Shown here: in pieces, positions 1-64,000 of the stretch
Layout: each line of letters starts with the position of its first letter
How positions within the stretch are numbered: the first letter of the stretch is position 1
Assembly (NCBI GenBank): GCA_965248355.1
Contig: OZ252098.1
Location: forward strand, 4,736,001-4,800,000
Source of the DNA: Candidatus Latescibacterota bacterium
GTDB lineage: Bacteria > Latescibacterota > UBA2968 > UBA8231
Length of the DNA stretch: 64,000 bases
Direction of reading: 5' to 3'
The notes under the pieces: generated by a model
The model's database searches: none
The model's input: the letters and a program-made list of their open reading frames with translations, nothing else
Told to the model about the DNA's origin: nothing
Made by a program: the position numbers and the translations under genes

Positions 1-1471
<1,471 letters not shown>

Positions 1472-1490
1472 GGGCCGGGACCGGGGGGAG

Positions 1491-2630
1491 TCACCCCTGC
1501 CGGTAGACGCGCCCGTCCTTCACCACCACCACGGGCTCGAGGTTCCGCGAGCCCGTGCGCGCCAGGCCGCGCGCGTCCTCCAGGTGGAAGCGCCCCTCCT
1601 GCAGCTCCGTCACCACGGCGTCGCCCACGGCGCCGGGAGCCAGCGTGCCGAGATCGTTGCGCCGCAGCACCGAGGCCGCCGGCACGCTGGTCACCATGGC
1701 GATGACGTCGTCGAGGGACAGGCCCAGGTGCAGGAACTTGGTCATCACGTTGGCCAGGTCGTACACGGGCCCGTGGAGGTTGTAGACGTGCAGGTCGGAG
1801 GAGATGGTGTGGGGCCGCACGCCCTGCTCCATGGCCGCCTCCACCACCGGCCAGGAGAAGGAGCCGGAGCCGTGGCCCACATCGAGGAGGACGCCGCGCT
1901 CGATCGCCTCGCGCACCGAGGGCCGCACGCGGCCGCCGTCGTCGAGGATGCCGCAGGTCGAGTTGTGGAAGCAGTGCGTGAGGATGTCGTCCTTCTTCAT
2001 CACTTCCAGGATGTCGTCGAGGGTTTCGCACCAGGCGGCCTGGGGGTGGATCATGATCGGCAGGCCCACGGCGTCGGCCGCCTCGCGGGCCCGGTGCAGG
2101 GGCTCCAGGCCGGCCGCCTCGCCGACGATGGTGTTCCTCGTGAGCCGCGCCTTGACGCCGATGAGCAGGTCGCGGTTGGCCTCGATCATGCGGCGGCAGG
2201 CCTCGACGTCGGCCAGGTCAAGGAGGGAGAGCTCGCCCACCTTCCCGGTGATCATGCCCTGGGAGGAGATGTTCAGCTCCGCCAGGATGCGGGTCTGCGC
2301 CACCTCGATGACGTACTTGCGGAAGCCGGGGAAGATGTCGGCCCCCGCCGAGCCGGCGTCGACCACGGTGGTGGCGCCGCGGGCCAGGCAGGTCGGGTCG
2401 GGCTCGATGCCGTAGTGGGTGACGTTGGGGAAGACGTGGACGTGCACGTCGATCCACCCCGGCGTCACGTAGCGGCCGGCGGCGTCGATGACCACGCGCG
2501 CCTCGCCGGCGGGCAGGTCCGGCCCCACCTCGGCCACCACGCCGCCGGCGAAGGCCACGTCCCTGCGGTCGTGGATCCCCTGGGCGGGGTCGACGAGGGT
2601 GCCGTTCTCGATGAGCAGGTCGTACTTCAT
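1491..2630 (-). CDS. Amidohydrolase/deacetylase family metallohydrolase (dihydroorotase-like)
   Basis: MKYDLLIENGTLVDP start with GAGAGG RBS; IDVHVH metal motif, VVDAGSAG, LTHCF, DVGHGSGSF, ISSDLH. Confidence 0.85.
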   Translation of the reverse strand: MKYDLLIENGTLVDPAQGIHDRRDVAFAGGVVAEVGPDLPAGEARVVIDAAGRYVTPGWIDVHVHVFPNVTHYGIEPDPTCLARGATTVVDAGSAGADIFPGFRKYVIEVAQTRILAELNISSQGMITGKVGELSLLDLADVEACRRMIEANRDLLIGVKARLTRNTIVGEAAGLEPLHRAREAADAVGLPIMIHPQAAWCETLDDILEVMKKDDILTHCFHNSTCGILDDGGRVRPSVREAIERGVLLDVGHGSGSFSWPVVEAAMEQGVRPHTISSDLHVYNLHGPVYDLANVMTKFLHLGLSLDDVIAMVTSVPAASVLRRNDLGTLAPGAVGDAVVTELQEGRFHLEDARGLARTGSRNLEPVVVVKDGRVYRQG

Positions 2631-2711
2631 GTCGGGAGATCCTCTCGCGGGTGGCGTGGGTGGACGTAGAATTAGCGGCCCCGCCATGATCCGTCAAAGG
2701 AGGAGGTCTCC

Positions 2712-4586
2712 GTGAGCCTCGCCATCCACGCGACCCGCCGCTGCGAGCCGCCGGCCTGGGCGCGGCTGCAGCGCCGGCTCCTCGCCACCATGTCCGAGGC
2801 CGCCCGGGAGGCCTCGGCCCGCTACAGCTTCCCCGACGGCACCGCCACTTTCGTCGAAGACGTGGATGACGCGTACGAGGCCCGCGCCGGCCGCGGCGCC
2901 CTCTACGCCCTCGGCGGGGACGACGACCTGCGCCGCATCGCCCGCCGCGAGTGGGAGGCCACCACCCGCCTCTTCGATGACTCCGGCCCCGGTTGCGACC
3001 ACCCGAAGTACGTCGCCCAGCTCACGGACGAGTACTACAACCTCGCCACCCCCTTCGAGTGGTTCCACCAGGGCGAGGGCAACCAGTCCTTCTACGAGCT
3101 GGCTCTGGCCGAGCCGGACTCGGCCGCCCTTCGCGAGAGGGCCGCCCGCTTCGCCGACCTCACCATCGACGAGCGCAACTACGACGCCGCTCACCGCGTC
3201 TTCCGCTCGCCCTTCCCGTCGAGCGCCGGCCCCCTGACGAGGGCCCGGGACCGCGGCGAGGCCGCCGGCGTCCACTTCGCCCGGGCCCACCTCACCTCCC
3301 GCTACCGCAGCGACCCGGGCAGCCCCGCCCTGCGCGCCTCCCTCCACCCCTTCGTGCGGGACCTGGAGGAGGACTGGCCCGCCGACCCGGAGCGCCGCCG
3401 CGAGATCCTCGACCTCTTCGACCGCGTCGTCCTGGGCGGCGACGTGCCCACGAACCTGACCGCCGCCGGCCTGGTCACCCACGCCTTCCTGTCTACCGGG
3501 GAGGACCGCTACCGCCGGTGGGTCCTCGACTACGCCCAGGCCTGGATCGAGCGCATCGACGCCAACGGCGGCCTGGTGCCCGACAACGTCGGCCCCACGG
3601 GGCGCGTCGGCGAGCAGCGCCGCGGCCAGTGGTGGGGCGGCCTCTACGGCTGGTCGAGCCGGTGGGCCGGAGACATGAACTTCGGAGGCCTCACCGTGGC
3701 CGCCGAGTGCGCCCTGCTGCTGTCCGGAGACGCCGGCTACCTGGAGCTGCTGCGCCGGCCCCTGCTGGCCCTCCTCGAGCGGGCCCGCACCACGGCCGAG
3801 GGCCGGCTGGAGATTCCCAAGCGCATGGGGCCGGAAGGCTGGACCGAGTGGGCGCCGCCGAGGCTGCTGCAGTTCGCGCACCTGTATCACGCCTCCATGA
3901 GCGCCGCCGACCGCGCCCTGATCGTGCGTCTGCGCGAGGGCGACCCCGGCGGCGACTGGAACCACGTGGAGAGCCTCTCCGACCGCCGCAGCCAGCAGGC
4001 CGAGCACGCCCGCTTCCAGTACTACGACGGCCCCAACCCCGACTGGCCCGAAGCGATCCTGGGCGCCGACCTGGCCTGGTGCGAGAGCCACCTCGAGAGG
4101 ATCCAAGCCGAGGACCGCGATCCCGAGACCCTCCTGCGGGAGAACGGGTGGCCGCCGAACCCGGTCGTCACCAAGGGGCTGACCCAGGTGACCACCGGGG
4201 CCCCGCAGACCGTCTACAACGGCGGCCTTCTGCGCGCCACGGTGCGTCACTTCGACCTGGATGGCCGCCGGCCGGGACTGCCGCCGGAGGTGGCCTGTCT
4301 CGTGGAGGGACTGTCCGCGGAGTCGGTGGACCTGCGGCTGGTGAACACGGGGCGGGACCGGCGCCGGGTGCTGGTGCAGGCCGGCGCCTTCGGCGAGCAC
4401 GAGTTCACCGCCGTGGAGGCCGAGGGGGAGAGCCGGCAGGTCGGGGGCCGCCACTTGGCGGTTGAGCTGGCGCCGGAGGCCGGAATCCTGCTGCGCGCCG
4501 GCCTGCGCCGCTTCGTGCGCACGCCTTCCTACGGGGCCGCCCTCGATCTGCTGAAGGCGGGACCCGCGACTCCACGATCCGGTTGA
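2712..4586 (+). CDS. Hypothetical 624-aa protein, possibly an (alpha/alpha) toroid enzyme
   Basis: GGAGGAGG RBS before GTG, high-GC3 codon usage, W/H/E-rich motifs (EWFHQGEG, VPDNVG..G, WWGGLYGW); no signal peptide. Confidence 0.8.
   Translation: MSLAIHATRRCEPPAWARLQRRLLATMSEAAREASARYSFPDGTATFVEDVDDAYEARAGRGALYALGGDDDLRRIARREWEATTRLFDDSGPGCDHPKYVAQLTDEYYNLATPFEWFHQGEGNQSFYELALAEPDSAALRERAARFADLTIDERNYDAAHRVFRSPFPSSAGPLTRARDRGEAAGVHFARAHLTSRYRSDPGSPALRASLHPFVRDLEEDWPADPERRREILDLFDRVVLGGDVPTNLTAAGLVTHAFLSTGEDRYRRWVLDYAQAWIERIDANGGLVPDNVGPTGRVGEQRRGQWWGGLYGWSSRWAGDMNFGGLTVAAECALLLSGDAGYLELLRRPLLALLERARTTAEGRLEIPKRMGPEGWTEWAPPRLLQFAHLYHASMSAADRALIVRLREGDPGGDWNHVESLSDRRSQQAEHARFQYYDGPNPDWPEAILGADLAWCESHLERIQAEDRDPETLLRENGWPPNPVVTKGLTQVTTGAPQTVYNGGLLRATVRHFDLDGRRPGLPPEVACLVEGLSAESVDLRLVNTGRDRRRVLVQAGAFGEHEFTAVEAEGESRQVGGRHLAVELAPEAGILLRAGLRRFVRTPSYGAALDLLKAGPATPRSG
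4533..4567 (+). repeat. Diverged direct repeat 1a (3' end of the 624-aa gene), partner at 15121-15157
   Basis: ggggccgccctcgatctgctgaaggcgggaccc vs ggcgccgccctcgaccggctgaaggcggacccc, 28/33 identical by hand count. Confidence 0.55.
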
Positions 4587-4618
4587 TCCCCGCGAACCCG
4601 GCGGCTACCCTAAGCGGC

Positions 4619-4983
4619 ATGGACTGGCTCCCTACATCCTCATTGGCACCGGCGTGGTGGTGTCCTTCGCCGGAGTGATGCGCTGGATGCTGCGAGACGT
4701 GCGCGCCGACTTGGGCGGAGGCATGGACCGGCCGGAGATCCACATCGACCGCGCGGAAGCCCGTATGGGCCGGCGGGAGACCCGCGTGGACCGGTTGGAG
4801 ACCCGCCTCGACGGGCGCATGGACCGGCTGGAAACCCGTATCGATGACCTGGCCGCCGACCTCCGCACGGTTTCAGAACGGCTGGCTCGTGTCGAAGGCG
4901 CCGTCTGCGGCCCCTGGCCCGGCCGGACACCGCCGCCGCGGCCCCTTCGCAGCCAGCCTTCCCGACGAACAATTCCCGCTTGA
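4619..4983 (+). pseudogene. Small membrane-anchored coiled-coil protein, probably frameshifted/decaying
   Basis: ATG 4619 is one base out of frame with PYILIGTGVVVSFAGVMRW (TM-like); heptads MDRPEIH/IDRAEAR/MGRRETR/VDRLETR/MDRLETR. Confidence 0.5.
4723..4839 (+). repeat. 21-bp tandem repeat (about 5 units) encoding xDRLETR heptads
   Basis: atggaccggccggagatccac, atcgaccgcgcggaagcccgt, atgggccggcgggagacccgc, gtggaccggttggagacccgc, (12-bp spacer) atggaccggctggaaacccgt. Confidence 0.8.
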
Positions 4984-5050
4984 CCCTTGCCAGGCGCGGT
5001 CGATGACCGTGCTGGACCCCCACTAACAGTAGTTCTGGGATGAGCCATCC

Positions 5051-6865
5051 TTGGTGAGACCTGTGCGCCTCTTCCTGATCCTCGCCCTGTGCTCGGCACT
5101 GGCGGCCCCCGAGGCGTGGGCCCAGGCCGCGCAGCCGCCGAAGCACGAGTTCCGGGGGGCGTGGATCGCCACCGTCTTCAACCTGGACTGGCCGAGGGCG
5201 GCGACGCCCGCCGAGCAGCAGGCCGAGCTGCTCCTGATGCTGGACCGCCTCAAGGAGGCCGGCATCAACGCCGTCTTCATCCAGGTCCGCTCGGCCTGCG
5301 ACGCCCTGTACGACTCGCCGCTGGAGCCGTGGTCCTACTGGCTCACGGGGCGGCAGGGCGCCGCGCCCGATCCGTGGTACGACCCGCTGGCCTTCGCCGT
5401 GCGGGAGGCCCACCGGCGGGGCATGGAGCTCCACGCGTGGTTCAACCCCTACCGGGCCCAGGCGAGCTCCGCGTACGAGGCGTCCGCGGACCACGTGACG
5501 CGGACCCACCCGGAGTGGCTCCTGGAGTTCGGCGATCTGCGCGTGCTGGATCCGGGCCGGGCCGCCGTGCGGAACTACGTCACCCGCGTCATCATGGATG
5601 TTGCGCGCCGCTACGACATCGACGGGGTGCACTTCGACGACTACTTCTATCCCTATCCTCCGAACCAGATCAGCACGGAGGACGCGGCCACCTTCGCGGA
5701 AGAGAGCCGGGGATTCGCCAGTCTCCCCGAGTGGCGCCGCGACAATGTCAACATCTTCATCGCCCAAGTCGCCGACAGCCTTCGCGCGCGGAAGCCGGCC
5801 CTGAAGTTCGGCGTCAGCCCCTTCGGTATCTGGAAGAACGGCGTGCCGGAGGGCATTCAGGGCCTGGACTCGTACGATGTCATCTTCGCGGACCCCACGG
5901 CCTGGCTTGCGGCGGGGACCGTGGACTACCTCGTGCCGCAGCTCTACTGGCCCTTCGGCGGCCCCCAGGACTACGACAAGCTGGCCTCCTGGTGGGCGGA
6001 GCAGGTCCGCGGCCGGCATCTCTACACGGGGCACGCTCTCTACCGGGCGGACAGCGAGACCCATCCCGGGACGCTCTTCTCCCCGGAGGAGATTCCCGGC
6101 CAGGTCCGGTTCAACCGCGACTCCCCGGACATTCAGGGGAGCGTGTTCTTTCGAGCCAGGAACATCACGCACCATTCCTCCCAGGGTTTCGCCGAGGTGC
6201 TGAAGACGGACCTGTACCGGCATCCCGCCCTTGCGCCGCCCATGGCCTGGAAAGCGTCGGAGCCTCCCGCCGCTCCCGGCGGACTGAAGTTGGCGTCGAT
6301 CGGGGACCGGGAGGTGGAACTGTCGTGGCATCCCGTCCAGGGGGCCCGCCGCTATGCGGTCTACCGCGTCCGGTCGCGCACGAGGCCCGAGCCTGGCCCG
6401 GCGGCCCTCGACGCGCGCAACCTGCTTGCCGTCACCGGGGAGACCGCGCTGGCGGACAGCCCCGAGGGGTCGGAGACGTCCCACTATTTCGTGCAGGCCG
6501 TCGGCGACAATTCGAGCGAGAGCGGACCGAGCGCCCTGGTCAGCTCCAGCGGCGCGGCGACGGATGTCACGATGGACGCGGCCGCCCCGCGGATGCGCCT
6601 CGCCGTCTATCCGAACCCGTTCAACACCACCACCCGGATCGCCCTCACCGTGGAGGAGACCGCTCCCGTGTCGCTGCGCATCTACAACCAGTTGGGGCAG
6701 AGGGTACGGACCCTGGTCGAGGGGGCGCGGCTCAGCCCCGGCGCGCACGCCTTCGAGTGGGATGCCGCGGATGACGCCGGCCGGCACCTCGCCAGCGGCG
6801 CCTACTACCTCGTGGTCGAAGTCGGGGACCGCCGCCTGGTCAGGCCCCTGGCGCTGGTGCGGTAG
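5051..6865 (+). CDS. Secreted glycoside hydrolase-like 10 (YddW/DUF187 type) with FN3-like and FlgD/T9SS-like C-terminal domain
   Basis: Signal peptide; EFRGAWIATVFNLDWP, HAWFNPYR, YDIDGVHFDDYFYPYP, PQLYW; C-term YPNPFN...LASGAYY...LALVR. Confidence 0.9.
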   Translation: MVRPVRLFLILALCSALAAPEAWAQAAQPPKHEFRGAWIATVFNLDWPRAATPAEQQAELLLMLDRLKEAGINAVFIQVRSACDALYDSPLEPWSYWLTGRQGAAPDPWYDPLAFAVREAHRRGMELHAWFNPYRAQASSAYEASADHVTRTHPEWLLEFGDLRVLDPGRAAVRNYVTRVIMDVARRYDIDGVHFDDYFYPYPPNQISTEDAATFAEESRGFASLPEWRRDNVNIFIAQVADSLRARKPALKFGVSPFGIWKNGVPEGIQGLDSYDVIFADPTAWLAAGTVDYLVPQLYWPFGGPQDYDKLASWWAEQVRGRHLYTGHALYRADSETHPGTLFSPEEIPGQVRFNRDSPDIQGSVFFRARNITHHSSQGFAEVLKTDLYRHPALAPPMAWKASEPPAAPGGLKLASIGDREVELSWHPVQGARRYAVYRVRSRTRPEPGPAALDARNLLAVTGETALADSPEGSETSHYFVQAVGDNSSESGPSALVSSSGAATDVTMDAAAPRMRLAVYPNPFNTTTRIALTVEETAPVSLRIYNQLGQRVRTLVEGARLSPGAHAFEWDAADDAGRHLASGAYYLVVEVGDRRLVRPLALVR

Positions 6866-6873
6866 GCCTGGCG

Positions 6874-6934
6874 CTACTCCACCGGCACGACCTGCGGGTT
6901 CACGCCGAGCCGCGCGTCCTGCAGGTCCATGCGG
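6874..6934 (-). repeat. Diverged copy of the last 19 codons + stop of the beta-helix gene (partner 9365-9425)
   Basis: 51/61 nt identical; RMDLQDARLGVNPQVVPVE* vs RMDLQNARIGVTLQAVPAE*. Confidence 0.9.
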
Positions 6935-6955
6935 CTGCGGCGGAACTTGCGGGCG

Positions 6956-9207
6956 TCAATCCTCAAGGCCTTCCCCTCCCGCCGTTCGCAACTGTTCGAG
7001 CCCCTGGATGGCCGAGGCATTGCCGGGGTTCTGGCGGAGGACCTCCTCGAAGGCAGCTTGCGCGGCGCGCCGACGGCCCAACCTGAGACAGAGGTGGGCG
7101 TATTCCAGTCTCGATTGCCAGTGCCGACATTCAGGGTAAACGCCTTCTCGAGGTGATCCGCAGCACGTGCTGCCTCCCCAAGGTCCCGGGCCAGCAGTCC
7201 TGCCGAGAAATACAGACTGACCAAGGGAGCGGTCCGCAATCTGGAAGCGACGTGGTTGATGAAGAGTTCGGCGGTCTTCAGGGCCAGTTCCGGCATTCCC
7301 AGGGCCAATAGCCGATTCAGCACTGCTTCCATGCAGGAGGGATGAGGATCCCCTCTCAGGGAGCTGGTCCAACCGTGTGCTTCCCCGAGCAGGAACTGCC
7401 CGACCAGGATATCGGGTTGGCGCCGGGTGAAGATGTCAAGGCGGGCCCTTGCCTCCTCGGTGCGTCCTGCCCGAAGGGCCTCCGCTCCCTCGACCAGTAG
7501 GCGTTCGTCCCCGCCGTTCTGGCGGCCTTCCCATTCGACCAGGGCCGCCTCGACCGCTTCCCTGTCGTTGCGGCGATAGATCGTCACGGTCGGATGATCG
7601 AACGCCGTCATCGTCGGTTCGTCGTACTGACGGGGGAGTCGAACCGGACCGACCCCGGGGCTGGTCCGGAAGCGGGAGGCAGGAGAGAATCCGAGATCCC
7701 TCGATTTCAGGCGAGCGTACAAGCCGTACCCGACCGGATAGGATCCGGCTGCGGCGAGGAACTGGCGCTGCCGGTTCTCCTCGACGAGAGCGATCCAGCC
7801 AACGTCCTCGAGCAGCCTTCTGGCGTATTGAATCTGGCCGAGCTGGGTGTCGCAGTCCTGGGTACGAATGAAATAGGCGGCCCTGACAGGTCGTTTCCTG
7901 CGCGGAGGAGAAACCATCCAGTCGGTGGGGAAGCCACCGACCTCGGTCAGCACACTCTCTCCGGCGGGGACGTTGGCCTCGATCCACCTCGCCGCCTCGA
8001 TTCGTGCGTCGGTCCTGTCGTAGATGTTCCAGGTGGTGAGCCCGATGGCAACCGTGGCCGATATCACAAGGGCTGGCAGGCCGTAGGCGACGGGACGGAA
8101 CGGCACCCGGCGCAAACAGAGGGTGCAGGCCCAGGCTGCCAGGACGACGAGGGGAGGCAACAGCGGCAGGACGTAGCGGACCGGCTTCAGGTGGTGTCCT
8201 CCTACCGCAACGAAGTAGACGACGATCCAGGAAAGCAGCACCAAAGCCGCCCGGTCTCGAAGGAGTACCGCGAGAAGACATCCGGCGACCGAGGCGGCGA
8301 AGAGTGGCAAACCCAGCGAGTAGGGGAGCAGATCGGTGAGGTGGAACAGGAACGGCGTCGTTCCCATGTCATACAACGACCACGGGAAGACCACCTCTCC
8401 GAGGGAGACCTTCAGGCTCTGCCTCCATGTGAGCAGCACGTCGTCGCCGAAGAACCGCCCCGGTTCCAGAACGGAGAAAGGCTCGCAGGCGATGGCCACG
8501 AGGAAGAGGGCTGCGAAGAAGAGGCAGGTGCGGACCGACACGAGGGCCCGAAGGACGCGGCCGGGGCCCCGGTACCAATCGGCGGGCAGGTGCTGAACGA
8601 GGAAGGGGGCCACGAGGAGCACGCCGACGAGGCGGGTGCCGACGGCTGCCCCCACCAGGGCGCCGCACGCCGCGTACGTCCCTGCGCCGGCTTGCGGCAT
8701 GCGCTGAATCAGGTACAGGCATAGCACCGAGAACGCGGCAAGCAACGGATCGACCGTGTAGTAGTGCGCCTGCTGGACGTGCCCGAAGCAGAACGCCAGC
8801 AGCACTGCGGATAGCGCAGCCGTAAGCCCTCCCCCGAGCGTGCGGGCCATCAGAAAGAGGACCCAGATGCTGGCGACCGACATCACCGCCGTGATCGCCC
8901 GGGCCAGGATGTGGGCGTCCCGGAGTCCGCTGTTGTCGTCCGGGGCGAGGGAGACACCGGTCAGGCTGGAAACACCCCACAGGAGGTAGGCGGGGAAGAA
9001 CCCGTACGGCATCTGAACCTGCCGCAGGTCGGTGCCGACCCAGCGGCTGTTCCGGACTATCGTGCTCTCATCCGGATGGAATGCTTGGAACCGGCCGGTC
9101 TCTGGATCCGTACCCCAGTCGATGCCGTTCAGACGAAGAATCGATCCGCAAAGAAGGGCGGCGAACAAGACCCCGACGGCGCGGGAGTTCATGGACGGGG
9201 GAAGCAT
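6956..9207 (-). CDS. ArnT/PMT-type (GT39/GT83-like) membrane glycosyltransferase with C-terminal TPR region; apparent 1-bp frameshift near 7128
   Basis: FHPDE motif, multiple TM helices, AHYYTVD, RYVLPLLP. The second frame 6956..7372 carries the TPR-like HWQSRLEYAHLCLRLGRRRAAQAAFEEVLRQNPGNASAIQGL; as read, the ORF runs on to 6874. Confidence 0.8.
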
Positions 9208-9248
9208 TCTCGTTGTCCGAGTCGATCTCGCAAGGCAGCCTCAGTGGC

Positions 9249-9344
9249 GCCGATGCCGTCTGCATCGCCGGGGGGGCCAGGTGCCGCCCGCGACCGAGGT
9301 CGAAAGTGGGACCGGGCCCACCGCCGCGCCAGTCCGCCGACCTT
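9249..9344. repeat. Intergenic repeat copy A (contains GATGCCGTCTGCATC at 9252-9266); partner 12922-13009
   Basis: gccgatgccgtctgcatc...ggtgccgcccgcg...cgaa.gtgg.accggg.cc...gcgccagtccgcc..cctt shared with copy C. Confidence 0.9.
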
Positions 9345-9364
9345 CGCACAGTGTCGGATCGCCC

Positions 9365-10702
9365 TTACTCCGCAGGCACCGCCTGCAGGGTAACGCCGAT
9401 CCGCGCGTTCTGCAGGTCCATGCGGGCGCCGTGGGGGTTGCGCACCCGGATCGAGCCGGTCACGTCGAAGAGCCCCTTGGCCGGCTCCTTCTGGAGCGCC
9501 GACAGAAAGGGGCGGTCGCGGCCGTCGACGATCTCGCAGTCGACGAAGTCGATGCCGCCGTGGGTCGGCGTGATCAGCTCGGGACGCTTGTTGTAGATCA
9601 GCAGCGGCGCCGGGGTGTCGACGCTGTCGACGCGGGCGAAGGCGTTGCCCAGCGCCGTGCCCACGTCGATCCAGCGTGTCCGGGTGAAGCGCACGCGGGC
9701 GCGCTCCGGATGCTTGTCGTAGACGAGGGCGCCGACGCCGGCCACGTCCTCGACGACGCAGTCGCGGAACTCGATCAACCCCCCGGGGCCCTCCGCCTTC
9801 AAGGCGCCGAAGACGAGGCCGGAGCCCAAGCGGCTCGTGACCCGGCAGCGGTCGAAGAGGATCGACACCTCCTCCGCGTCGGGCTCGTTGAAGCGCAGGT
9901 AGACCTGGATGCCGGCGCCGTAGTTGTCCCGGAAGAGGCAGTTGCGGAAGACGATCTGCTGCGCCTTCTGGCCTGGATGGTCGGGCTCGATGTCGACGCC
10001 CGCCGACGGCGGCGTCCCCCACGTGTTCGAGAACTCGCTGTCTTCCACCGTGAGGCCGACGACGCTGATGACGCTGATCCCCTGCCGGTAGTGGTTGTCG
10101 CAGACCACGTCGCGGATGGTGATGTCGCGGCTGTACTCGCGGCCGCCGCCGCCGTCGACGTAGATCCCGTCGCCGCCGCTGTCCCGGATCGTCAGGCCGT
10201 CGATGAGGGCCTTGTGGACCCCGCGCAGGGACAGGGTCATGCGCCACTCCGCCTTGGGGTAGACCTCCCGCTTGGTGTAGTCCATGTAGTCCTGCTTGTG
10301 CATCCGGATCGTGGCGCCGTACCCGCGGACCGTCACGTCATCGACGCCGCTGGCCTGGAAGAGGCAGTCGCCTTTGCCGCGGAACGCCCCGCGCCGGGCG
10401 CTGACCACGACTCCGCGCTCCAGGAACAGCTCCTGGTGCCCCGCCAGCCGGATCGGCCCGACGATCCAGTCGGAGCCCATGTTCGGCACGACCACCCTCC
10501 GGGAGCCGGAGTCGATGGCGGCCTGCAGCGCCGCGGTGGCGTCCTCGGCGTCGAACCCCCACCAGGCGGCGTTCGCCGTCGAGCGCCGGCCCTCGGCGAC
10601 CTCGCGCACCGCCTCCGGGCTGGGCGTGTTGCCGGGAATCGTCAGGTCCGCCGCGGCCGGCGAGGCCAGCAGCGGCGAGCAGCCGAGGGGGATCTTGGAC
10701 AT
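9365..10702 (-). CDS. Right-handed parallel beta-helix (pectin lyase-like fold) protein
   Basis: DATAALQAAIDSG N-cap, IRDSGGDGIYV, DNHYRQGISVISV, GVDIEPD; AGGAG RBS. Confidence 0.85.
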   Translation of the reverse strand: MSKIPLGCSPLLASPAAADLTIPGNTPSPEAVREVAEGRRSTANAAWWGFDAEDATAALQAAIDSGSRRVVVPNMGSDWIVGPIRLAGHQELFLERGVVVSARRGAFRGKGDCLFQASGVDDVTVRGYGATIRMHKQDYMDYTKREVYPKAEWRMTLSLRGVHKALIDGLTIRDSGGDGIYVDGGGGREYSRDITIRDVVCDNHYRQGISVISVVGLTVEDSEFSNTWGTPPSAGVDIEPDHPGQKAQQIVFRNCLFRDNYGAGIQVYLRFNEPDAEEVSILFDRCRVTSRLGSGLVFGALKAEGPGGLIEFRDCVVEDVAGVGALVYDKHPERARVRFTRTRWIDVGTALGNAFARVDSVDTPAPLLIYNKRPELITPTHGGIDFVDCEIVDGRDRPFLSALQKEPAKGLFDVTGSIRVRNPHGARMDLQNARIGVTLQAVPAE

Positions 10703-10728
10703 GGTCGGGTCTCCTGGAGGCTGTCCGG

Positions 10729-10756
10729 CGAAGGGGCGGGGGATGCCGTCTGCATC
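10729..10756. repeat. Intergenic repeat copy B (cgaaggggcgg..GATGCCGTCTGCATC); partner 12912-12939
   Basis: cgaaggggcgggggatgccgtctgcatc vs cgaaggggcggccgatgccgtctgcatc (26/28). Confidence 0.9.
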
Positions 10757-10923
10757 GGGCGGCCGGACTCGGCCCGTGAGGGGGGTTACTCGTCTTGCTC
10801 TACCCGCTGGCGGTATCTGTGCACCAGATGCTGAAGCCAGGCTTCCCGGGGGTAGTCGTCAGCAAGGGACAATGTTGCCTGAATCATCACCGGGCTGTGA
10901 CCCAGACTCTCGGTCACAGTAGA

Positions 10924-12471
10924 CCCTCTGGTTGCATAAGAACAGGGCTTTTTCCTCCTCCGAACGGCCCATTGTCACTTGCGGCGCCCTCTGAAAAAGG
11001 GGTATTTGATACTGTCGACCAAGACATGTATCGACCCCTTTCAGAAGGACACCGCAAGTGAGGTTCAGAAAAGAAGACATTTTGGCCCGTTTTCACAAGC
11101 TCCCGCATCTTCGCTTCGAGGATCAACAGCTGACTTCCTTTGCGGGAGCCATCGTTTTTCAACTGCTCTTCCGGCGCCTGGATCTGAAGACTCGGCTGAA
11201 GTCGTGCTTCCCCGCCAAGAGCTCCGCGATCTTTGGTCCCCATCTCATGGTGTTGTTGCTCATCGTGCATCTGCTGCTGGGCTTCCGGCGGCTGCGAGAC
11301 ATGGACTATTACCGGGACGATCCGGTGGTGCTGCGTCTGTTGGGCTTGCGCCGCCTGCCGGACGTGGCCACCCTCAGTCGCGCCCTCGCAAGAATGGGCC
11401 GTTCGAGTATCGAAAAAGTGCGCCACCTGTCTTCGGTCCTGGTGGTGCAGGCGCTCCAGCGCGAGCGGTTCCCCCGTCTGACCCTCGACTTCGACGGCTC
11501 GGTGATCTCCACTTGTGGTCATGCCGAAGGGACCGCCGTGGGCTATAATCCGAAAAAGAAAGGGGCGCGCAGCTATTACAACCTGTTCTGTACGGTGGCG
11601 CAGACCGGACAGTTCTTCGATGTCCTTCACCGCCCCGGCAACGTCCATGACAGCAAGGACGCCCATGCGTTCATGATGGACGCCTTCGATCGGGTGCGCG
11701 ACGCGCTGGCGCCTACCGTGCTCGAGTCCCGACTCGACAGTGCCTTCTTCAGCCAGGACACGCTCACGCTCCTGGACCTGTATGGCGTCGAATGCACGAT
11801 CAGTGTCCCTTTCGAACGCTTCCCCGTACTCAAGGACCAGATCGAAGCGCGCCAGCGCTGGCGCTTTCTCGATGAACACTGCGCCTATTTCGAGAGTGAC
11901 TGGAAACCCAAACGCTGGCCCGCCTCGTACCGATTTCTCTTGGTCCGCCGTGCGGTCGCGCGTCAGACCAAGGAACCGCTGCAACTGGATCTGTTCGAAC
12001 CCCGGCCCATCGATCATGAGTACCGCGTTCTGGTGACCAACAAGAGGATCTCGGCCCGCCGCGTGCTCCTCTTCCACTATGGCCGCGGCGCCCAGGAAGG
12101 GATCTTCGCCGAGGCCAAGCAACAGGCCGGGCTGGATCTGATCCCCACCCGGCGGCTGCTCGGCAACCAGATGGTGACTTTGTGTGCGATGATGGCCCAC
12201 AATCTGGGACGCGAAATGCAGATGCGGGCGCAGGCGCGATCCAACTATTCGCGCGCCAAACGCCCGGCGGCGTGGACCTTCCAGACCTTGGACACTCTGC
12301 GTCATCGCTTCATTCAGCGCGCCGGGCGCCTCACTCGGCCCAAGGGCGAGTTGACCCTGACCCTGAACTCCAATCCAAAAGTGGAAAAAGATCTGTTGCA
12401 TTTCCTCGAAACACTGAAGGATGCCGCCTGATCACACCACCGCCTTCAAACAGATTTATGCAACGTTAGGG
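10924..12471 (+). mobile_element. IS1380-family insertion sequence, 1548 bp
   Basis: Terminal IRs CCCTCTGGTTGCATAA (10924-10939) / TTATGCAACGTTAGGG (12456-12471), 13/16 match; 4-bp target duplication TAGA (10920-10923, 12472-12475); lower GC than flanks. Confidence 0.95.
11058..12431 (+). CDS. IS1380-family DDE transposase
   Basis: LTSFAG, TLDFDGS, GYNPKKKG.RSY, RPGNVHDS, RLDSAF, YGRG.QE...E.K, AHNL, LRHRFIQRAGRL. Confidence 0.92.
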   Translation: MRFRKEDILARFHKLPHLRFEDQQLTSFAGAIVFQLLFRRLDLKTRLKSCFPAKSSAIFGPHLMVLLLIVHLLLGFRRLRDMDYYRDDPVVLRLLGLRRLPDVATLSRALARMGRSSIEKVRHLSSVLVVQALQRERFPRLTLDFDGSVISTCGHAEGTAVGYNPKKKGARSYYNLFCTVAQTGQFFDVLHRPGNVHDSKDAHAFMMDAFDRVRDALAPTVLESRLDSAFFSQDTLTLLDLYGVECTISVPFERFPVLKDQIEARQRWRFLDEHCAYFESDWKPKRWPASYRFLLVRRAVARQTKEPLQLDLFEPRPIDHEYRVLVTNKRISARRVLLFHYGRGAQEGIFAEAKQQAGLDLIPTRRLLGNQMVTLCAMMAHNLGREMQMRAQARSNYSRAKRPAAWTFQTLDTLRHRFIQRAGRLTRPKGELTLTLNSNPKVEKDLLHFLETLKDAA

Positions 12472-12823
12472 TAGATGCGGACAAACCCGCCTTAATGAGT
12501 TCAGTAAAGAAGGCCTCAATCGGCGATCGCATCGGTCCACAATCTGAGGTACAATGGGCCCAAAGCTCGGCCAGCATTTCCGCCGCTTCAGTCTTTTCCG
12601 GTCGAGGATTCCATAGAGCTGTGAAGGCCTCTAATAGTGATTCGGAGCGGATCAAAGAGAATGCAATGGTCTCTTCGGGAAGCCCCAGTCCTGTCAGCTT
12701 CCTCATGTTCCGCAGAAGGGGAGTAAGGCGGTAGGTCTCTTTCCAGATGTGCAGCTTGCCAGGGCCGGGCATGGGATGCGCCTCCTCTAAGCCTTATTCG
12801 CGGAGAACCGGGCGCCCTCAGAA

Positions 12824-12841
12824 CTCAGGGGCACCCCTGAG
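12824..12841. promoter_or_regulatory. Perfect 8-bp inverted repeat upstream of the 144-aa gene (candidate operator)
   Basis: CTCAGGGG-ca-CCCCTGAG, about 50 bp upstream of ATG 12772. Confidence 0.35.
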
Positions 12842-12864
12842 CCCAAGGTAGAAAAAATCGGGCG

Positions 12865-12912
12865 GGCGATGCCGGGACGAAGGCCCGGCCACCCGGGCCC
12901 AGCTCAACCACC
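12865..12912 (+). repeat. Non-coding copy of a segment of the last NHL repeat (partner 14981-15029)
   Basis: ggcgatgccggg-acgaaggcccggccacccgggcccagctcaaccacc vs ggtgatgccggggacggcggcccggccacccgggcccggctcaaccacc (44/49). Confidence 0.92.
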
Positions 12913-13009
12913 GAAGGGGCGGCCGATGCCGTCTGCATCTCCCGGGGCCGGGTGCCGCCCGCGCCCGAAGGTGGCACCGGGTCCGCGGGCGCGCCAGTCC
13001 GCCTCCCTT
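12912..13009. repeat. Intergenic repeat copy C: left part shared with B, right part shared with A
   Basis: Core GATGCCGTCTGCATC at 12925-12939; direct alignment with copies A and B. Confidence 0.9.
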
Positions 13010-13087
13010 GCCGGAGGCGGCCGGCGGAGTGAGCTTTCGCCGACCCGTCATGCCGTCCAGCCTCTCCTCCCTCCCGTCCCGCCGCCC

Positions 13088-15115
13088 GTGAGCCTGTCCC
13101 GGCTGCTCGCCGGGCTGGCGCCCGGCCACATCACCACCATCGCCGGCGTCGGCTACCTCGACGGCGTGCCGGCCCGGGAGGCCCCCGCCGGCACGCCCCA
13201 GGGAGTGGTGCGCACCGCCGCCGGGGACCTGATCGTGCTGGACATGTGGGGTCACCGTATCTGGCGCATCGACACCGATGGGGTGCTGCATCTCTTCGGC
13301 GGCGACGGCGTACCCGGGGGGAGAGGCGACGGCGGCCCGGTGGCCGGGGCCCGCTTCCACGATCCCCACGATCTGGCCCGCGACCGGCACGGCCACCTCT
13401 ACCTGACCGACCTGGGCAACCACGCGGTGCGGCGCATCGACATCGACACCGGGATCATCACCCGGGTCGCCGGCTCGGGCCGCGTCGGCTGGGGCGGCAA
13501 CGGCGGCCCGGCCCTGGAGTGCGAGATCGACAACGACTCCGGCATCGCCGTCGACGACGACGGCAACGTCTACCTCTCCTGCGAGTGGTCGAACGTGGTC
13601 CGCCGCATCGATGCCCGCACCGGCGTCATCGAGCACTTCGCCGGCCTCGAGGCCCGGCATCACGGCCTCGAGCGCGGCGCCAGCCGGCCCTTCTCGGGCC
13701 CGTGGCTCAGCCTCGGGGGCTACTCGGGCGACGGCGGCCCGAAGGAGCGGGCCGGCTTCCACCACCCCGAGCATCTCGCCTTCGACTCGAAGGGCGACCT
13801 GTACGTGTGCGACAACTCGAACGACCGCATCCGCAGGATCGACATGACCACGGGCCTGGTCAGCACCGTTCTCGGCAACGGCATGCGGGCTTCCAGCGGC
13901 GACGGCGAGCTCGGCCCGGAGGCGGCCGTGTTGATGCCGGACGCCCTGTTCTTCGACGTCCATGACAACATGTACGTGGGCGAGAAGTACGGTTTCCGCG
14001 TGCGCCGGGTGGACGCGAAGACGGGGCGCGTCTCCACGGTGGCCGGCAACGGCCGGCCGGGGTGGGGCGACGAGGGGCTGCCGGGTCCCGAGAGCCGCAT
14101 CAACTCGGTGGAGGCCGGTCTGTGGGCCGACCCCGACGGCACCGTGTTCTGGGGGGACTCCTCGGGCCGCCTGCGCCGGTGCGACGGCCCCACCGGCATC
14201 GTCACCACGGCCCTGGGGGGCACCTCGATCCACGACGGCGGACCCGCCGCGGCGGCCTTCCTGCGGGGGCCTTGCGGCCTCTCCGTGGCCGGGAACGGCG
14301 ACATCTACGTCGCCGACATGTGGAACCAGCGGGTGCGCGCCATCGATGCCGCCACCGGCGTCATCCGCACCGTCGCCGGCGAGGGCGCGCGCGCCTACGG
14401 GGGAGACGGCGGGCCGGCGGCGGAAGCCTTCCTCGGCAACCCGGCCGACGTCTCCGCCGGACCCGGCGGAGACGTCCTCATCGCCGACACCCGCCACAGC
14501 CACGTGCGCCGCGTGGACGGCTCGGGCGTGATCCACAACTTCGCCGGGGCCGGCTTTCCCTGGGACCTCGGCGACGGCGGGTCGTCTATCAACGCCTGCC
14601 TCATCTCGCCCGCCGCGGTCGAGCACGGCCCGCGGGGCGACGTCTACATCGCCGACGCCGGCGCCCACCGGATCCGCAAGGTCGACGCCGAGACCGGGAT
14701 CATCACCCCCGTCGCCGGCAACGGTCTCGACGGCTGCACCGGGGACGGCGGTCCGGCCCGCCAGGCCCGCATCGGGCGGCCCGAGTCCCTGCGCTTCGAC
14801 GGCGCCGGCAACCTGTTCTTCGTGGACAGCGCCTCCTGCGTCGTGCGCCGCGTCGATGTCGCCTCGGGCCGGATAGAAACCGTCCTCGGCTGCGGCGCCG
14901 AGGGCTTCTCCGCCGACGGCACGCCGGCGCGGGAGGCCCGCCTCGGCAGCCCCCGGGGGCTGGAAGTCACCGCCGACGGGGGTGATGCCGGGGACGGCGG
15001 CCCGGCCACCCGGGCCCGGCTCAACCACCCCTGCGGCCTGCGCCTCTACGGGGACGGCCTGCTGCTCATCAGCGACCACTGGAACAACAAGCTGCGCGCC
15101 GTCCGCCTCGGGTAG
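13088..15115 (+). CDS. NHL-repeat beta-propeller protein
   Basis: Repeated GDGGPA..A....P.g...d..G.lYiAD..n.rIRrID..TG.I.tvAG.G units; start chosen at GTG 13088 (uncertain). Confidence 0.9.
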   Translation: MSLSRLLAGLAPGHITTIAGVGYLDGVPAREAPAGTPQGVVRTAAGDLIVLDMWGHRIWRIDTDGVLHLFGGDGVPGGRGDGGPVAGARFHDPHDLARDRHGHLYLTDLGNHAVRRIDIDTGIITRVAGSGRVGWGGNGGPALECEIDNDSGIAVDDDGNVYLSCEWSNVVRRIDARTGVIEHFAGLEARHHGLERGASRPFSGPWLSLGGYSGDGGPKERAGFHHPEHLAFDSKGDLYVCDNSNDRIRRIDMTTGLVSTVLGNGMRASSGDGELGPEAAVLMPDALFFDVHDNMYVGEKYGFRVRRVDAKTGRVSTVAGNGRPGWGDEGLPGPESRINSVEAGLWADPDGTVFWGDSSGRLRRCDGPTGIVTTALGGTSIHDGGPAAAAFLRGPCGLSVAGNGDIYVADMWNQRVRAIDAATGVIRTVAGEGARAYGGDGGPAAEAFLGNPADVSAGPGGDVLIADTRHSHVRRVDGSGVIHNFAGAGFPWDLGDGGSSINACLISPAAVEHGPRGDVYIADAGAHRIRKVDAETGIITPVAGNGLDGCTGDGGPARQARIGRPESLRFDGAGNLFFVDSASCVVRRVDVASGRIETVLGCGAEGFSADGTPAREARLGSPRGLEVTADGGDAGDGGPATRARLNHPCGLRLYGDGLLLISDHWNNKLRAVRLG

Positions 15116-15120
15116 GTCGA

Positions 15121-15157
15121 GGCGCCGCCCTCGACCGGCTGAAGGCGGACCCCCGCC
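15121..15157 (+). repeat. Diverged direct repeat 1b (copy of the 3' end of gene 2712-4586)
   Basis: Encodes GAALDRLKADP vs GAALDLLKAGP; fills most of the NHL-sulfatase intergenic gap. Confidence 0.55.
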
Positions 15158-15166
15158 TGACCCTCC

Positions 15167-16576
15167 TCAAGCCTCGTCCAGCGGATAGCGCTCGTCGCCC
15201 ACCGCCTCCTGCAGCCGGTGCAGCTCGTCCGTCAGCTCCCTCCGCACGGCCGCGTGGGCCTCGTCGTGGTAGAGGCTGCGCAGCTCGTTCCCGTCCGCCT
15301 GCAGGTCGAACAACTCCCACTCCGGCGGGTGCCGCTCGTCGCCGGTGCCGGCCTGGCCGCAGCCGTCGTTGTAGAAGTAGATCAGCTTGTGGCGGTGGGT
15401 GCGCACGCCGTAGTGGGCGTAGACGTTGTGGGCGCCGTCGCCGTGCATCCAGTAGCGGTAGTACATGGACCGCTGCCAGTCGGGGGGCGTCTCGCCGCGC
15501 AGCAGCGGCCGGAAGGAGCGGCCCTGGAACTCGTCGGGGATCGTCACCCCCGCCAGGTCGAGGAACAGCGGCGCGAAGTCGACGTTGAGGACGAACTCGT
15601 CACAGGTGGTGCCCGCCTTCACCTCCCGGGGCAGGCGCGCCACGAAGGGCATGCGCAGCGACTCCTCGTACATGAAGCGCTTGTCGAACCAGCCGTGGTC
15701 GCCGAGGAAGAACCCCTGGTCGGAGGTGTAGATGACGAGGGTGTCCTCGGTCAGCCCCTCCCGGTCGAGGTAGTCCAGCAACCGCCCCACGTTGTCGTCG
15801 ACGGCGGCCACCACCCGCAGGTAGTCCTTGATGTAGCGCTGGTAGCGCCAGCTCCTCTCCTCGCCCGGCGACAGGCGGGAGGGGACATCGGCCTTCAGGT
15901 CCTTCCACTGCAGATCCTCCATGCGCATGCGCGCCGCCGCCGCCGCGGCCGAGCGGTTCTGGTAGTCGTCGTCGAAGGTCTCCGGCTCGGGGATCTCCTC
16001 GTTTTCGTACAGGCCCGCGTGCACGGCGTCCGGCTCCCACTCGCGGTGCGGCGCCTTGTGGTGCACCATGAGGGCGAAGGGCCGGGTGCGGTCCCGGTTC
16101 CGGAGCCATTGCAGGGACATGTCCGTGATCAGGTCGGTCACGTAGCCCACGTGCACGCGCCGGCCCGCAGGATCGATCATCACCGGGCTGTGGTAGAGGC
16201 CCTGCCCCGGCAGCACGCGCCAGTCGTCGAACCCCGCCGGCTCGTGGTCCGGCCCCTGCCCGAGGTGCCACTTGCCGAAGATCGCCGTCTGGTAGCCCGC
16301 CTCCCGCAGCAGCTTCGGGTAGGTCGTCAGGCGGTTGTCCATGTGCGTCGACAGGGTGGTGACGCCGTTGACGTGGTTGTAGGTGCCGGTGAGGATCGCG
16401 GCCCGGCTGGGCGTGCAGATGCCGTTGGTGCAGAAGCAGTTGTCGAAGCGCATGCCCTCGTCGGCGATGCGGTCGAGGTTGGGCGTGCGGTTGATGCGAC
16501 TCCCGTAGCAGCTCATGGCGTGGGAGGCGTGGTCGTCGGACATGACGAAGAGGATGTTGGGGCGGTCGCCGGGCAT
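15167..16576 (-). CDS. Formylglycine-dependent sulfatase (S1 family)
   Basis: RPNILFVMSDDH, CTPSRAAILTG (CxPxR), GKWHLG, YTSDQGFFLGDHGWFDKRFMYEESLRMP; no signal peptide. Confidence 0.95.
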   Translation of the reverse strand: MPGDRPNILFVMSDDHASHAMSCYGSRINRTPNLDRIADEGMRFDNCFCTNGICTPSRAAILTGTYNHVNGVTTLSTHMDNRLTTYPKLLREAGYQTAIFGKWHLGQGPDHEPAGFDDWRVLPGQGLYHSPVMIDPAGRRVHVGYVTDLITDMSLQWLRNRDRTRPFALMVHHKAPHREWEPDAVHAGLYENEEIPEPETFDDDYQNRSAAAAAARMRMEDLQWKDLKADVPSRLSPGEERSWRYQRYIKDYLRVVAAVDDNVGRLLDYLDREGLTEDTLVIYTSDQGFFLGDHGWFDKRFMYEESLRMPFVARLPREVKAGTTCDEFVLNVDFAPLFLDLAGVTIPDEFQGRSFRPLLRGETPPDWQRSMYYRYWMHGDGAHNVYAHYGVRTHRHKLIYFYNDGCGQAGTGDERHPPEWELFDLQADGNELRSLYHDEAHAAVRRELTDELHRLQEAVGDERYPLDEA

Positions 16577-16578
16577 GG

Positions 16579-18711
16579 CTACTCCTTCTCGGGGCGGATC
16601 AGCAGGTTTCCGTAGGCGTCCACGTCCGCCCGGTACCCGGGGTGCAGCAACGTCGTCGAGTCCAGTTCCTGCACCACCGCCGGACCCTCGATGCGGGCCC
16701 CCGCGCCGAAGCCGGAACGCTCGTACACCGGACAGTCCACGTAACCGCCCGACTCCTCGAAGTATACCGCCCGCGATCCCGCCGGGCCGGTGCCGGCGTC
16801 CGCCTCCAGCCGCCGGAGCTCCGGCTTGGAGATCTCCCCCACCGCCGACAGGCGGATGCTGACGATCTCCACCGGCTCGTGGGGGGCCTTGAAGCCGTAG
16901 GCGCGCTCGTGCTCCTCGTGGAAGCGGCCGGCCAGGCGGCGCACCTCCTCCGGGGGGAAGGCGGAATCCTCGACCTCCACCGCAAGCTCCCAGCTCTGCC
17001 CCACGTAGCGCAGGTCGAGCTGGCGGACGAACCTCATGCGCGCCGGATCGACGCCGTCCGCGGCCAGGGCCTGGCGCCCCTGTGTCTCCAGGGCCTCCAG
17101 GGCCGACGCCAGGGTCTCTCCCCCCGTCGCTGCCAGGGGCTCCAGGTGGGTGGCGTTGAAGTCGTGGCGCAGGTCGGTGACCAGCAGGCCCATGGCGGAA
17201 AAGGTCCCCGGGCTCGGCGGCACCAGCAGCTCCGGGATCTCCAGCTCCCGGGCCAGCCGGTTGCCGTGCAGGGGTCCGGCCCCGCCGAAGGCGACGAGGG
17301 TGAAGTCCCGGGGATCGTAGCCGCGTTGGATGGAGATGCGGCGCAGGGCGCCGGCCATGGCCGAGTTGGCGATCTCCACGATGCCGCGGGCGGCTTCCAC
17401 CGTCTCCAGCCCCAGGGGTTCCGCGCAGCGCTCCCGGACGGCGCGCGCCGCCGCTTCCACGTCCAGACCGATCTCCCCGCCGAGGAAGTAGTCGGGGTCG
17501 AGACGGCCGAGGACCAGGTTGGCGTCGGTGATCGTCGGCTCGAGTCCGCCGGCGCCGTAGCAGGCCGGCCCCGGGTCGGCCCCCGCGCTCCTCGGCCCGA
17601 CCCGCAGGGCGCCGCCGCGGTCGATCCAGGCGATGGAGCCCCCGCCGGCGCCGATCTCCACCAGGTCGATGACGGAGCTGCGGATCGGATAGCCCCCGCC
17701 CCGGGCCCCGTGCTCGCTGGAGACCGCCGCCGAGCCGACCTCGTACTCCTTGGTGATGCCGGGGGCGCCGTCCTGGACGAGACCCGCCTTGGCGGTGGTG
17801 CCGCCCATGTCGAAGGACATCAGGTCCCGGCGCCCCAGCCGGCCGCCGAGGGCCCCCGCGGCGATCACCCCCGCCGCCGGACCGGACTCGACCATGTAGA
17901 CCGGCTTCTCCGCCGCCGCCCGGAAGGAGTAGACGCCGCCGCTGCTCTGCATCAGCAGGAGGGGGGCCTCCAGCCCGGCCTCTCTCAGGCGCGCCTCGAT
18001 GCGCTTCAGGTAGCGGGAGACGGCGGGGCGGATGCCGGCGTTGATCACCGTGGTGCTGGCGCGGAAGTACTCGCGGAAGTCGGGGGCCACCTCGCAGGAG
18101 AGGGAGACGGCCTCGGCGCCGAAGCGCTCCCGCAGGATCTCGCCGGCGCGCTGCTCGTGGCCGGGATTGGCGTAGGAGTGGAGGAAGCAGACGGCGATCG
18201 ATTCCACGCCCTCGTTCTGGAGCCGCGCGGCCGTCTCCCGGAGGGCGGACTCGTCGAGGGGGCGGACCACCTCGCCGGACGCGTCGAGGCGCTCGGGCAC
18301 CCCGAAGCAGCGGTGGCGGGGCACCAGGGGCGGCGGCTTCTCGAAGTGGACGTCGTAGAGCGAGGCCCGGATCTGGCGCTGGATCTCCAGCAGGTCGCGG
18401 AAGCCCTCGGTGGTGACGAACCCCGTGGACGCGAGGCGGCCCTCGATGATGGAGTTGGTGGCCACCGTCGTCCCGTGGACGACGTAGCTCACCTCCTCGG
18501 GCGAGACCCCCGCCTGGTCGAGGATGCGGGAGGTGATGCGCAGGAAGCCCTCGGAGGGGTCGGCGGGCGTGGAGGAGAGCTTGCAGATGTGGACCTGGCC
18601 GCTGGCCTCGTCCACGAGGGTGGCGTCGGTGAAGGTGCCGCCGATGTCGACGCCGAGGCGGAAGCTCCGCGGCACGGGCGGCGCCGGCCCTTCGGCCTCG
18701 GGCGGGACCAT
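16579..18711 (-). CDS. Hydantoinase/5-oxoprolinase subunit A (ATP-dependent)
   Basis: GVDIGGTFTD, HGTTVATN, ESGPAAG, DMGGTT, GAGGGSIA, SAGADPGPACYG, AFGGAGPLH. Confidence 0.93.
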   Translation of the reverse strand: MVPPEAEGPAPPVPRSFRLGVDIGGTFTDATLVDEASGQVHICKLSSTPADPSEGFLRITSRILDQAGVSPEEVSYVVHGTTVATNSIIEGRLASTGFVTTEGFRDLLEIQRQIRASLYDVHFEKPPPLVPRHRCFGVPERLDASGEVVRPLDESALRETAARLQNEGVESIAVCFLHSYANPGHEQRAGEILRERFGAEAVSLSCEVAPDFREYFRASTTVINAGIRPAVSRYLKRIEARLREAGLEAPLLLMQSSGGVYSFRAAAEKPVYMVESGPAAGVIAAGALGGRLGRRDLMSFDMGGTTAKAGLVQDGAPGITKEYEVGSAAVSSEHGARGGGYPIRSSVIDLVEIGAGGGSIAWIDRGGALRVGPRSAGADPGPACYGAGGLEPTITDANLVLGRLDPDYFLGGEIGLDVEAAARAVRERCAEPLGLETVEAARGIVEIANSAMAGALRRISIQRGYDPRDFTLVAFGGAGPLHGNRLARELEIPELLVPPSPGTFSAMGLLVTDLRHDFNATHLEPLAATGGETLASALEALETQGRQALAADGVDPARMRFVRQLDLRYVGQSWELAVEVEDSAFPPEEVRRLAGRFHEEHERAYGFKAPHEPVEIVSIRLSAVGEISKPELRRLEADAGTGPAGSRAVYFEESGGYVDCPVYERSGFGAGARIEGPAVVQELDSTTLLHPGYRADVDAYGNLLIRPEKE

Positions 18712-18718
18712 GCTCCGC

Positions 18719-20434
18719 CTACCCTTGTTCCCTGAGGCGCCGGGTCTCGTCCTCGTCCACCCTCCAGGCCTCGGTATCCACGGCCACGCGGTAGATCTCG
18801 CGGGCGCGGCCGGGATCGACCTTGCCGTCGCGCACGTCCTTCAGGACCCGCTCCGGGTCCCGCTCCTCCGGGGGGCCGTAGCCGCCGCCGCCGCAGGTGC
18901 GGTAGCTGAGGACGTCGCCGGGGCCGAGGGTGACGGTCACCTTGGAGCCGAGGGCCGTGGTCTCCCCGGAGCGCTCCACCAGGTAGCTGGCCTTGCGGCC
19001 GTCGTGTCCGCCGAACAGACCGTGGGGGCCCCAGCGGTCGCGGTCGGCGAGGATGGTGAAGGTGGCCCCCCCGGCCGGGAACCGGTAGTCGCGGCGCATG
19101 CCGAGGCCGCCGCGGTAACGGCCCGGCCCCTCGGAGTCCTCCACCAGCTCGTAGCGCTCGATGCGCACCGGGTAGTTCAGCTCCGTCTCCTCCACCGGGG
19201 CGTTCTCCGTGTTCTGGCCGTGGACCTGCACCGCGTCGGGGCCGTCGCTGCGGCAGCGGCCGCCGTAGCCGCCGCCGAGGGTTTCCAGGAAGCAGTAGTA
19301 CTCGCCCGAGGCCGGGTCGAGGCCGCCGAAGCCGGAGTGGCAGATCATGCCCTTGGTGCCCGCCGGCACGCGCTCGGGGAGGGCCTGCGAGAGGGCCCGG
19401 AAGGTCACCTCCACGAGCCGCATGTGGGTCTCCCAGCCGCCGACCACCGGCGCCGGCGGCCGGCAGTTGACCACCGTGCCCTCCGGGGCGACGAGGCGCA
19501 CCGAGCGGTAGAAGCCGGCGTTCAGGGGCACGTCGGTGTCGATGGCGCAGCGCAGCACGTAGGCGGCCACGGCGTAGGTCATGGAGAGGGTGGAGTTCAC
19601 CGGCGCCGGGCGCTGCTCGTCGCAGCCGCTGAAGTCGAAGAGGATTCCCTCCTCGTCGATGACGACCTTCACCGCCAGCCGCACCGGCCGGTCGGTGAAA
19701 CCGTCGTTGTCGACCACGCCCTCGGCGGCGAACTCCCCCCGCGGGAGCCGGGCGATCTCGTCGCGCGTGAGCCGGTCGGCGTAGTCGATGAGCCGCTCCG
19801 CATAGCCCTCCACCGTCTCCCTCCCGTAGCGCCGGTAGAGGTCGGTGAGCCGCCGGATGCCGGTGTTGTTGGCCGCCACCTGGGCGCGGAAGTCACCGGC
19901 CGTCTCGCGCTTGGAGCGGATCTGCCCGAGGATCAGCCGGAAGACGTCGGGGTTCATCGCGCCTCCGGTCACCAGCTTCACGGGCGGGATGATGACCCCT
20001 TCCTGGTAGACCTCCTGGAAGGCGCCGACGCTGGCCGGGGCCCCGCCGCCCACGTCGACGTGGTGGGCGAGGTTGGCGACGAAGCCGCACAGTTCCTCCT
20101 CATAGTAGACGGGGGCGATGAGGAAGATGTCGTTGAGGTGAACGCCGCCCCGGTAGGGGTCGTTCATGACGATGGCGTCCCCCGGGCCCAGGTTCTCGAC
20201 GCCGTAGTCCTCGAGGGCCATGGGCACGAGGCGCACCATCGACCCGAGGTGGTTGGCCTGGGCGAAGGCCTGGGCCAGGACGTTGGCGCCGCGGTCGAAG
20301 ACGGCGCACGAGAAGTCGCAGCGCGTCTTGATGTTGGTGGAGTAGGCGCTGCGCCGCAGGGCGGCGGACATCTCCTCGGTGGTCTCGCCGAGGGCGTTGC
20401 GGATGACCTCGAACTTGATGGGGTCGGTCTTCAC
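18719..20434 (-). CDS. Hydantoinase/5-oxoprolinase subunit B
   Basis: DPIKFEVIRNAL, NDPYRGGVHLND, HHVDVGG, YQEG, GPGRYRGGLG, GGGGYGPP.ERDP. Confidence 0.93.
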   Translation of the reverse strand: MKTDPIKFEVIRNALGETTEEMSAALRRSAYSTNIKTRCDFSCAVFDRGANVLAQAFAQANHLGSMVRLVPMALEDYGVENLGPGDAIVMNDPYRGGVHLNDIFLIAPVYYEEELCGFVANLAHHVDVGGGAPASVGAFQEVYQEGVIIPPVKLVTGGAMNPDVFRLILGQIRSKRETAGDFRAQVAANNTGIRRLTDLYRRYGRETVEGYAERLIDYADRLTRDEIARLPRGEFAAEGVVDNDGFTDRPVRLAVKVVIDEEGILFDFSGCDEQRPAPVNSTLSMTYAVAAYVLRCAIDTDVPLNAGFYRSVRLVAPEGTVVNCRPPAPVVGGWETHMRLVEVTFRALSQALPERVPAGTKGMICHSGFGGLDPASGEYYCFLETLGGGYGGRCRSDGPDAVQVHGQNTENAPVEETELNYPVRIERYELVEDSEGPGRYRGGLGMRRDYRFPAGGATFTILADRDRWGPHGLFGGHDGRKASYLVERSGETTALGSKVTVTLGPGDVLSYRTCGGGGYGPPEERDPERVLKDVRDGKVDPGRAREIYRVAVDTEAWRVDEDETRRLREQG

Positions 20435-20450
20435 GGCTCTCGGCGCCGGG

Positions 20451-21620
20451 TCAGGCGCGGTTCCCCGAGCCCCAGACCGAGGTGAAGTAGTCGCCCTCGT
20501 GGAACCGGTTGGGACGCAGGGGATGGAGGTCGACCTCGGGCTCCTGGCCGGCGATGACCTGCGCCAGAGACTCGCCGATGGAGGGTCCCAGCTTGAAGCA
20601 GTGGCCGTTGCCGGCGACGCAGGCGTAGTACCCGGGCACCTCCGGCTCGGGACCGACCAGGGGGTGCCAGTCGTCGGTGATGGTGTACATCGAGGCCCAG
20701 CCGCGCACGAAGGTGCCCCCGCGGGCGGCGGGGACGCGGCGGCCGAGGAGGTCCTCGATGCGCTGCCGGGTGGGCGCGTCGATCTCGGGGTCGTAGCGGT
20801 CGATGTCGAGGGGCTCGATCTCCTTGGGGAACCCGAGCCCGGCCAGCAGTTGGCGGGGCCCCGCCGGCCGGGCGTAGAACCGCAGCCGGGGATCCGAGAG
20901 CCAGGGGAACCCCTCCGTCTCGAAGGGGACCTCGAGGACGATGTCTGACTCGCGGCTCCAGCGGAAGGAGTAGTTCAGCCCCACCCAGGAGGCCACGACC
21001 CGCCCCCAGCCCCCGGCGGCGTTGACCACCACCGGCGTCGAGATCGGGCCCTCGTCGGTCTCCACGCCGGCCACGCGGTCCCCCTCCATTAGGATCCCGG
21101 TGGCGCCCACGCCCTCGCGCACCGTCAGCCCCCAGGGCCCGGCCGCCGAGGCCAGCAGCCGGGTGGTGGCCAGGGGGTCGGCGTACCCGGAGCGCGGCTC
21201 GAAGATGCCGGCCCGCACCTGCTCCAGATCGACCACGGGGAAGCGGTCCCCTAGCGCCTCGGGGGAGAGTTCCTCCACGGGCACGCCCAGCTCGCGCTCC
21301 ATCCCGGCCACCTGCCGCCCCTGGTCGAGGCTGTCCTCGTCGAGCAGGGTGAGATAGCCGGTCTGCCGGAAGCCGCAGGAACCCCCGAAGACCTCCTGCG
21401 CGTCGACGAACATGCCGGCCGAGCGCACGGCCAGGCGGATGGTGAGGGGGTTGGAGTAGAAGGTGCGGATGGCGGCGGCCGAGTGTCCGGTGCTGACCGC
21501 GGCGAGGGTGCGTTTTTCGAGCAGCACCACCGATCCGAAGCCCAGTCTGGTGAGGAAGTGGGCGGTGCTGACGCCGAGGATGCCGCCCCCGATGACGACG
21601 GCGTCGGCGGTCGATGACAT
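20451..21620 (-). CDS. FAD-dependent oxidoreductase, DAO/sarcosine oxidase beta-like
   Basis: VVIGGGILG, STGHSAA, VVNAAGGW, YTITDDWHPLVG, GHCFKLGP. Confidence 0.88.
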   Translation of the reverse strand: MSSTADAVVIGGGILGVSTAHFLTRLGFGSVVLLEKRTLAAVSTGHSAAAIRTFYSNPLTIRLAVRSAGMFVDAQEVFGGSCGFRQTGYLTLLDEDSLDQGRQVAGMERELGVPVEELSPEALGDRFPVVDLEQVRAGIFEPRSGYADPLATTRLLASAAGPWGLTVREGVGATGILMEGDRVAGVETDEGPISTPVVVNAAGGWGRVVASWVGLNYSFRWSRESDIVLEVPFETEGFPWLSDPRLRFYARPAGPRQLLAGLGFPKEIEPLDIDRYDPEIDAPTRQRIEDLLGRRVPAARGGTFVRGWASMYTITDDWHPLVGPEPEVPGYYACVAGNGHCFKLGPSIGESLAQVIAGQEPEVDLHPLRPNRFHEGDYFTSVWGSGNRA

Positions 21621-21718
21621 GTCTCTCTCCGGTGAATGGGCTGGTTGCCCCGGCCGGTCAATTAACGCAAGTTCCGGCCCATGGGCCACGCGCCGTCACC
21701 AGTGAAAGGAACGTCCTC

Positions 21719-22666
21719 GTGAACGACAGCGGAGCACCCCGGATCGCGGGCGCCGTGCCTGTCCTGGCCATGCCCTTCGACGACCAGGGGGTCATCGACG
21801 AGGACGGCCTGCGGCGCCAGCTCGACTTCTGCATCGAGGCCGGCTCGGAGGCCCTGGCCTTCGGCAAGGGCAGCGAGAGCGCCGTCCTCACCGACTCGGA
21901 GAAGGTCCGCGTCTGGAGCCTGGCGGCGCGGCACGTCGATGGCCGCGTGCCCGTGATCGCGGCCACCGCCCACGCCAGCCGGCAGGGCACCCTCGAGCAT
22001 ACGGGCCTCGCCCGGGACTGCGGCGTCGACTGCGCCATGGTCAACCCCGCCCCGTACGCCGGCGACGATCTGGTGGGCCTGTTCCGCGACCTGTCCGAGG
22101 GCGTGGACCTGCCGCTGATGGTCCAGGACGCCGGCGGCAACGCCCCGGCCGAGGTGCTGCTGCGGGCCGTGGACGAGGCGCCGCGCGTCAGCTGCCTCAA
22201 GCTGGAGTCGCAGAGGGCCCCGGACAAGATCGGCGCCGTCGTCGACGGGCTGCGGGAGCGCGGCCTGCTGGGCGGCGGCCCCCGGGAGCTCACCGTCCTC
22301 GGCGGCGGCAACGGCAACTGGCTGCCCGAGGAGCTGGACCGCGGCTCCGTGGGCAGCATGCCCCACCCGGCCCTGATCGACGCCTTCCGCACCGTCTGCG
22401 ACCACTACGCCGCCGGCGACCCCGAGGCCGGCCGCCAGGCCTATCACGGCGTCCTGGCCCCGGTGCTGAGGGCCCTGACCGTCGGCTCCGCGTCCCCCCT
22501 CTGGCTGCACAAGACCCTCTTCGTGCGCGCCGGCATCTTCCGCAGCGCCCACTGCCGCCGCGGCGCCTCGGCCCTGCCCGACTGGCTCATGGAGCAGGTC
22601 CTGGGCCACCTCGACGCCCACGGTTTCGCCATCTCCCGGCGGATCGCATCCGGCCAGGGCGGCTGA
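21719..22666 (+). CDS. Dihydrodipicolinate synthase/N-acetylneuraminate lyase family aldolase
   Basis: PFDDQG.IDE, GRVPVIA, PLMVQD, Schiff-base Lys in CLKLE; GAAAGGA RBS before GTG. Confidence 0.85.
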   Translation: MNDSGAPRIAGAVPVLAMPFDDQGVIDEDGLRRQLDFCIEAGSEALAFGKGSESAVLTDSEKVRVWSLAARHVDGRVPVIAATAHASRQGTLEHTGLARDCGVDCAMVNPAPYAGDDLVGLFRDLSEGVDLPLMVQDAGGNAPAEVLLRAVDEAPRVSCLKLESQRAPDKIGAVVDGLRERGLLGGGPRELTVLGGGNGNWLPEELDRGSVGSMPHPALIDAFRTVCDHYAAGDPEAGRQAYHGVLAPVLRALTVGSASPLWLHKTLFVRAGIFRSAHCRRGASALPDWLMEQVLGHLDAHGFAISRRIASGQGG

Positions 22667-22670
22667 CCGG

Positions 22671-23756
22671 ATGCCCCTCGCGGCACCGCGGCTCCCGGAG
22701 CGGCCCGGCCGGATGCGCCCCCCCGCACCACGGCGCGGCTTTCCGCCTCGGGCGGCAGCCATCGCGGCGGTCCTGGCCTTCGGCGCCTGCACCGGGCCTC
22801 TGGCCGCCGCGGATTCCGCGGAGACGGGCGAATCGTCCTGCGGCGAGGTGACCATCGCCGAGATGAACTGGGCCTCGGCGGCGGTGGCCGCCCACGTGGT
22901 GGATCTCATCCTCTCCGAGGGCTACGGCTGCGACACCGACCTGGTGCCCGGCGACACGGTGCCCACGGTGACCTCCATGACCGAGAAGAGCGAGCCTGAC
23001 GTCGCCCCCGAGGTCTGGATCAACGCCGCCCGCGAGGCCGTGGAGAAGGCCGTCGCCGAGGGGCGGCTGAAGATCGCCGGCGAAATCCTCTCCGACGGCG
23101 GCCTCGAAGGCTGGTGGATCCCCGACTACATGGTCGAGGAGCACCCGGAGCTGACCACCCTGGAGGCGGTGCGCGGGCGGCCGGACCTCTTTCCCGACAA
23201 GGAGGAGCCGGGCAAGGGCCGCTTCTACGGCTGCCCGCCGGGCTGGGCCTGCGAGCACCTGAACGCCAACCTCTTCAAGGCCTACGGCATGGAAGAGGCG
23301 GGCTTCACCCTTTTCAACCCGGGCTCCTCCGAGGGGCTGAAGGCGGCCATCGCCCGGCAGTACGAGCGCCGGCGGCCGATCTTCGCCTACTACTGGGCGC
23401 CTACGGCGCTCCTCGGCCGCTACCCGCTGGTGCGGCTCGGCGGCATGGTCCACGATCCCGAGACCTGGGAGTGCATCGCCGACAAGGACTGCCCCGATCC
23501 GCAACCCAACGGCTGGGAGCCCAGCGTCGTGCTCACCGTGGTCACCTCCCGCTTCGCCGAGGAGTCGCCCGAGGCCTTCGAGTTCGTCTCCCGCTTCTCC
23601 TGGTCGAACGAGGTGGTCAACGGCTACCTGGGCTGGCAGGACGAGCGCCAGGCCACGGCCCGCGAGACGGCCGAGCACTTCCTCGGCAACAACGAGGAGG
23701 TCTGGCGGGCCTGGGTGCCCGAAGAGGTGGCGGAGAAGGTGAAGGCCGGCCTCTAA
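22671..23756 (+). CDS. Glycine betaine/proline/histidine-type ABC transporter substrate-binding protein
   Basis: CGEVTIAEMNWAS, GYGC...VPG, APEVW, GCPPGW.C, YYWAPT; start uncertain. Confidence 0.88.
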   Translation: MPLAAPRLPERPGRMRPPAPRRGFPPRAAAIAAVLAFGACTGPLAAADSAETGESSCGEVTIAEMNWASAAVAAHVVDLILSEGYGCDTDLVPGDTVPTVTSMTEKSEPDVAPEVWINAAREAVEKAVAEGRLKIAGEILSDGGLEGWWIPDYMVEEHPELTTLEAVRGRPDLFPDKEEPGKGRFYGCPPGWACEHLNANLFKAYGMEEAGFTLFNPGSSEGLKAAIARQYERRRPIFAYYWAPTALLGRYPLVRLGGMVHDPETWECIADKDCPDPQPNGWEPSVVLTVVTSRFAEESPEAFEFVSRFSWSNEVVNGYLGWQDERQATARETAEHFLGNNEEVWRAWVPEEVAEKVKAGL

Positions 23757-23816
23757 CCCGCCCGGGGCCTGCCGCGAACAGGCCGGCGTACCGGCCGGCC
23801 GAAGGGAGGAACGCCG

Positions 23817-24692
23817 ATGGCGGACTGGCTGCGGGAATTCCCGACTCTCGAGGTGGGCGAGTTGCGCGCCCTGAAGAAGTCCTTCGACGCGGGCTACCGG
23901 GGGTTCTCCCGGGAGTACGGCGAGGCGATCGAGGCGTTGTTCGACCCCCTCCTCTACGTCCTCATCCGCTTCGAGCAGCTCCTTCTCGCCACGCCCTGGT
24001 GGCTGATGATCGCGGTCATCGCCGGGTTGTGCTACGTGGCGAGCCGGAGCCGGTGGCTCACCGCCGGCGTGGTCGTCACGTTCTTCGCCATCGGCTATTT
24101 CGGCATGTGGGAGGACACGATGCGCACCCTCGCCATCATCCTCGTCTCCACCCTCATGGCCGTGGCCGCCGGCATCCCCGCCGGGATCGCCATGTCGCGC
24201 TGGGACCGGGTGCAGGCCGTGGGCACCCCCGTGCTCGACATCATGCAGACCATGCCGATCTTCGTCTACCTGATCCCGGTGGTCATGCTCTTCGGCCTCG
24301 GCAAGATCCCCGGCGTCATCGCCGTGGTGATCTACGCCGTGCCGCCGGTGATCCGGCTCACCAATCTCGGCATTCGCCTCGTGGACAAGGAGGTGCTGGA
24401 GGCGGCCGACGCCTTCGGCGCCAACACGCGGCGGCGGCTCATCGGCGTCCAGTTGCCCCTGGCCCTGCCCAACATCATGGCCGGCGTCAACCAGACCATC
24501 ATGATGGCCCTCTCCATGGTGGTCATCTCCTCCATGATCGGCGTCAAGGGTCTCGGCCAGCCGGTGCTGCGGGCGGTGACCAACCAGTACTTCGCCCTCG
24601 GCCTGTTCAACGGCGCCGCCGTGGTCGCCCTGGCCATCGTCTTCGACCGGATCACCCAGAGCTGCGGCCGGCGCCTGCAGGCCAACCGTTGA
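23817..24692 (+). CDS. Betaine-type ABC transporter permease (ProW-like)
   Basis: PVLDIMQTMPIFVYLIP, EAADAFG (EAA loop), QLPLALP.IMAGVNQTIMMALSMVVI. Confidence 0.92.
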   Translation: MADWLREFPTLEVGELRALKKSFDAGYRGFSREYGEAIEALFDPLLYVLIRFEQLLLATPWWLMIAVIAGLCYVASRSRWLTAGVVVTFFAIGYFGMWEDTMRTLAIILVSTLMAVAAGIPAGIAMSRWDRVQAVGTPVLDIMQTMPIFVYLIPVVMLFGLGKIPGVIAVVIYAVPPVIRLTNLGIRLVDKEVLEAADAFGANTRRRLIGVQLPLALPNIMAGVNQTIMMALSMVVISSMIGVKGLGQPVLRAVTNQYFALGLFNGAAVVALAIVFDRITQSCGRRLQANR

Positions 24693-24694
24693 CC

Positions 24695-25753
24695 ATGCAG
24701 TCGCCGCCGGCCGACATCGAGATCCGCGGCCTCTACAAGATCTTCGGCCGCGACGCGGACGCGGCCATGGCCTTGGTGCGCGAGGGCGTCGGCAAGGAGG
24801 AGCTGCTCGCCGACCACGACCACGTCCTCGGCCTGCGCCGCATCGACCTGACCATCGAGGAGCACACGATCCAGGTCGTCATGGGGCTCAGCGGCTCGGG
24901 CAAGTCGACCCTGATCCGCCACGTGAACCGGCTCATCGAGCCCACCGAGGGCGACGTGCGCGTGGGCGGCGAGGACGTGATGGCCCTCGACCGGAAGGAG
25001 CTGCAGGACTTCCGCCGGCACCGGGTGAGCATGGTCTTCCAGCGCTTCGCCCTCTTCCCCCACAAGACGGTCATGGAGAACGTGGCCTACGGCCTGAGGA
25101 TGCAGGAGGTGCCGGTCGCCGAGAGGACGGACCGCGCCGGGCGCTGGATCGAGCGCGTCGGCCTGATGGGCTACGAGGACTCCTACCCGGCGCGCCTGTC
25201 GGGGGGCATGCAGCAGCGCGTCGGACTGGCGCGGGCCCTGGCCACCGACGCCGGGATCCTGCTCATGGACGAGCCCTTCAGCGCCCTCGACCCCCTCATC
25301 CGCACCGACATGCAGGGCCTCCTGCTGGAGCTGCAGCAGGAGCTGAGGAAGACCATCGTCTTCGTCACCCACGACCTCGAGGAGGCCATCGAGATCGGCG
25401 ACCGCATCGCCATCCTGCGCGACGGCGAGATCGTCCAGAACGGCGATCCCCAGCAGATCGTCCTGGAACCGGTGGACGACTACATCGCCGACTTCACGCG
25501 CAACATCAACCGCGGCCGCGTCCTGCGCGTGGGCTCCCTCATGGAGCCGGCGAAGGACGGCCTGCGGGGGCCGCCCCGCCTCTCCCCGGAGATGTCCCTG
25601 GGCGACGCCCTGCCCCTGGTGACGCCCCCGGCCCCCGGCGAGGCCCCCGTGGTCGACGAGAGCGGCGAGACGGTGGGCTCGATCTCGGCGGGGCGGATCG
25701 TTGGGGCTTTGGGGGAGGGGGCGGCCGCAGAGGGTACCCATGGGCCCGGCTGA
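24695..25753 (+). CDS. Betaine-type ABC transporter ATP-binding protein (ProV-like)
   Basis: GLSGSGKS, LSGGMQQRVGLARAL, LLMDEPFSALDP, FVTHD; true start ATG 24695 within track ORF 23114..25753. Confidence 0.93.
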   Translation: MQSPPADIEIRGLYKIFGRDADAAMALVREGVGKEELLADHDHVLGLRRIDLTIEEHTIQVVMGLSGSGKSTLIRHVNRLIEPTEGDVRVGGEDVMALDRKELQDFRRHRVSMVFQRFALFPHKTVMENVAYGLRMQEVPVAERTDRAGRWIERVGLMGYEDSYPARLSGGMQQRVGLARALATDAGILLMDEPFSALDPLIRTDMQGLLLELQQELRKTIVFVTHDLEEAIEIGDRIAILRDGEIVQNGDPQQIVLEPVDDYIADFTRNINRGRVLRVGSLMEPAKDGLRGPPRLSPEMSLGDALPLVTPPAPGEAPVVDESGETVGSISAGRIVGALGEGAAAEGTHGPG

Positions 25754-26351
25754 GCCGCCGCCCCCCGACCGCCTCGCCGAGCAGATCGGGTTCATCGTCG
25801 CCGCGGACCGGCTCAAGCAGGTCTTCCGGCGGTCGCGGCTCACCGACGACGACCGCTGGGAGAACGACGCCGAGCACTCCTGGCACCTGGCGCTGATGGC
25901 GCTGGTCCTGCGCGAGCACGCCGCCGAGGAGGTGGACCTGTGCAAGGTGCTGACCATGCACCTGATCCACGACCTCGTGGAGATCGACGCCGGCGACACC
26001 TTCGCCTACGACGAGGCCGCCCACGCCGGCAAGGAGGAGCGGGAGCGCGCCGCGGCGGAGCGCATCTTCGGCCTGCTGCCCGCCGGCCAGGGCGACTCCC
26101 TGCGGCGGCTGTGGGAGGAGTTCGAGGGGCGCGAGACCCCGGAGGCCCGCTACGCGGCCGCCCTCGACCGCCTGCAGCCCCTGCTGCTCAACTACCACAT
26201 GCGCGGCGTCACCGGCTGGCGGCGGCACGGCGTGTGCGCGCCCCAGGTGGTGGCCCGCAACCGGCACATCGCCGAGGGCTCGCCGGCGCTGTGGGAGTTC
26301 GCCCGGCGGCTGATCGCGGACTCGGTGAAAGAGGGAAAGCTGGAGGGCTAG
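25740..26351 (+). CDS. HD-domain hydrolase (HD_3 / YfbR-like)
   Basis: ENDAEHSWH, LIHDLVEIDAGD, LWEEFE...TPEA, DRLQP. Confidence 0.88.
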   Translation: MGPAEPPPPDRLAEQIGFIVAADRLKQVFRRSRLTDDDRWENDAEHSWHLALMALVLREHAAEEVDLCKVLTMHLIHDLVEIDAGDTFAYDEAAHAGKEERERAAAERIFGLLPAGQGDSLRRLWEEFEGRETPEARYAAALDRLQPLLLNYHMRGVTGWRRHGVCAPQVVARNRHIAEGSPALWEFARRLIADSVKEGKLEG

Positions 26352-27658
26352 GAGCCCGCGCCGCCGGGCTGGAAGCGCTCCAGGCTCAAGCGCTCGGCCC
26401 GGGCGCGGCCGAGCCGCACCCGCAGGTGGACCTCCTGCGGGTTGTAGGACTGCTCGAGGACCTCCCCCTGCTCGTGCAGCTGCGACAGCAGCCGGCCCTC
26501 GGCCTGGGGGATGCGCAGGTCGAGGGTGACCTGCTGCTCCTGGCAGTGGATGCGGATCTGGTGGCGCAACTCGTCCAGGCCGGCGCCGGTGAGAGCCGAC
26601 ACGGCCACCTGGCCCTCCTCCGCGCAGACGTCCTCTTCCTCTTCCTCCTCCTCGCCCCTGTCGATCCGGTCGATCTTGTTGTGGACCACCAGCACGGGGC
26701 GGTCCCCGATGCCCAGGTCGGCGAGGACGCCCTCCACCGTTTCCATCTGATGGACGTAGTGCGGGTGCGACCGGTCGACCACGTGCAGCAGCAGGTCGGC
26801 CTCGGCCGTCTCCTCCAGGGTGGCGCGGAAGGAGGCGAAGAGGTGATGGGGCAGGCGCTTGATGAAGCCCACCGTGTCGGTGAGCAGGATCCGGGGCCCG
26901 CCCTCGAGGCCGACGGACCGGGTCGTGGAGTCGAGGGTGGCGAAGAGCTGGTCCTGGACGAGGACGTCGGCGCCGGACAGGGCCCGCATGAGGGTGGACT
27001 TGCCGGCGTTGGTGTAGCCCACGAGGGCGACGCGGAAGAGATCGCCGCGGGCCTTGCGGGAGGTGGCCATCTGCGAGCCGATGCGGTTCAGCTCGCTCTG
27101 CAGGGTGCCGATGCGGCCGCGGACCAGGCGGCGGTCGACCTCCAGCTGGGTCTCCCCGGGGCCGCGGCCACCGGCGGCGCCCATGCCGCGGATGGAGCCG
27201 CCCCCGGCCTGGCGCGACAGGTGGGTCCACTGCCGGGTGAGGCGCGGCAGCAGGTACTTGAGCTGCGCCAGCTCCACCTGCACGTGGGCCGAGCGCGTGC
27301 GGGCGTGGCGGGCGAAGATGTCGAGGATGATGGCGCTGCGGTCGAGGATGCGCATCTCCGTGAGCTCCTCGAGGTTGCGCATCTGGGCCGGGGACAGGTC
27401 GTTGTCGAAGATGATCATGTCGGCCCCGGAGCGCTCCGCCAGCTCCTTCAGCTCCTGGGCCTTGCCCTTGCCGATGTAGTAGGCGGCGTCGACCCGGGGC
27501 CGCGTCTGCACCACGCGCTCGACCACGGCCAGGGTCGCCGTGTCGGCCAGCCGGGCGAGCTCGTCGAGGGACTCCTCCACCTCCCACACGGGCCGGCCCG
27601 GCAGGGCCAGGCCCACGAGCAGGGCGGACTCGCGGGGCACGGCGGTGGGGTGGCTCAT
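26348..27658 (-). CDS. hflX: GTPase HflX
   Basis: ELARLADTA, GKGK, QVELAQLKYLLPRL, GPGETQLE.DRR, GYTNAGKST, DQLFATLD, DTVGF, NKID. Confidence 0.96.
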   Translation of the reverse strand: MSHPTAVPRESALLVGLALPGRPVWEVEESLDELARLADTATLAVVERVVQTRPRVDAAYYIGKGKAQELKELAERSGADMIIFDNDLSPAQMRNLEELTEMRILDRSAIILDIFARHARTRSAHVQVELAQLKYLLPRLTRQWTHLSRQAGGGSIRGMGAAGGRGPGETQLEVDRRLVRGRIGTLQSELNRIGSQMATSRKARGDLFRVALVGYTNAGKSTLMRALSGADVLVQDQLFATLDSTTRSVGLEGGPRILLTDTVGFIKRLPHHLFASFRATLEETAEADLLLHVVDRSHPHYVHQMETVEGVLADLGIGDRPVLVVHNKIDRIDRGEEEEEEEDVCAEEGQVAVSALTGAGLDELRHQIRIHCQEQQVTLDLRIPQAEGRLLSQLHEQGEVLEQSYNPQEVHLRVRLGRARAERLSLERFQPGGAGS

Positions 27659-27664
27659 GCAGGC

Positions 27665-27694
27665 AATATCCCCGGACCACGGGAACGATGTCAA
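27665..27694 (-). promoter_or_regulatory. Sigma70-type promoter for hflX, probably giving a leaderless mRNA
   Basis: TTGACA-N18-GATATT, then 6 nt to ATG; no SD. Confidence 0.5.
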
Positions 27695-27739
27695 GCGCCG
27701 GGCCGGCCCGGGGGCGCCCGGCGGGGGCGGCTGCCGACC

Positions 27740-27783
27740 TTGACGCAGTACGACACAGAAGTGTAAGTTAATACGCGACTTAC
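27740..27783 (+). promoter_or_regulatory. Sigma70-type promoter for lon with overlapping inverted repeat
   Basis: TTGACG-N18-TAAGTT; GTAAGT-N9-ACTTAC at 27763-27783. Confidence 0.45.
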
Positions 27784-27813
27784 GACGCCAATCAGGCACC
27801 CTGGGAGAGAGCC

Positions 27814-30318
<2,505 letters not shown>

Positions 30319-30392
30319 GCCGGGGCGGGTCCGGCCCCCGGCGTCAGGGCGCCGGGCGTCCCTGAGCGGCCCCCCGGGTCTCCATTCCAGTC

Positions 30393-33104
30393 ATGACCCC
30401 TCAAGGCGAATCCAGGGACGGACCCCTGTCGGCCCTGCGGCGGCAGCTGCGCGACAGCGGCGATCCGGGCTCCACCGAGGCGCGGCGCCGGTTCTGGGAA
30501 TCGCGCCTGGAGGAGCTGGCCCGCGCCCACCAGGCCGGCGCCGGCGGCGGGGAGACGGCGGCCGGCATCGCCGCCGCGGTGGACGCCGTCGTCCTCGACG
30601 CCTGGGCGGCGGCGGCCGGGCCCCACCAGGACGTGCGCCACGCCGTGGCCGCTCTCGGCGGTTACGGCCGGGGAGAGATGGCGCCGCGGTCGGACGTGGA
30701 CCTGCTCTTCCTCTTCGCCCGCGAGCGCCACAAGAGGGCGGAGCTCATCCGCGGCGTCCTGCACCCGCTGTGGGACCTCGGCTTCGACATCGGCCACAGC
30801 AGCCGCACCCTGGCCGAGTGCGTCGCCATGGCGCGCGACCTCGAGTCGTGCACGGCCATGCTCGACGCGCGCCTGCTGGCCGGCGACGGGGAGTTGTTCG
30901 CCGGCTTCCGGCAGCGGCTGCTGGCCCGCCTGCCGAAGGCCACGGTGCGCCGCCTGCGCCGGCTGCACCTGGAGCGGGGGGCCCACGCCGGCTCCGTGCA
31001 GCTGTTGGAGCCCAACGTCAAGGAATCGCCCGGCGGCCTGCGCGAGATCCACCTCCTGGAATGGGCCGCCAAGGCCCATGGCCGCACCGCCGACGCGGCC
31101 GACGGCCTCCGCCGCTGCCTCGACGAGCAGGACCTGGAGGCCCTGGCCTCGGGGCGCGACTTCCTCTGGCGCATCCGCCACGAGCTGCACTTCTCCATGG
31201 GCCGCAAGCAGGACGTGCTCGAGAACGAGATCAAGCCCGTCGTGGCCAGGAACCTCGGCTACTTCGACCGCGCCGTGGGCGCCCCGGGCGAGCTGCCCCG
31301 CCAGGGGGACCTGCTGCGCGTGGGAACGCCGGACCGCACCGGCGCCGACCGGGGCCGCGAGCTGGCCGTGGAGGCCTTCCTGCGCGACTACTACCTGCAC
31401 GCCAGCCGCGCCTTCCACGTGGCGCGCCTCGGCTTCGACCGCCTGGCCGCGGGACCGCGCAAGGGCCGGCGGCTGCTGCTGGAGCCGGGGGTGGTGGCGG
31501 TGGACAACCAGATCGAGCTGCCCGGCGGCGCGGACTGGCTGGCCGCCGACCCGCTGCGCCTGCTGTCGATCTTCCGGCTCTCCCAGACCCGGCGCCTGTC
31601 CCTGTCCGAGCCCGTATGCCGGATCCTGCGCCAGTCCCTGCACCTGATCGACGACGAGGTGCGCCGCCATCCCGGGGCCCGGGACCTCTTCCTGCGCATC
31701 CTCGAGCGCCGGCGGCACACGGCGGCCACCCTGCGGGAGATGCACGATCTCGGCGTCCTCGGCGCCTACCTGCCGGAGTTCGGCGACCTGACCTGCCTGG
31801 TCCAGTACGACATCTACCACGTCTACACCGTGGACGAGCACACCCTCGTCGGTCTGGAGAAGCTCGAGGAGCTTCTGCGCGGCGAGGGGCCGCCGTCGCT
31901 GGTCAAGGCCGCCGCGGAGATCGAGCGCAAGGACCTGCTCTTTCTGGGGATGCTCCTGCATGACATCGGCAAGTCGCGCCGGGAGGAGCACATCAGCGTG
32001 GGCCTGCGCATGGGCGCCGGGCTGTGCCAGCGCATCGGTCTCTCCGAGGCGGACACGAGGCAGGTCCTGTTCCTCATCGAGAACCACCAGGAGATGGTCA
32101 CCATCTCCAAGCGCCGCGATCTCGACGATTACCGGATGATCGCCGACTTCGCCGGGCGCTTCGCCGAACCCGAGTGGCTGCGGGCCCTGTACCTGATGTC
32201 CTACGCCGACCTGTCGGCGGTCGCCTCCGACGCCTGGACCGATTGGCAGGGGGCGCTGCTCTGGGAGCTCTACCACAAGACCATGGAGCAGCTCGCCTCC
32301 GGCATGCAGAGCCTGGAGGGCCGCGCCCGGGCGCGGATGATCGCCGAGGGCCACCTGGAGCGGATCCGGGGCCGCTGGACGCCGGAGAAGGCAGAGGCCT
32401 TCGAAGCCCACGTGGACCGCCTCCCCGAACGTTACCTGCTGGCCTACGGCCTGGAGCAGATCGAGCGCCACCTGGCCCTGGTGGAGGCCCTCGCCTCGGG
32501 GGAGGAGCGGGTCCTGCTGGAGTTCGTGGAGCACCCGGACCACACGGAGGTCGCCGTCTGCGCGGCCGATCAGCGCCACCTGCTGGCCGAGATCTGCGGC
32601 GTCCTGGCCGTCCACGACATCAACATCCTGCGCGCCGACGTGCAGACCCGCGACGACGAGGTCGTCATCGACACCTTCCAGGTCACCGACGTGGACGGCA
32701 CGGCGGCCCTGCCCCCGTGGAAGAAGGAGCGCCTCGGGCGGCGCCTGTCACAGGTGATCGGCGGAGAGCTGGCCGTGCAGGAGCTCTTCGACCGCTACAG
32801 CGCCAACTGGAGCCGCCGCCGCGACCGACCCGTCCGCGACCCGGAGGTGCTCTTCGAGAACCAGGTCTCCGACCGCTACACCGTGGTCGACGTCAACGCC
32901 CAGGACGCGGTGGGCCTGCTCTACACCATCACCCACTGCCTGGGCGAGCAGGGCTGCGGCATCCACATGGCGATCGTCGACACCGTGGCCGACCGCGCCA
33001 CCGACGCCTTCTACATCGTCGACGCCGACGGCGGCAAGATCGTCAACTACGACGCCCTGGAGAGCCTCCGCGGCCAGTTGCTGGAACGGCTGTCGGCGCG
33101 CTGA
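30393..33104 (+). CDS. glnD: [Protein-PII] uridylyltransferase/uridylyl-removing enzyme
   Basis: ALGGYGRGEMAP.SDVDL, EPNVKESPGGLRE, YHVYTVDEHT, LLHDIGK, two C-terminal ACT domains. Confidence 0.95.
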   Translation: MTPQGESRDGPLSALRRQLRDSGDPGSTEARRRFWESRLEELARAHQAGAGGGETAAGIAAAVDAVVLDAWAAAAGPHQDVRHAVAALGGYGRGEMAPRSDVDLLFLFARERHKRAELIRGVLHPLWDLGFDIGHSSRTLAECVAMARDLESCTAMLDARLLAGDGELFAGFRQRLLARLPKATVRRLRRLHLERGAHAGSVQLLEPNVKESPGGLREIHLLEWAAKAHGRTADAADGLRRCLDEQDLEALASGRDFLWRIRHELHFSMGRKQDVLENEIKPVVARNLGYFDRAVGAPGELPRQGDLLRVGTPDRTGADRGRELAVEAFLRDYYLHASRAFHVARLGFDRLAAGPRKGRRLLLEPGVVAVDNQIELPGGADWLAADPLRLLSIFRLSQTRRLSLSEPVCRILRQSLHLIDDEVRRHPGARDLFLRILERRRHTAATLREMHDLGVLGAYLPEFGDLTCLVQYDIYHVYTVDEHTLVGLEKLEELLRGEGPPSLVKAAAEIERKDLLFLGMLLHDIGKSRREEHISVGLRMGAGLCQRIGLSEADTRQVLFLIENHQEMVTISKRRDLDDYRMIADFAGRFAEPEWLRALYLMSYADLSAVASDAWTDWQGALLWELYHKTMEQLASGMQSLEGRARARMIAEGHLERIRGRWTPEKAEAFEAHVDRLPERYLLAYGLEQIERHLALVEALASGEERVLLEFVEHPDHTEVAVCAADQRHLLAEICGVLAVHDINILRADVQTRDDEVVIDTFQVTDVDGTAALPPWKKERLGRRLSQVIGGELAVQELFDRYSANWSRRRDRPVRDPEVLFENQVSDRYTVVDVNAQDAVGLLYTITHCLGEQGCGIHMAIVDTVADRATDAFYIVDADGGKIVNYDALESLRGQLLERLSAR

Positions 33105-33191
33105 GCCGCCCTCGAGCCTGCCTCTGACCGGCGCCCCCGACGACGGAGAGGTCGCCGGCGTCAGTCGGCGCCCGCCTCGCCGCCACCGCTG

Positions 33192-35408
33192 TCACCTGCC
33201 TCCCGGCAGCGCCACGTCCTCCTCCTCCCAGGCCCGCCACTTGGAGGGACTGTCCCTCACCTTCGGGCCGGCGTACTGCAGGCTGAACTGGTACGAGGGC
33301 GCCTCGAAGAGCGTGGAGCCGCCGCAGTCGAGGCGCATCGCCTCGGTGCAGGCGTAGGAGACCGACCCCTCCCGGCGGCGGGCCCACACGAAGCGGGCGT
33401 CCGTCTCGATCCAGGCGTAGCGGGTGCGGCCGGAGGACCAGGTGTAGCGCGGGCGGACGTCCTCCATGAGCAGCTCCTCCTCCCGGTCGAGCTTCACGCC
33501 GACGACGGTCTCGCCATGGTCGGATTCGACCACCAGGCCGGCGGCGGAAGGGCGGTCGACGTCGGCCACGCGGATGCGCCCGGCGATGGCGGCGGCGTCC
33601 TCGGCGCGGTCGTGGGGCGCCAGGACCGAGTAGAAGGCGACCCACTTTCCGGCCGCCAGCCGGCCCGAGGTCGTCTGGTGGAGGAGGATCTCCTCCTGCC
33701 AGTGGCGCCGGACCGGCTCCCGGCCCTGCCAGAACCAGGGCCGAGGGGGCAGGATCAGGGCCAGGGCGGGGGCGCCCTCCGGCGCCGCGTACACCTCCCC
33801 TCCCGGCTCGGTGCGCACGGAATCGATGGCCGTGTCGAAGTAGCCTTCCCCCTCGTGGAGCACCTTCTGCGTGTGGTAGAGGTTGGAGAGGGTGAAGACC
33901 TCGTCCCGGAGGGCCTGGATCGCGTCGATGACGAGGAACATCTCCTCGTCGAGCAGGTAGGCGACGACGCGGTCGTGCAGGTACCCGGCGCCGCGGTCGA
34001 CGACGCGGGTGCGCGAGAACTCCACGCGCGCGAAGCGCCGGTAGTCGATGCGGCTCGTCTCCACCGGCCGGTAGCGCCCGTCGTTGTGGAGAAAGTCGTA
34101 GAGCGAGTCCCCCTCGCGCATCAGCTCGTTGCGCACGACGACGCGGTTGTGGTAGAGATCGGCCCGGTAGTGCCCGTTCGGCAGTTTCTCGCGGTAGCCG
34201 CCGTCGTGGAGCAGCAGGGCGCCCCGGCTGGTCAGGGTGGAGATGCTGTTCTCGTCGGCGTGTCCGTGATGGGCCTTCTCCGCCTCCACGGGGATCGTGT
34301 GGTTGAGGTAGTCCCGCTGGGTGCGGCCGTAGTCGGTGTCGGGCTTGTAGTTGAGCAGCAGGAAGGTGTCCTGCCGCGACCACCCGCTGCGGAAGACGAC
34401 CTTCTTGCCCGCCAACTCGTCCAGCACCTCGCGGCCCCTCCAGGTCGGGGCGCGGGGCTCGACCTCCTCGTCGAGCCAGTTGGCGGCCTGCACCCAGATC
34501 ACGGGGTCGCCGAAGGGCCCGGGGCCGTGGCGCTCCAGGAGGCGCTCGAAGACCTCGCCGGCGGCCCAGCGCAGGCAGCCGTCGCCGTACTCCCGGGCGC
34601 CGCGCTCGAAGATGGCCAGGTATTTGGGCAGGTTCGACGCCCAGTAGGAATCGCCGAAGTCGGCGACCCCGCCGATGGGGCACAGCAGGTTGAGGTAGTA
34701 CTCGAAGTAGAAGCGGCTCGTGGGCTGGCGGAAGAAGGCGGCCTCCTCGCCGGCGAGATCGACATAGGCGAGGACCGCCTGGGTCCACATGGCGTGGTAG
34801 TGCATGGCGTCCTCGATCGTCCAGCCCTCGAGGCTGTCGGCCATCAGCTCCCGCGCCATGCGCTCCCAGCGCCGGGCACGTGGGTCGCCGGCACAGGCCC
34901 GGGACGCGGCGAGCAGACCCCAGGCGCGGATGGCGGTGCGGTTGTGGGCCCCCCACTCGGGAAAGGCGAAGAGGAGCTCGCAGCTCTCGGCGAGCATCTC
35001 GCGTATGGCCCGGTGCTGCTCGTCGGTGACGGCCCCGCTCTCGCGGATGCTCAGGTACGCCTCGGCCATCGTCGACAGGTGGAAGAAGTTGGGCTGGGCC
35101 GGGAGGCCGCCGGCGAACTCGGGCCGGTCCGGTATCAGGTGGCGCGGATAGGCCTCGGCGAAGCGGCCGTACGCCGCCAGCCGCCGGGCCGCCGAGCCCG
35201 CCAGGTCCTCGTCGCCCTCCTCCCGGGCCAGGAATCCCTCGGCGAGAGCCAGATTGAGAGGCAGGGCCGGCGGCTGCTGCAGTCCGGAGAGCGGTTCCGG
35301 GTGGAGGTCGGCCAGCCATCTGTCCAGGAGGCCTTCGGCCTTCCCCTGGGCGCCGGGCACCCAGAGGCGCAGGCGCTCCACGTAGGCCTGGCTCGAAGTC
35401 GGCGTCAT
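33192..35408 (-). CDS. Heparinase II/III-like (alpha-toroid + beta-sandwich) protein, no signal peptide
   Basis: HHGHADENSI...LLHDGGY, HNRVVV, VVFRSGW, FGDS, EDAMHYH; function unproven. Confidence 0.6.
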   Translation of the reverse strand: MTPTSSQAYVERLRLWVPGAQGKAEGLLDRWLADLHPEPLSGLQQPPALPLNLALAEGFLAREEGDEDLAGSAARRLAAYGRFAEAYPRHLIPDRPEFAGGLPAQPNFFHLSTMAEAYLSIRESGAVTDEQHRAIREMLAESCELLFAFPEWGAHNRTAIRAWGLLAASRACAGDPRARRWERMARELMADSLEGWTIEDAMHYHAMWTQAVLAYVDLAGEEAAFFRQPTSRFYFEYYLNLLCPIGGVADFGDSYWASNLPKYLAIFERGAREYGDGCLRWAAGEVFERLLERHGPGPFGDPVIWVQAANWLDEEVEPRAPTWRGREVLDELAGKKVVFRSGWSRQDTFLLLNYKPDTDYGRTQRDYLNHTIPVEAEKAHHGHADENSISTLTSRGALLLHDGGYREKLPNGHYRADLYHNRVVVRNELMREGDSLYDFLHNDGRYRPVETSRIDYRRFARVEFSRTRVVDRGAGYLHDRVVAYLLDEEMFLVIDAIQALRDEVFTLSNLYHTQKVLHEGEGYFDTAIDSVRTEPGGEVYAAPEGAPALALILPPRPWFWQGREPVRRHWQEEILLHQTTSGRLAAGKWVAFYSVLAPHDRAEDAAAIAGRIRVADVDRPSAAGLVVESDHGETVVGVKLDREEELLMEDVRPRYTWSSGRTRYAWIETDARFVWARRREGSVSYACTEAMRLDCGGSTLFEAPSYQFSLQYAGPKVRDSPSKWRAWEEEDVALPGGR

Positions 35409-35531
35409 GTTTCCTCGTGTCGGCGAAGGGAAAGCGGATCCGTCCGGGACGGCCGGCCAGGGCGGCGTGCCGGGCCGGAAGGCCCGCGCCCGGATCCGTG
35501 GGGTGCTGAGCGGCCATAATCGTCAGGCTCT

Positions 35532-35548
35532 TCCTTGCGGCGCAAGGA
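35532..35548. promoter_or_regulatory. Perfect 8-bp inverted repeat in the divergent region (candidate operator)
   Basis: TCCTTGCG-g-CGCAAGGA just downstream of a CATAAT hexamer. Confidence 0.3.
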
Positions 35549-35699
35549 TGTGCGAGGAGGCGGGCCGGCCCCGGGGCCGGGCTTGTCGGGACCGTTGGCC
35601 GCCGTCCACCTTATCGGGGACATACCCCTTCTCGCGGATGCAGCTGCGATCCCTCAATCCAATCCCAGGCCCTCCCGATCCTCCTCGCGCCAGGGCGCC

Positions 35700-37625
35700 G
35701 TGACCCTCCGCGCCCTCTTCGCCGGCGCTGTCGTCTGCGTCCTGCTGGGGGTGGCCGCCCCGTACGAGAACCTGCTCATCTCCGGCTCTCCCCTGCACTT
35801 CGACTACAGCACGCCGGCGGCGGTCTTCCTCTTCCTCCTGTTCCTGCTGCTGGCCAACCCCGTCCTGGCCCTGCTGCGGCGCAGCTGGCGGTTCACCGCC
35901 GCCGAGCTGGCCACGGTGTACATCATGGCCGCCGTGGCCTGCACGATCCCCACGGGCGGCCTCGTCTGCCACCTCCTGCCCCACATCTCATCGGGGACCT
36001 ACTTCTCCACGCCGGAGAACGGGTGGGCCCAGGAGATCGTGCCCTTCCTGCCGCAGTGGATGCGGGTCTCCGACCCGCAGGCGGTCAAGTGGTTCTACGA
36101 GGGGCTGCCGTCGGGGACGCCCCTGCCCTGGATGGCGTGGCTGGCGCCGCTGCTGGCGTGGCTGCCCATGCTGCTGGCCGCGTACGCGGCGATGACGGCG
36201 CTCATGGTGCTGGTGCGCAAGCAGTGGATCCAGCACGAGCGCCTCACCTTCCCCCTCGTGCAGGTGCCGATCTCGATGATCGGCGACGAGGGCGAGAACC
36301 GCGGGAGGGTGAGCGGATTCTTCCGGAGCCCAGCCGTCTGGATCGGCATCCTGATCCCCTTCCTGCAGTACTCCCTGCGGGCCCTGCACAACTACTACCC
36401 GGTCGTGCCGGAGGGGGTGCCGATCTGGCAGTACTACTACTTCTGGGACGGCAAGTTCCAGTTGCGCTGGTCGATCAGCCACGCCGTCGTCGGCTTCGGG
36501 TTCCTGCTGAGCACCAAGCTCGGGTTCAGCATGTGGTTCCTCGGGCTCCTGACCACCCTGGAGCGGGCCCTGCTCCTGCACTACGGAATCCCCGGGACCC
36601 AGCGCGTCGAGGGCATCGCCCTCGGCTCGGCCTACCTGGCCTACCAGGGGTTCGGAGCCCTGGTGGTGCTCGCCGCCAGCTCCCTGTGGGTCGCCCGCCG
36701 CCACCTGGGGCAGATCTGGCGCAAGGTCGCCGCCCGGACCAGCGACGTCGACGACGGCGACGAGATCCTGTCCTACCGACAGGCCGTGGGCCTGCTGGCG
36801 GCGGCCGTCCTCGTCATGTGCGTCTGGCTCCACGCGGCCGGCATGGCCTGGTGGCTGGCGCCGCTCCTGATCGGGACCGCCCTGGGTGTGATGTTCGGCC
36901 TGACGCGCATCGTCGCCGAAGGGGGGCTGGCGGTGACCAAGGTCCCCCTGGTCCCGGTGGATGCTCTCATCGGCACCTTCGGCGCCAGCGCCCTCGGGCA
37001 CGCCAATCTCGGGGCCCTCGGCATGACCTTCACCTGGGCCGGGGGGATGCGCGTCACCCTGATGGCGGCGGTCATCCACGGGCTGCGGCTGGCCGAGCAC
37101 TACATCACCGTGCACCGGCGCCGCCTGGCCGCCGCGGTCCTGCTGGCCGTGCTGTGCGCCGCCGCCGCCTCGGCAATCACGATTCTGACCCTCGGGTACC
37201 GCCACGGCGCCCTGAACCTCAGCTTCTGGTTCTTCGGGGAGAGGGCCGCCACCCTGCCGTACACCTTCACGGCCTACCACCTGGCCAACCCGGCCGGCGT
37301 CACCTGGGAGTTCCTCGGCGTCAGCGGTGCGGGCGGGACCGTCCAGCTGGCCCTGACCCTGGCCTCCAAGCGGTTCCTGTGGTTCCCCGTGCATCCCATC
37401 GCCTTCCCCATCAGCGCCATGTGGACGACCCATCACCTGATGCCCAGCATCTTCATCGGCTGGCTGGTGAAGGCCGCGGTCCTGCGCTACGGCGGCGCCA
37501 CCCTGTACCGCCGGGTGCGGCCCTTCTTCCTCGGTCTCATCCTCGGACACTATGCTACCGGGGGCCTCTGGTGCGTCATCGACGGGATCACCGGCATGAC
37601 AGGCAACTACCTGTTCTTCTGGTGA
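35700..37625 (+). CDS. Polytopic membrane protein, DUF6785/DUF6784 (OPT-like putative transporter) type
   Basis: Many TM helices; STPENGW, RKQW..HERLTFPL, DDGDE.LSYR, RIVAEGG, WFPVHP, LRYGG..LYRR..PFFLGLILG; start uncertain (ORF open from 35535). Confidence 0.75.
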   Translation: MTLRALFAGAVVCVLLGVAAPYENLLISGSPLHFDYSTPAAVFLFLLFLLLANPVLALLRRSWRFTAAELATVYIMAAVACTIPTGGLVCHLLPHISSGTYFSTPENGWAQEIVPFLPQWMRVSDPQAVKWFYEGLPSGTPLPWMAWLAPLLAWLPMLLAAYAAMTALMVLVRKQWIQHERLTFPLVQVPISMIGDEGENRGRVSGFFRSPAVWIGILIPFLQYSLRALHNYYPVVPEGVPIWQYYYFWDGKFQLRWSISHAVVGFGFLLSTKLGFSMWFLGLLTTLERALLLHYGIPGTQRVEGIALGSAYLAYQGFGALVVLAASSLWVARRHLGQIWRKVAARTSDVDDGDEILSYRQAVGLLAAAVLVMCVWLHAAGMAWWLAPLLIGTALGVMFGLTRIVAEGGLAVTKVPLVPVDALIGTFGASALGHANLGALGMTFTWAGGMRVTLMAAVIHGLRLAEHYITVHRRRLAAAVLLAVLCAAAASAITILTLGYRHGALNLSFWFFGERAATLPYTFTAYHLANPAGVTWEFLGVSGAGGTVQLALTLASKRFLWFPVHPIAFPISAMWTTHHLMPSIFIGWLVKAAVLRYGGATLYRRVRPFFLGLILGHYATGGLWCVIDGITGMTGNYLFFW

Positions 37626-37859
37626 CTTGCCGGGGGCGGGAAGGCCGGGGATCCTCGCGGGCTTGCAAGGGGTTGCACCGACGGGCGGACAGCGGGCGGA
37701 TTTTTTCCGTTGCGGTATTCGGCTTCCAGGTCGTAAATTAGCCGTTTAGCTCGATCACACTCTGTTCCGCTGTTCCGGCTCCGCAGGGCCGCGGCGCCGT
37801 CGCCCGCGACGGAATCCCCGCCCGCCGGAGCCCCGAGGAACCACTCTGGAGGAGGAGCC

Positions 37860-40802
37860 ATGGAGGTGCTGCATAAGGTTCGGCCGGTGCTCGCTCTCGC
37901 GATCCTGGCCCTGGCGCTGGGCGCCCAACCCGCCCTGGCCAGCTACGGCAAGATCTCGGGGCGGATCACCGACGCTTCAGGAGAGCCCCTGATCGGGGCC
38001 CGGGTGAGCACCGAGGTCGGCGGCTTCCGTCTGGGTACGGTCACCGACGACGAGGGACGCTACTTCATCCTCAACGTCCCGCCCGGGCGCTACGCCGTCG
38101 AGGCTGGCCACGTAGGCCACCAGACCGTGCAGAAGACAGATGTCCTCGTGCGGCTGGACTTGACGACCACCGTTGACTTCTCCCTGGCCACCGAGGCGAT
38201 CAAGGGCCCCGTGGTCGTCGTGCTCGCCGAGCGCCCCCCGGTGGAGAAGAGCCTGACCTCGACGCGTCAGACCATCGACCGGAGCGAGATCAACAACACC
38301 ATGCCGGTCTCCGACCTGCAGGACCTGATCAACACCACCCCCAGTTCCTTCCGCGGCTTCATCCGAGGGGGCCGCAAGGCGGACACCAAGGTCCTCCTGG
38401 ACGGCATCGACGTCTCCGACAGCTATTTCCGGGCCGGCGAGGGCAACGGCGTCTACTCGCCCTACACCGCGACCCACCGCTCCGTGGGGAGTGAGTTCAC
38501 CTCGGTCGGGGTCAACGCTTCCTCGGTGCAGAGCCTGGACGTGATCTCCGGGACCTTCAACGCCGAGTACGACGCGGCCACCGCCGGCATCGTCAACGTC
38601 GTCTCGCGGGAGGGCGGGGGGGAGCTCGAGACCCAGGTGTTCTACCGCACCGGCCCCGGCACCAAGAACGCCGGGCCCGACGTCTACAACGACCTCGCCA
38701 GGTACCTCGAGGAGCGCGCCGCCCTGGCGAACGCCGACGACGACGCTCAGAAGGCCAAGGCGGAGTACTACTCCTTCGACGAGGGCACCATCGACGAGGT
38801 CGGGTACGGAGGCGGCCTGCGCCAGGAGCTGGAACTGTCCGTGGGCGGCCCCCTCACCAGTCGGGGCAACTTCTTCTTCACCGGCCGCTTCCTCGACGAC
38901 CGGGGGAACTTCTCCAACGCCCTGAACCGCGGCGCCCGTCTCTCCCTCAAGGCCACCCACCGCGCCACCGATGCCCTCAAGATCACCGCCAACCTGTCCG
39001 TCGACGACGGGGGCCGGCTCGGCGGCTGGGTCAACCGCGACTTCAACGGGCGCTTCAAGTTCTACCCGCAGGGGGCGATCGGAAACAAGAAGCTCGGGGT
39101 CCTGGCCTACCTGGGCCTGAGCCACACCCTGTCGGAGCGGACGATCATCGACGTCAAGCTGTCCCAGCTCAACCGGACGAGCGAGTTCGGGTTCTCCGAC
39201 GACAACGGAGACGGCGTTTCCACCCTGGAGGAGGGCGGGGACTTCATCCGCATCGACTCGGCCGAGGAGTCCGAGCTCTACCTGGGCGTCGGGGGCAGCG
39301 CCGTGGACGCCGACGGCAACTTCACCTTCTTCACCTCCGACCCCGGCAACGAGCGGTTCTTCACCCTGGGTTTCTCGAACAACCAGTACCGGTTCGGCCA
39401 GCCGGGATTCTATTATGAAGAGCTCAAGCGCAACGTCACCCAGTTCAAGGCCGATCTCACCCACCAGTGGAACTTCCACCACCAGTTGAAGACCGGCCTG
39501 CTCTACCGGCGCCACACCCTGGACCAGTACCAGCAGCGCACCCAGGTCAAGGTCATCTACGACCCGAACTTCCCCTTCGAGACGACCGCGTACACCCTCA
39601 ATCCGGCGGAGACCGCCCTCTACGTGCAGGACAAGATCGAGTACGAGGGGGTCATCGTGAACGCCGGCGTGCGCCTCGACATGTTCAACCCGGGGGCCCA
39701 GGTCCTGGCCGACTTCTTCAACCCCTCGATGCAGGACACGCTGTCCAACGGCCAGATCACGCGCAAGGCGCGCCTCGGCGAAGACGCCGACACCAAGATG
39801 TTCTGGCAGCCGCGGCTCGGCATTTCCCACCCCATCTCCGAGACGGCGGCCATGCACTACTCGTGGGGCAAGTTCTACACGCCGCCGCCGTTCTCGCAGC
39901 TCTACGACGAGTACGGCACCTTCGCCAACCCGTCGCTGCCGAACGTGCGCGACGTGAACGCGGACCCGCCCGAGGCCACGGCGTACGAGATGGGCCTGCA
40001 GTGGGGCTTCCATCCCGACTACCTCGTGGACGTCACCGCCTACTACCGCGACATCGAGAACTACGGGCGCACCGGTTACGCCATAAATCCCGATCCCGCG
40101 GCCGGCGCCGGCTTCGGCTCCTACACCTTCACCACGAGCTTCGGCTACGCCGACGCCCGCGGCATCGAGCTCTCTCTGTTCCGCCGCCCGGGCAAGATGG
40201 TCTCGGGGCGTCTGAACTACGCCTTCAGCTACATCAAGGCCTCGGGCGGGGCCGGCCGCCTGACCCCGTTCCCGGACAAGACGAGCTACGCCTATGCCGC
40301 CGGCGACACGGAGATCCCGCTGGAGGACCGCCAGACCTTCAACACGGTGGAGCGCAACGTGCAGGGAGGGAACAATTCCCTCACCACCGGCTTCGACCGC
40401 GCCCACCAGTTGAGCCTGTCCCTGCTGGCGCGCCTGCCCTATGGACTCGACCTGTCGCTGATCCAGAGCCTGGAGAGCGGTTTCCTCTACCGGCTGACCC
40501 AGACCTCGGAGGATCCGCGCGAGCGCGCCACCGAGCGGGGACCGGCCAACGCGAGCACCGACCTGCGCCTCACCCGGGGGCTGGAGCTGCTCGGGGCCAA
40601 TGCGGGCGTCTTCCTGGAGGTCACCAACCTGCTGGACCGGGAGAACGTGCTGGCCTTCGACAATTCCACGATCCCCAGCCAGGTCCTGTGGGAGGAGGAG
40701 CAGGATCCGACCGGGGAGTTGAACCGCGCCTTCAGCGGCCAGTCGATCCCGCTGTACGGCCCGCCGCGCCAGATCGGCCTCGGCGTGAGCATCGGCTTCT
40801 GA
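37860..40802 (+). CDS. TonB-dependent outer-membrane receptor with N-terminal carboxypeptidase-regulatory-like domain
   Basis: Signal peptide, GKISGRITD..GEPLIGA, plug IRGGR...LLDGIDV and VISGTFNAEY...AGIVNVVSREG, YVQDKIEY, PRLG.SHPI, C-terminal GVSIGF; GGAGGAGG RBS. Confidence 0.92.
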   Translation: MEVLHKVRPVLALAILALALGAQPALASYGKISGRITDASGEPLIGARVSTEVGGFRLGTVTDDEGRYFILNVPPGRYAVEAGHVGHQTVQKTDVLVRLDLTTTVDFSLATEAIKGPVVVVLAERPPVEKSLTSTRQTIDRSEINNTMPVSDLQDLINTTPSSFRGFIRGGRKADTKVLLDGIDVSDSYFRAGEGNGVYSPYTATHRSVGSEFTSVGVNASSVQSLDVISGTFNAEYDAATAGIVNVVSREGGGELETQVFYRTGPGTKNAGPDVYNDLARYLEERAALANADDDAQKAKAEYYSFDEGTIDEVGYGGGLRQELELSVGGPLTSRGNFFFTGRFLDDRGNFSNALNRGARLSLKATHRATDALKITANLSVDDGGRLGGWVNRDFNGRFKFYPQGAIGNKKLGVLAYLGLSHTLSERTIIDVKLSQLNRTSEFGFSDDNGDGVSTLEEGGDFIRIDSAEESELYLGVGGSAVDADGNFTFFTSDPGNERFFTLGFSNNQYRFGQPGFYYEELKRNVTQFKADLTHQWNFHHQLKTGLLYRRHTLDQYQQRTQVKVIYDPNFPFETTAYTLNPAETALYVQDKIEYEGVIVNAGVRLDMFNPGAQVLADFFNPSMQDTLSNGQITRKARLGEDADTKMFWQPRLGISHPISETAAMHYSWGKFYTPPPFSQLYDEYGTFANPSLPNVRDVNADPPEATAYEMGLQWGFHPDYLVDVTAYYRDIENYGRTGYAINPDPAAGAGFGSYTFTTSFGYADARGIELSLFRRPGKMVSGRLNYAFSYIKASGGAGRLTPFPDKTSYAYAAGDTEIPLEDRQTFNTVERNVQGGNNSLTTGFDRAHQLSLSLLARLPYGLDLSLIQSLESGFLYRLTQTSEDPRERATERGPANASTDLRLTRGLELLGANAGVFLEVTNLLDRENVLAFDNSTIPSQVLWEEEQDPTGELNRAFSGQSIPLYGPPRQIGLGVSIGF

Positions 40803-40848
40803 GAATGCGCTCATGGAACGGATCAGGGATTCTATCGGAGGAAATACG

Positions 40849-43329
40849 ATGACCAAGTACCTGAAGCCGGCAGGCGCCGGCCTCCTGGCCTTGCTCCTTG
40901 CTGCCGGGGCCGCGGGTGCGCAGGGCCCGGGGATCATGATGGCGGGCGACCTGTGGGAGACCTACCTGCCCACCAACGTGGCCAAGACCTACTACGAGGT
41001 GGAGACCGATCCCAACCAGCTCTACCACCTGTTCCGCGTGGGCAACCTCGACCGCCAGTGGACGACGCCCACACAGATGTACCCCGGGGGTGAGAACATC
41101 CATATCCCGTGGAAGCAGGATATGGAGATGATCGAGTACAGCCCGGGCATCAACAATTTCACCACCTCCTCCGACCCCCGCGCCAAGGACTACGTGTACG
41201 GCTTCCACACGCCGGCCCTCGGACCTGGGACGGCGGACGACGGCGCCCGCTGGGTGGACCCCGGCAACCGGCACCAGATGATCTACGAGGGCTCGACGCG
41301 GACCAACATCGGCGTGGACGTGAAGTACCGCATTCGCCAGTGGTCCCTCAATCACGCCAACATGAACGACTTCCTCATCCTCGAGCTGGAGTTGACCAAC
41401 ACGGGCGATTTCGATCCCGACGGCGACGGCAACCCCGAGCAGACGGGCCGCAGGATCGAGGCCCTGGTCCTCAACCTGCGCAACGAGCTGATCAACTCCA
41501 TGACCAACAGCCAGGCGGGGCGGCGCGGGGCCAGCGGCTGGTTCACCGGCCCGGTGAGCGGCTACGACGCCACCCTCGACCCCGACGGCAACCCCTGGGA
41601 CGTGCCGGTCACCTTCACCGGTCCGGCGCCCTCGCAGTTGACGGCGACCGGTCCCGACGGTGTGCCCTGGGCGCCCGACGGCAGCCGCGAGCTGGGCGGC
41701 ACCATGCGCAGCCGCCACTACTACTACGACATCCATACCGGGTCTCAGTGGATCGCGGTCAAGCAGGGCGCGCTCCCGGCGGACGGGTCCAGCTTCGATC
41801 AGCCGGACAAGAAGACGGTCTTCGACAGCCATCCCGTCGGCGCCGGGGCGGAGCGCGGCTGGTACACGTCGGTGAGCAAGGGGTACGGGAACAACGACCA
41901 CAACGCCTGGGAGAACCACGTCCTCTCCATGGGCACGTTCTACGAGAACGGGGGCCGGGTCTCCGACCGCACCGCCTTCGTCCTCAAGCCCGATCCCAAC
42001 TACTTCGACGCCAGCCATCCCGACATCGTGGAGGGCAACCCCCTGACCTTCGTGGCCGCGGTGAAGCCGGAGGGGGAGCGCGGACAGCCTCGCGGGGACA
42101 TGAAGTACAACGGCACCTTCGCCCAGAACTGGGAGAAGGGCAACGCCGGTTCCCTGCCCGACGGGAGCGACTCCGACTGGGACGCCGGGTACACCATCGC
42201 CCACGGCTTCGACGGCGACCACTTCGTCGGCGTCGGACCCTTCTCCCTGGAGGTGGGCGAGACCATCAGCATCACCATGGCGGAGTACGGCGGGTTCCGG
42301 CTGCAGGGCGCCCGGCGGGCGCGCTCGGCCGCCCAGTGGGCCTACGAGAACAACTGGGAGGTGCCGGCGCCGCCGCCCACCCCCGACATCAAGGTGGCGC
42401 CGAGCCGGCCCGACCCCGACCTCAACATCGAGGTCAAGTGGGACGACCGCGCCGAGTCGGCCGCTGACTTCGCCGGGTACAAGATCTACCGCTCCACGCC
42501 CTTCCCTCGGGTGGACACGCGTCAGTTGGGCATCCGCATGCTCGACCGCTATCAAGAGCAGACGGATCCCAACCCCAACGACGCCCAGTTGGCGGCCTTC
42601 GGGCGGGCCAACAACCCCAACATCAGCTCCGACGCCTACCGCGACCAGGAGCCCAACGCCTGGGGCCCCTACCGCCTGATCGCCAACATCCCCGCCGGCG
42701 ACCTGGGTTCCTACATGAACGACGGGGACGACAGCGGCAGTTACAAGTACAAGTTCACCGACGACAGCGACCTGGTGAGCTTCGGGTTCACCTACTACTA
42801 CTACGTGGCCGCCTACGATGACGAGCAGGGCGAGATCAACGGCTGGCCCTACACCTCCCTGGAGACCCACCGCAACAACGTCAACGGATCCTCCGGGGCG
42901 TGGGAGGGGACCTACTGGTGGACCACGGCCAACGCCTTCTACCCCGATCCCAACGACCTGAATTCCCTGAAGGACATCGGCGCGCCCTTCATCCTGAAGG
43001 CGCCCCTGGCCGATGCCGCGGATCTGGCTGCCGGCAATCTGGCCATCCGCGTGCTGCCGAATCCCTACAAGCGCCAGGCCCTGCACGACACGGGCGAAGA
43101 GCACAAGATCCTGTTCATCAACCTGCCCACGGGGACGAAGATCACCATTCTCGACGTCTCCGGGCAGGTGATCGATGTCCTTCGCTTCGACGGGACCAAC
43201 GAGTTCGACGGCACCCTGTTCTGGGACATGTTCTCCAAGGACGGCATCGAGGTTACCAGCGGTCTCTACATCTACGTGGCAGAATACCCCGGCGGCGCGC
43301 AGACCGGCCACTTCGCCATCCTGCAATGA
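40849..43329 (+). CDS. Large secreted unknown protein with FN3-like segment and T9SS-like C-terminal domain
   Basis: Signal peptide ending AAGA-Q; PPPTP..., DFAGYKIYRS, YYYYVAAYD; CTD IRVLPNPY...FINLP...ITILDVSG...WDMFS...SGLYIYV...GHFAILQ. Confidence 0.85.
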   Translation: MTKYLKPAGAGLLALLLAAGAAGAQGPGIMMAGDLWETYLPTNVAKTYYEVETDPNQLYHLFRVGNLDRQWTTPTQMYPGGENIHIPWKQDMEMIEYSPGINNFTTSSDPRAKDYVYGFHTPALGPGTADDGARWVDPGNRHQMIYEGSTRTNIGVDVKYRIRQWSLNHANMNDFLILELELTNTGDFDPDGDGNPEQTGRRIEALVLNLRNELINSMTNSQAGRRGASGWFTGPVSGYDATLDPDGNPWDVPVTFTGPAPSQLTATGPDGVPWAPDGSRELGGTMRSRHYYYDIHTGSQWIAVKQGALPADGSSFDQPDKKTVFDSHPVGAGAERGWYTSVSKGYGNNDHNAWENHVLSMGTFYENGGRVSDRTAFVLKPDPNYFDASHPDIVEGNPLTFVAAVKPEGERGQPRGDMKYNGTFAQNWEKGNAGSLPDGSDSDWDAGYTIAHGFDGDHFVGVGPFSLEVGETISITMAEYGGFRLQGARRARSAAQWAYENNWEVPAPPPTPDIKVAPSRPDPDLNIEVKWDDRAESAADFAGYKIYRSTPFPRVDTRQLGIRMLDRYQEQTDPNPNDAQLAAFGRANNPNISSDAYRDQEPNAWGPYRLIANIPAGDLGSYMNDGDDSGSYKYKFTDDSDLVSFGFTYYYYVAAYDDEQGEINGWPYTSLETHRNNVNGSSGAWEGTYWWTTANAFYPDPNDLNSLKDIGAPFILKAPLADAADLAAGNLAIRVLPNPYKRQALHDTGEEHKILFINLPTGTKITILDVSGQVIDVLRFDGTNEFDGTLFWDMFSKDGIEVTSGLYIYVAEYPGGAQTGHFAILQ

Positions 43330-43361
43330 CTCCACTGGGCAACGGAACGGAGGATCGGAAG

Positions 43362-44405
43362 ATGAAGCTTCACAGAAGCGCGGTGCTGTGGCTGGCCCTC
43401 GGCGCCCTCGTCTGGGCCGACTCGTCGGAGGCGGCCGTTCGCAAGTCGGGCATCACCGGCGGCGCCTTCCTGAAGATCGGCGTCGGCGCCCGGGCCGTGG
43501 CCCTGGGCTCGGCCTATACGACCGTGCCCGGCGACGCCACGCAGATGTTCTGGAACCCGGCGGGGATCACGCTGCCGAGGGGTCGCAGCCAGGTGACCTA
43601 CTCCTACAACCAGTGGATCGCCGATCTCACCCATCACGCCGTTGGCGTGACGCGGAGGTTCTCCGATCTGGGCACCTTCGGGATCGGTATGATCAACCTC
43701 TCCCTGGACGGCATCGACAACGGGGACGGCCTCGACCGCGACCGGGTCCCGGCCTTTCTGGACGAGAGCTACACGGGGTTCCGCGACTCGGGCTCGGGCT
43801 CCTACGACTACTCGGACATGGCCCTGCAGGTGACCTGGGCCCGTGACGTGACCGACCGCCTGGCCCTGGGCGCCACGGGCAAAATGGTGCAGCAGTCCAT
43901 CGACGGCGTCTCGGCGAGCGCCCTGGCCCTGGACTTCGGCGCCATCTATCACGTGGGCTTCCGCAATGCCCGGCTGGGAGCGCGCATCAACAACCTTGGC
44001 AGCGACCTGACCTTCTACAACATCGGCGCCCCACTTCCCCTGGCCTTCTCCGTGGGGGCCGCCATCGAGGTCTACGAGCAGCAGGGGGTGAAGGTGACGC
44101 TGCTCTCCGACGCCACCAAGCCCCAGGACGGCGAGCAGCTGCTCTTCAGCGCCGCCGAGGTCGAGGTCCTCGACTACCTGGCCCTCCGGGGCGGGTACAA
44201 GCTGAACTACTCCGGCGAGGAGGACAGCAAGGTCGACGAGGTCACCGGCGGCGGCTTCGACGCGCCCCGCACCGAGGAGGGGGCCAGCTTCGGGATGGGG
44301 GTCCACGTCCCGTGGGCGAATTACGACGTCACCGTCGACTACGCGTATACGCAGTTCGGAATCCTCGACAGCGTGCACCGCGTTTCGCTGCTGCTGGGAT
44401 TCTGA
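43362..44405 (+). CDS. PorV/PorQ-like (UPF0164) outer-membrane beta-barrel
   Basis: Signal peptide; FLKIGVGARAVALGSAY, FWNPAG, LALRGGY, DYAYTQFGILDSVHRVSL..GF. Confidence 0.88.
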   Translation: MKLHRSAVLWLALGALVWADSSEAAVRKSGITGGAFLKIGVGARAVALGSAYTTVPGDATQMFWNPAGITLPRGRSQVTYSYNQWIADLTHHAVGVTRRFSDLGTFGIGMINLSLDGIDNGDGLDRDRVPAFLDESYTGFRDSGSGSYDYSDMALQVTWARDVTDRLALGATGKMVQQSIDGVSASALALDFGAIYHVGFRNARLGARINNLGSDLTFYNIGAPLPLAFSVGAAIEVYEQQGVKVTLLSDATKPQDGEQLLFSAAEVEVLDYLALRGGYKLNYSGEEDSKVDEVTGGGFDAPRTEEGASFGMGVHVPWANYDVTVDYAYTQFGILDSVHRVSLLLGF

Positions 44406-44433
44406 CCTCCGCCGCAAGGCGAGACGGACCACT

Positions 44434-44474
44434 GCCGGAGGCCTCGGGGGCGACGTTCCCCCGGGGCCTCCGGC
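44434..44474. terminator. GC-rich hairpin between convergent genes (probable terminator)
   Basis: gccggaggcctcggggg-cgacgtt-cccccggggcctccggc followed by cgttt. Confidence 0.6.
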
Positions 44475-44478
44475 CGTT

Positions 44479-45729
44479 TCAGCCCCGCAGCTGCCGCACC
44501 GCCTCGATCACGCGGTCCACGTCCTCGGCCAGGCTGAAGATGTGGGGAGAGACGCGCACGGCCTCCAGCCCGCCTTCGTAGATCCCCCGGGAGCGGATGT
44601 GATGCTCGCGGGCCAACCGCGACTGCAGTTCCGCCCGCGGCATTCCCTCCAGCCGGAAGGAGACGATGGCGCTGTGCTCACCGGGCCGGAGGGGGGAGAG
44701 CACCTCGGCGCCGGCCTCCTGCAGTCCCGCGATCAGCCGCTGGCCGAGATCCTGGTCGCGTTGCCAGACGCGCTCCATCCCCAGGTCGAGGAGGAATCCC
44801 ATGGCCGCTCCCAGGCCGTGGAAGAGGGGGGTGCTCATGGTGCCGTACTCGTAGCGCTGCGCCGTGGGGTGGAAAGCGAACTCGCCGGTGGCCATGTCGA
44901 AGTCGCCCTCGTTGGACCAGGCTCCCACCCAGCGGGCCTGGATCGCGTCGAGGGCGTCCCGGGAAACGTAGATCAGCCCGGTCCCCTTGGGTCCGAGAAG
45001 CCACTTGTGTCCGCTCGTGGCGTAGGCGTGACAGCCGATGTCGTGCACGTCGAGCACGAGCTGACCCGCCGACTGGGCGCCGTCGATGAAGTACCACAGG
45101 CCGTGGTCCGCCGCGAGCCTCCCGATCTCCTTCACCGGCAGGACCTGCCCCGTCGTGGTGGTGACGTGGGAGATGGAGATCGCCCGCGTGCGGGGGGTGA
45201 TCAGCCGGGCGATGCGGTCCACGTTCTCGGCGGCCGATTCGACCGCCGGCTCGAAGACGCGCATGCGGATCCCGTCGCGGCGGGCGCGGGCGATCCACGA
45301 CATGGTGTTGCCCACGTGCTCGTGGGTGGAGGTGATCACCTCGTCGCCGTCGCCCAGGGGCAGGCCGTTGCAGACGATGTTGACGCCCTCGGTGGTGTTG
45401 CGGGTATAGGCCAGCTCCTCCGCATCGCAGCCGAAGAGACGGGCCCCCCGCTCCTTGATCCCCTGCCACACCTCCTGCGTGTGGCCGGTCTCCGAGGTCT
45501 CCTCCAGCTCCACCGTCTTGCGATGGACGGCGTCGATCACGGCCTGCGGTGAAGGACCCAGCCCGGCCGTGTTCAGGTAGATGCGCTGGCGGGTGAGGGG
45601 GAACTTCTGGCGCACCTGGGACCAGAAAGCCTCTTCGTCGCCGGGAACAGGGGACTCAGCCACGGCCGGGCGCAGGGAGGCGGCACCAAGCAGACCTGCC
45701 GTCTTCACGAGGAAACCTCTGCGTTGCAT
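44479..45729 (-). CDS. Tat-exported class V PLP-dependent enzyme (CefD/isopenicillin N epimerase-like)
   Basis: MQRRGFL Tat motif; YLNTAGLGPSP, RNTTEG, DGAQSAG, SGHKWLLGPKGTG, RVSPH. Confidence 0.85.
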   Translation of the reverse strand: MQRRGFLVKTAGLLGAASLRPAVAESPVPGDEEAFWSQVRQKFPLTRQRIYLNTAGLGPSPQAVIDAVHRKTVELEETSETGHTQEVWQGIKERGARLFGCDAEELAYTRNTTEGVNIVCNGLPLGDGDEVITSTHEHVGNTMSWIARARRDGIRMRVFEPAVESAAENVDRIARLITPRTRAISISHVTTTTGQVLPVKEIGRLAADHGLWYFIDGAQSAGQLVLDVHDIGCHAYATSGHKWLLGPKGTGLIYVSRDALDAIQARWVGAWSNEGDFDMATGEFAFHPTAQRYEYGTMSTPLFHGLGAAMGFLLDLGMERVWQRDQDLGQRLIAGLQEAGAEVLSPLRPGEHSAIVSFRLEGMPRAELQSRLAREHHIRSRGIYEGGLEAVRVSPHIFSLAEDVDRVIEAVRQLRG

Positions 45730-45754
45730 GTCCGACTCCGTGATCGGGGTAGGC

Positions 45755-45887
45755 GCGGAGAGGCCGTGAGCCCTGCAGGCCGGCGGCCTGCAGGCGCACC
45801 ACATGGACGCCGCCGGCCAGGAGGGCCGAGGTCGTCGCGGCCGCAGAGCAGACCGGCCGTCAAGAGAGTGATCCGCGGCATGTACAT
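45755..45887 (-). pseudogene. Collapsed remnant of a secreted CTD protein gene (signal peptide joined to CTD tail)
   Basis: GGGAG RBS, M(YM)PRITLLTAGLL, then after a frameshift AATTSA|LLAGGVHVVRLQAAGLQGSRPL, resembling the CTD ends in this window (LASGVYVYRL...TRKL). Confidence 0.45.
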
Positions 45888-45990
45888 CGCTCCCGTTGGG
45901 GGGTTTGACACTCGCGGGACCGGCCAGCAGCTTGTGCCGAACCTCCAACCGCCTTCCGTACCTCAGGAAACTAAGCTCCGCCGGCTCCGT

Positions 45991-46284
45991 ATGCGTCACC
46001 GGGACCCCGACCCCCCCGACCTCGATCCGACCTTCCGCTCCACGCGCCGGGAGGCGGCCGTCATCTTCGCCGCCTGGGTGGCGGCGCTGCTGTGGACGGT
46101 TCCCGTCTGCTACCTGGCCGGCTACGGCGAGGCGGCGCGGACGGCCACGGTGGCGGGCATACCGCAGTGGGTGTTGTGGGGCGTCGCCGTCCCCTGGGCG
46201 GCGGCCTCGCTCTTCGCCCTGTGGTTCAGCCTGCGGGTGATGGCCGACGACGACCTCGGCGAGGCGGAGGAGGAGCCGCCATGA
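45991..46284 (+). CDS. Small two-TM protein, DUF997/YhdT family (SSS symporter partner)
   Basis: RREAAVIFAAW...GIPQWVLWGVAVPW...MADDDL; overlaps symporter ATG (ATGA); TTGACA about 85 bp upstream. Confidence 0.8.
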   Translation: MRHRDPDPPDLDPTFRSTRREAAVIFAAWVAALLWTVPVCYLAGYGEAARTATVAGIPQWVLWGVAVPWAAASLFALWFSLRVMADDDLGEAEEEPP

Positions 46285-48161
46285 GCTCCGGCGGCGCCCT
46301 GACCGCCTTCCTCCTCTACGTGGCCGGGGTCCTGGTCCTGGCCGTGGTCTCCAACCGGCTGCTGCGGCAGCGCCGGTTCCTCAGCGAGTACTTCCTCGGC
46401 AGCCGCAGCCTGGGGATGTGGGCCTTCGCCCTCACCTTCGCCGCCACCTCGGCCTCGGGCGGCTCCTTCACCGGCTTCCCCTCCAAGATCTACACCCACG
46501 GCTGGGTGCTGGCCCTGTGGATCGGCAGCTACATGGTGGTGCCCATCTGCATGATGGGACTCCTCGGCAAGCGCCTGAACCAGGTGGCGCGCAAGTCCGG
46601 CGCCATCACCGTGCCCGACGTCTTCCGCGACCGCTTCGACTCCGCCGCCTTCGGCCTGCTGGCCACGGCGCTGCTCGTGTTCTTCATGTCCTTCAACCTG
46701 GTGGCGCAGTTCAAGGCCGGCAGCCTGATCCTGAAGACCCTGCTCGCCGAGGTGGGCGCCTTCCACGCCCTGGCGGCGGACCTCGGCGGCCGCCTCGGGC
46801 CGGGCGGCGTCGATCCCGAATACCTCCTCTGCCTGATGGCCTTCGGCGCCGTGGTCGTCCTCTACACGACCTACGGCGGCTTCCACGCCGTCGTCTGGAC
46901 GGACGTCATGCAGGGGGTGGTGATGGTGGCCGGCGTTGTCATCCTCCTGCCGCTGACCCTGCACCAGGTGGGCGGCCTCGAGCGGGCCACGGAACAGCTG
47001 GCGCGAATGACGCCGCCGCGGCTGGGGCCCGCGGACCTGGAGCGGGTGTCGGCGCCGGAAGGGGAGGCCCACGTGCCGGCCGGGAGCTGGGCCTGGCTCG
47101 ACGGCGACCCCGCCAGCGGTCGCCTGTTCCGCGTCTCCCGGGCCTCCAGCCTGCCGGCGGGGGAGCGCCGTCTGCAGGTGGAGGTGGTGGAGCTGACCAC
47201 GGAGGCCCAAGTCCGCCAGGTGGCCGCAAATCCGGCCACGGTGTGGATCGCGGAGTCCCTGCGGCTGCGGCAGCCTCAGACGAGGCCCTACGCCTACGGC
47301 GACGGGGTGCCCGGCACCTACGTGCGCGGCCCCGGCCCCAGCCCCGGCGATCGCGAGGGCTTCCTGCCCCTGAGCCTGGCCGTCTCCTTCTTCATCATGT
47401 GGGCCATCGCGGGCACGGGGCAACCGGGCAACTACGTCCGCCTCATGGCCTTCCGCGACGCCCGCACCCTGCGCCGGTCGATCGCCACCGTGACCATCTA
47501 CTACTCCCTCATCTACTTCCCGCTGGTGATCATCTTCTGCTGCGCCCGGGTGCTGCTGCCGGGGATGGAGGCCGAGTCCGACCGCATCATGCCCGCCCTG
47601 GTGATCTTCGTCACCGAGAACGCCGGCCTCGCCTGGCTCGGAGGCCTGCTGGTGGCGGCCCCCTTCGCCGCGGTCATGTCCACGGTGGACAGCTTCCTGC
47701 TGATGATTTCCTCGGCCCTGGTGCGGGACGTGTACCAGCGCAACCTGCGCCCCGGCGCCGGCGAGAGGCGCATCCGCGTACTCAGCTATGCCGTGACCCT
47801 GCTCGTCGGGGCCGCCGCCGTGGCCGGCGCCGTCGATCCGCCGCGCTTCCTGCAGGACCTCATCGTCTACACCGGCAGCGGCCTGGCGGCCTGCTTCCTC
47901 GGGCCCACGGTCTTCGCCCTCTACTGGCCGCGGGTCAACACCTTCGGCGCCATGACCGGCATGATCGCCGGCTTCGCCGTGCACCTCGCCATGTACGCGG
48001 CCGGCGCCTTCGTCAACGGCAGCTTCTTCCGCCCCGTGCGCCCCCTGGAGCTGGACCCGATCCTGGCCGGTCTCCTCGTCTCCTTCGCGGCCACCTGGAT
48101 CGCCACACGGCTGACGCCCCCGCCCCCGGCGGAGCTGGTGCGGCGCTACTTCCACCGCTGA
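46281..48161 (+). CDS. Sodium:solute symporter (PanF/PutP-like) with a ~100-aa extramembrane insertion
   Basis: EYFLGSRSLG, SGGSFTGFP, YTTYGGFHAVVWTDVMQG, AAVMSTVDS; GGAGGAGGAG RBS. Confidence 0.9.
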   Translation: MSSGGALTAFLLYVAGVLVLAVVSNRLLRQRRFLSEYFLGSRSLGMWAFALTFAATSASGGSFTGFPSKIYTHGWVLALWIGSYMVVPICMMGLLGKRLNQVARKSGAITVPDVFRDRFDSAAFGLLATALLVFFMSFNLVAQFKAGSLILKTLLAEVGAFHALAADLGGRLGPGGVDPEYLLCLMAFGAVVVLYTTYGGFHAVVWTDVMQGVVMVAGVVILLPLTLHQVGGLERATEQLARMTPPRLGPADLERVSAPEGEAHVPAGSWAWLDGDPASGRLFRVSRASSLPAGERRLQVEVVELTTEAQVRQVAANPATVWIAESLRLRQPQTRPYAYGDGVPGTYVRGPGPSPGDREGFLPLSLAVSFFIMWAIAGTGQPGNYVRLMAFRDARTLRRSIATVTIYYSLIYFPLVIIFCCARVLLPGMEAESDRIMPALVIFVTENAGLAWLGGLLVAAPFAAVMSTVDSFLLMISSALVRDVYQRNLRPGAGERRIRVLSYAVTLLVGAAAVAGAVDPPRFLQDLIVYTGSGLAACFLGPTVFALYWPRVNTFGAMTGMIAGFAVHLAMYAAGAFVNGSFFRPVRPLELDPILAGLLVSFAATWIATRLTPPPPAELVRRYFHR

Positions 48162-48171
48162 GGGAGGGACC

Positions 48172-48774
48172 GTGCGCGAGGGAGAGCCGGTGGTCGTCGT
48201 GTCGGGCCTGCCCCGGTCGGGGACCTCCATGGTCATGCAGATGCTGAGCGCCGGCGGCCTGACCTGCGCCACCGACGGGAGACGCGCCGCGGACGAGGAC
48301 AACCCCCGCGGCTACTTCGAGGTGGAGCGCGTCAAGCAGCTGCACAAGGAGGGGGACAAGACCTGGATGCGGGCCCACCAGGGGGAGGCGGTCAAGGTGA
48401 TCAGCTTCCTGTTGCGCCACCTGCCGGGCGACCTGCGCTACCGCGTTCTGTTGATCCACCGCGACCTGCAGGAGGTCCTCGCCTCGCAGCGCCGGATGCT
48501 CCTGCGCCGGGGGGAGGATCCCGGCGCCGTCCCCGAGCCGGAGATGGCCCGCACCTTCGCCGCCCACCTGCGCGAGGTCGAGGCCTTTCTGGAGCAGGCT
48601 GTCAACTCCGATACGCTTCAGCTCGACCACGGGCGGATCCTGGCCGACCCCGCGGCCGCCGCGCGCGCCATGGACGAGTTCCTCGGCGGCGGGTTCGACC
48701 AGGCGGCCATGGCCGCCGCCGTGGACGGCTCCCTGCACCGGAACCGGCGGCATTCAGCAGGCGAGGAGGCATGA
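48172..48774 (+). CDS. Sulfotransferase-domain protein
   Basis: 5'-PAPS loop VVSGLPRSGTS, DNPRGYFE, R...EVLASQ. Confidence 0.82.
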   Translation: MREGEPVVVVSGLPRSGTSMVMQMLSAGGLTCATDGRRAADEDNPRGYFEVERVKQLHKEGDKTWMRAHQGEAVKVISFLLRHLPGDLRYRVLLIHRDLQEVLASQRRMLLRRGEDPGAVPEPEMARTFAAHLREVEAFLEQAVNSDTLQLDHGRILADPAAAARAMDEFLGGGFDQAAMAAAVDGSLHRNRRHSAGEEA

Positions 48775-49241
48775 GCGATCACTTTCCAGCCATCAAGGAG
48801 TGGCTCGACAGCCGCTCCATCTCCTACCGGGTGGTGCACCACCCGCCGACCGCCACCTCGGAGGAGTCCGCCAGGGCCCGGGGCGAGGACATCTCGGTGG
48901 GCGGCAAGGCCCTGCTGCTCAAGGTGGACGACTCCTTCAAGCTCTTCGTGCTGAGCGCCGCCCTGAAGGTGGACGCCGGCCGGATCCGCAAGCACTTCGG
49001 CGCCCGCAAGCTGCGCTTCGCCACGCCGGAGGAGTTGAGGGAACTCACCGGCCTCGTCCCCGGCGCGGTGCCCCCCTTCGGCGAGCCGATCACGCCCTTG
49101 GAGCTCTACGTGGATTCCTCCGTCGCGAGGAACGACAGGATCGCCTTCAACGCCGGCTCGCTCACGGATTCGCTGATCATGTCCTCCCGGGACTACCTGG
49201 AGGCGGCGGCGCCGGCGGTGTTCGAGTTCTCGAAGGAGTAG
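48771..49241 (+). CDS. YbaK/ProX-family aminoacyl-tRNA editing protein
   Basis: HPPTATSEESA, KALLLK, LRFA..EEL..LTG..PGAVPPFG, FNAG. Confidence 0.9.
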   Translation: MSDHFPAIKEWLDSRSISYRVVHHPPTATSEESARARGEDISVGGKALLLKVDDSFKLFVLSAALKVDAGRIRKHFGARKLRFATPEELRELTGLVPGAVPPFGEPITPLELYVDSSVARNDRIAFNAGSLTDSLIMSSRDYLEAAAPAVFEFSKE

Positions 49242-49305
49242 GGGTCGAGTGGAGGAGGGGACGTATCTTCCGGCGGGAAGGAACACGTCACGACAAGGAA
49301 GCAAC

Positions 49306-52300
49306 ATGCGGAACTGCGCTCTCCTCACGTCAGCCCTTCTCGGACTGAGCCTGGTCGGCCCGGTCCCTGCCTCCGTCTACCTGCCCCTGGAGGATCTCCA
49401 GGATAGACCCCTGGCCGCTTCCAAGGCGCTGGCCGAGGACTGTCCCTCCGTGGACCTCGCCGCTCTGGAGGGGGATGATCTGACCGTCTTCGTGCGGACG
49501 ATCTCGGAGCCCTGCTTCGAGCGAGCGTTCTTCATCGGGGAAAATCCGTCCCTGAGGGACGACGCGCCAACCGTCTTCGGCGACCGCAATCTGCAGTCGG
49601 TTCTCGCCGAGATCGAGGAGTTGGCCGCCACCTACGATGGCAGCAACGGCAGGGGCATGCTTCAACTCTGGCGCTTCGTGCAGATCTCCTACGAGTACCA
49701 CAGGTTCTGGCAGGGCATCTCGGGGGTGGGACCCTTCGACGAGGAAACGGACCGCGCCTACCTGGACGCCTCCGACGCCCTTGCCGCCAGCGACCATTTC
49801 TACGACGCCAACGACGAAGCGGCCCGGATCCTGTACTACTACTTCGAGGCAGCCTACGCCGCCGGATTCCGGCGGAACCACCTGGCTCCGATCAAGCAGG
49901 TCCTCTCGGGGTTCACCGCTGAGCGGGCGGTCACGGAGCGCCATGCATGGGGGCCGCAACCGTGGGCTTTCATCACGGTCCTGCGCCGGGTGTGGGGTGC
50001 GTTCCTGGATCATGAGCAGGAGTTCATCGACGTCTTGGCGCAGGACCCCGAGTTCATCGAGGTGATGCTGCATGTCACCGGGTATGGCTTCTTCTTCTTG
50101 GTCTCGGAGGACGATCCCTTCAATTCGAGGATCAGGTTCCTGAACGAAGCGATCGACATTCTGGTCCGTTTGACCTGGGTGGAGAGCTCGAGGGAATCCG
50201 CCATCGCCGCCCTCGAGACCGTCCTATCCGAGCAGGATCGGCTCAGCAGCGCTTTCCTGGTGGCCGCCAAGGGACTGGAGAGCCACGTCGACTGCGAGAG
50301 CCTGAACGTCTGCCGGGAGGTGCTGGAGGAGGAGATCCTGGTCCGGGCGGTGCCCAACACCTACCGCTTCGAAGGAGGTGCGGTGGTCTTTCAGACCTCC
50401 CTGGACCTTGAGGAGGTGCTGCCCCTGTACCACGGGATCAAGGCGGTGCAGTCCCAGTTCCACCGGGTGGTGGAGACCGACGATCCCGTGGAAGAAGACA
50501 GAGACGTTTTCACCGCCAGGATCTTCGGCAACCGCCTCGACTACTCGGTGTTCGAGTCCTACCTGACGGGCGCCGACACCTGGGGCATCCACGGCGGCGG
50601 CGTCTACGGCCGCGGAGAAATGCGTTCCTGGATACGCAACAGGCCGGGAGACGCCAGCTCGTACGGCGACGGCATCTTCGAGGAGACGGTCCGCCACGAG
50701 TACGCCCACTACCTGGCGGACCGCTTCGGACTGCTGAGTTTCGGCGGGCCCTGGTTCGACGAAGGCCTGGCCGAGTTCCTGGTGGGCAGCACCCGGACCG
50801 GAGGCGTGCACGTGCGCCGCTGGACGGTGAGGCACATCTGGGGGAGCGAGCCTCACCTCGACCCGGCCGGCCTGTTCGAGTCCAGCTACAGTGCCGACCT
50901 GGGAGGCGGCGCCTTCTACAACTACGCCGGACTCTTCTTCCACTTCATGCATCAGGAACGACGGAGTGAATTGCTGTCGCTGTTCGATCTGGTTCGCAGC
51001 GGCGATTCCGGCGCCTATTCCGAGCAGATCGAGAGATGGGGGCAAGACGCCCGGTTGGCCGCGGACTTCAGTCTCTTCCTGGACGAGCAGACCGGCCAGC
51101 TCGATCAGCACGCGGACATCGTCTCCACGGAGTTCATTCCCCGAGGCTTCCTCACCATCGACAGCGTGGACGAGATCCAGTCCGTCTTGGAAGAGATCGG
51201 CGATCTGGACCTGAGTTGCCACTCCGTCGATTCCGAGCTGTCCCCCCGCTTCCGCTGCAGCGGTCGGCTTGCCGCCGAGCCGGGATTTACCGGAGACCGC
51301 GGCGAGATCAACGAGCACTTGAACGCCCGGCTGGACGCGATCCTCAAGGCGGCCCTGGAAAAGGAGGAGATCAACAACCTCCAGAACATGGATTGCTACT
51401 TTGCCGATGCAGGTGGCAGCCCCCCGGTGGCCGATCTCCTCTGCGACGGCCCGTTGCGCCCTGAAAACCTGCCGGCAACCGGTGTGGACTTGCGTGTGGC
51501 GATTATCCACATCCCCGACAATCCCGAGCCCGAAGTGGGGGTGGAATACCCTTTCCAAGTGGAGGTGGACGTTTCGTATTCAGCCGATACGTCCAAGCTG
51601 GCGGCCTCGAATTACAAGATTCTCTGGTCCTCCAACCTGCCGATAAGAGTCGTCGCCGCTTTTGCAGAATCCAACAACAGGGAATGCGAGATCACCGAAA
51701 CGGACAACCTGACCGGAGGGGCAGAATGCGGCGTCCTGAGGTCTGATGGATTGCCCGAGATTGTGGTGATGCATCTGGTTCCGTCCCAGGAGGGAAGGCT
51801 GGCAATCTCGGTTGAGCTGTCCTCCGACGAGTTCGAGTTCGAGCCGACGGACAACGTGGACACCGTGGAACTGACGGTCGGACCCGCACCGATCCGATAT
51901 CCCACCGGCATTTCGAGGCTCACCGGCAACTGGCAGGAGCAGGCGGCCGGCCAGCCCCTGGAGAACCCCCTCGTCGTCGAGGTGAGAGACCAGTACGGCG
52001 ATCTGTTCGAGGGAGCCGGCGTCACCTATGCGGTGATGGCCGGAGATGAAGTCCTCTCGACAACCAGGGACACCACCGATGCCAACGGACGCGCCGCCGC
52101 CATCGTGACACTGCCCCGCGAGCCGGGGAGATACAGAGTCGAGGTGACGATCGAGGGAGTGGAGTCGGTAGCGGCCTTCACGGTCACCGCTGAGGTCACC
52201 CCCGACTTCGATGGCGACGGCGAGGTCGGCTTCTCCGACTTCTTCCTCTTCGCCGAGGCCTTCGGCGGCAGCGACCCCCTCTTCGACCTGGACGACAGCG

Positions 52301-52680
52301 GCTCGGTGGACTTCGCCGACTTCTTCCTCTTCGCCGAGAGCTTCGGCCAGCCGGCGAGAGCCAAGCTGCTGGCCCTGGCGCGGGACCGGATCGGCCTGCC
52401 CGGCGAGGCGCAACTGCAGCAGAACGCGCCCAATCCCTTCAACAGCCAGACCGTCATCTCGTGGTTCCAGTTGCAGTCGGGGCCGGCGCGCCTGGAGGTG
52501 TTCGCCCTGACCGGGCAGCGGGTGGCGGTCTTGCGCGAGGGTCCGCAGAAGGCCGGCTTTCACCGCCTGCGCTGGGACGGGGGGGACGCGCAGGGCCGCC
52601 CCCTGGCCAGCGGCGTCTACGTATACCGGCTGGCGACGTCCGAGGGTGTGCAGACCCGCAAGCTCACCCTGCTGCGGTAG
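49306..52680 (+). CDS. Secreted M9-type collagenase-like zinc metalloprotease with Ig-like, EF-hand/dockerin-like and FlgD/T9SS-like CTD modules
   Basis: Signal peptide; RHEYAHYLADRF (HExxH), WFDEGLAEF; DFDGDGEVGFSDF / DLDDSGSVDFADF; NAPNPFN...LASGVYVYRL...TRKLTLLR. Confidence 0.8.
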   Translation: MRNCALLTSALLGLSLVGPVPASVYLPLEDLQDRPLAASKALAEDCPSVDLAALEGDDLTVFVRTISEPCFERAFFIGENPSLRDDAPTVFGDRNLQSVLAEIEELAATYDGSNGRGMLQLWRFVQISYEYHRFWQGISGVGPFDEETDRAYLDASDALAASDHFYDANDEAARILYYYFEAAYAAGFRRNHLAPIKQVLSGFTAERAVTERHAWGPQPWAFITVLRRVWGAFLDHEQEFIDVLAQDPEFIEVMLHVTGYGFFFLVSEDDPFNSRIRFLNEAIDILVRLTWVESSRESAIAALETVLSEQDRLSSAFLVAAKGLESHVDCESLNVCREVLEEEILVRAVPNTYRFEGGAVVFQTSLDLEEVLPLYHGIKAVQSQFHRVVETDDPVEEDRDVFTARIFGNRLDYSVFESYLTGADTWGIHGGGVYGRGEMRSWIRNRPGDASSYGDGIFEETVRHEYAHYLADRFGLLSFGGPWFDEGLAEFLVGSTRTGGVHVRRWTVRHIWGSEPHLDPAGLFESSYSADLGGGAFYNYAGLFFHFMHQERRSELLSLFDLVRSGDSGAYSEQIERWGQDARLAADFSLFLDEQTGQLDQHADIVSTEFIPRGFLTIDSVDEIQSVLEEIGDLDLSCHSVDSELSPRFRCSGRLAAEPGFTGDRGEINEHLNARLDAILKAALEKEEINNLQNMDCYFADAGGSPPVADLLCDGPLRPENLPATGVDLRVAIIHIPDNPEPEVGVEYPFQVEVDVSYSADTSKLAASNYKILWSSNLPIRVVAAFAESNNRECEITETDNLTGGAECGVLRSDGLPEIVVMHLVPSQEGRLAISVELSSDEFEFEPTDNVDTVELTVGPAPIRYPTGISRLTGNWQEQAAGQPLENPLVVEVRDQYGDLFEGAGVTYAVMAGDEVLSTTRDTTDANGRAAAIVTLPREPGRYRVEVTIEGVESVAAFTVTAEVTPDFDGDGEVGFSDFFLFAEAFGGSDPLFDLDDSGSVDFADFFLFAESFGQPARAKLLALARDRIGLPGEAQLQQNAPNPFNSQTVISWFQLQSGPARLEVFALTGQRVAVLREGPQKAGFHRLRWDGGDAQGRPLASGVYVYRLATSEGVQTRKLTLLR

Positions 52681-52732
52681 TTGCTCCGAGGCCGCAGGAC
52701 GCCCAAGGAACAGGGAAGCGACGAACCACCCT

Positions 52733-53548
52733 TCAGAAACGCATCCGGGCGACTGCTGAGACGCCGCGCTGGCCGGGACTCAGACCTGCGGAGAGGCGAA
52801 TCCCTTCGCTCTTCTCGCGCCACATTTCCGACGCCATTGTCGAAAGGACAGGAGGGCCGATGATCACGGCCCACGGATTGTCCGAGGCGTACAGGATCGA
52901 GCCCCCGAGAAGAAGTCCAGCCACACCGCCTGCCAGCGCATAGATGAACCGGCAACGTGGATCGATGCTGCTCACGCTCACCGCGGCTCCGGCCGTGAAC
53001 CCGACGGGCCACAAGCCCAAGGCCGTATACCCATTGACCCCGATTCCAGCGAGGCCGATCGGTACCGCCAACCCTGAGAGTATTCCTCCCACACTGCCAA
53101 CCAGCAACTTCATGACAATCCTCCTTCGCGTGCCCACGGTATCGAGTTCCGACGGCTCAGACACGAGAGTGGGGAAAGCCGGGTCCGGGTAACCTGGCCA
53201 TTGCGGCGAAGGCGAATCCAGCTGATCGAACCCTTGAATGCGCTCGAGGTCGATTCGCTGCACTGAGTCCCGCCCCTCCAGGGCCAGCAGGACTCGTTCC
53301 CCGTCCACGGCTTGAATCGTCCCCTTCGCTATGGCCAGTTTGGGCCATTCGCCCGAGAGAGGATCACGGTAGCCCAGCCCATAGACGATGGTCACGGAGG
53401 CGCCCGCTCTCACCTTGCTGGTGTCGACTGCAGAAGAGTTCCGAGACGCGTCCTGGCCACCGGCGGAGTTTGCATGTGCATGGGTGGCCCATGCTGACAG
53501 GATCAGCGTAACCAGGACGACGGGGCTCACGGGGATGTTCATCGGCAT
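52733..53548 (-). CDS. Hypothetical exported/membrane protein
   Basis: Signal-like N-terminus, small beta domain, Gly-rich hydrophobic helices, C-terminal ...VSAVARMRF; lower GC. Confidence 0.6.
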   Translation of the reverse strand: MPMNIPVSPVVLVTLILSAWATHAHANSAGGQDASRNSSAVDTSKVRAGASVTIVYGLGYRDPLSGEWPKLAIAKGTIQAVDGERVLLALEGRDSVQRIDLERIQGFDQLDSPSPQWPGYPDPAFPTLVSEPSELDTVGTRRRIVMKLLVGSVGGILSGLAVPIGLAGIGVNGYTALGLWPVGFTAGAAVSVSSIDPRCRFIYALAGGVAGLLLGGSILYASDNPWAVIIGPPVLSTMASEMWREKSEGIRLSAGLSPGQRGVSAVARMRF

Positions 53549-53561
53549 CAGCGGCGGAGAG

Positions 53562-55220
53562 CTACATGCCCCACACGGTGACTCTCGTCTCCCCCGTGTC
53601 GTTGCGGCGGAAGATCTTGTCCTCCCACGACACGCCGGCCGTGCGGTCGAAGACCACGAGATGCCCCTCCTCCGCGGCGCACCGATCCATGTACGCGCGG
53701 GTCTGTTCGAGACCCTCGTTCACGGTCTGCTCCAGGCTCTTGTACAGCAACTTGCATTCGACCACGGCCTTCTGCACAGCCTGACCCGGCTGGGCCTCCC
53801 CAGTCAGCGGCCACAGAATCAGCAGGTCCGTGCGCCTTCGACCCAGTCCGTACTCGCGCTCGATGCGGCCGCCACCGTTGACGATGCGCTGCAAGAACGC
53901 CTGAAGGAGCAACTGCGGACCGGCCTCCTTGTACTGGAACCGCTCGACCCAGTGCTCCGAATGCTCGCGGAAGAACGCCTGGAAGGCGGCCAGCAGGTCG
54001 GCGAGGCGCAAGGTGCCGTCCGCATCGACGTACCAGGCCGGATCCTGATAGAGATATTCCTGTGTGGTGTAGGTGAGGTCGCGGGGGATGACCTCCTGGT
54101 AGATCGGGTTGGCAATGGCGATCGGGCCCTGCCGGCGCACGAGGCCCAGGTCGCGGACGTAGTCCAGGTCGTCGACGGGGATTTTCTCGGCGGACTCGGT
54201 GCCGCTCAGCAGCGGTTCGACCACGCGCCGGACGCGTTCCTCCTGCAGCTTGTCCGTGAGTTGATCGAGATGGGTCTCGCGGCGCAGGATGAGCTGCTCG
54301 CGGGCGTCGACGATCGCCTCGGCCGTAATCGCCCGGCTGCGATCCCGCCCCGCCTTGTTCCTGAAGCAGGCTTCGTACGCCAGCGCGTTCACCAGCCAGG
54401 GCTGCCCCCGGGTCAGCTCCCAGATCCTGGTCCGGGCCTCCTCGGTGAACACCTGCCCGGTTTCCCCGGTGTGTTGCGCCAGCAGCGCACGCGCCTCGAC
54501 CTCGGTGAAGTCGCCCAGGCACAGGGACTCGGCGCGGATGTTGAAGGCGCTGCCGCCGGCGATGACGGCGTTCTCGGTGCTGGAGTGGATGCGGTAGTCG
54601 CGCACGTCCCGCACCCCGCACAGGATGACGCTCTGCGGAAACCGGCGCGGGCGCTCCGGGTAGCCGGCGCGCAGTTGCCGCAGGACCGCCAGCAGGGTGT
54701 CGCCGATCAGCGCGTCGATCTCGTCGATCATCAGCACCAGGGGCCTGGAATCGGCCGCGGCCCAGCGGCCCAGCACCTCCTGCAACACGCCGTGGGGGCC
54801 GGCCCGCTCGAGGATGGCCGGCCATATCCCGGCTACGAACCGGTCATCCAAGGCTGTTTCGGCGTCGTAGGCGGTCTGATTCAGTATCGCCCGCATCGCC
54901 TCCGCCACGTCCTCGCGGGCGGACTGGCCGATCTCCACGTTCACGTACGCGCAGCGATACCGGCCGCTGGCGTTCAACTCCTCCAGCAGCGCCAGCAGCG
55001 CCGAGGTCTTGCCCGTCTGCCGGGGCGCGTGCAGCACGAAGTACCGCTTCTGCTCGATCAGCAGCAGCACCTCGTCGAGGTCGAGCCGCTCCAATGGGGG
55101 AACGTGGTAGTGATCCGCCGGGATCATGGGACCGGCCGTGTTGAAGAAACGCCTGGGTCCGTCATGGACCCGGGATCGCGCCCTCTCCCCGGCCTTGTCC
55201 GTCAGCGAGTTGTGCGTCAC
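53562..55220 (-). CDS. AAA-like ATPase fused to C-terminal PD-(D/E)XK-like domain
   Basis: RFFNTAGP, Walker A APRQTGKTS, Walker B LMIDEID, LTRGQPWLVN, C-term REYGLGRRRTDLLI...VVECK; GAGGAG RBS before GTG 55220. Confidence 0.8.
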   Translation of the reverse strand: MTHNSLTDKAGERARSRVHDGPRRFFNTAGPMIPADHYHVPPLERLDLDEVLLLIEQKRYFVLHAPRQTGKTSALLALLEELNASGRYRCAYVNVEIGQSAREDVAEAMRAILNQTAYDAETALDDRFVAGIWPAILERAGPHGVLQEVLGRWAAADSRPLVLMIDEIDALIGDTLLAVLRQLRAGYPERPRRFPQSVILCGVRDVRDYRIHSSTENAVIAGGSAFNIRAESLCLGDFTEVEARALLAQHTGETGQVFTEEARTRIWELTRGQPWLVNALAYEACFRNKAGRDRSRAITAEAIVDAREQLILRRETHLDQLTDKLQEERVRRVVEPLLSGTESAEKIPVDDLDYVRDLGLVRRQGPIAIANPIYQEVIPRDLTYTTQEYLYQDPAWYVDADGTLRLADLLAAFQAFFREHSEHWVERFQYKEAGPQLLLQAFLQRIVNGGGRIEREYGLGRRRTDLLILWPLTGEAQPGQAVQKAVVECKLLYKSLEQTVNEGLEQTRAYMDRCAAEEGHLVVFDRTAGVSWEDKIFRRNDTGETRVTVWGM

Positions 55221-55394
55221 AGCTCTTTCTCCTCGTCCGGAACCCACAAAGTCAGGGGTTCCGTTTGCGGCGCGCAACCTTGTCGGAAGCAGGGCGTCGA
55301 GCGCGACAGCATGACCATCAGCCGGCCGTCGCGCAGGCGGATCGTGGAGCGCGTGAAGATCGGTGGCCTCTTCGAAATCGAGGACCCCGATCCC

Positions 55395-57539
55395 TCAGCC
55401 CCCTTCCGCCACCCCCGCCAGGTCCAGCAGAAACGCGTAGATCAGCGCCGTCTCCCGGTACCGCCGGTAGCGCCCGGAGGGCCCCCCGTGGCCGGCGACC
55501 ATCTCCGTCTTCAGCAGCAGCCGCGAGTCGCCGGTGCGCAGGACGCGCTGCCGGGCGACCCACTTGGCCGGCTCCCAGTACTGGACCGCGGCGTCCCCGA
55601 CGCTGGTGAGGACGAGCAGGTTGGGGTATTCCCCGGCGGCGAGGTTGTCGTAGGGGGAGTACGAGAGCATGTAGTCGTAGTAGTCCTTCTCGTTCGGGTT
55701 CCCCCACTCGTCGTACTCCCCCGTGGTCAGGGGGATGCTGTCGTCGAGCATGGTGGTCACCACGTCGACCCACGGCACCTGCGCGACGAAGCCGTCGAAC
55801 AGGTCGGGGCGCATGTTCATCACCGCGCCCACGAGCAGGCCGCCGGCGCTGGCGCCCTCGGCGTAGAGCCGCTCCGGGCTGGTGAAGCCCTGGGCGACGA
55901 GGTGCTCGGCGCAGTCGATGAAGTCGGTGAAGGTGTTCTTCTTGCGCAGCAGCTTGCCGTCGTCGTACCAGGCGCGGCCGAGGGCCTGGCCGCCGCGCAC
56001 GTGGGCGATGGCGTAGACGAAGCCGCGGTCGAGGAGGCTCAGGCGGTTGGAGGCGAAGGAGGCGTCGATGGTGTAGCCGTAGGAGCCGTATCCGTAGAGC
56101 AGCAGGGGATGGCGGCCGTCGCGCTCGAGGCCCTTGCGGTAGACGAGGGAGATGGGCACGCGGGCTCCGTCGCGGGCCGGGGCCCAGAGCCGCTCGGTCC
56201 GGTAGTGGGCGGGGTCGAAGTCTCCGCCGAGGACCTCCTCGCGCTTCACCAGGACCCGCTCGCGCGTCTCCATGTCGTAGTCGTAGTCGGAGTCGGGCGT
56301 GGTCAGCGACTGGTAGCGGTAGCGCAGGGTCGAGGTGTCGAACTCCCAGTTGCCGTAGGTGTAGGCGAGATAGGCGGGCTCCCGGAAGTCGATGTCGTGC
56401 TCGGCGCCTGAATCGAGGCGGCGGACGCGCAGCCGCCGCAGGCCGTCACTGCGCTCCACGGCGACGAGGTGGCGGTCGAAGACGTCCACCTCCTCCAGGA
56501 GCACGTCCTCGCGGTGGGGGATGACCTCCTCCCAGTGCTCGCGGCCCGTGGCCTCATCCGGGGTGCGCATGAGGCGGAAGTTGCGCGCCTGGTCGTTGGT
56601 GACCAGGTAGAACCAGCCGTTGCCGTGGTCGATGGTGTACTCGTGGTCGCGCTGCCTCGGCGCCAGCAGGCGGAACTCGGCCCGGGGCTCGGCGGCGGGG
56701 ATGAAGCGGTACTCGTTGCTCACCGTCTGCCACATCCCCAGCACGATCCAGGCCCGGGAGCGGGTCTTGAAGACGTAGGCGTCGAAGGTCTCGTCCTCCT
56801 CCTCGTAGACGAGGACGTCCGCCGCCGCGCCGGTGCCCAGCTCGTGGCGGTAGAGCCGGTACCAGCGCAGGGTCTCCGGGTGCTGGCGCACGTAGAACAG
56901 GGTGAGGTCGTCCTCGGCCCAGGCGAGGTTGTGGGTGGCCGAGGGGATGCTCTCCTCCCGCACCTCGCCCGTGGCCAGGTCCTTGAAGTGGATGGTGCAG
57001 ATGCGGCGCCCCGTGGTGTCGGCGGCGAAGGCGAGCACGTCCTGGCTCGGGTTCACGCTCCAGGAGCTGACGTCGTAGTAGTCGTGGCCCTCGGCCAGGG
57101 CGTTGACGTCGAGGAGGATCTCCTCCTCTGCCTCCATCGAGCCGCGGCGCCGGCAGTGGATGGGGTACTCCTTCCCGTCCTCGTAGCGCGTGTAGTAGAA
57201 GTACTCGCCGCGCCTGGAGGGCGCCGTGGAGTCGGTCTGCTTGATGCGGCCCTTGATCTCCTCGAAGAGCCGCTCCTGCAGCGGCTCGGTGTGGGCCATC
57301 ACCGACCGGGTGTAGTCGTTCTCGGCCTCCAGGTGGGCCGTGACCTCGGGGTTGTCGCGCTCGCGCAGCCAGTAGTAGTCGTCGACGCGCACGTGGCCGT
57401 GGGCGGCCAACTCGTGGGGGCGCCTCTCGGCCGCCGGGGCGGGCATGGTGTTCACCTTCACCTTCTCCTCCTCCTCCTGGGCCAGGGCCGCGGCGGCCGG
57501 GATCGCCAGCGCCGCCGCCAGCGCAAGGGCGGACCTCAC
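55395..57539 (-). CDS. ptrB: Oligopeptidase B (S9A), with signal peptide
   Basis: DDYYWLR, LEAENDY, LYGYGSYG, HVRGG, GASAGG (catalytic Ser), VPWVDV, EWGNP, WEPAKW, AGHGG; GTG start overlaps the PhyH stop. Confidence 0.93.
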   Translation of the reverse strand: MRSALALAAALAIPAAAALAQEEEEKVKVNTMPAPAAERRPHELAAHGHVRVDDYYWLRERDNPEVTAHLEAENDYTRSVMAHTEPLQERLFEEIKGRIKQTDSTAPSRRGEYFYYTRYEDGKEYPIHCRRRGSMEAEEEILLDVNALAEGHDYYDVSSWSVNPSQDVLAFAADTTGRRICTIHFKDLATGEVREESIPSATHNLAWAEDDLTLFYVRQHPETLRWYRLYRHELGTGAAADVLVYEEEDETFDAYVFKTRSRAWIVLGMWQTVSNEYRFIPAAEPRAEFRLLAPRQRDHEYTIDHGNGWFYLVTNDQARNFRLMRTPDEATGREHWEEVIPHREDVLLEEVDVFDRHLVAVERSDGLRRLRVRRLDSGAEHDIDFREPAYLAYTYGNWEFDTSTLRYRYQSLTTPDSDYDYDMETRERVLVKREEVLGGDFDPAHYRTERLWAPARDGARVPISLVYRKGLERDGRHPLLLYGYGSYGYTIDASFASNRLSLLDRGFVYAIAHVRGGQALGRAWYDDGKLLRKKNTFTDFIDCAEHLVAQGFTSPERLYAEGASAGGLLVGAVMNMRPDLFDGFVAQVPWVDVVTTMLDDSIPLTTGEYDEWGNPNEKDYYDYMLSYSPYDNLAAGEYPNLLVLTSVGDAAVQYWEPAKWVARQRVLRTGDSRLLLKTEMVAGHGGPSGRYRRYRETALIYAFLLDLAGVAEGG

Positions 57540-58372
57540 GCCCGCACCTGCACCGAGTCCGGGGTCGGAGCGCGCTCCTGCTCCTGCGGGCGGAAGCCGG
57601 AGACGACGATGTTGTCGTTGCGGGGCAGGATGTTGCCGGGGTCGATGCGGTGCGGGTCGTCCTCGGCGCGGCCCACGGGGCGCATGGCGGTGCTGTGGTA
57701 GCCGAAGCGGACCGCCTTGCGCCACTGGTCGGTGCGGTTGCAGTCGGACCAGTGGATGGCGAGATAGCTGAAGAAGACGATGTCGCCGAGGTTGGCCGGG
57801 ATGGTCACCGTGTCGAGGTGGTCGGGGTGGTATTTGTCGGGGGGCAGGTGGGGGGCGGTGTCCGGGCCGAGGACGTGCTCCAGGGGTCCGTCCTTGTGGC
57901 TGCCGGGGACCACGTGCAGGGCGCCGCTCTCCAGGGGCGCGTCGTCGAGGTGCAGGAGGCAGTCGACGAAGTCGGGGCCGTCGTGGGGGTAGAAGGGGTA
58001 GTCCTGGTGCATGGGGAAGGGCGTGCCCCGCTCCGGCGGCTTGGCGTGCAGCACCGTGTGGTGCCACTGCACGCTGTCGCCCACCAGGTCGCGCACGCTG
58101 CCCACCAGGCCCTCGTGGTGGATGACGCGGGCCCACACGGCGGAGTAGAAGTCCGGCCGGTGCAGGAACACGGCCTTGGTGTTGAGGCGCTCCTCCTCGT
58201 CCAGGTAGCGGTCGCGCCAGGGGCCCTTCCAGCCGATCGTCTCCTGCCCCCACTCCTCGATGATGCGCACCATGTCGGCGGCCAGCTCGTCGGTCTCCTG
58301 CGGCGAGAACAGGCCCTCCACCTTGACGAAGCCGTGGCGATGGTAGTGGTCGATCTGGTCCCTCGTGAGCAT
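57536..58372 (-). CDS. Phytanoyl-CoA dioxygenase (PhyH) family Fe/2OG enzyme
   Basis: MLT.DQI..Y...GF, KPP, HQD (HxD), LDDA...GAL.VVPGSH, GDIVFF....HWS..N....R. Confidence 0.9.
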   Translation of the reverse strand: MLTRDQIDHYHRHGFVKVEGLFSPQETDELAADMVRIIEEWGQETIGWKGPWRDRYLDEEERLNTKAVFLHRPDFYSAVWARVIHHEGLVGSVRDLVGDSVQWHHTVLHAKPPERGTPFPMHQDYPFYPHDGPDFVDCLLHLDDAPLESGALHVVPGSHKDGPLEHVLGPDTAPHLPPDKYHPDHLDTVTIPANLGDIVFFSYLAIHWSDCNRTDQWRKAVRFGYHSTAMRPVGRAEDDPHRIDPGNILPRNDNIVVSGFRPQEQERAPTPDSVQVRA

Positions 58373-58444
58373 GGGGCGGGTCTCCTGTGTCGGGTGGGTG
58401 GGCAATGGTAGACAGAGGTCCCTCCCCCCGCTACTCTCTGTGAC

Positions 58445-59530
58445 ATGGCCCGCTCCGAGAGATTCGCCCGCACCCGCTTCGCCGCCGGCGTCGTCGGCAG
58501 CCTGCCGCGGCCCCTCATGGTGCGCGAGATGCTGCCCGAGCTGCCCGGCCCGGCCTCGGCCGCGGCCGCCCGCTCGCCGCAGATGGACGCCGCCGTCGGC
58601 TACGCCATCGCCGTGCAGGAGCAGGCCGGCCTGGACCTGGTCAGCGACGGCGAGTGGCGCCGCCACGCCTACACCCACGTCATCGCCGACATCGCCACCG
58701 GCTTCAGCGGGGACCTGCGCACCGAGCCCCACCGCTGGGGGATCTCGGTCACGGAGCCCATGGAGGTCGTCAACCCCGGGCTGATCGCCTCGGAGGCGCG
58801 CTTCCTGGTGGCCGCCACCGACCGCATGACCAAGGTCTGCGTGCCGTCGCCGTACCTGCTCGGGGTCCGCCTCTGGGAGCGGGAGGTCTCCTCCCGGGCC
58901 TATCCGACGCGCGACCGCTTCATCGAGGAAGTCGCCGTCATCCTGCGCCAGGAGCTGCTGGCCCTGCAGGAGACCGGGGTCACCGTGGTGCAGGTCGACG
59001 AGCCCCACCTGTGCGTGCTCGTCGATCCCTCCTACCGCGACAGCTTCGAGGACGCCCGCTACGAGATGGACCTGGCGGCGGACATGATCAACGGCATGCT
59101 CTCCGGCGTCGACAGGGTGCAGACCGCCCTGCACCTGTGCCGGCGCAACTACGGGCGCCGCGGGTGGGGCGCCGAGGGCGGCTACGATCCGATCGTCGAG
59201 ACCATGCGCAAGATCGATGTCGACCAGTACGTCATGGAGTTCAGCATCCCCGTGGCCGGGGACGTCTCCGTCCTGAGGCGGCTGCCCGAGGACCGGCTCA
59301 TCGGCCTCGGCGCGGTGGAGTGCCGGTTCGAGAAGATCGACACCACCGAGCAGATCGCCGGCCGGGCGGAGGAGGCCCTGAGACACGTCGACGCCGGGCG
59401 CCTGAGCCTCAACCCCGACTGCGGCTTCGCCCCGGGTCTCGCCATCGACATGCCCCTGGAGGAGCCCTACCTCAAGCTGAAGAACGAGGCCGAGGCGGCG
59501 ACCCTCCTGCGCGAGCGCTACCCGGCCTGA
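58445..59530 (+). CDS. Cobalamin-independent methionine synthase II (single-barrel MetE-like) family protein
   Basis: VVGSLPRP, GLDLVSDGEWRR, QVDEP, HLC, E, NPDCG zinc ligands. Confidence 0.88.
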   Translation: MARSERFARTRFAAGVVGSLPRPLMVREMLPELPGPASAAAARSPQMDAAVGYAIAVQEQAGLDLVSDGEWRRHAYTHVIADIATGFSGDLRTEPHRWGISVTEPMEVVNPGLIASEARFLVAATDRMTKVCVPSPYLLGVRLWEREVSSRAYPTRDRFIEEVAVILRQELLALQETGVTVVQVDEPHLCVLVDPSYRDSFEDARYEMDLAADMINGMLSGVDRVQTALHLCRRNYGRRGWGAEGGYDPIVETMRKIDVDQYVMEFSIPVAGDVSVLRRLPEDRLIGLGAVECRFEKIDTTEQIAGRAEEALRHVDAGRLSLNPDCGFAPGLAIDMPLEEPYLKLKNEAEAATLLRERYPA

Positions 59531-59623
59531 GGGCTGCTCAGCCCGCGTTGAAGCCCCCGGACAGCGCCTCTATCTTCACAGGCTCCGCCCGTTGCGCCCC
59601 ACCGAAGGAAGCCGCGCCCGAGG

Positions 59624-60736
59624 ATGATCGACCACGAGCCCTACCGTATCGCCGATCCGGACGGCCTGGAGACGCCGGCCATGGTCGTCTTCGAGGACCT
59701 CGTCGACCACAACCTGGCCGCCCTCTGCGACCAGGTCGGCGGCGCCGCCAACCTGATGATGCACGTCAAGACCCACAAGTCGGAAGCGATCGTCCGCAAG
59801 CAGCTGGCCGCCGGCGTGGCCGGCTTCAAGTGCGCCACTCTCAAGGAGCTGGAGATGGCCCTCGACGCCGGGGCCCCGGAGGCGGTCCTCTCCTACCCCC
59901 TCGTGCAGTCGATCAAGGCGGGGCGCTTCGCGGGGATCACCGCCGACCACCCGCGGCAGCTAGCTTATGCCACGGTCAGCGCCCCCCTCCACGTGCGCCG
60001 GCTCGCCGAGGCCGGCGAGGCGCGCGAGCAGAAGCTGCGGGTCATGGTCGACGTCGACGCGGGCATGCGGCGCACCGGCGTGGCCCTGAAGGGCGTGCCC
60101 GACCTCTACGCCTCCATCCACGGGGAGCCGTGGCTGGAGGCGGCCGGGCTGCACGTCTACGACGGCCACGAGCACTTCCACGACCCCTCGGGGCGGGAGG
60201 CCGCGGCCATGGCCCACGTCCGCGAGCTGCAGGCCCTCAAGGAGAAGCTGGAGGCCGCCGGCCTGCCGGTGGAGCGGGTCGTGGGGGGCGGCTCCTACTC
60301 CTATGCGTACTACGCGCGCACCGAGGGTTTCCACGGCTCGCCGGGCACCGTCATCTACTGGGACATCAATGGCGCCCTGGGCATGCCCGACCAGCCCTTC
60401 CGCTGGGCCGCCTTGGTGCTGTGCCAGGTCGTCGACCGCTATCCCGACCAGCTGACGATCACCACCGACCTGGGGTACAAGGCGGTCCCCGGCGATCCCG
60501 CCCTCGAGCGCCGCGCCTGGCTGCTGGGCCACAAGGACGCCCGCCTCCTCCTCCAGAACGAGGAGCACGCCGTCTTCCAACTGCCCGAGGGCACCCTGCC
60601 CGAGATCGGCGACTACCTGCTGGCCGTGCCCGGCCACGTCTGCCCCACGGCGATCCGCTTCCCCGGCTGCTACGTCATCGACGGAGAAGGCGCCGTGGTC
60701 GACTACTATCCCCACACCGCGCGCGACCGGCTGTAG
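59624..60736 (+). CDS. D-threonine aldolase/DSD1-like fold-type III PLP enzyme
   Basis: ETPAMVV, HVKTHK, KCAT..E, DAGMRRTG, YDGH, DLGYKA, NEEH, PGHVCPT. Confidence 0.88.
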   Translation: MIDHEPYRIADPDGLETPAMVVFEDLVDHNLAALCDQVGGAANLMMHVKTHKSEAIVRKQLAAGVAGFKCATLKELEMALDAGAPEAVLSYPLVQSIKAGRFAGITADHPRQLAYATVSAPLHVRRLAEAGEAREQKLRVMVDVDAGMRRTGVALKGVPDLYASIHGEPWLEAAGLHVYDGHEHFHDPSGREAAAMAHVRELQALKEKLEAAGLPVERVVGGGSYSYAYYARTEGFHGSPGTVIYWDINGALGMPDQPFRWAALVLCQVVDRYPDQLTITTDLGYKAVPGDPALERRAWLLGHKDARLLLQNEEHAVFQLPEGTLPEIGDYLLAVPGHVCPTAIRFPGCYVIDGEGAVVDYYPHTARDRL

Positions 60737-60751
60737 CCGGGGCGCCCGGTC

Positions 60752-61447
60752 GTGCCCCTCACGCCCTTCCACGTCAACTGGCTCGTCCACCGCATCCACG
60801 CCCGCCACGTGACCGCCGCCGTCCGGAACCACGCCCGCGGCCGGCTCCTCGACGTCGGTTGCGGCGCCCGGCCCTTCGCCGACCTGCTGGACCGGCACAG
60901 CGAGCGCTCCGTGGGGGTCGATCCGGACCGCGCGCGTTACGGCCCCGCCGCCGGAGGCGGCCCCCGGCGGCTGCCGGAGGCCTGGGCCAGCGGCCTGGAT
61001 CTGCCCTTCCGCGACGCCAGCTTCGACACCGTCCTCTGCCTGCAGGTTCTGGAGCACGTGCCGCGGCCCTGGCGCCTGCTGGACGAGATCGCCCGAGTGC
61101 TGCGCCCCGGCGGCGCCCTGGTGCTCACGGCGCCGCACATCTGGGGCCTTCACGAGGAGCCCCGCGACTACTACCGGTTCACGCCCTTCGGGCTGCGCCA
61201 CCTCAGCGACGCCGCCGGCCTGCGGGTGGTGGCGGTGAAGGCCCTGGCCGGGTACTGGGTCACGGCGGGAGCGCGCTTCACCCACTACCTGCGGCGCTTC
61301 GAGAGGATCCGCCTGTATCCGGTCACGCGGCCGGTCATGGCCCTGGTGCAGTTGCTGTGCCTGGTCCTCGACGCCGCCCACCGCGTCGAGAGCGACGCCT
61401 GGAACCACCTGCTGGTGGCCCGCAAGCCGCAGGCGGGCGGTGCCTGA
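60752..61447 (+). CDS. Class I SAM-dependent methyltransferase
   Basis: LLDVGCG, LPFRDASFDTVL..QVLEHV, LRPGG, HEEPRDYYRFT. Confidence 0.88.
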   Translation: MPLTPFHVNWLVHRIHARHVTAAVRNHARGRLLDVGCGARPFADLLDRHSERSVGVDPDRARYGPAAGGGPRRLPEAWASGLDLPFRDASFDTVLCLQVLEHVPRPWRLLDEIARVLRPGGALVLTAPHIWGLHEEPRDYYRFTPFGLRHLSDAAGLRVVAVKALAGYWVTAGARFTHYLRRFERIRLYPVTRPVMALVQLLCLVLDAAHRVESDAWNHLLVARKPQAGGA

Positions 61448-62873
61448 GATGATGCCGGCGGCGATCTCCGGCCCTTGGCGCCTGGCGCCCGACAACCGCA
61501 GGCTGGTGGCCGCCGCGGCCGTGCTGGCGGCGCTGGCCACGGCCGTTCCCATGCTGCTGCTGGGCACGGCCCTGCACGTGGTGCTGGCCGCCGGAGCCCT
61601 GGTTGCCGCGGCCCTGATCCTGTTCTCGCCCCGCCGGACGCTGGCGGTCCTGGTGGTGGTCACCGCGGTCCTGCCCGCCCACCTGGTGGACGCTACGCGG
61701 CTGCCCCTCGGCCTGCGGCCCTGGGAGATCCTCCTGCTCGCCGGAGCCGTCTTCGCCGTGATCGACCTGGCCGCCTTCGAACGCTGGCGGCTGCGGCGCA
61801 CCAGCGCCGACGGCCTGGTGGCCGCCTTCCTGCTGCTGGCCCTGGTCTCCGGGGTGGTCGGCTTCTGGCACGGGAACGAGGCCGTCCTGCGGAACCTGCG
61901 CTACCCCATGTACTACGGCGTGTTCTTCCTGGTGCTGCACGCGGCGCGCCCCGGCGACGGGGCCAGGCTCTTCGCGCCGCTCATGGTGCTGGCCGGCGTC
62001 GTGGTGAGCGCCGAGTTCCTGCTGGAGTTCCTCGGCGCCATCGACCCGGCGGCGGGGGAGCGCTTCGTGCGCGTCAGCCGCCGGCAGGGGATCGTGCTGC
62101 CCGTGGCCCTGCTCATGCTGGCCAACGGGTTGGTCCACGATCCGCGCCGCTGGAGCCGGCCGCTGGCGGCCGCCCTCTTCCTGTTCATCGGTCTCGGATT
62201 CGCCATCACCCTGGGCCGCGGCATGTGGGCCGCCTTCGGCCTCGGCCTGCTGGTGACCGTGTGGCTGTGGCACCGGTCCCAGCCGGCGGCCGGGCGCCGC
62301 GTCTGGAAGGCGGCCCTGCTGACCGTGGGCGTGGTGGCCGCCCTGGTCCTCTCCGCCCTCGCCTTCCAGCGCCTCACCGGGGCCTCCCTCTCCGCCCACG
62401 CCGTGGAGCGCTCGCGCACCTTCCTGGACGTGGGCCGGGACATCCAGGTCGTGAGCCGGTTCCTGGGCTACGCCAGCGCCCTGGAACAGATCCGCGGGCA
62501 CCCCTTCCTCGGCGGCGGCCAGGGGGCGACGGTCACGGCCTGGTCCTTCGATCCGGAGGCCGGCCGTTTCGAGACCTGGACGGCGTGGACGGTGGACAAC
62601 CTCTACCTGACCTTGTGGCTGAAGATGGGGCTCGCCGGTCTGCTCCTGTTCCCGTGGCTGTGCCTGCACGTGGGCCGCCGGGCCCTGCGCCTGTGCCGCA
62701 GCGGCGATCCCGCCACCCGCGCCTTCGCCGCCGGCTGCGCGGCGACCCTGGCAGCCATGGCCCTGCTCGGCCTCAGCGACGGCTCGATGATGAACGGCCG
62801 CTTCGCCGTCCTCTTCGGGATCCTCTTCGGCCTGGTGATGGTGGCCGATCCGGAGGCGCCGTGCAGCGCCTGA
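61440..62873 (+). CDS. O-antigen ligase/Wzy-like membrane protein
   Basis: Multiple TM helices, T.GRGMW, periplasmic R...HPFLGGG.G, DNLYL..W.KMG..G. Confidence 0.75.
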   Translation: MPEMMPAAISGPWRLAPDNRRLVAAAAVLAALATAVPMLLLGTALHVVLAAGALVAAALILFSPRRTLAVLVVVTAVLPAHLVDATRLPLGLRPWEILLLAGAVFAVIDLAAFERWRLRRTSADGLVAAFLLLALVSGVVGFWHGNEAVLRNLRYPMYYGVFFLVLHAARPGDGARLFAPLMVLAGVVVSAEFLLEFLGAIDPAAGERFVRVSRRQGIVLPVALLMLANGLVHDPRRWSRPLAAALFLFIGLGFAITLGRGMWAAFGLGLLVTVWLWHRSQPAAGRRVWKAALLTVGVVAALVLSALAFQRLTGASLSAHAVERSRTFLDVGRDIQVVSRFLGYASALEQIRGHPFLGGGQGATVTAWSFDPEAGRFETWTAWTVDNLYLTLWLKMGLAGLLLFPWLCLHVGRRALRLCRSGDPATRAFAAGCAATLAAMALLGLSDGSMMNGRFAVLFGILFGLVMVADPEAPCSA

Positions 62874-64000
62874 TCGAGAGCGCCTCCAAGGAGTCGCGCC
62901 GCGTCGTGGGGCTCATGACGGGCACCTCGGCCGACGGCATCGACGCCGTGCTCGCCGAGATCGAGGGCTGGGGAGAGACCACGGAGTTCGAGATCCTCTC
63001 CCACCTGACGCACCCGCTGCCGGAAGCGCTGCAGGCGGACCTGTTCCTGCTGTTCCAGCCCGACGCCCTCGTGGAGGACCTGTGCCGGGTGAACTTCGCC
63101 CTCGGCGACGCCCTGGCCGAGGCGACCCTGCAGGTAGCCGCGGCGGCCAATCTGGAGCCGGCCGCCATCGACCTGGTGGGCAGCCACGGCCAGACGGTCC
63201 GTCACCTGCCGAAGTCAGCCCCCCCCTCGACCCTGCAGATCGGCGAGGCCGCGGTCATCGCCCGGCGCACGGGGATCCCGGTGGTGAGCGACTTCCGGCC
63301 CGCCGACATGGCCGCCGGCGGCGAGGGGGCGCCCCTGGTGCCCCTGATGGACGTGCTCCTCTTCAGCCACCCGGACCGCGGCCGGCTGCTGCTCAACATC
63401 GGCGGCATCGCCAACGTCACCGCCGTGCCCCCGGGCGCCCGGGGGGAGCAGGGGGTCCTCGCCTTCGACCTGGGGCCGGGCAACGCCCTGGTGGACGCCG
63501 CGGTCCTGCACCTGACCGGCGCCGCCGAGCGCTTCGACGACGGCGGGCGGCGGGCGGCGGCGGGTACCGTGGACGAGGAGTGGGTCGAGCGCCTGATGAA
63601 ACACGAGTTCTTCCGCCGGCCGCCGCCCAAGTCGACGGGCCGGGAGGAGTTCGGCACCATGTACCTGGCCGAGGTCATGCGCCAGGCGCAGTTGGGGCCG
63701 GCGGACCTGGTGGCGACCCTGACCGCCCTCACGGCCCGGGGCATCGCCGCCGGCGTGGAGCGCTTCGCCGATCCGGAGGGGGCCCTGGAGGAGGTCTGGG
63801 TCAGCGGCGGCGGCGTCCGCAACACCCACCTGATGGGCCTGCTCGAGGAGGTCCTGGCGCCGCGGGAGGTGGGGTCCATCGACGCCCTCGGGGTGCCGGC
63901 GGACGCCAAGGAGGCCCTGGCCTTCGCGGTGCTGGCCAACGAGACCCTCATGGGCCGGCCCGGGAACCTGCGCGCCGCCACGGGCGCGAAGGCCGACGCC
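62861..64000 (+). CDS. anmK: Anhydro-N-acetylmuramic acid kinase, 3' end outside window
   Basis: Manual translation from GTG 62861 (GGAGG RBS): GLMTGTSADGIDA, GSHGQTV, TLQIGE, DFRPADMAAGGEGAPLVP, NIGGIAN, FDLGPGN, PPKSTGRE, KEALAFA. Confidence 0.95.
   Translation, partial: MQRLIESASKESRRVVGLMTGTSADGIDAVLAEIEGWGETTEFEILSHLTHPLPEALQADLFLLFQPDALVEDLCRVNFALGDALAEATLQVAAAANLEPAAIDLVGSHGQTVRHLPKSAPPSTLQIGEAAVIARRTGIPVVSDFRPADMAAGGEGAPLVPLMDVLLFSHPDRGRLLLNIGGIANVTAVPPGARGEQGVLAFDLGPGNALVDAAVLHLTGAAERFDDGGRRAAAGTVDEEWVERLMKHEFFRRPPPKSTGREEFGTMYLAEVMRQAQLGPADLVATLTALTARGIAAGVERFADPEGALEEVWVSGGGVRNTHLMGLLEEVLAPREVGSIDALGVPADAKEALAFAVLANETLMGRPGNLRAATGAKADA

Follow-up and report, generated by a model that had tools for sequence, protein, structure and literature searches.

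Insertion with long target duplication, for which a report by Nobusato in 2000 is said to be the founding paper, is the closest described signature to the gene arrangement analyzed here. It has been described for restriction-modification genes and attributed to the DNA breakage that they cause (Furuta, Abe & Kobayashi 2010, PMC2853133). A second process, homology-facilitated illegitimate recombination, was proposed together with arrays built by ‘sequential displacement’ at T6SS effector-immunity and Rhs loci, with a mechanism that the account itself presents as hypothetical (Kirchberger 2017, PMC5361080), and short-patch double illegitimate recombination, as set out in the main claims of its preprint, has been shown experimentally in Acinetobacter only (bioRxiv 10.1101/2023.11.22.568220). 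An earlier note, made from the sequence alone, knew of no named system with the signature of the present locus, but both insertion with long target duplication and join points made by illegitimate recombination are already in print.

The window, a stretch of 64,000 nucleotides of the 5.5-Mb genome of an uncultured Latescibacterota bacterium (G000; contig OZ252098.1, positions 4,736,001 to 4,800,000), contains an accessory island whose features are listed in Table 1. The orthologues of its bordering amidohydrolase and sulfatase genes are adjacent in all three distant congeners examined (G001, G003 and G009), and a tblastn search of the corresponding stretches of these genomes found none of the island proteins. 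As the earlier note proposed, the block is accessory, and both newcomer genes are true insertions, with empty-site alleles present in relatives. In the reading that we favor, and that as a whole we hold at about even chances, the block would be the growth zone of the island: the ArnT-like gene would have been the earlier arrival, preceding the separation of the sister species, the 144-aa gene would be recent, and the insertion sequence (IS) would have landed in the latter afterwards. The 3’ end of gene 2712-4586 is conserved in all five genomes of the subclade, and the beta-helix gene is 90-91% identical at the amino acid level in each of the four sister genomes (G002, G004, G006 and G007). 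The 497-bp segment 4569-5065 is variable, being present in G000, G006 and contig C235 of G004 and absent from G007 and G002; its ORF gives only weak coiled-coil matches in Pfam, all below cut-off. The start of the NHL gene was placed by alignment to the sister genomes, where it is ATG or GTG, and the longer frame formerly reported at 12869-15115 is an artefact of high G+C content. In G000 this gene has lost 93 nt in frame relative to all four sister genomes, a strain-specific deletion between direct repeats of ~12 nt. In the sister genomes only one such intergenic region exists, and 12912-13009 aligns to it at 87-92%.

Table 1. Coordinates of the island, its resident genes, its newcomers and their flank copies (positions in the window; primes mark copies as named in the text).
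Feature	Position	Strand	Remarks
Accessory island	2688..15166		between amidohydrolase gene (1491-2687, -) and sulfatase gene (15167-16576, -)
Resident gene, no Pfam family	2712..4586	+	GC3 0.94; 3’ coding end holds o1 (4533-4565)
Variable 497-bp segment	4569..5065	+	coiled-coil-like ORF 4654-4983 built of 21/33-nt repeats
Resident GHL10 glycosyl-hydrolase-like gene	5051..6865	+	FlgD_ig / secretion tail; Pfam GHL10 2e-66, FlgD_ig 3e-11
L’, relic copy of last 25 codons and stop of beta-helix gene	6875..6951	-	79% identical to 9366-9442
Newcomer 1, ArnT/PMT-like glycosyltransferase cargo	6982..9211	-	ORF 6874-9207; Pfam PMT_2, PMT
R’, relic copy of region upstream of beta-helix gene	9249..9344		79% identical to 12922-13009; 42 nt upstream of ArnT start
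Resident 1, right-handed beta-helix gene	9365..10702	-	Pfam Beta_helix 2e-12; 3’ end 9366-9442 = L
U28, left copy of duplicated target of newcomer 2	10729..10756		26/28 identical to 12912-12939
Newcomer 2, low-G+C cargo	10757..12863	-	144-aa ORF (12772->12476, then 10923->10789) split by IS
IS1380-type insertion sequence	10924..12471	+	transposase 11058-12431, Pfam DDE_Tnp_1_4 1e-36; imperfect 16-nt terminal inverted repeats
b’, relic copy of internal 3’ NHL piece, non-coding position	12864..12912		90% identical to 14980-15029
R + U28’, resident copy of intergenic region between divergent beta-helix and NHL genes	12912..13009		U28’ 12912-12939, R 12922-13009
Resident 2, NHL-repeat beta-propeller gene	13088..15115	+	Pfam NHL, TEN_NHL; holds b (14980-15029)
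o2, orphan ectopic copy (33 nt) from the 3’ end of gene 2712-4586	15121..15153		within strain-specific 58-nt replacement between NHL and sulfatase stops

A blastn self-comparison of 4000-16500 recovers all five direct-repeat pairs on which the earlier note was built, and the layout is interleaved as described there, each newcomer having on its two sides a copy of either end of the neighboring resident unit. The pairs are 6875-6951 / 9366-9442 (77 nt, 79% identity, E 2e-14), 9249-9344 / 12922-13009 (a gapped alignment of 96 columns, 79%, E 6e-13), 12864-12912 / 14980-15029 (50 nt, 90%, E 4e-10), 10729-10756 / 12912-12939 (28 nt, 93%) and 4533-4565 / 15121-15153 (33 nt, 85%, 28/33 identical). 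None of 60 mononucleotide shuffles per query matched the real ungapped scores, which range from 23 to 45 against null maxima of 15-19. A harsher control, a k-mer/extension scan at offsets of 100-112 kb, yields ~0.3 chance matches of score at least 23 per 12.5-kb region, so that the two shortest pairs are weak by score alone. For all nine segments tested, the best match in the whole genome is the local partner, at 72.5 bits versus at most 41 for the next best in the case of the 77-nt pair, and at 67.7 versus 39.4, 58.3 versus at most 38, 39.4 versus 26.9 and 37.9 versus 33.1 for the others. The 28-nt pair, moreover, sits exactly at the borders of an insertion that is missing from four sister genomes.

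The history of the ArnT-like insert can be read from its distribution among relatives. The insert contains no mobility gene and matches a genome of a different genus (G047) at 81% nucleotide identity over exactly 6982-9211. It is absent from G002, G006 and contig C309 of G004, in each of which GHL10 runs directly into a single L; G004 carries both alleles on separate contigs, C235 with the insert and C309 without it. The direct repeats around the insert measure 77 nt in G000 and about 126 nt, including the GHL10 end, in C235, where a diverged additional copy of the GHL10 3’ end stands between R’ and L, and the final ~38 nt of the GHL10 gene belonged to the duplicated unit. Both flank copies are decaying: L’ is partly deleted in C235 and nearly all gone in G007, and R’ has an internal deletion in C235 and is absent from G007, in which ~22 nt separate the ArnT ATG and the beta-helix stop. 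Because they have eroded independently in G007 and G004, the flank copies are relics rather than functional sites. This erosion fits the spirit of one refutation that the earlier note allowed for, that the fragments are eroded remains of sequence lost by ordinary deletion. When the newcomer units were searched by tblastn with the beta-helix and NHL proteins, L’ and b’ alone were returned, the interiors being unrelated genes. The orthologues of the ArnT-like protein in G004, G007 and G047 have a common C-terminus of ~55 residues, from which G000 diverges after ‘...EKAF.LN’. Contigs from two sequencing runs of other studies, X23 and X1, have one additional base at 7125/7127; a frameshift near 7125 in the G000 strain thus makes the ArnT ORF read on into L’.

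The second newcomer presents the same layout. U28 is single-copy in G002, G004, G006 and G007, where both flanks of the insertion overlap on it, and the 144-aa segment is absent from all four sister genomes and from the contigs of X23 and X1, in which position 10692 is joined to 13106 with 228 letters between. The 144-aa ORF is continuous once the IS and one copy of its target duplication are removed in silico, and an intact homologue (P0002) is 87% identical. The IS is a nested later event with its own 4-bp target duplication (TAGA, 10920-10923 / 12472-12475); eight copies of this IS1380-type element, one of them interrupted, are present in the genome, and the depth of the contig here is ~8-fold that of the flanks. 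The block was formerly thought to be free of any transposase, but the IS supplies one. Mobilization by an IS or composite transposon finds no footing at the cargo borders, where neither IS nor inverted-repeat ends occur, the single IS lying inside the 144-aa ORF. The 144-aa protein itself has no Pfam or PHROG family (E up to 10; one PHROG match at E 0.16), has two relatives only, neither of them named, in a search of 5.8 billion proteins, reaches a top score of 0.83 in the Atlas, below the meaningful level, and gives a single-sequence AlphaFold model with a pLDDT of 48. A supposed tyrosine-recombinase motif at its C-terminus was dropped when no search supported the likeness. Two metagenome scans for the native context of the gene produced no true relative; a candidate at 30% identity (L035) involves overlapping frames and looks spurious.

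The runs X23 and X1 carry the ArnT-like gene, L’ and the R’|L joint and lack the 144-aa segment. Evidence from X1, X2 and X23 is confined to the parts of the stretch that their contigs cover. X23 is identical to G000 over 6781-8775 and has 46 differences over 8746-10692, all those listed falling at 9677-10405, beside the insertion, a pattern from which strains appear to exchange DNA at the locus by homology. The X23 and X1 contigs also differ from G000 to the right of the insertion, so the divergent tract is not cleanly one-sided.

The layout recurs elsewhere in the genome: two other loci have the same pattern, with fresher flanks. The genome scan required an exact 11-mer and a score of at least 24 on both flanks and therefore missed old events; a strict ‘isolated repeat’ filter excluded the target locus itself. 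The scan flagged 19 other loci, two of which show the pattern. Eight of the 19 were inspected, comprising two clean cases, two tandem paralogue arrays, an LRR repeat gene, one weak case, a thrice-repeated intergenic element of ~200 nt and one locus inside a 2039-aa ORF; the remaining 11 were classed as paralogue or repeat arrays by tblastx alone (best E at most 1e-20, at least 17 matches), a test for unrelated interiors that is noisy in this G+C-rich genome. At event a (G000 4287538-4291023), the flanks are 100% and 98% identical, and a third, 16-nt copy of the left gene’s end plus 22 nt is best read as the donor’s own slot junction, which may have been carried along with the cargo. At locus b, the joint creates a chimeric 118-aa ORF, and the same left-gene end has been duplicated independently in G000 and G002. 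Across the four events the cargoes are a glycosyltransferase, a small gene of no known family, a RidA-like gene and low-G+C DNA, of 0.55-2.2 kb. Substitution alleles do arise in the lineage: at the ancestral RidA locus, no more than ~70 nt have survived in G000, next to 2.3 kb of different DNA.

The joints of these events look blunt. They abut exactly in three events, with gaps of -1 to 1 nt, and microhomology at the b’|U28’ joint (12911/12912) amounts to 1 nt; in events a and b the reading of the B1|A2 joint is provisional, as near-misses of 3-4 nt and 5-9 nt adjoin it. The duplicated stretches begin and end at arbitrary points, such as within the GHL10 coding end (C235), within the NHL gene and, at locus b, where the chimeric ORF arises. 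At about even odds, we propose that one homologous and one illegitimate join have brought alternative occupants of a swap-prone slot to lie in tandem. On two occasions, the incoming DNA would have been another occupant of the slot, still attached to short stretches of the slot’s own flanks, and it would have been joined beside the resident occupant without replacing it. One side would have recombined by homology with the flanking gene, the anchor, and the far end would have been joined illegitimately, with 0-1 nt of microhomology, at a point inside the anchor-side homology. The expected product is T-cargo-N’ | T-resident-N, in which T, the target stretch, occurs twice and N’, copied from the resident unit’s far side, stays behind at the joint; the stranded copies would have no function and would decay. 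The process would amount to a homology-facilitated illegitimate recombination by which two alleles come to stand one after the other. Parts of the model that we infer are the identity of the donor alleles, the sequence in which strands were processed and the enzymes at work (RecA, together with joining of the Ku/LigD type or at replication forks); single-occupant donor alleles (GHL10-L-ArnT-R-NHL lacking the beta-helix gene, or U28-144aa-b lacking the 5’ part of the NHL gene) were found in none of nine congeners and four runs. The model leaves unexplained the coincidence that the 93-nt deletion in the NHL gene ends at the start of the b stretch.

The two routes offered by the earlier note, tandem duplication with replacement of an interior and capture of an allele through short flank homologies, are the two explanations left standing. 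In the former, which we consider possible and clearly the less probable, the resident unit (from the GHL10 end through the beta-helix gene to its upstream region, and later from U28 to the NHL gene as far as 15029) would have undergone tandem duplication through illegitimate recombination, after which one interior was overwritten by foreign DNA and the remainder trimmed by deletion. This predicts a topology identical to that observed and needs no donor strain with a substitution allele, and overwriting would be tolerated while the other copy kept the function. Join points of the classical tandem-duplication kind are seen in the R’-(GHL10 end copy)-L arrangement of C235 (R’|g’-L), at b’|U28’ and in the chimeric ORF of locus b. 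Laboratory merodiploids, as presented in the reported experiments, keep both a cassette in one copy and the needed resident gene in the other after replacement, with no site-specific recombinase; the duplications there span at least 100 kb and form between IS repeats by RecA, unlike the units of 0.7-2.8 kb with non-homologous joints seen here (Johnston 2013, PMC3784515). Against this order of events, two rare changes would have had to strike the same few kb within a short time of each other, and would have had to do so four times in a single genome. Tandem duplications on the kilobase scale are unstable. Overwriting would need two more illegitimate joints, or a homologous exchange through flanks of only 28-170 nt despite much longer homology just outside, and the overwritten interior has left no remnant even in the youngest events (L’ and b’ being the only tblastn traces, with no second-copy trace in event a). 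The third 16-nt copy in event a would also go unexplained.

Improbable, in our estimate, is a dedicated and undescribed gene-capture route, in which a trans-acting enzyme or a circular R’-L’ intermediate integrates cargo beside residents and builds arrays without attC. The single architecture seen four times in one genome, the independent duplications at locus b and the exact abutment in three events speak for it. Against it, the joints have no common motif, the flanks, 28-379 nt long, break off at arbitrary points of coding sequence, the relics erode, the cargoes are unrelated in orientation and type, no recombinase lies near any event, and the pattern occurs in only two of the 19 other flagged loci. 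The earlier observation that the block holds no integrase or attC-like site stands: the nested IS transposase is the sole recombinase among the 39 window proteins scanned, none of which has a Phage_integrase match, and the three matches in the genome lie at 0.32, 1.06 and 2.24 Mb, the window being at 4.74 Mb. None of the genome’s three tyrosine recombinases, one serine recombinase and two reverse transcriptases comes closer than ~95 kb to any of the four events. Ku is present, as is ComEC, which is uninformative because it also scores in 10 of 14 control genomes, and the presence of Ku, ComEC, recombinases and reverse transcriptases leaves the mechanism undecided. Like integron gene-cassette arrays, the block stacks unrelated single-gene units in tandem; unlike them, it has no IntI, attI or attC, its repeats are locus-unique, decaying copies of neighboring genes, and cargo orientation is mixed across events. 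The suggestion that the flank copies act as sites of a cassette system fails, as each is unique to its locus, the joints fall arbitrarily in coding sequence and the copies decay independently in sister genomes.

Very improbable is an explanation by function, in which the common flanks are modules (a promoter or operator upstream, a terminator or C-terminal peptide downstream) selected to express the newcomer like the resident. R’ and R do lie at similar distances, 42 and 37 nt, upstream of the ArnT and beta-helix starts, and a 15-nt near-palindrome is common to R’, U28 and U28’ in G000. The sister genomes do not conserve this near-palindrome, however; the ArnT ORF is intact in G007, which has neither L’ nor R’; L’ is translated solely through a frameshift specific to G000; and b’ is an internal coding fragment that lies, out of frame, within non-coding DNA. 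Prophages in icd or tRNA genes insert at the end of a gene and bring a substitute for that end with them. We give slightly less credence still to the idea that the units are remains of such site-specific integrative elements, their integrase since lost, although the ArnT insert is flanked by direct repeats of a gene’s 3’ end and that class of repeat is recognized in the discussion of the signature (Furuta 2010, PMC2853133): no cargo contains an integrase or integrase remnant, the cargoes are single genes, and the second relic, be it R’, b’, A2 or B1, derives from the resident’s far side and is not a product of att recombination. Concatenation of two strain haplotypes in assembly has a negligible chance, even though the genome is a single metagenome-assembled contig with 4.2% contamination and G004 has both ArnT alleles, because contigs of X19 span 6500-10947 and 12445-13158 without a single difference (no independent support, as the source sample may be X19 itself), X23 and X1 contigs bridge L’, ArnT and R’|L, independent assemblies of G007 and G004 have the ArnT arrangement, and flanks 79-93% identical are too diverged to mislead an assembler.

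The favored stacking of slot occupants shares much with the two published signatures. As in the cases that PMC2853133 uses to define its signature, the insert is missing in a related genome and is flanked by long, variable direct repeats that match one copy in the empty genome; the repeats are unique in the genome, the insert lacks a mobility gene and a gene fusion stands at the joint. Unlike those cases, the cargoes here are not restriction-modification genes and a second relic, from the resident’s far side, stands at the joint; the 28-nt target copy of the 144-aa event also falls under the 30-nt threshold given there, which the ArnT repeats exceed. The arrays described in PMC5361080 likewise add modules without an integrase in a swap-prone locus, by a proposed route of one homologous anchor and one illegitimate joint that would apply here too, and leave shifted remnants of the former occupant’s end; that account compares its own process to integrons and rejects the comparison, and the same verdict applies here. 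In the examples it treats, the old effector is displaced and the immunity gene alone survives, whereas here the whole resident survives with both ends copied, and the known products of homology-facilitated illegitimate recombination given there are deletions or displacement, whereas here the anchor-side stretch is duplicated (PMC5361080). Short-patch double illegitimate recombination, in the form that its preprint describes, fits the orphan 33-nt patch at 15121-15153, which lies in a 58-nt microindel, and does not fit kb-sized cargo (bioRxiv 10.1101/2023.11.22.568220). At this site G007 and G006 have 13-16 other nucleotides, and the last two sulfatase codons differ.

The locus is an unusually complete natural series of island growth, in which the slot can be seen empty, singly occupied, doubly occupied and eroded across sister genomes and co-occurring strains, and its joints are readable to the base. 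A gene added next to a resident one can, with no integrase involved, leave the two resident ends in duplicate, and these copies fade within the divergence time of sister species, a warning that such repeats are not to be taken for att or cassette sites. Stacking offers a concrete, testable model for the long-target-duplication signature, the mechanism of which is left open where the signature is set out (PMC2853133). With four events in one genome as support, we suggest only tentatively, and at rather low odds, that homology-plus-blunt-join stacking that copies both resident ends is a regular, recombinase-free way of gaining accessory genes while retaining the resident, across phyla. If true, stacking would supply the mechanism so far lacking for ‘insertion with long target duplication’, building cassette-like arrays in swap-prone slots.

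In the subclade of the studied genome (G000) and its sister genomes G002, G004, G006 and G007, an island has grown at 2688-15166, in the space between two conserved genes, because the orthologues of the flanking amidohydrolase and sulfatase genes are neighbours in all three distant congeners fetched (G001, G003 and G009), where a search of the intervening stretches for the island proteins found none. This agrees with the earlier note, which had described the block as accessory. Since the G+C content of the genome is 69%, long ORFs are open in every frame, and real genes were therefore chosen by third-position G+C and Pfam. Within the island, the coiled-coil ORF of a 497-bp segment (4569-5065) is built from 21/33-nt repeats whose number varies among G000, G006 and G004; the segment is missing from G007 and G002, a further presence/absence polymorphism of the island.

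Genes and direct repeat pairs of the island and its borders (window coordinates)
Feature	Position	Strand	Length	Identity	E-value	Basis
Amidohydrolase	1491-2687	-				third-position G+C, Pfam
Gene without a family	2712-4586	+				third-position G+C, Pfam
Variable coiled-coil ORF	4654-4983	+				third-position G+C, Pfam
GHL10 hydrolase-like gene with secretion tail	5051-6865	+				third-position G+C, Pfam
ArnT/PMT-like glycosyltransferase	6874-9207	-				third-position G+C, Pfam
Beta-helix gene	9365-10702	-				third-position G+C, Pfam
144-aa ORF, low G+C, IS-split	between beta-helix and NHL genes	-
NHL gene	13088-15115	+				start set by alignment
Sulfatase	15167-16576	-				third-position G+C, Pfam
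Direct repeat pair L' / L	6875-6951 / 9366-9442		77 nt	79%	2e-14
Direct repeat pair R' / R	9249-9344 / 12922-13009		96 columns	79%	6e-13
Direct repeat pair b' / b	12864-12912 / 14980-15029		50 nt	90%	4e-10
Direct repeat pair U28 / U28'	10729-10756 / 12912-12939		28 nt	93%
Direct repeat pair, outer	4533-4565 / 15121-15153		33 nt	85%

Every repeat pair listed in the earlier note was recovered by a blastn self-comparison of positions 4000-16500, and in 60 shuffles per query the observed score was never reached. A stricter, empirical control, in which the same seed-and-extend scan was run at a 100-kb offset, predicts ~0.3 chance matches of score at least 23 per region of this size, so that the two shortest pairs (28 and 33 nt) are weak on score alone. 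The 28-nt pair coincides exactly with the borders of an insertion as defined by the sister genomes, and for all nine segments tested the best match in the whole 5.5-Mb genome is the local partner. The remaining repeats of 13.1-15.1 kb are internal to the NHL propeller gene. In five of five genomes, the left copy of the outer pair is conserved as the coding end of gene 2712-4586, and the right copy, which looks like an orphan ectopic patch rather than a whole-block flank, sits in a G000-specific 58-nt replacement (15116-15173) between the NHL and sulfatase stops; because this replacement extends into the sulfatase gene end, the last two codons of that gene are not the ones found in the sister genomes.

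The status of the ArnT-like gene as a newcomer is borne out by empty alleles in G002, G006 and contig C309 of G004, in which the GHL10 gene leads straight to the beta-helix gene via a single copy of L, the resident 3' end of the latter. The gene is present at 85-87% identity in G007 and in a second G004 contig, C235. Among 61 family genomes, one other close relative was found in a different genus (G047), where it lies in an unrelated context and matches at 81% nucleotide identity, spanning exactly 6982-9211. In G000 both flank relics survive, L' with 77 nt and R', a copy of the region upstream of the beta-helix gene, with 96 nt; in C235, L' is shortened, R' has an internal deletion, and the stretch between R' and L holds the final ~38 nt of GHL10 and the intergenic spacer once more, as a diverged extra copy; in G007, both relics are gone and ~22 nt separate the beta-helix stop from the start of ArnT. 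Because the flank copies differ among these three, we conclude that they are decaying relics, that the ancestral duplication ran from within GHL10 to ~130-165 nt upstream of the beta-helix start, and that its joint fell at an arbitrary point. It is only because of a 1-nt strain-specific frameshift near 7125, which swaps the last ~55 residues, that the G000 ORF is prolonged into L' and ends at the relic stop codon. The ArnT proteins of G004, G007 and G047 have no frameshift and have a different C-terminal stretch in common, and in contigs of the metagenome runs X23 and X1, which likewise have no frameshift, there is one base more near 7125. The ArnT-like gene may be degenerating in G000.

The second proposed newcomer, the 144-aa gene, is absent from all four sister genomes, in which the target U28 is single and is shared by the overlapping beta-helix and NHL flanks. 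In G000, a 2183-nt unit composed of U28, cargo and b' stands ahead of U28' and the NHL gene; b' duplicates 49 nt from an internal 3' part of the NHL gene, lies out of frame in non-coding DNA, and meets U28' at a joint with 1 nt of possible microhomology. The NHL gene of G000 also has a strain-specific in-frame 93-nt deletion (window ~14972-14985) between ~12-nt direct repeats, which terminates exactly at the start of the copied piece b. An IS at 10924-12471 (transposase family DDE_Tnp_1_4), which ends in imperfect 16-nt terminal repeats and is flanked by a 4-bp target duplication (TAGA), interrupts the 144-aa ORF; the 144-codon frame was restored when the IS was removed by script, and an intact homologue with 87% identity occurs in a public metagenome. 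This IS1380-type element (~1548 bp) is recently active: G000 holds eight copies at 99.7-100% identity, the others at 59923, 2654031, 3175675, 3494839/3496489, 3979601, 4827608 and 5153360, one of the eight being itself broken by ~1.5 kb.

Strains were compared using contigs of metagenome runs, which constitute the read evidence; most of the runs with this sequence are sponge or marine metagenomes. No junction is an artefact of assembly, as run contigs bridge them; contigs of X19, which is possibly the source sample, span 6500-10947 and 12445-13158 with 0 differences. Contigs of X23 and X1, which come from other studies, contain L', the ArnT-like gene and the R'-L joint, and connect 10692 to 13106 with 228 letters in between, a length consistent with an intact intergenic region; close strains thus differ in the presence of the 144-aa insertion. 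Between X23 and G000 there are no differences over 6781-8775 and 46 over 8746-10692, those listed all falling at 9677-10405 in the beta-helix gene, and the adjoining ArnT gene is identical. This pattern is probably a mosaic from homologous exchange between strains and would mark a recombination breakpoint beside the insertion.

The layout is not unique to the window. A genome-wide scan for two short, interleaved direct-repeat pairs with abutting inner copies flagged 20 loci in G000, the window locus included, and the same architecture with fresher flanks was found at two of the others (loci a and b). Six of the other 17 were inspected and proved to be repeat proteins, paralogue arrays or an intergenic repeat; the remaining 11 were judged by tblastx only. 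Locus a (G000:C1:4287538-4291023; L025 2039-5524) has the order P-X-Q with single flanks in three sister genomes. In G000 it is longer by 688 nt, which hold a RidA-like gene, with a three-gene operon on one side and a CBS-domain gene on the other. A 55-nt duplication of the gene Q end (98%) flanks these 688 nt, and they carry at their inner end 60 nt copied from the end of gene P, 2.8 kb away, at 100% identity; a third, 16-nt copy of the gene P end is also present. The RidA gene of the sister genomes stands at another place, and this ancestral place in G000 (G000:C1:3815944-3818296) is a substitution allele, in which 2.3 kb of other DNA are present and RidA is reduced to a remnant of ~70 nt. 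At locus b (G000:C1:2056246-2059617; L026 2247-5618), a 170-nt copy of the left gene end joins a 379-nt copy of the right gene start in a chimeric 118-aa ORF, and the same left-gene end was copied independently in G002. In G002, G006 and G007 the cargo of the locus b slot is a different one. Elsewhere, a ~200-nt intergenic element occurs in three copies within 9 kb (G000:C1:3917206-3917377, 3920838-3921054 and 3926026-3926228), with 77-84% identity between copies and a partly palindromic inner part.

The earlier note had reported no integrase in the block. Among the 39 window proteins scanned no recombinase was found, but the statement needs qualification, as the IS transposase does occur there. 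The search for recombinases or reverse transcriptases that co-occur with the pattern, proposed in the earlier note, found 3 tyrosine recombinases, 1 serine recombinase and 2 reverse transcriptases in G000, and not one of them is close to any of the four events. The two reverse-transcriptase genes lie 10 kb apart (G000:C1:4181606-4182298 and 4191595-4192287; RVT_1 E 4e-39 and 2e-37). Ku and ComEC are present.

All four events (ArnT, 144-aa, locus a and locus b) share one form, T-cargo-N' followed by T-resident-N, where T is the duplicated target stretch and N' a copy of the far side (N) of the resident unit. We favour allele stacking as their cause, an account that we regard as evenly poised between right and wrong. 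The donor would be DNA of a related strain in which the slot is occupied by the cargo; one side of the incoming DNA would undergo homologous recombination, and the other would be end-joined to a point within the homologous stretch. Tandem duplication with subsequent overwriting of one copy would yield the same topology, and laboratory merodiploids, in which cassette and resident gene are both kept, offer an analogue (PMC3784515); it requires two rare events every time and the overwritten interior has left no trace, even in the youngest events, so we consider it possible but rather improbable. A dedicated cassette system is very unlikely, because the joints have no common motif, the flanks range in length between 28 and 379 nt, and the relics erode.

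No description of the double-flank form as such was found in the open-access text searched. The published signature most like it is insertion with long target duplication, known from restriction-modification genes, where its mechanism is open (PMC2853133); among proposed mechanisms, homology-facilitated illegitimate recombination, put forward for displacement arrays of T6SS and Rhs loci (PMC5361080), comes closest. Allele stacking is favoured for the G000 events because each would then be a single step, because the third copy in event a would be the donor's own junction, and because there is evidence in this lineage of both substitution alleles and homologous exchange.
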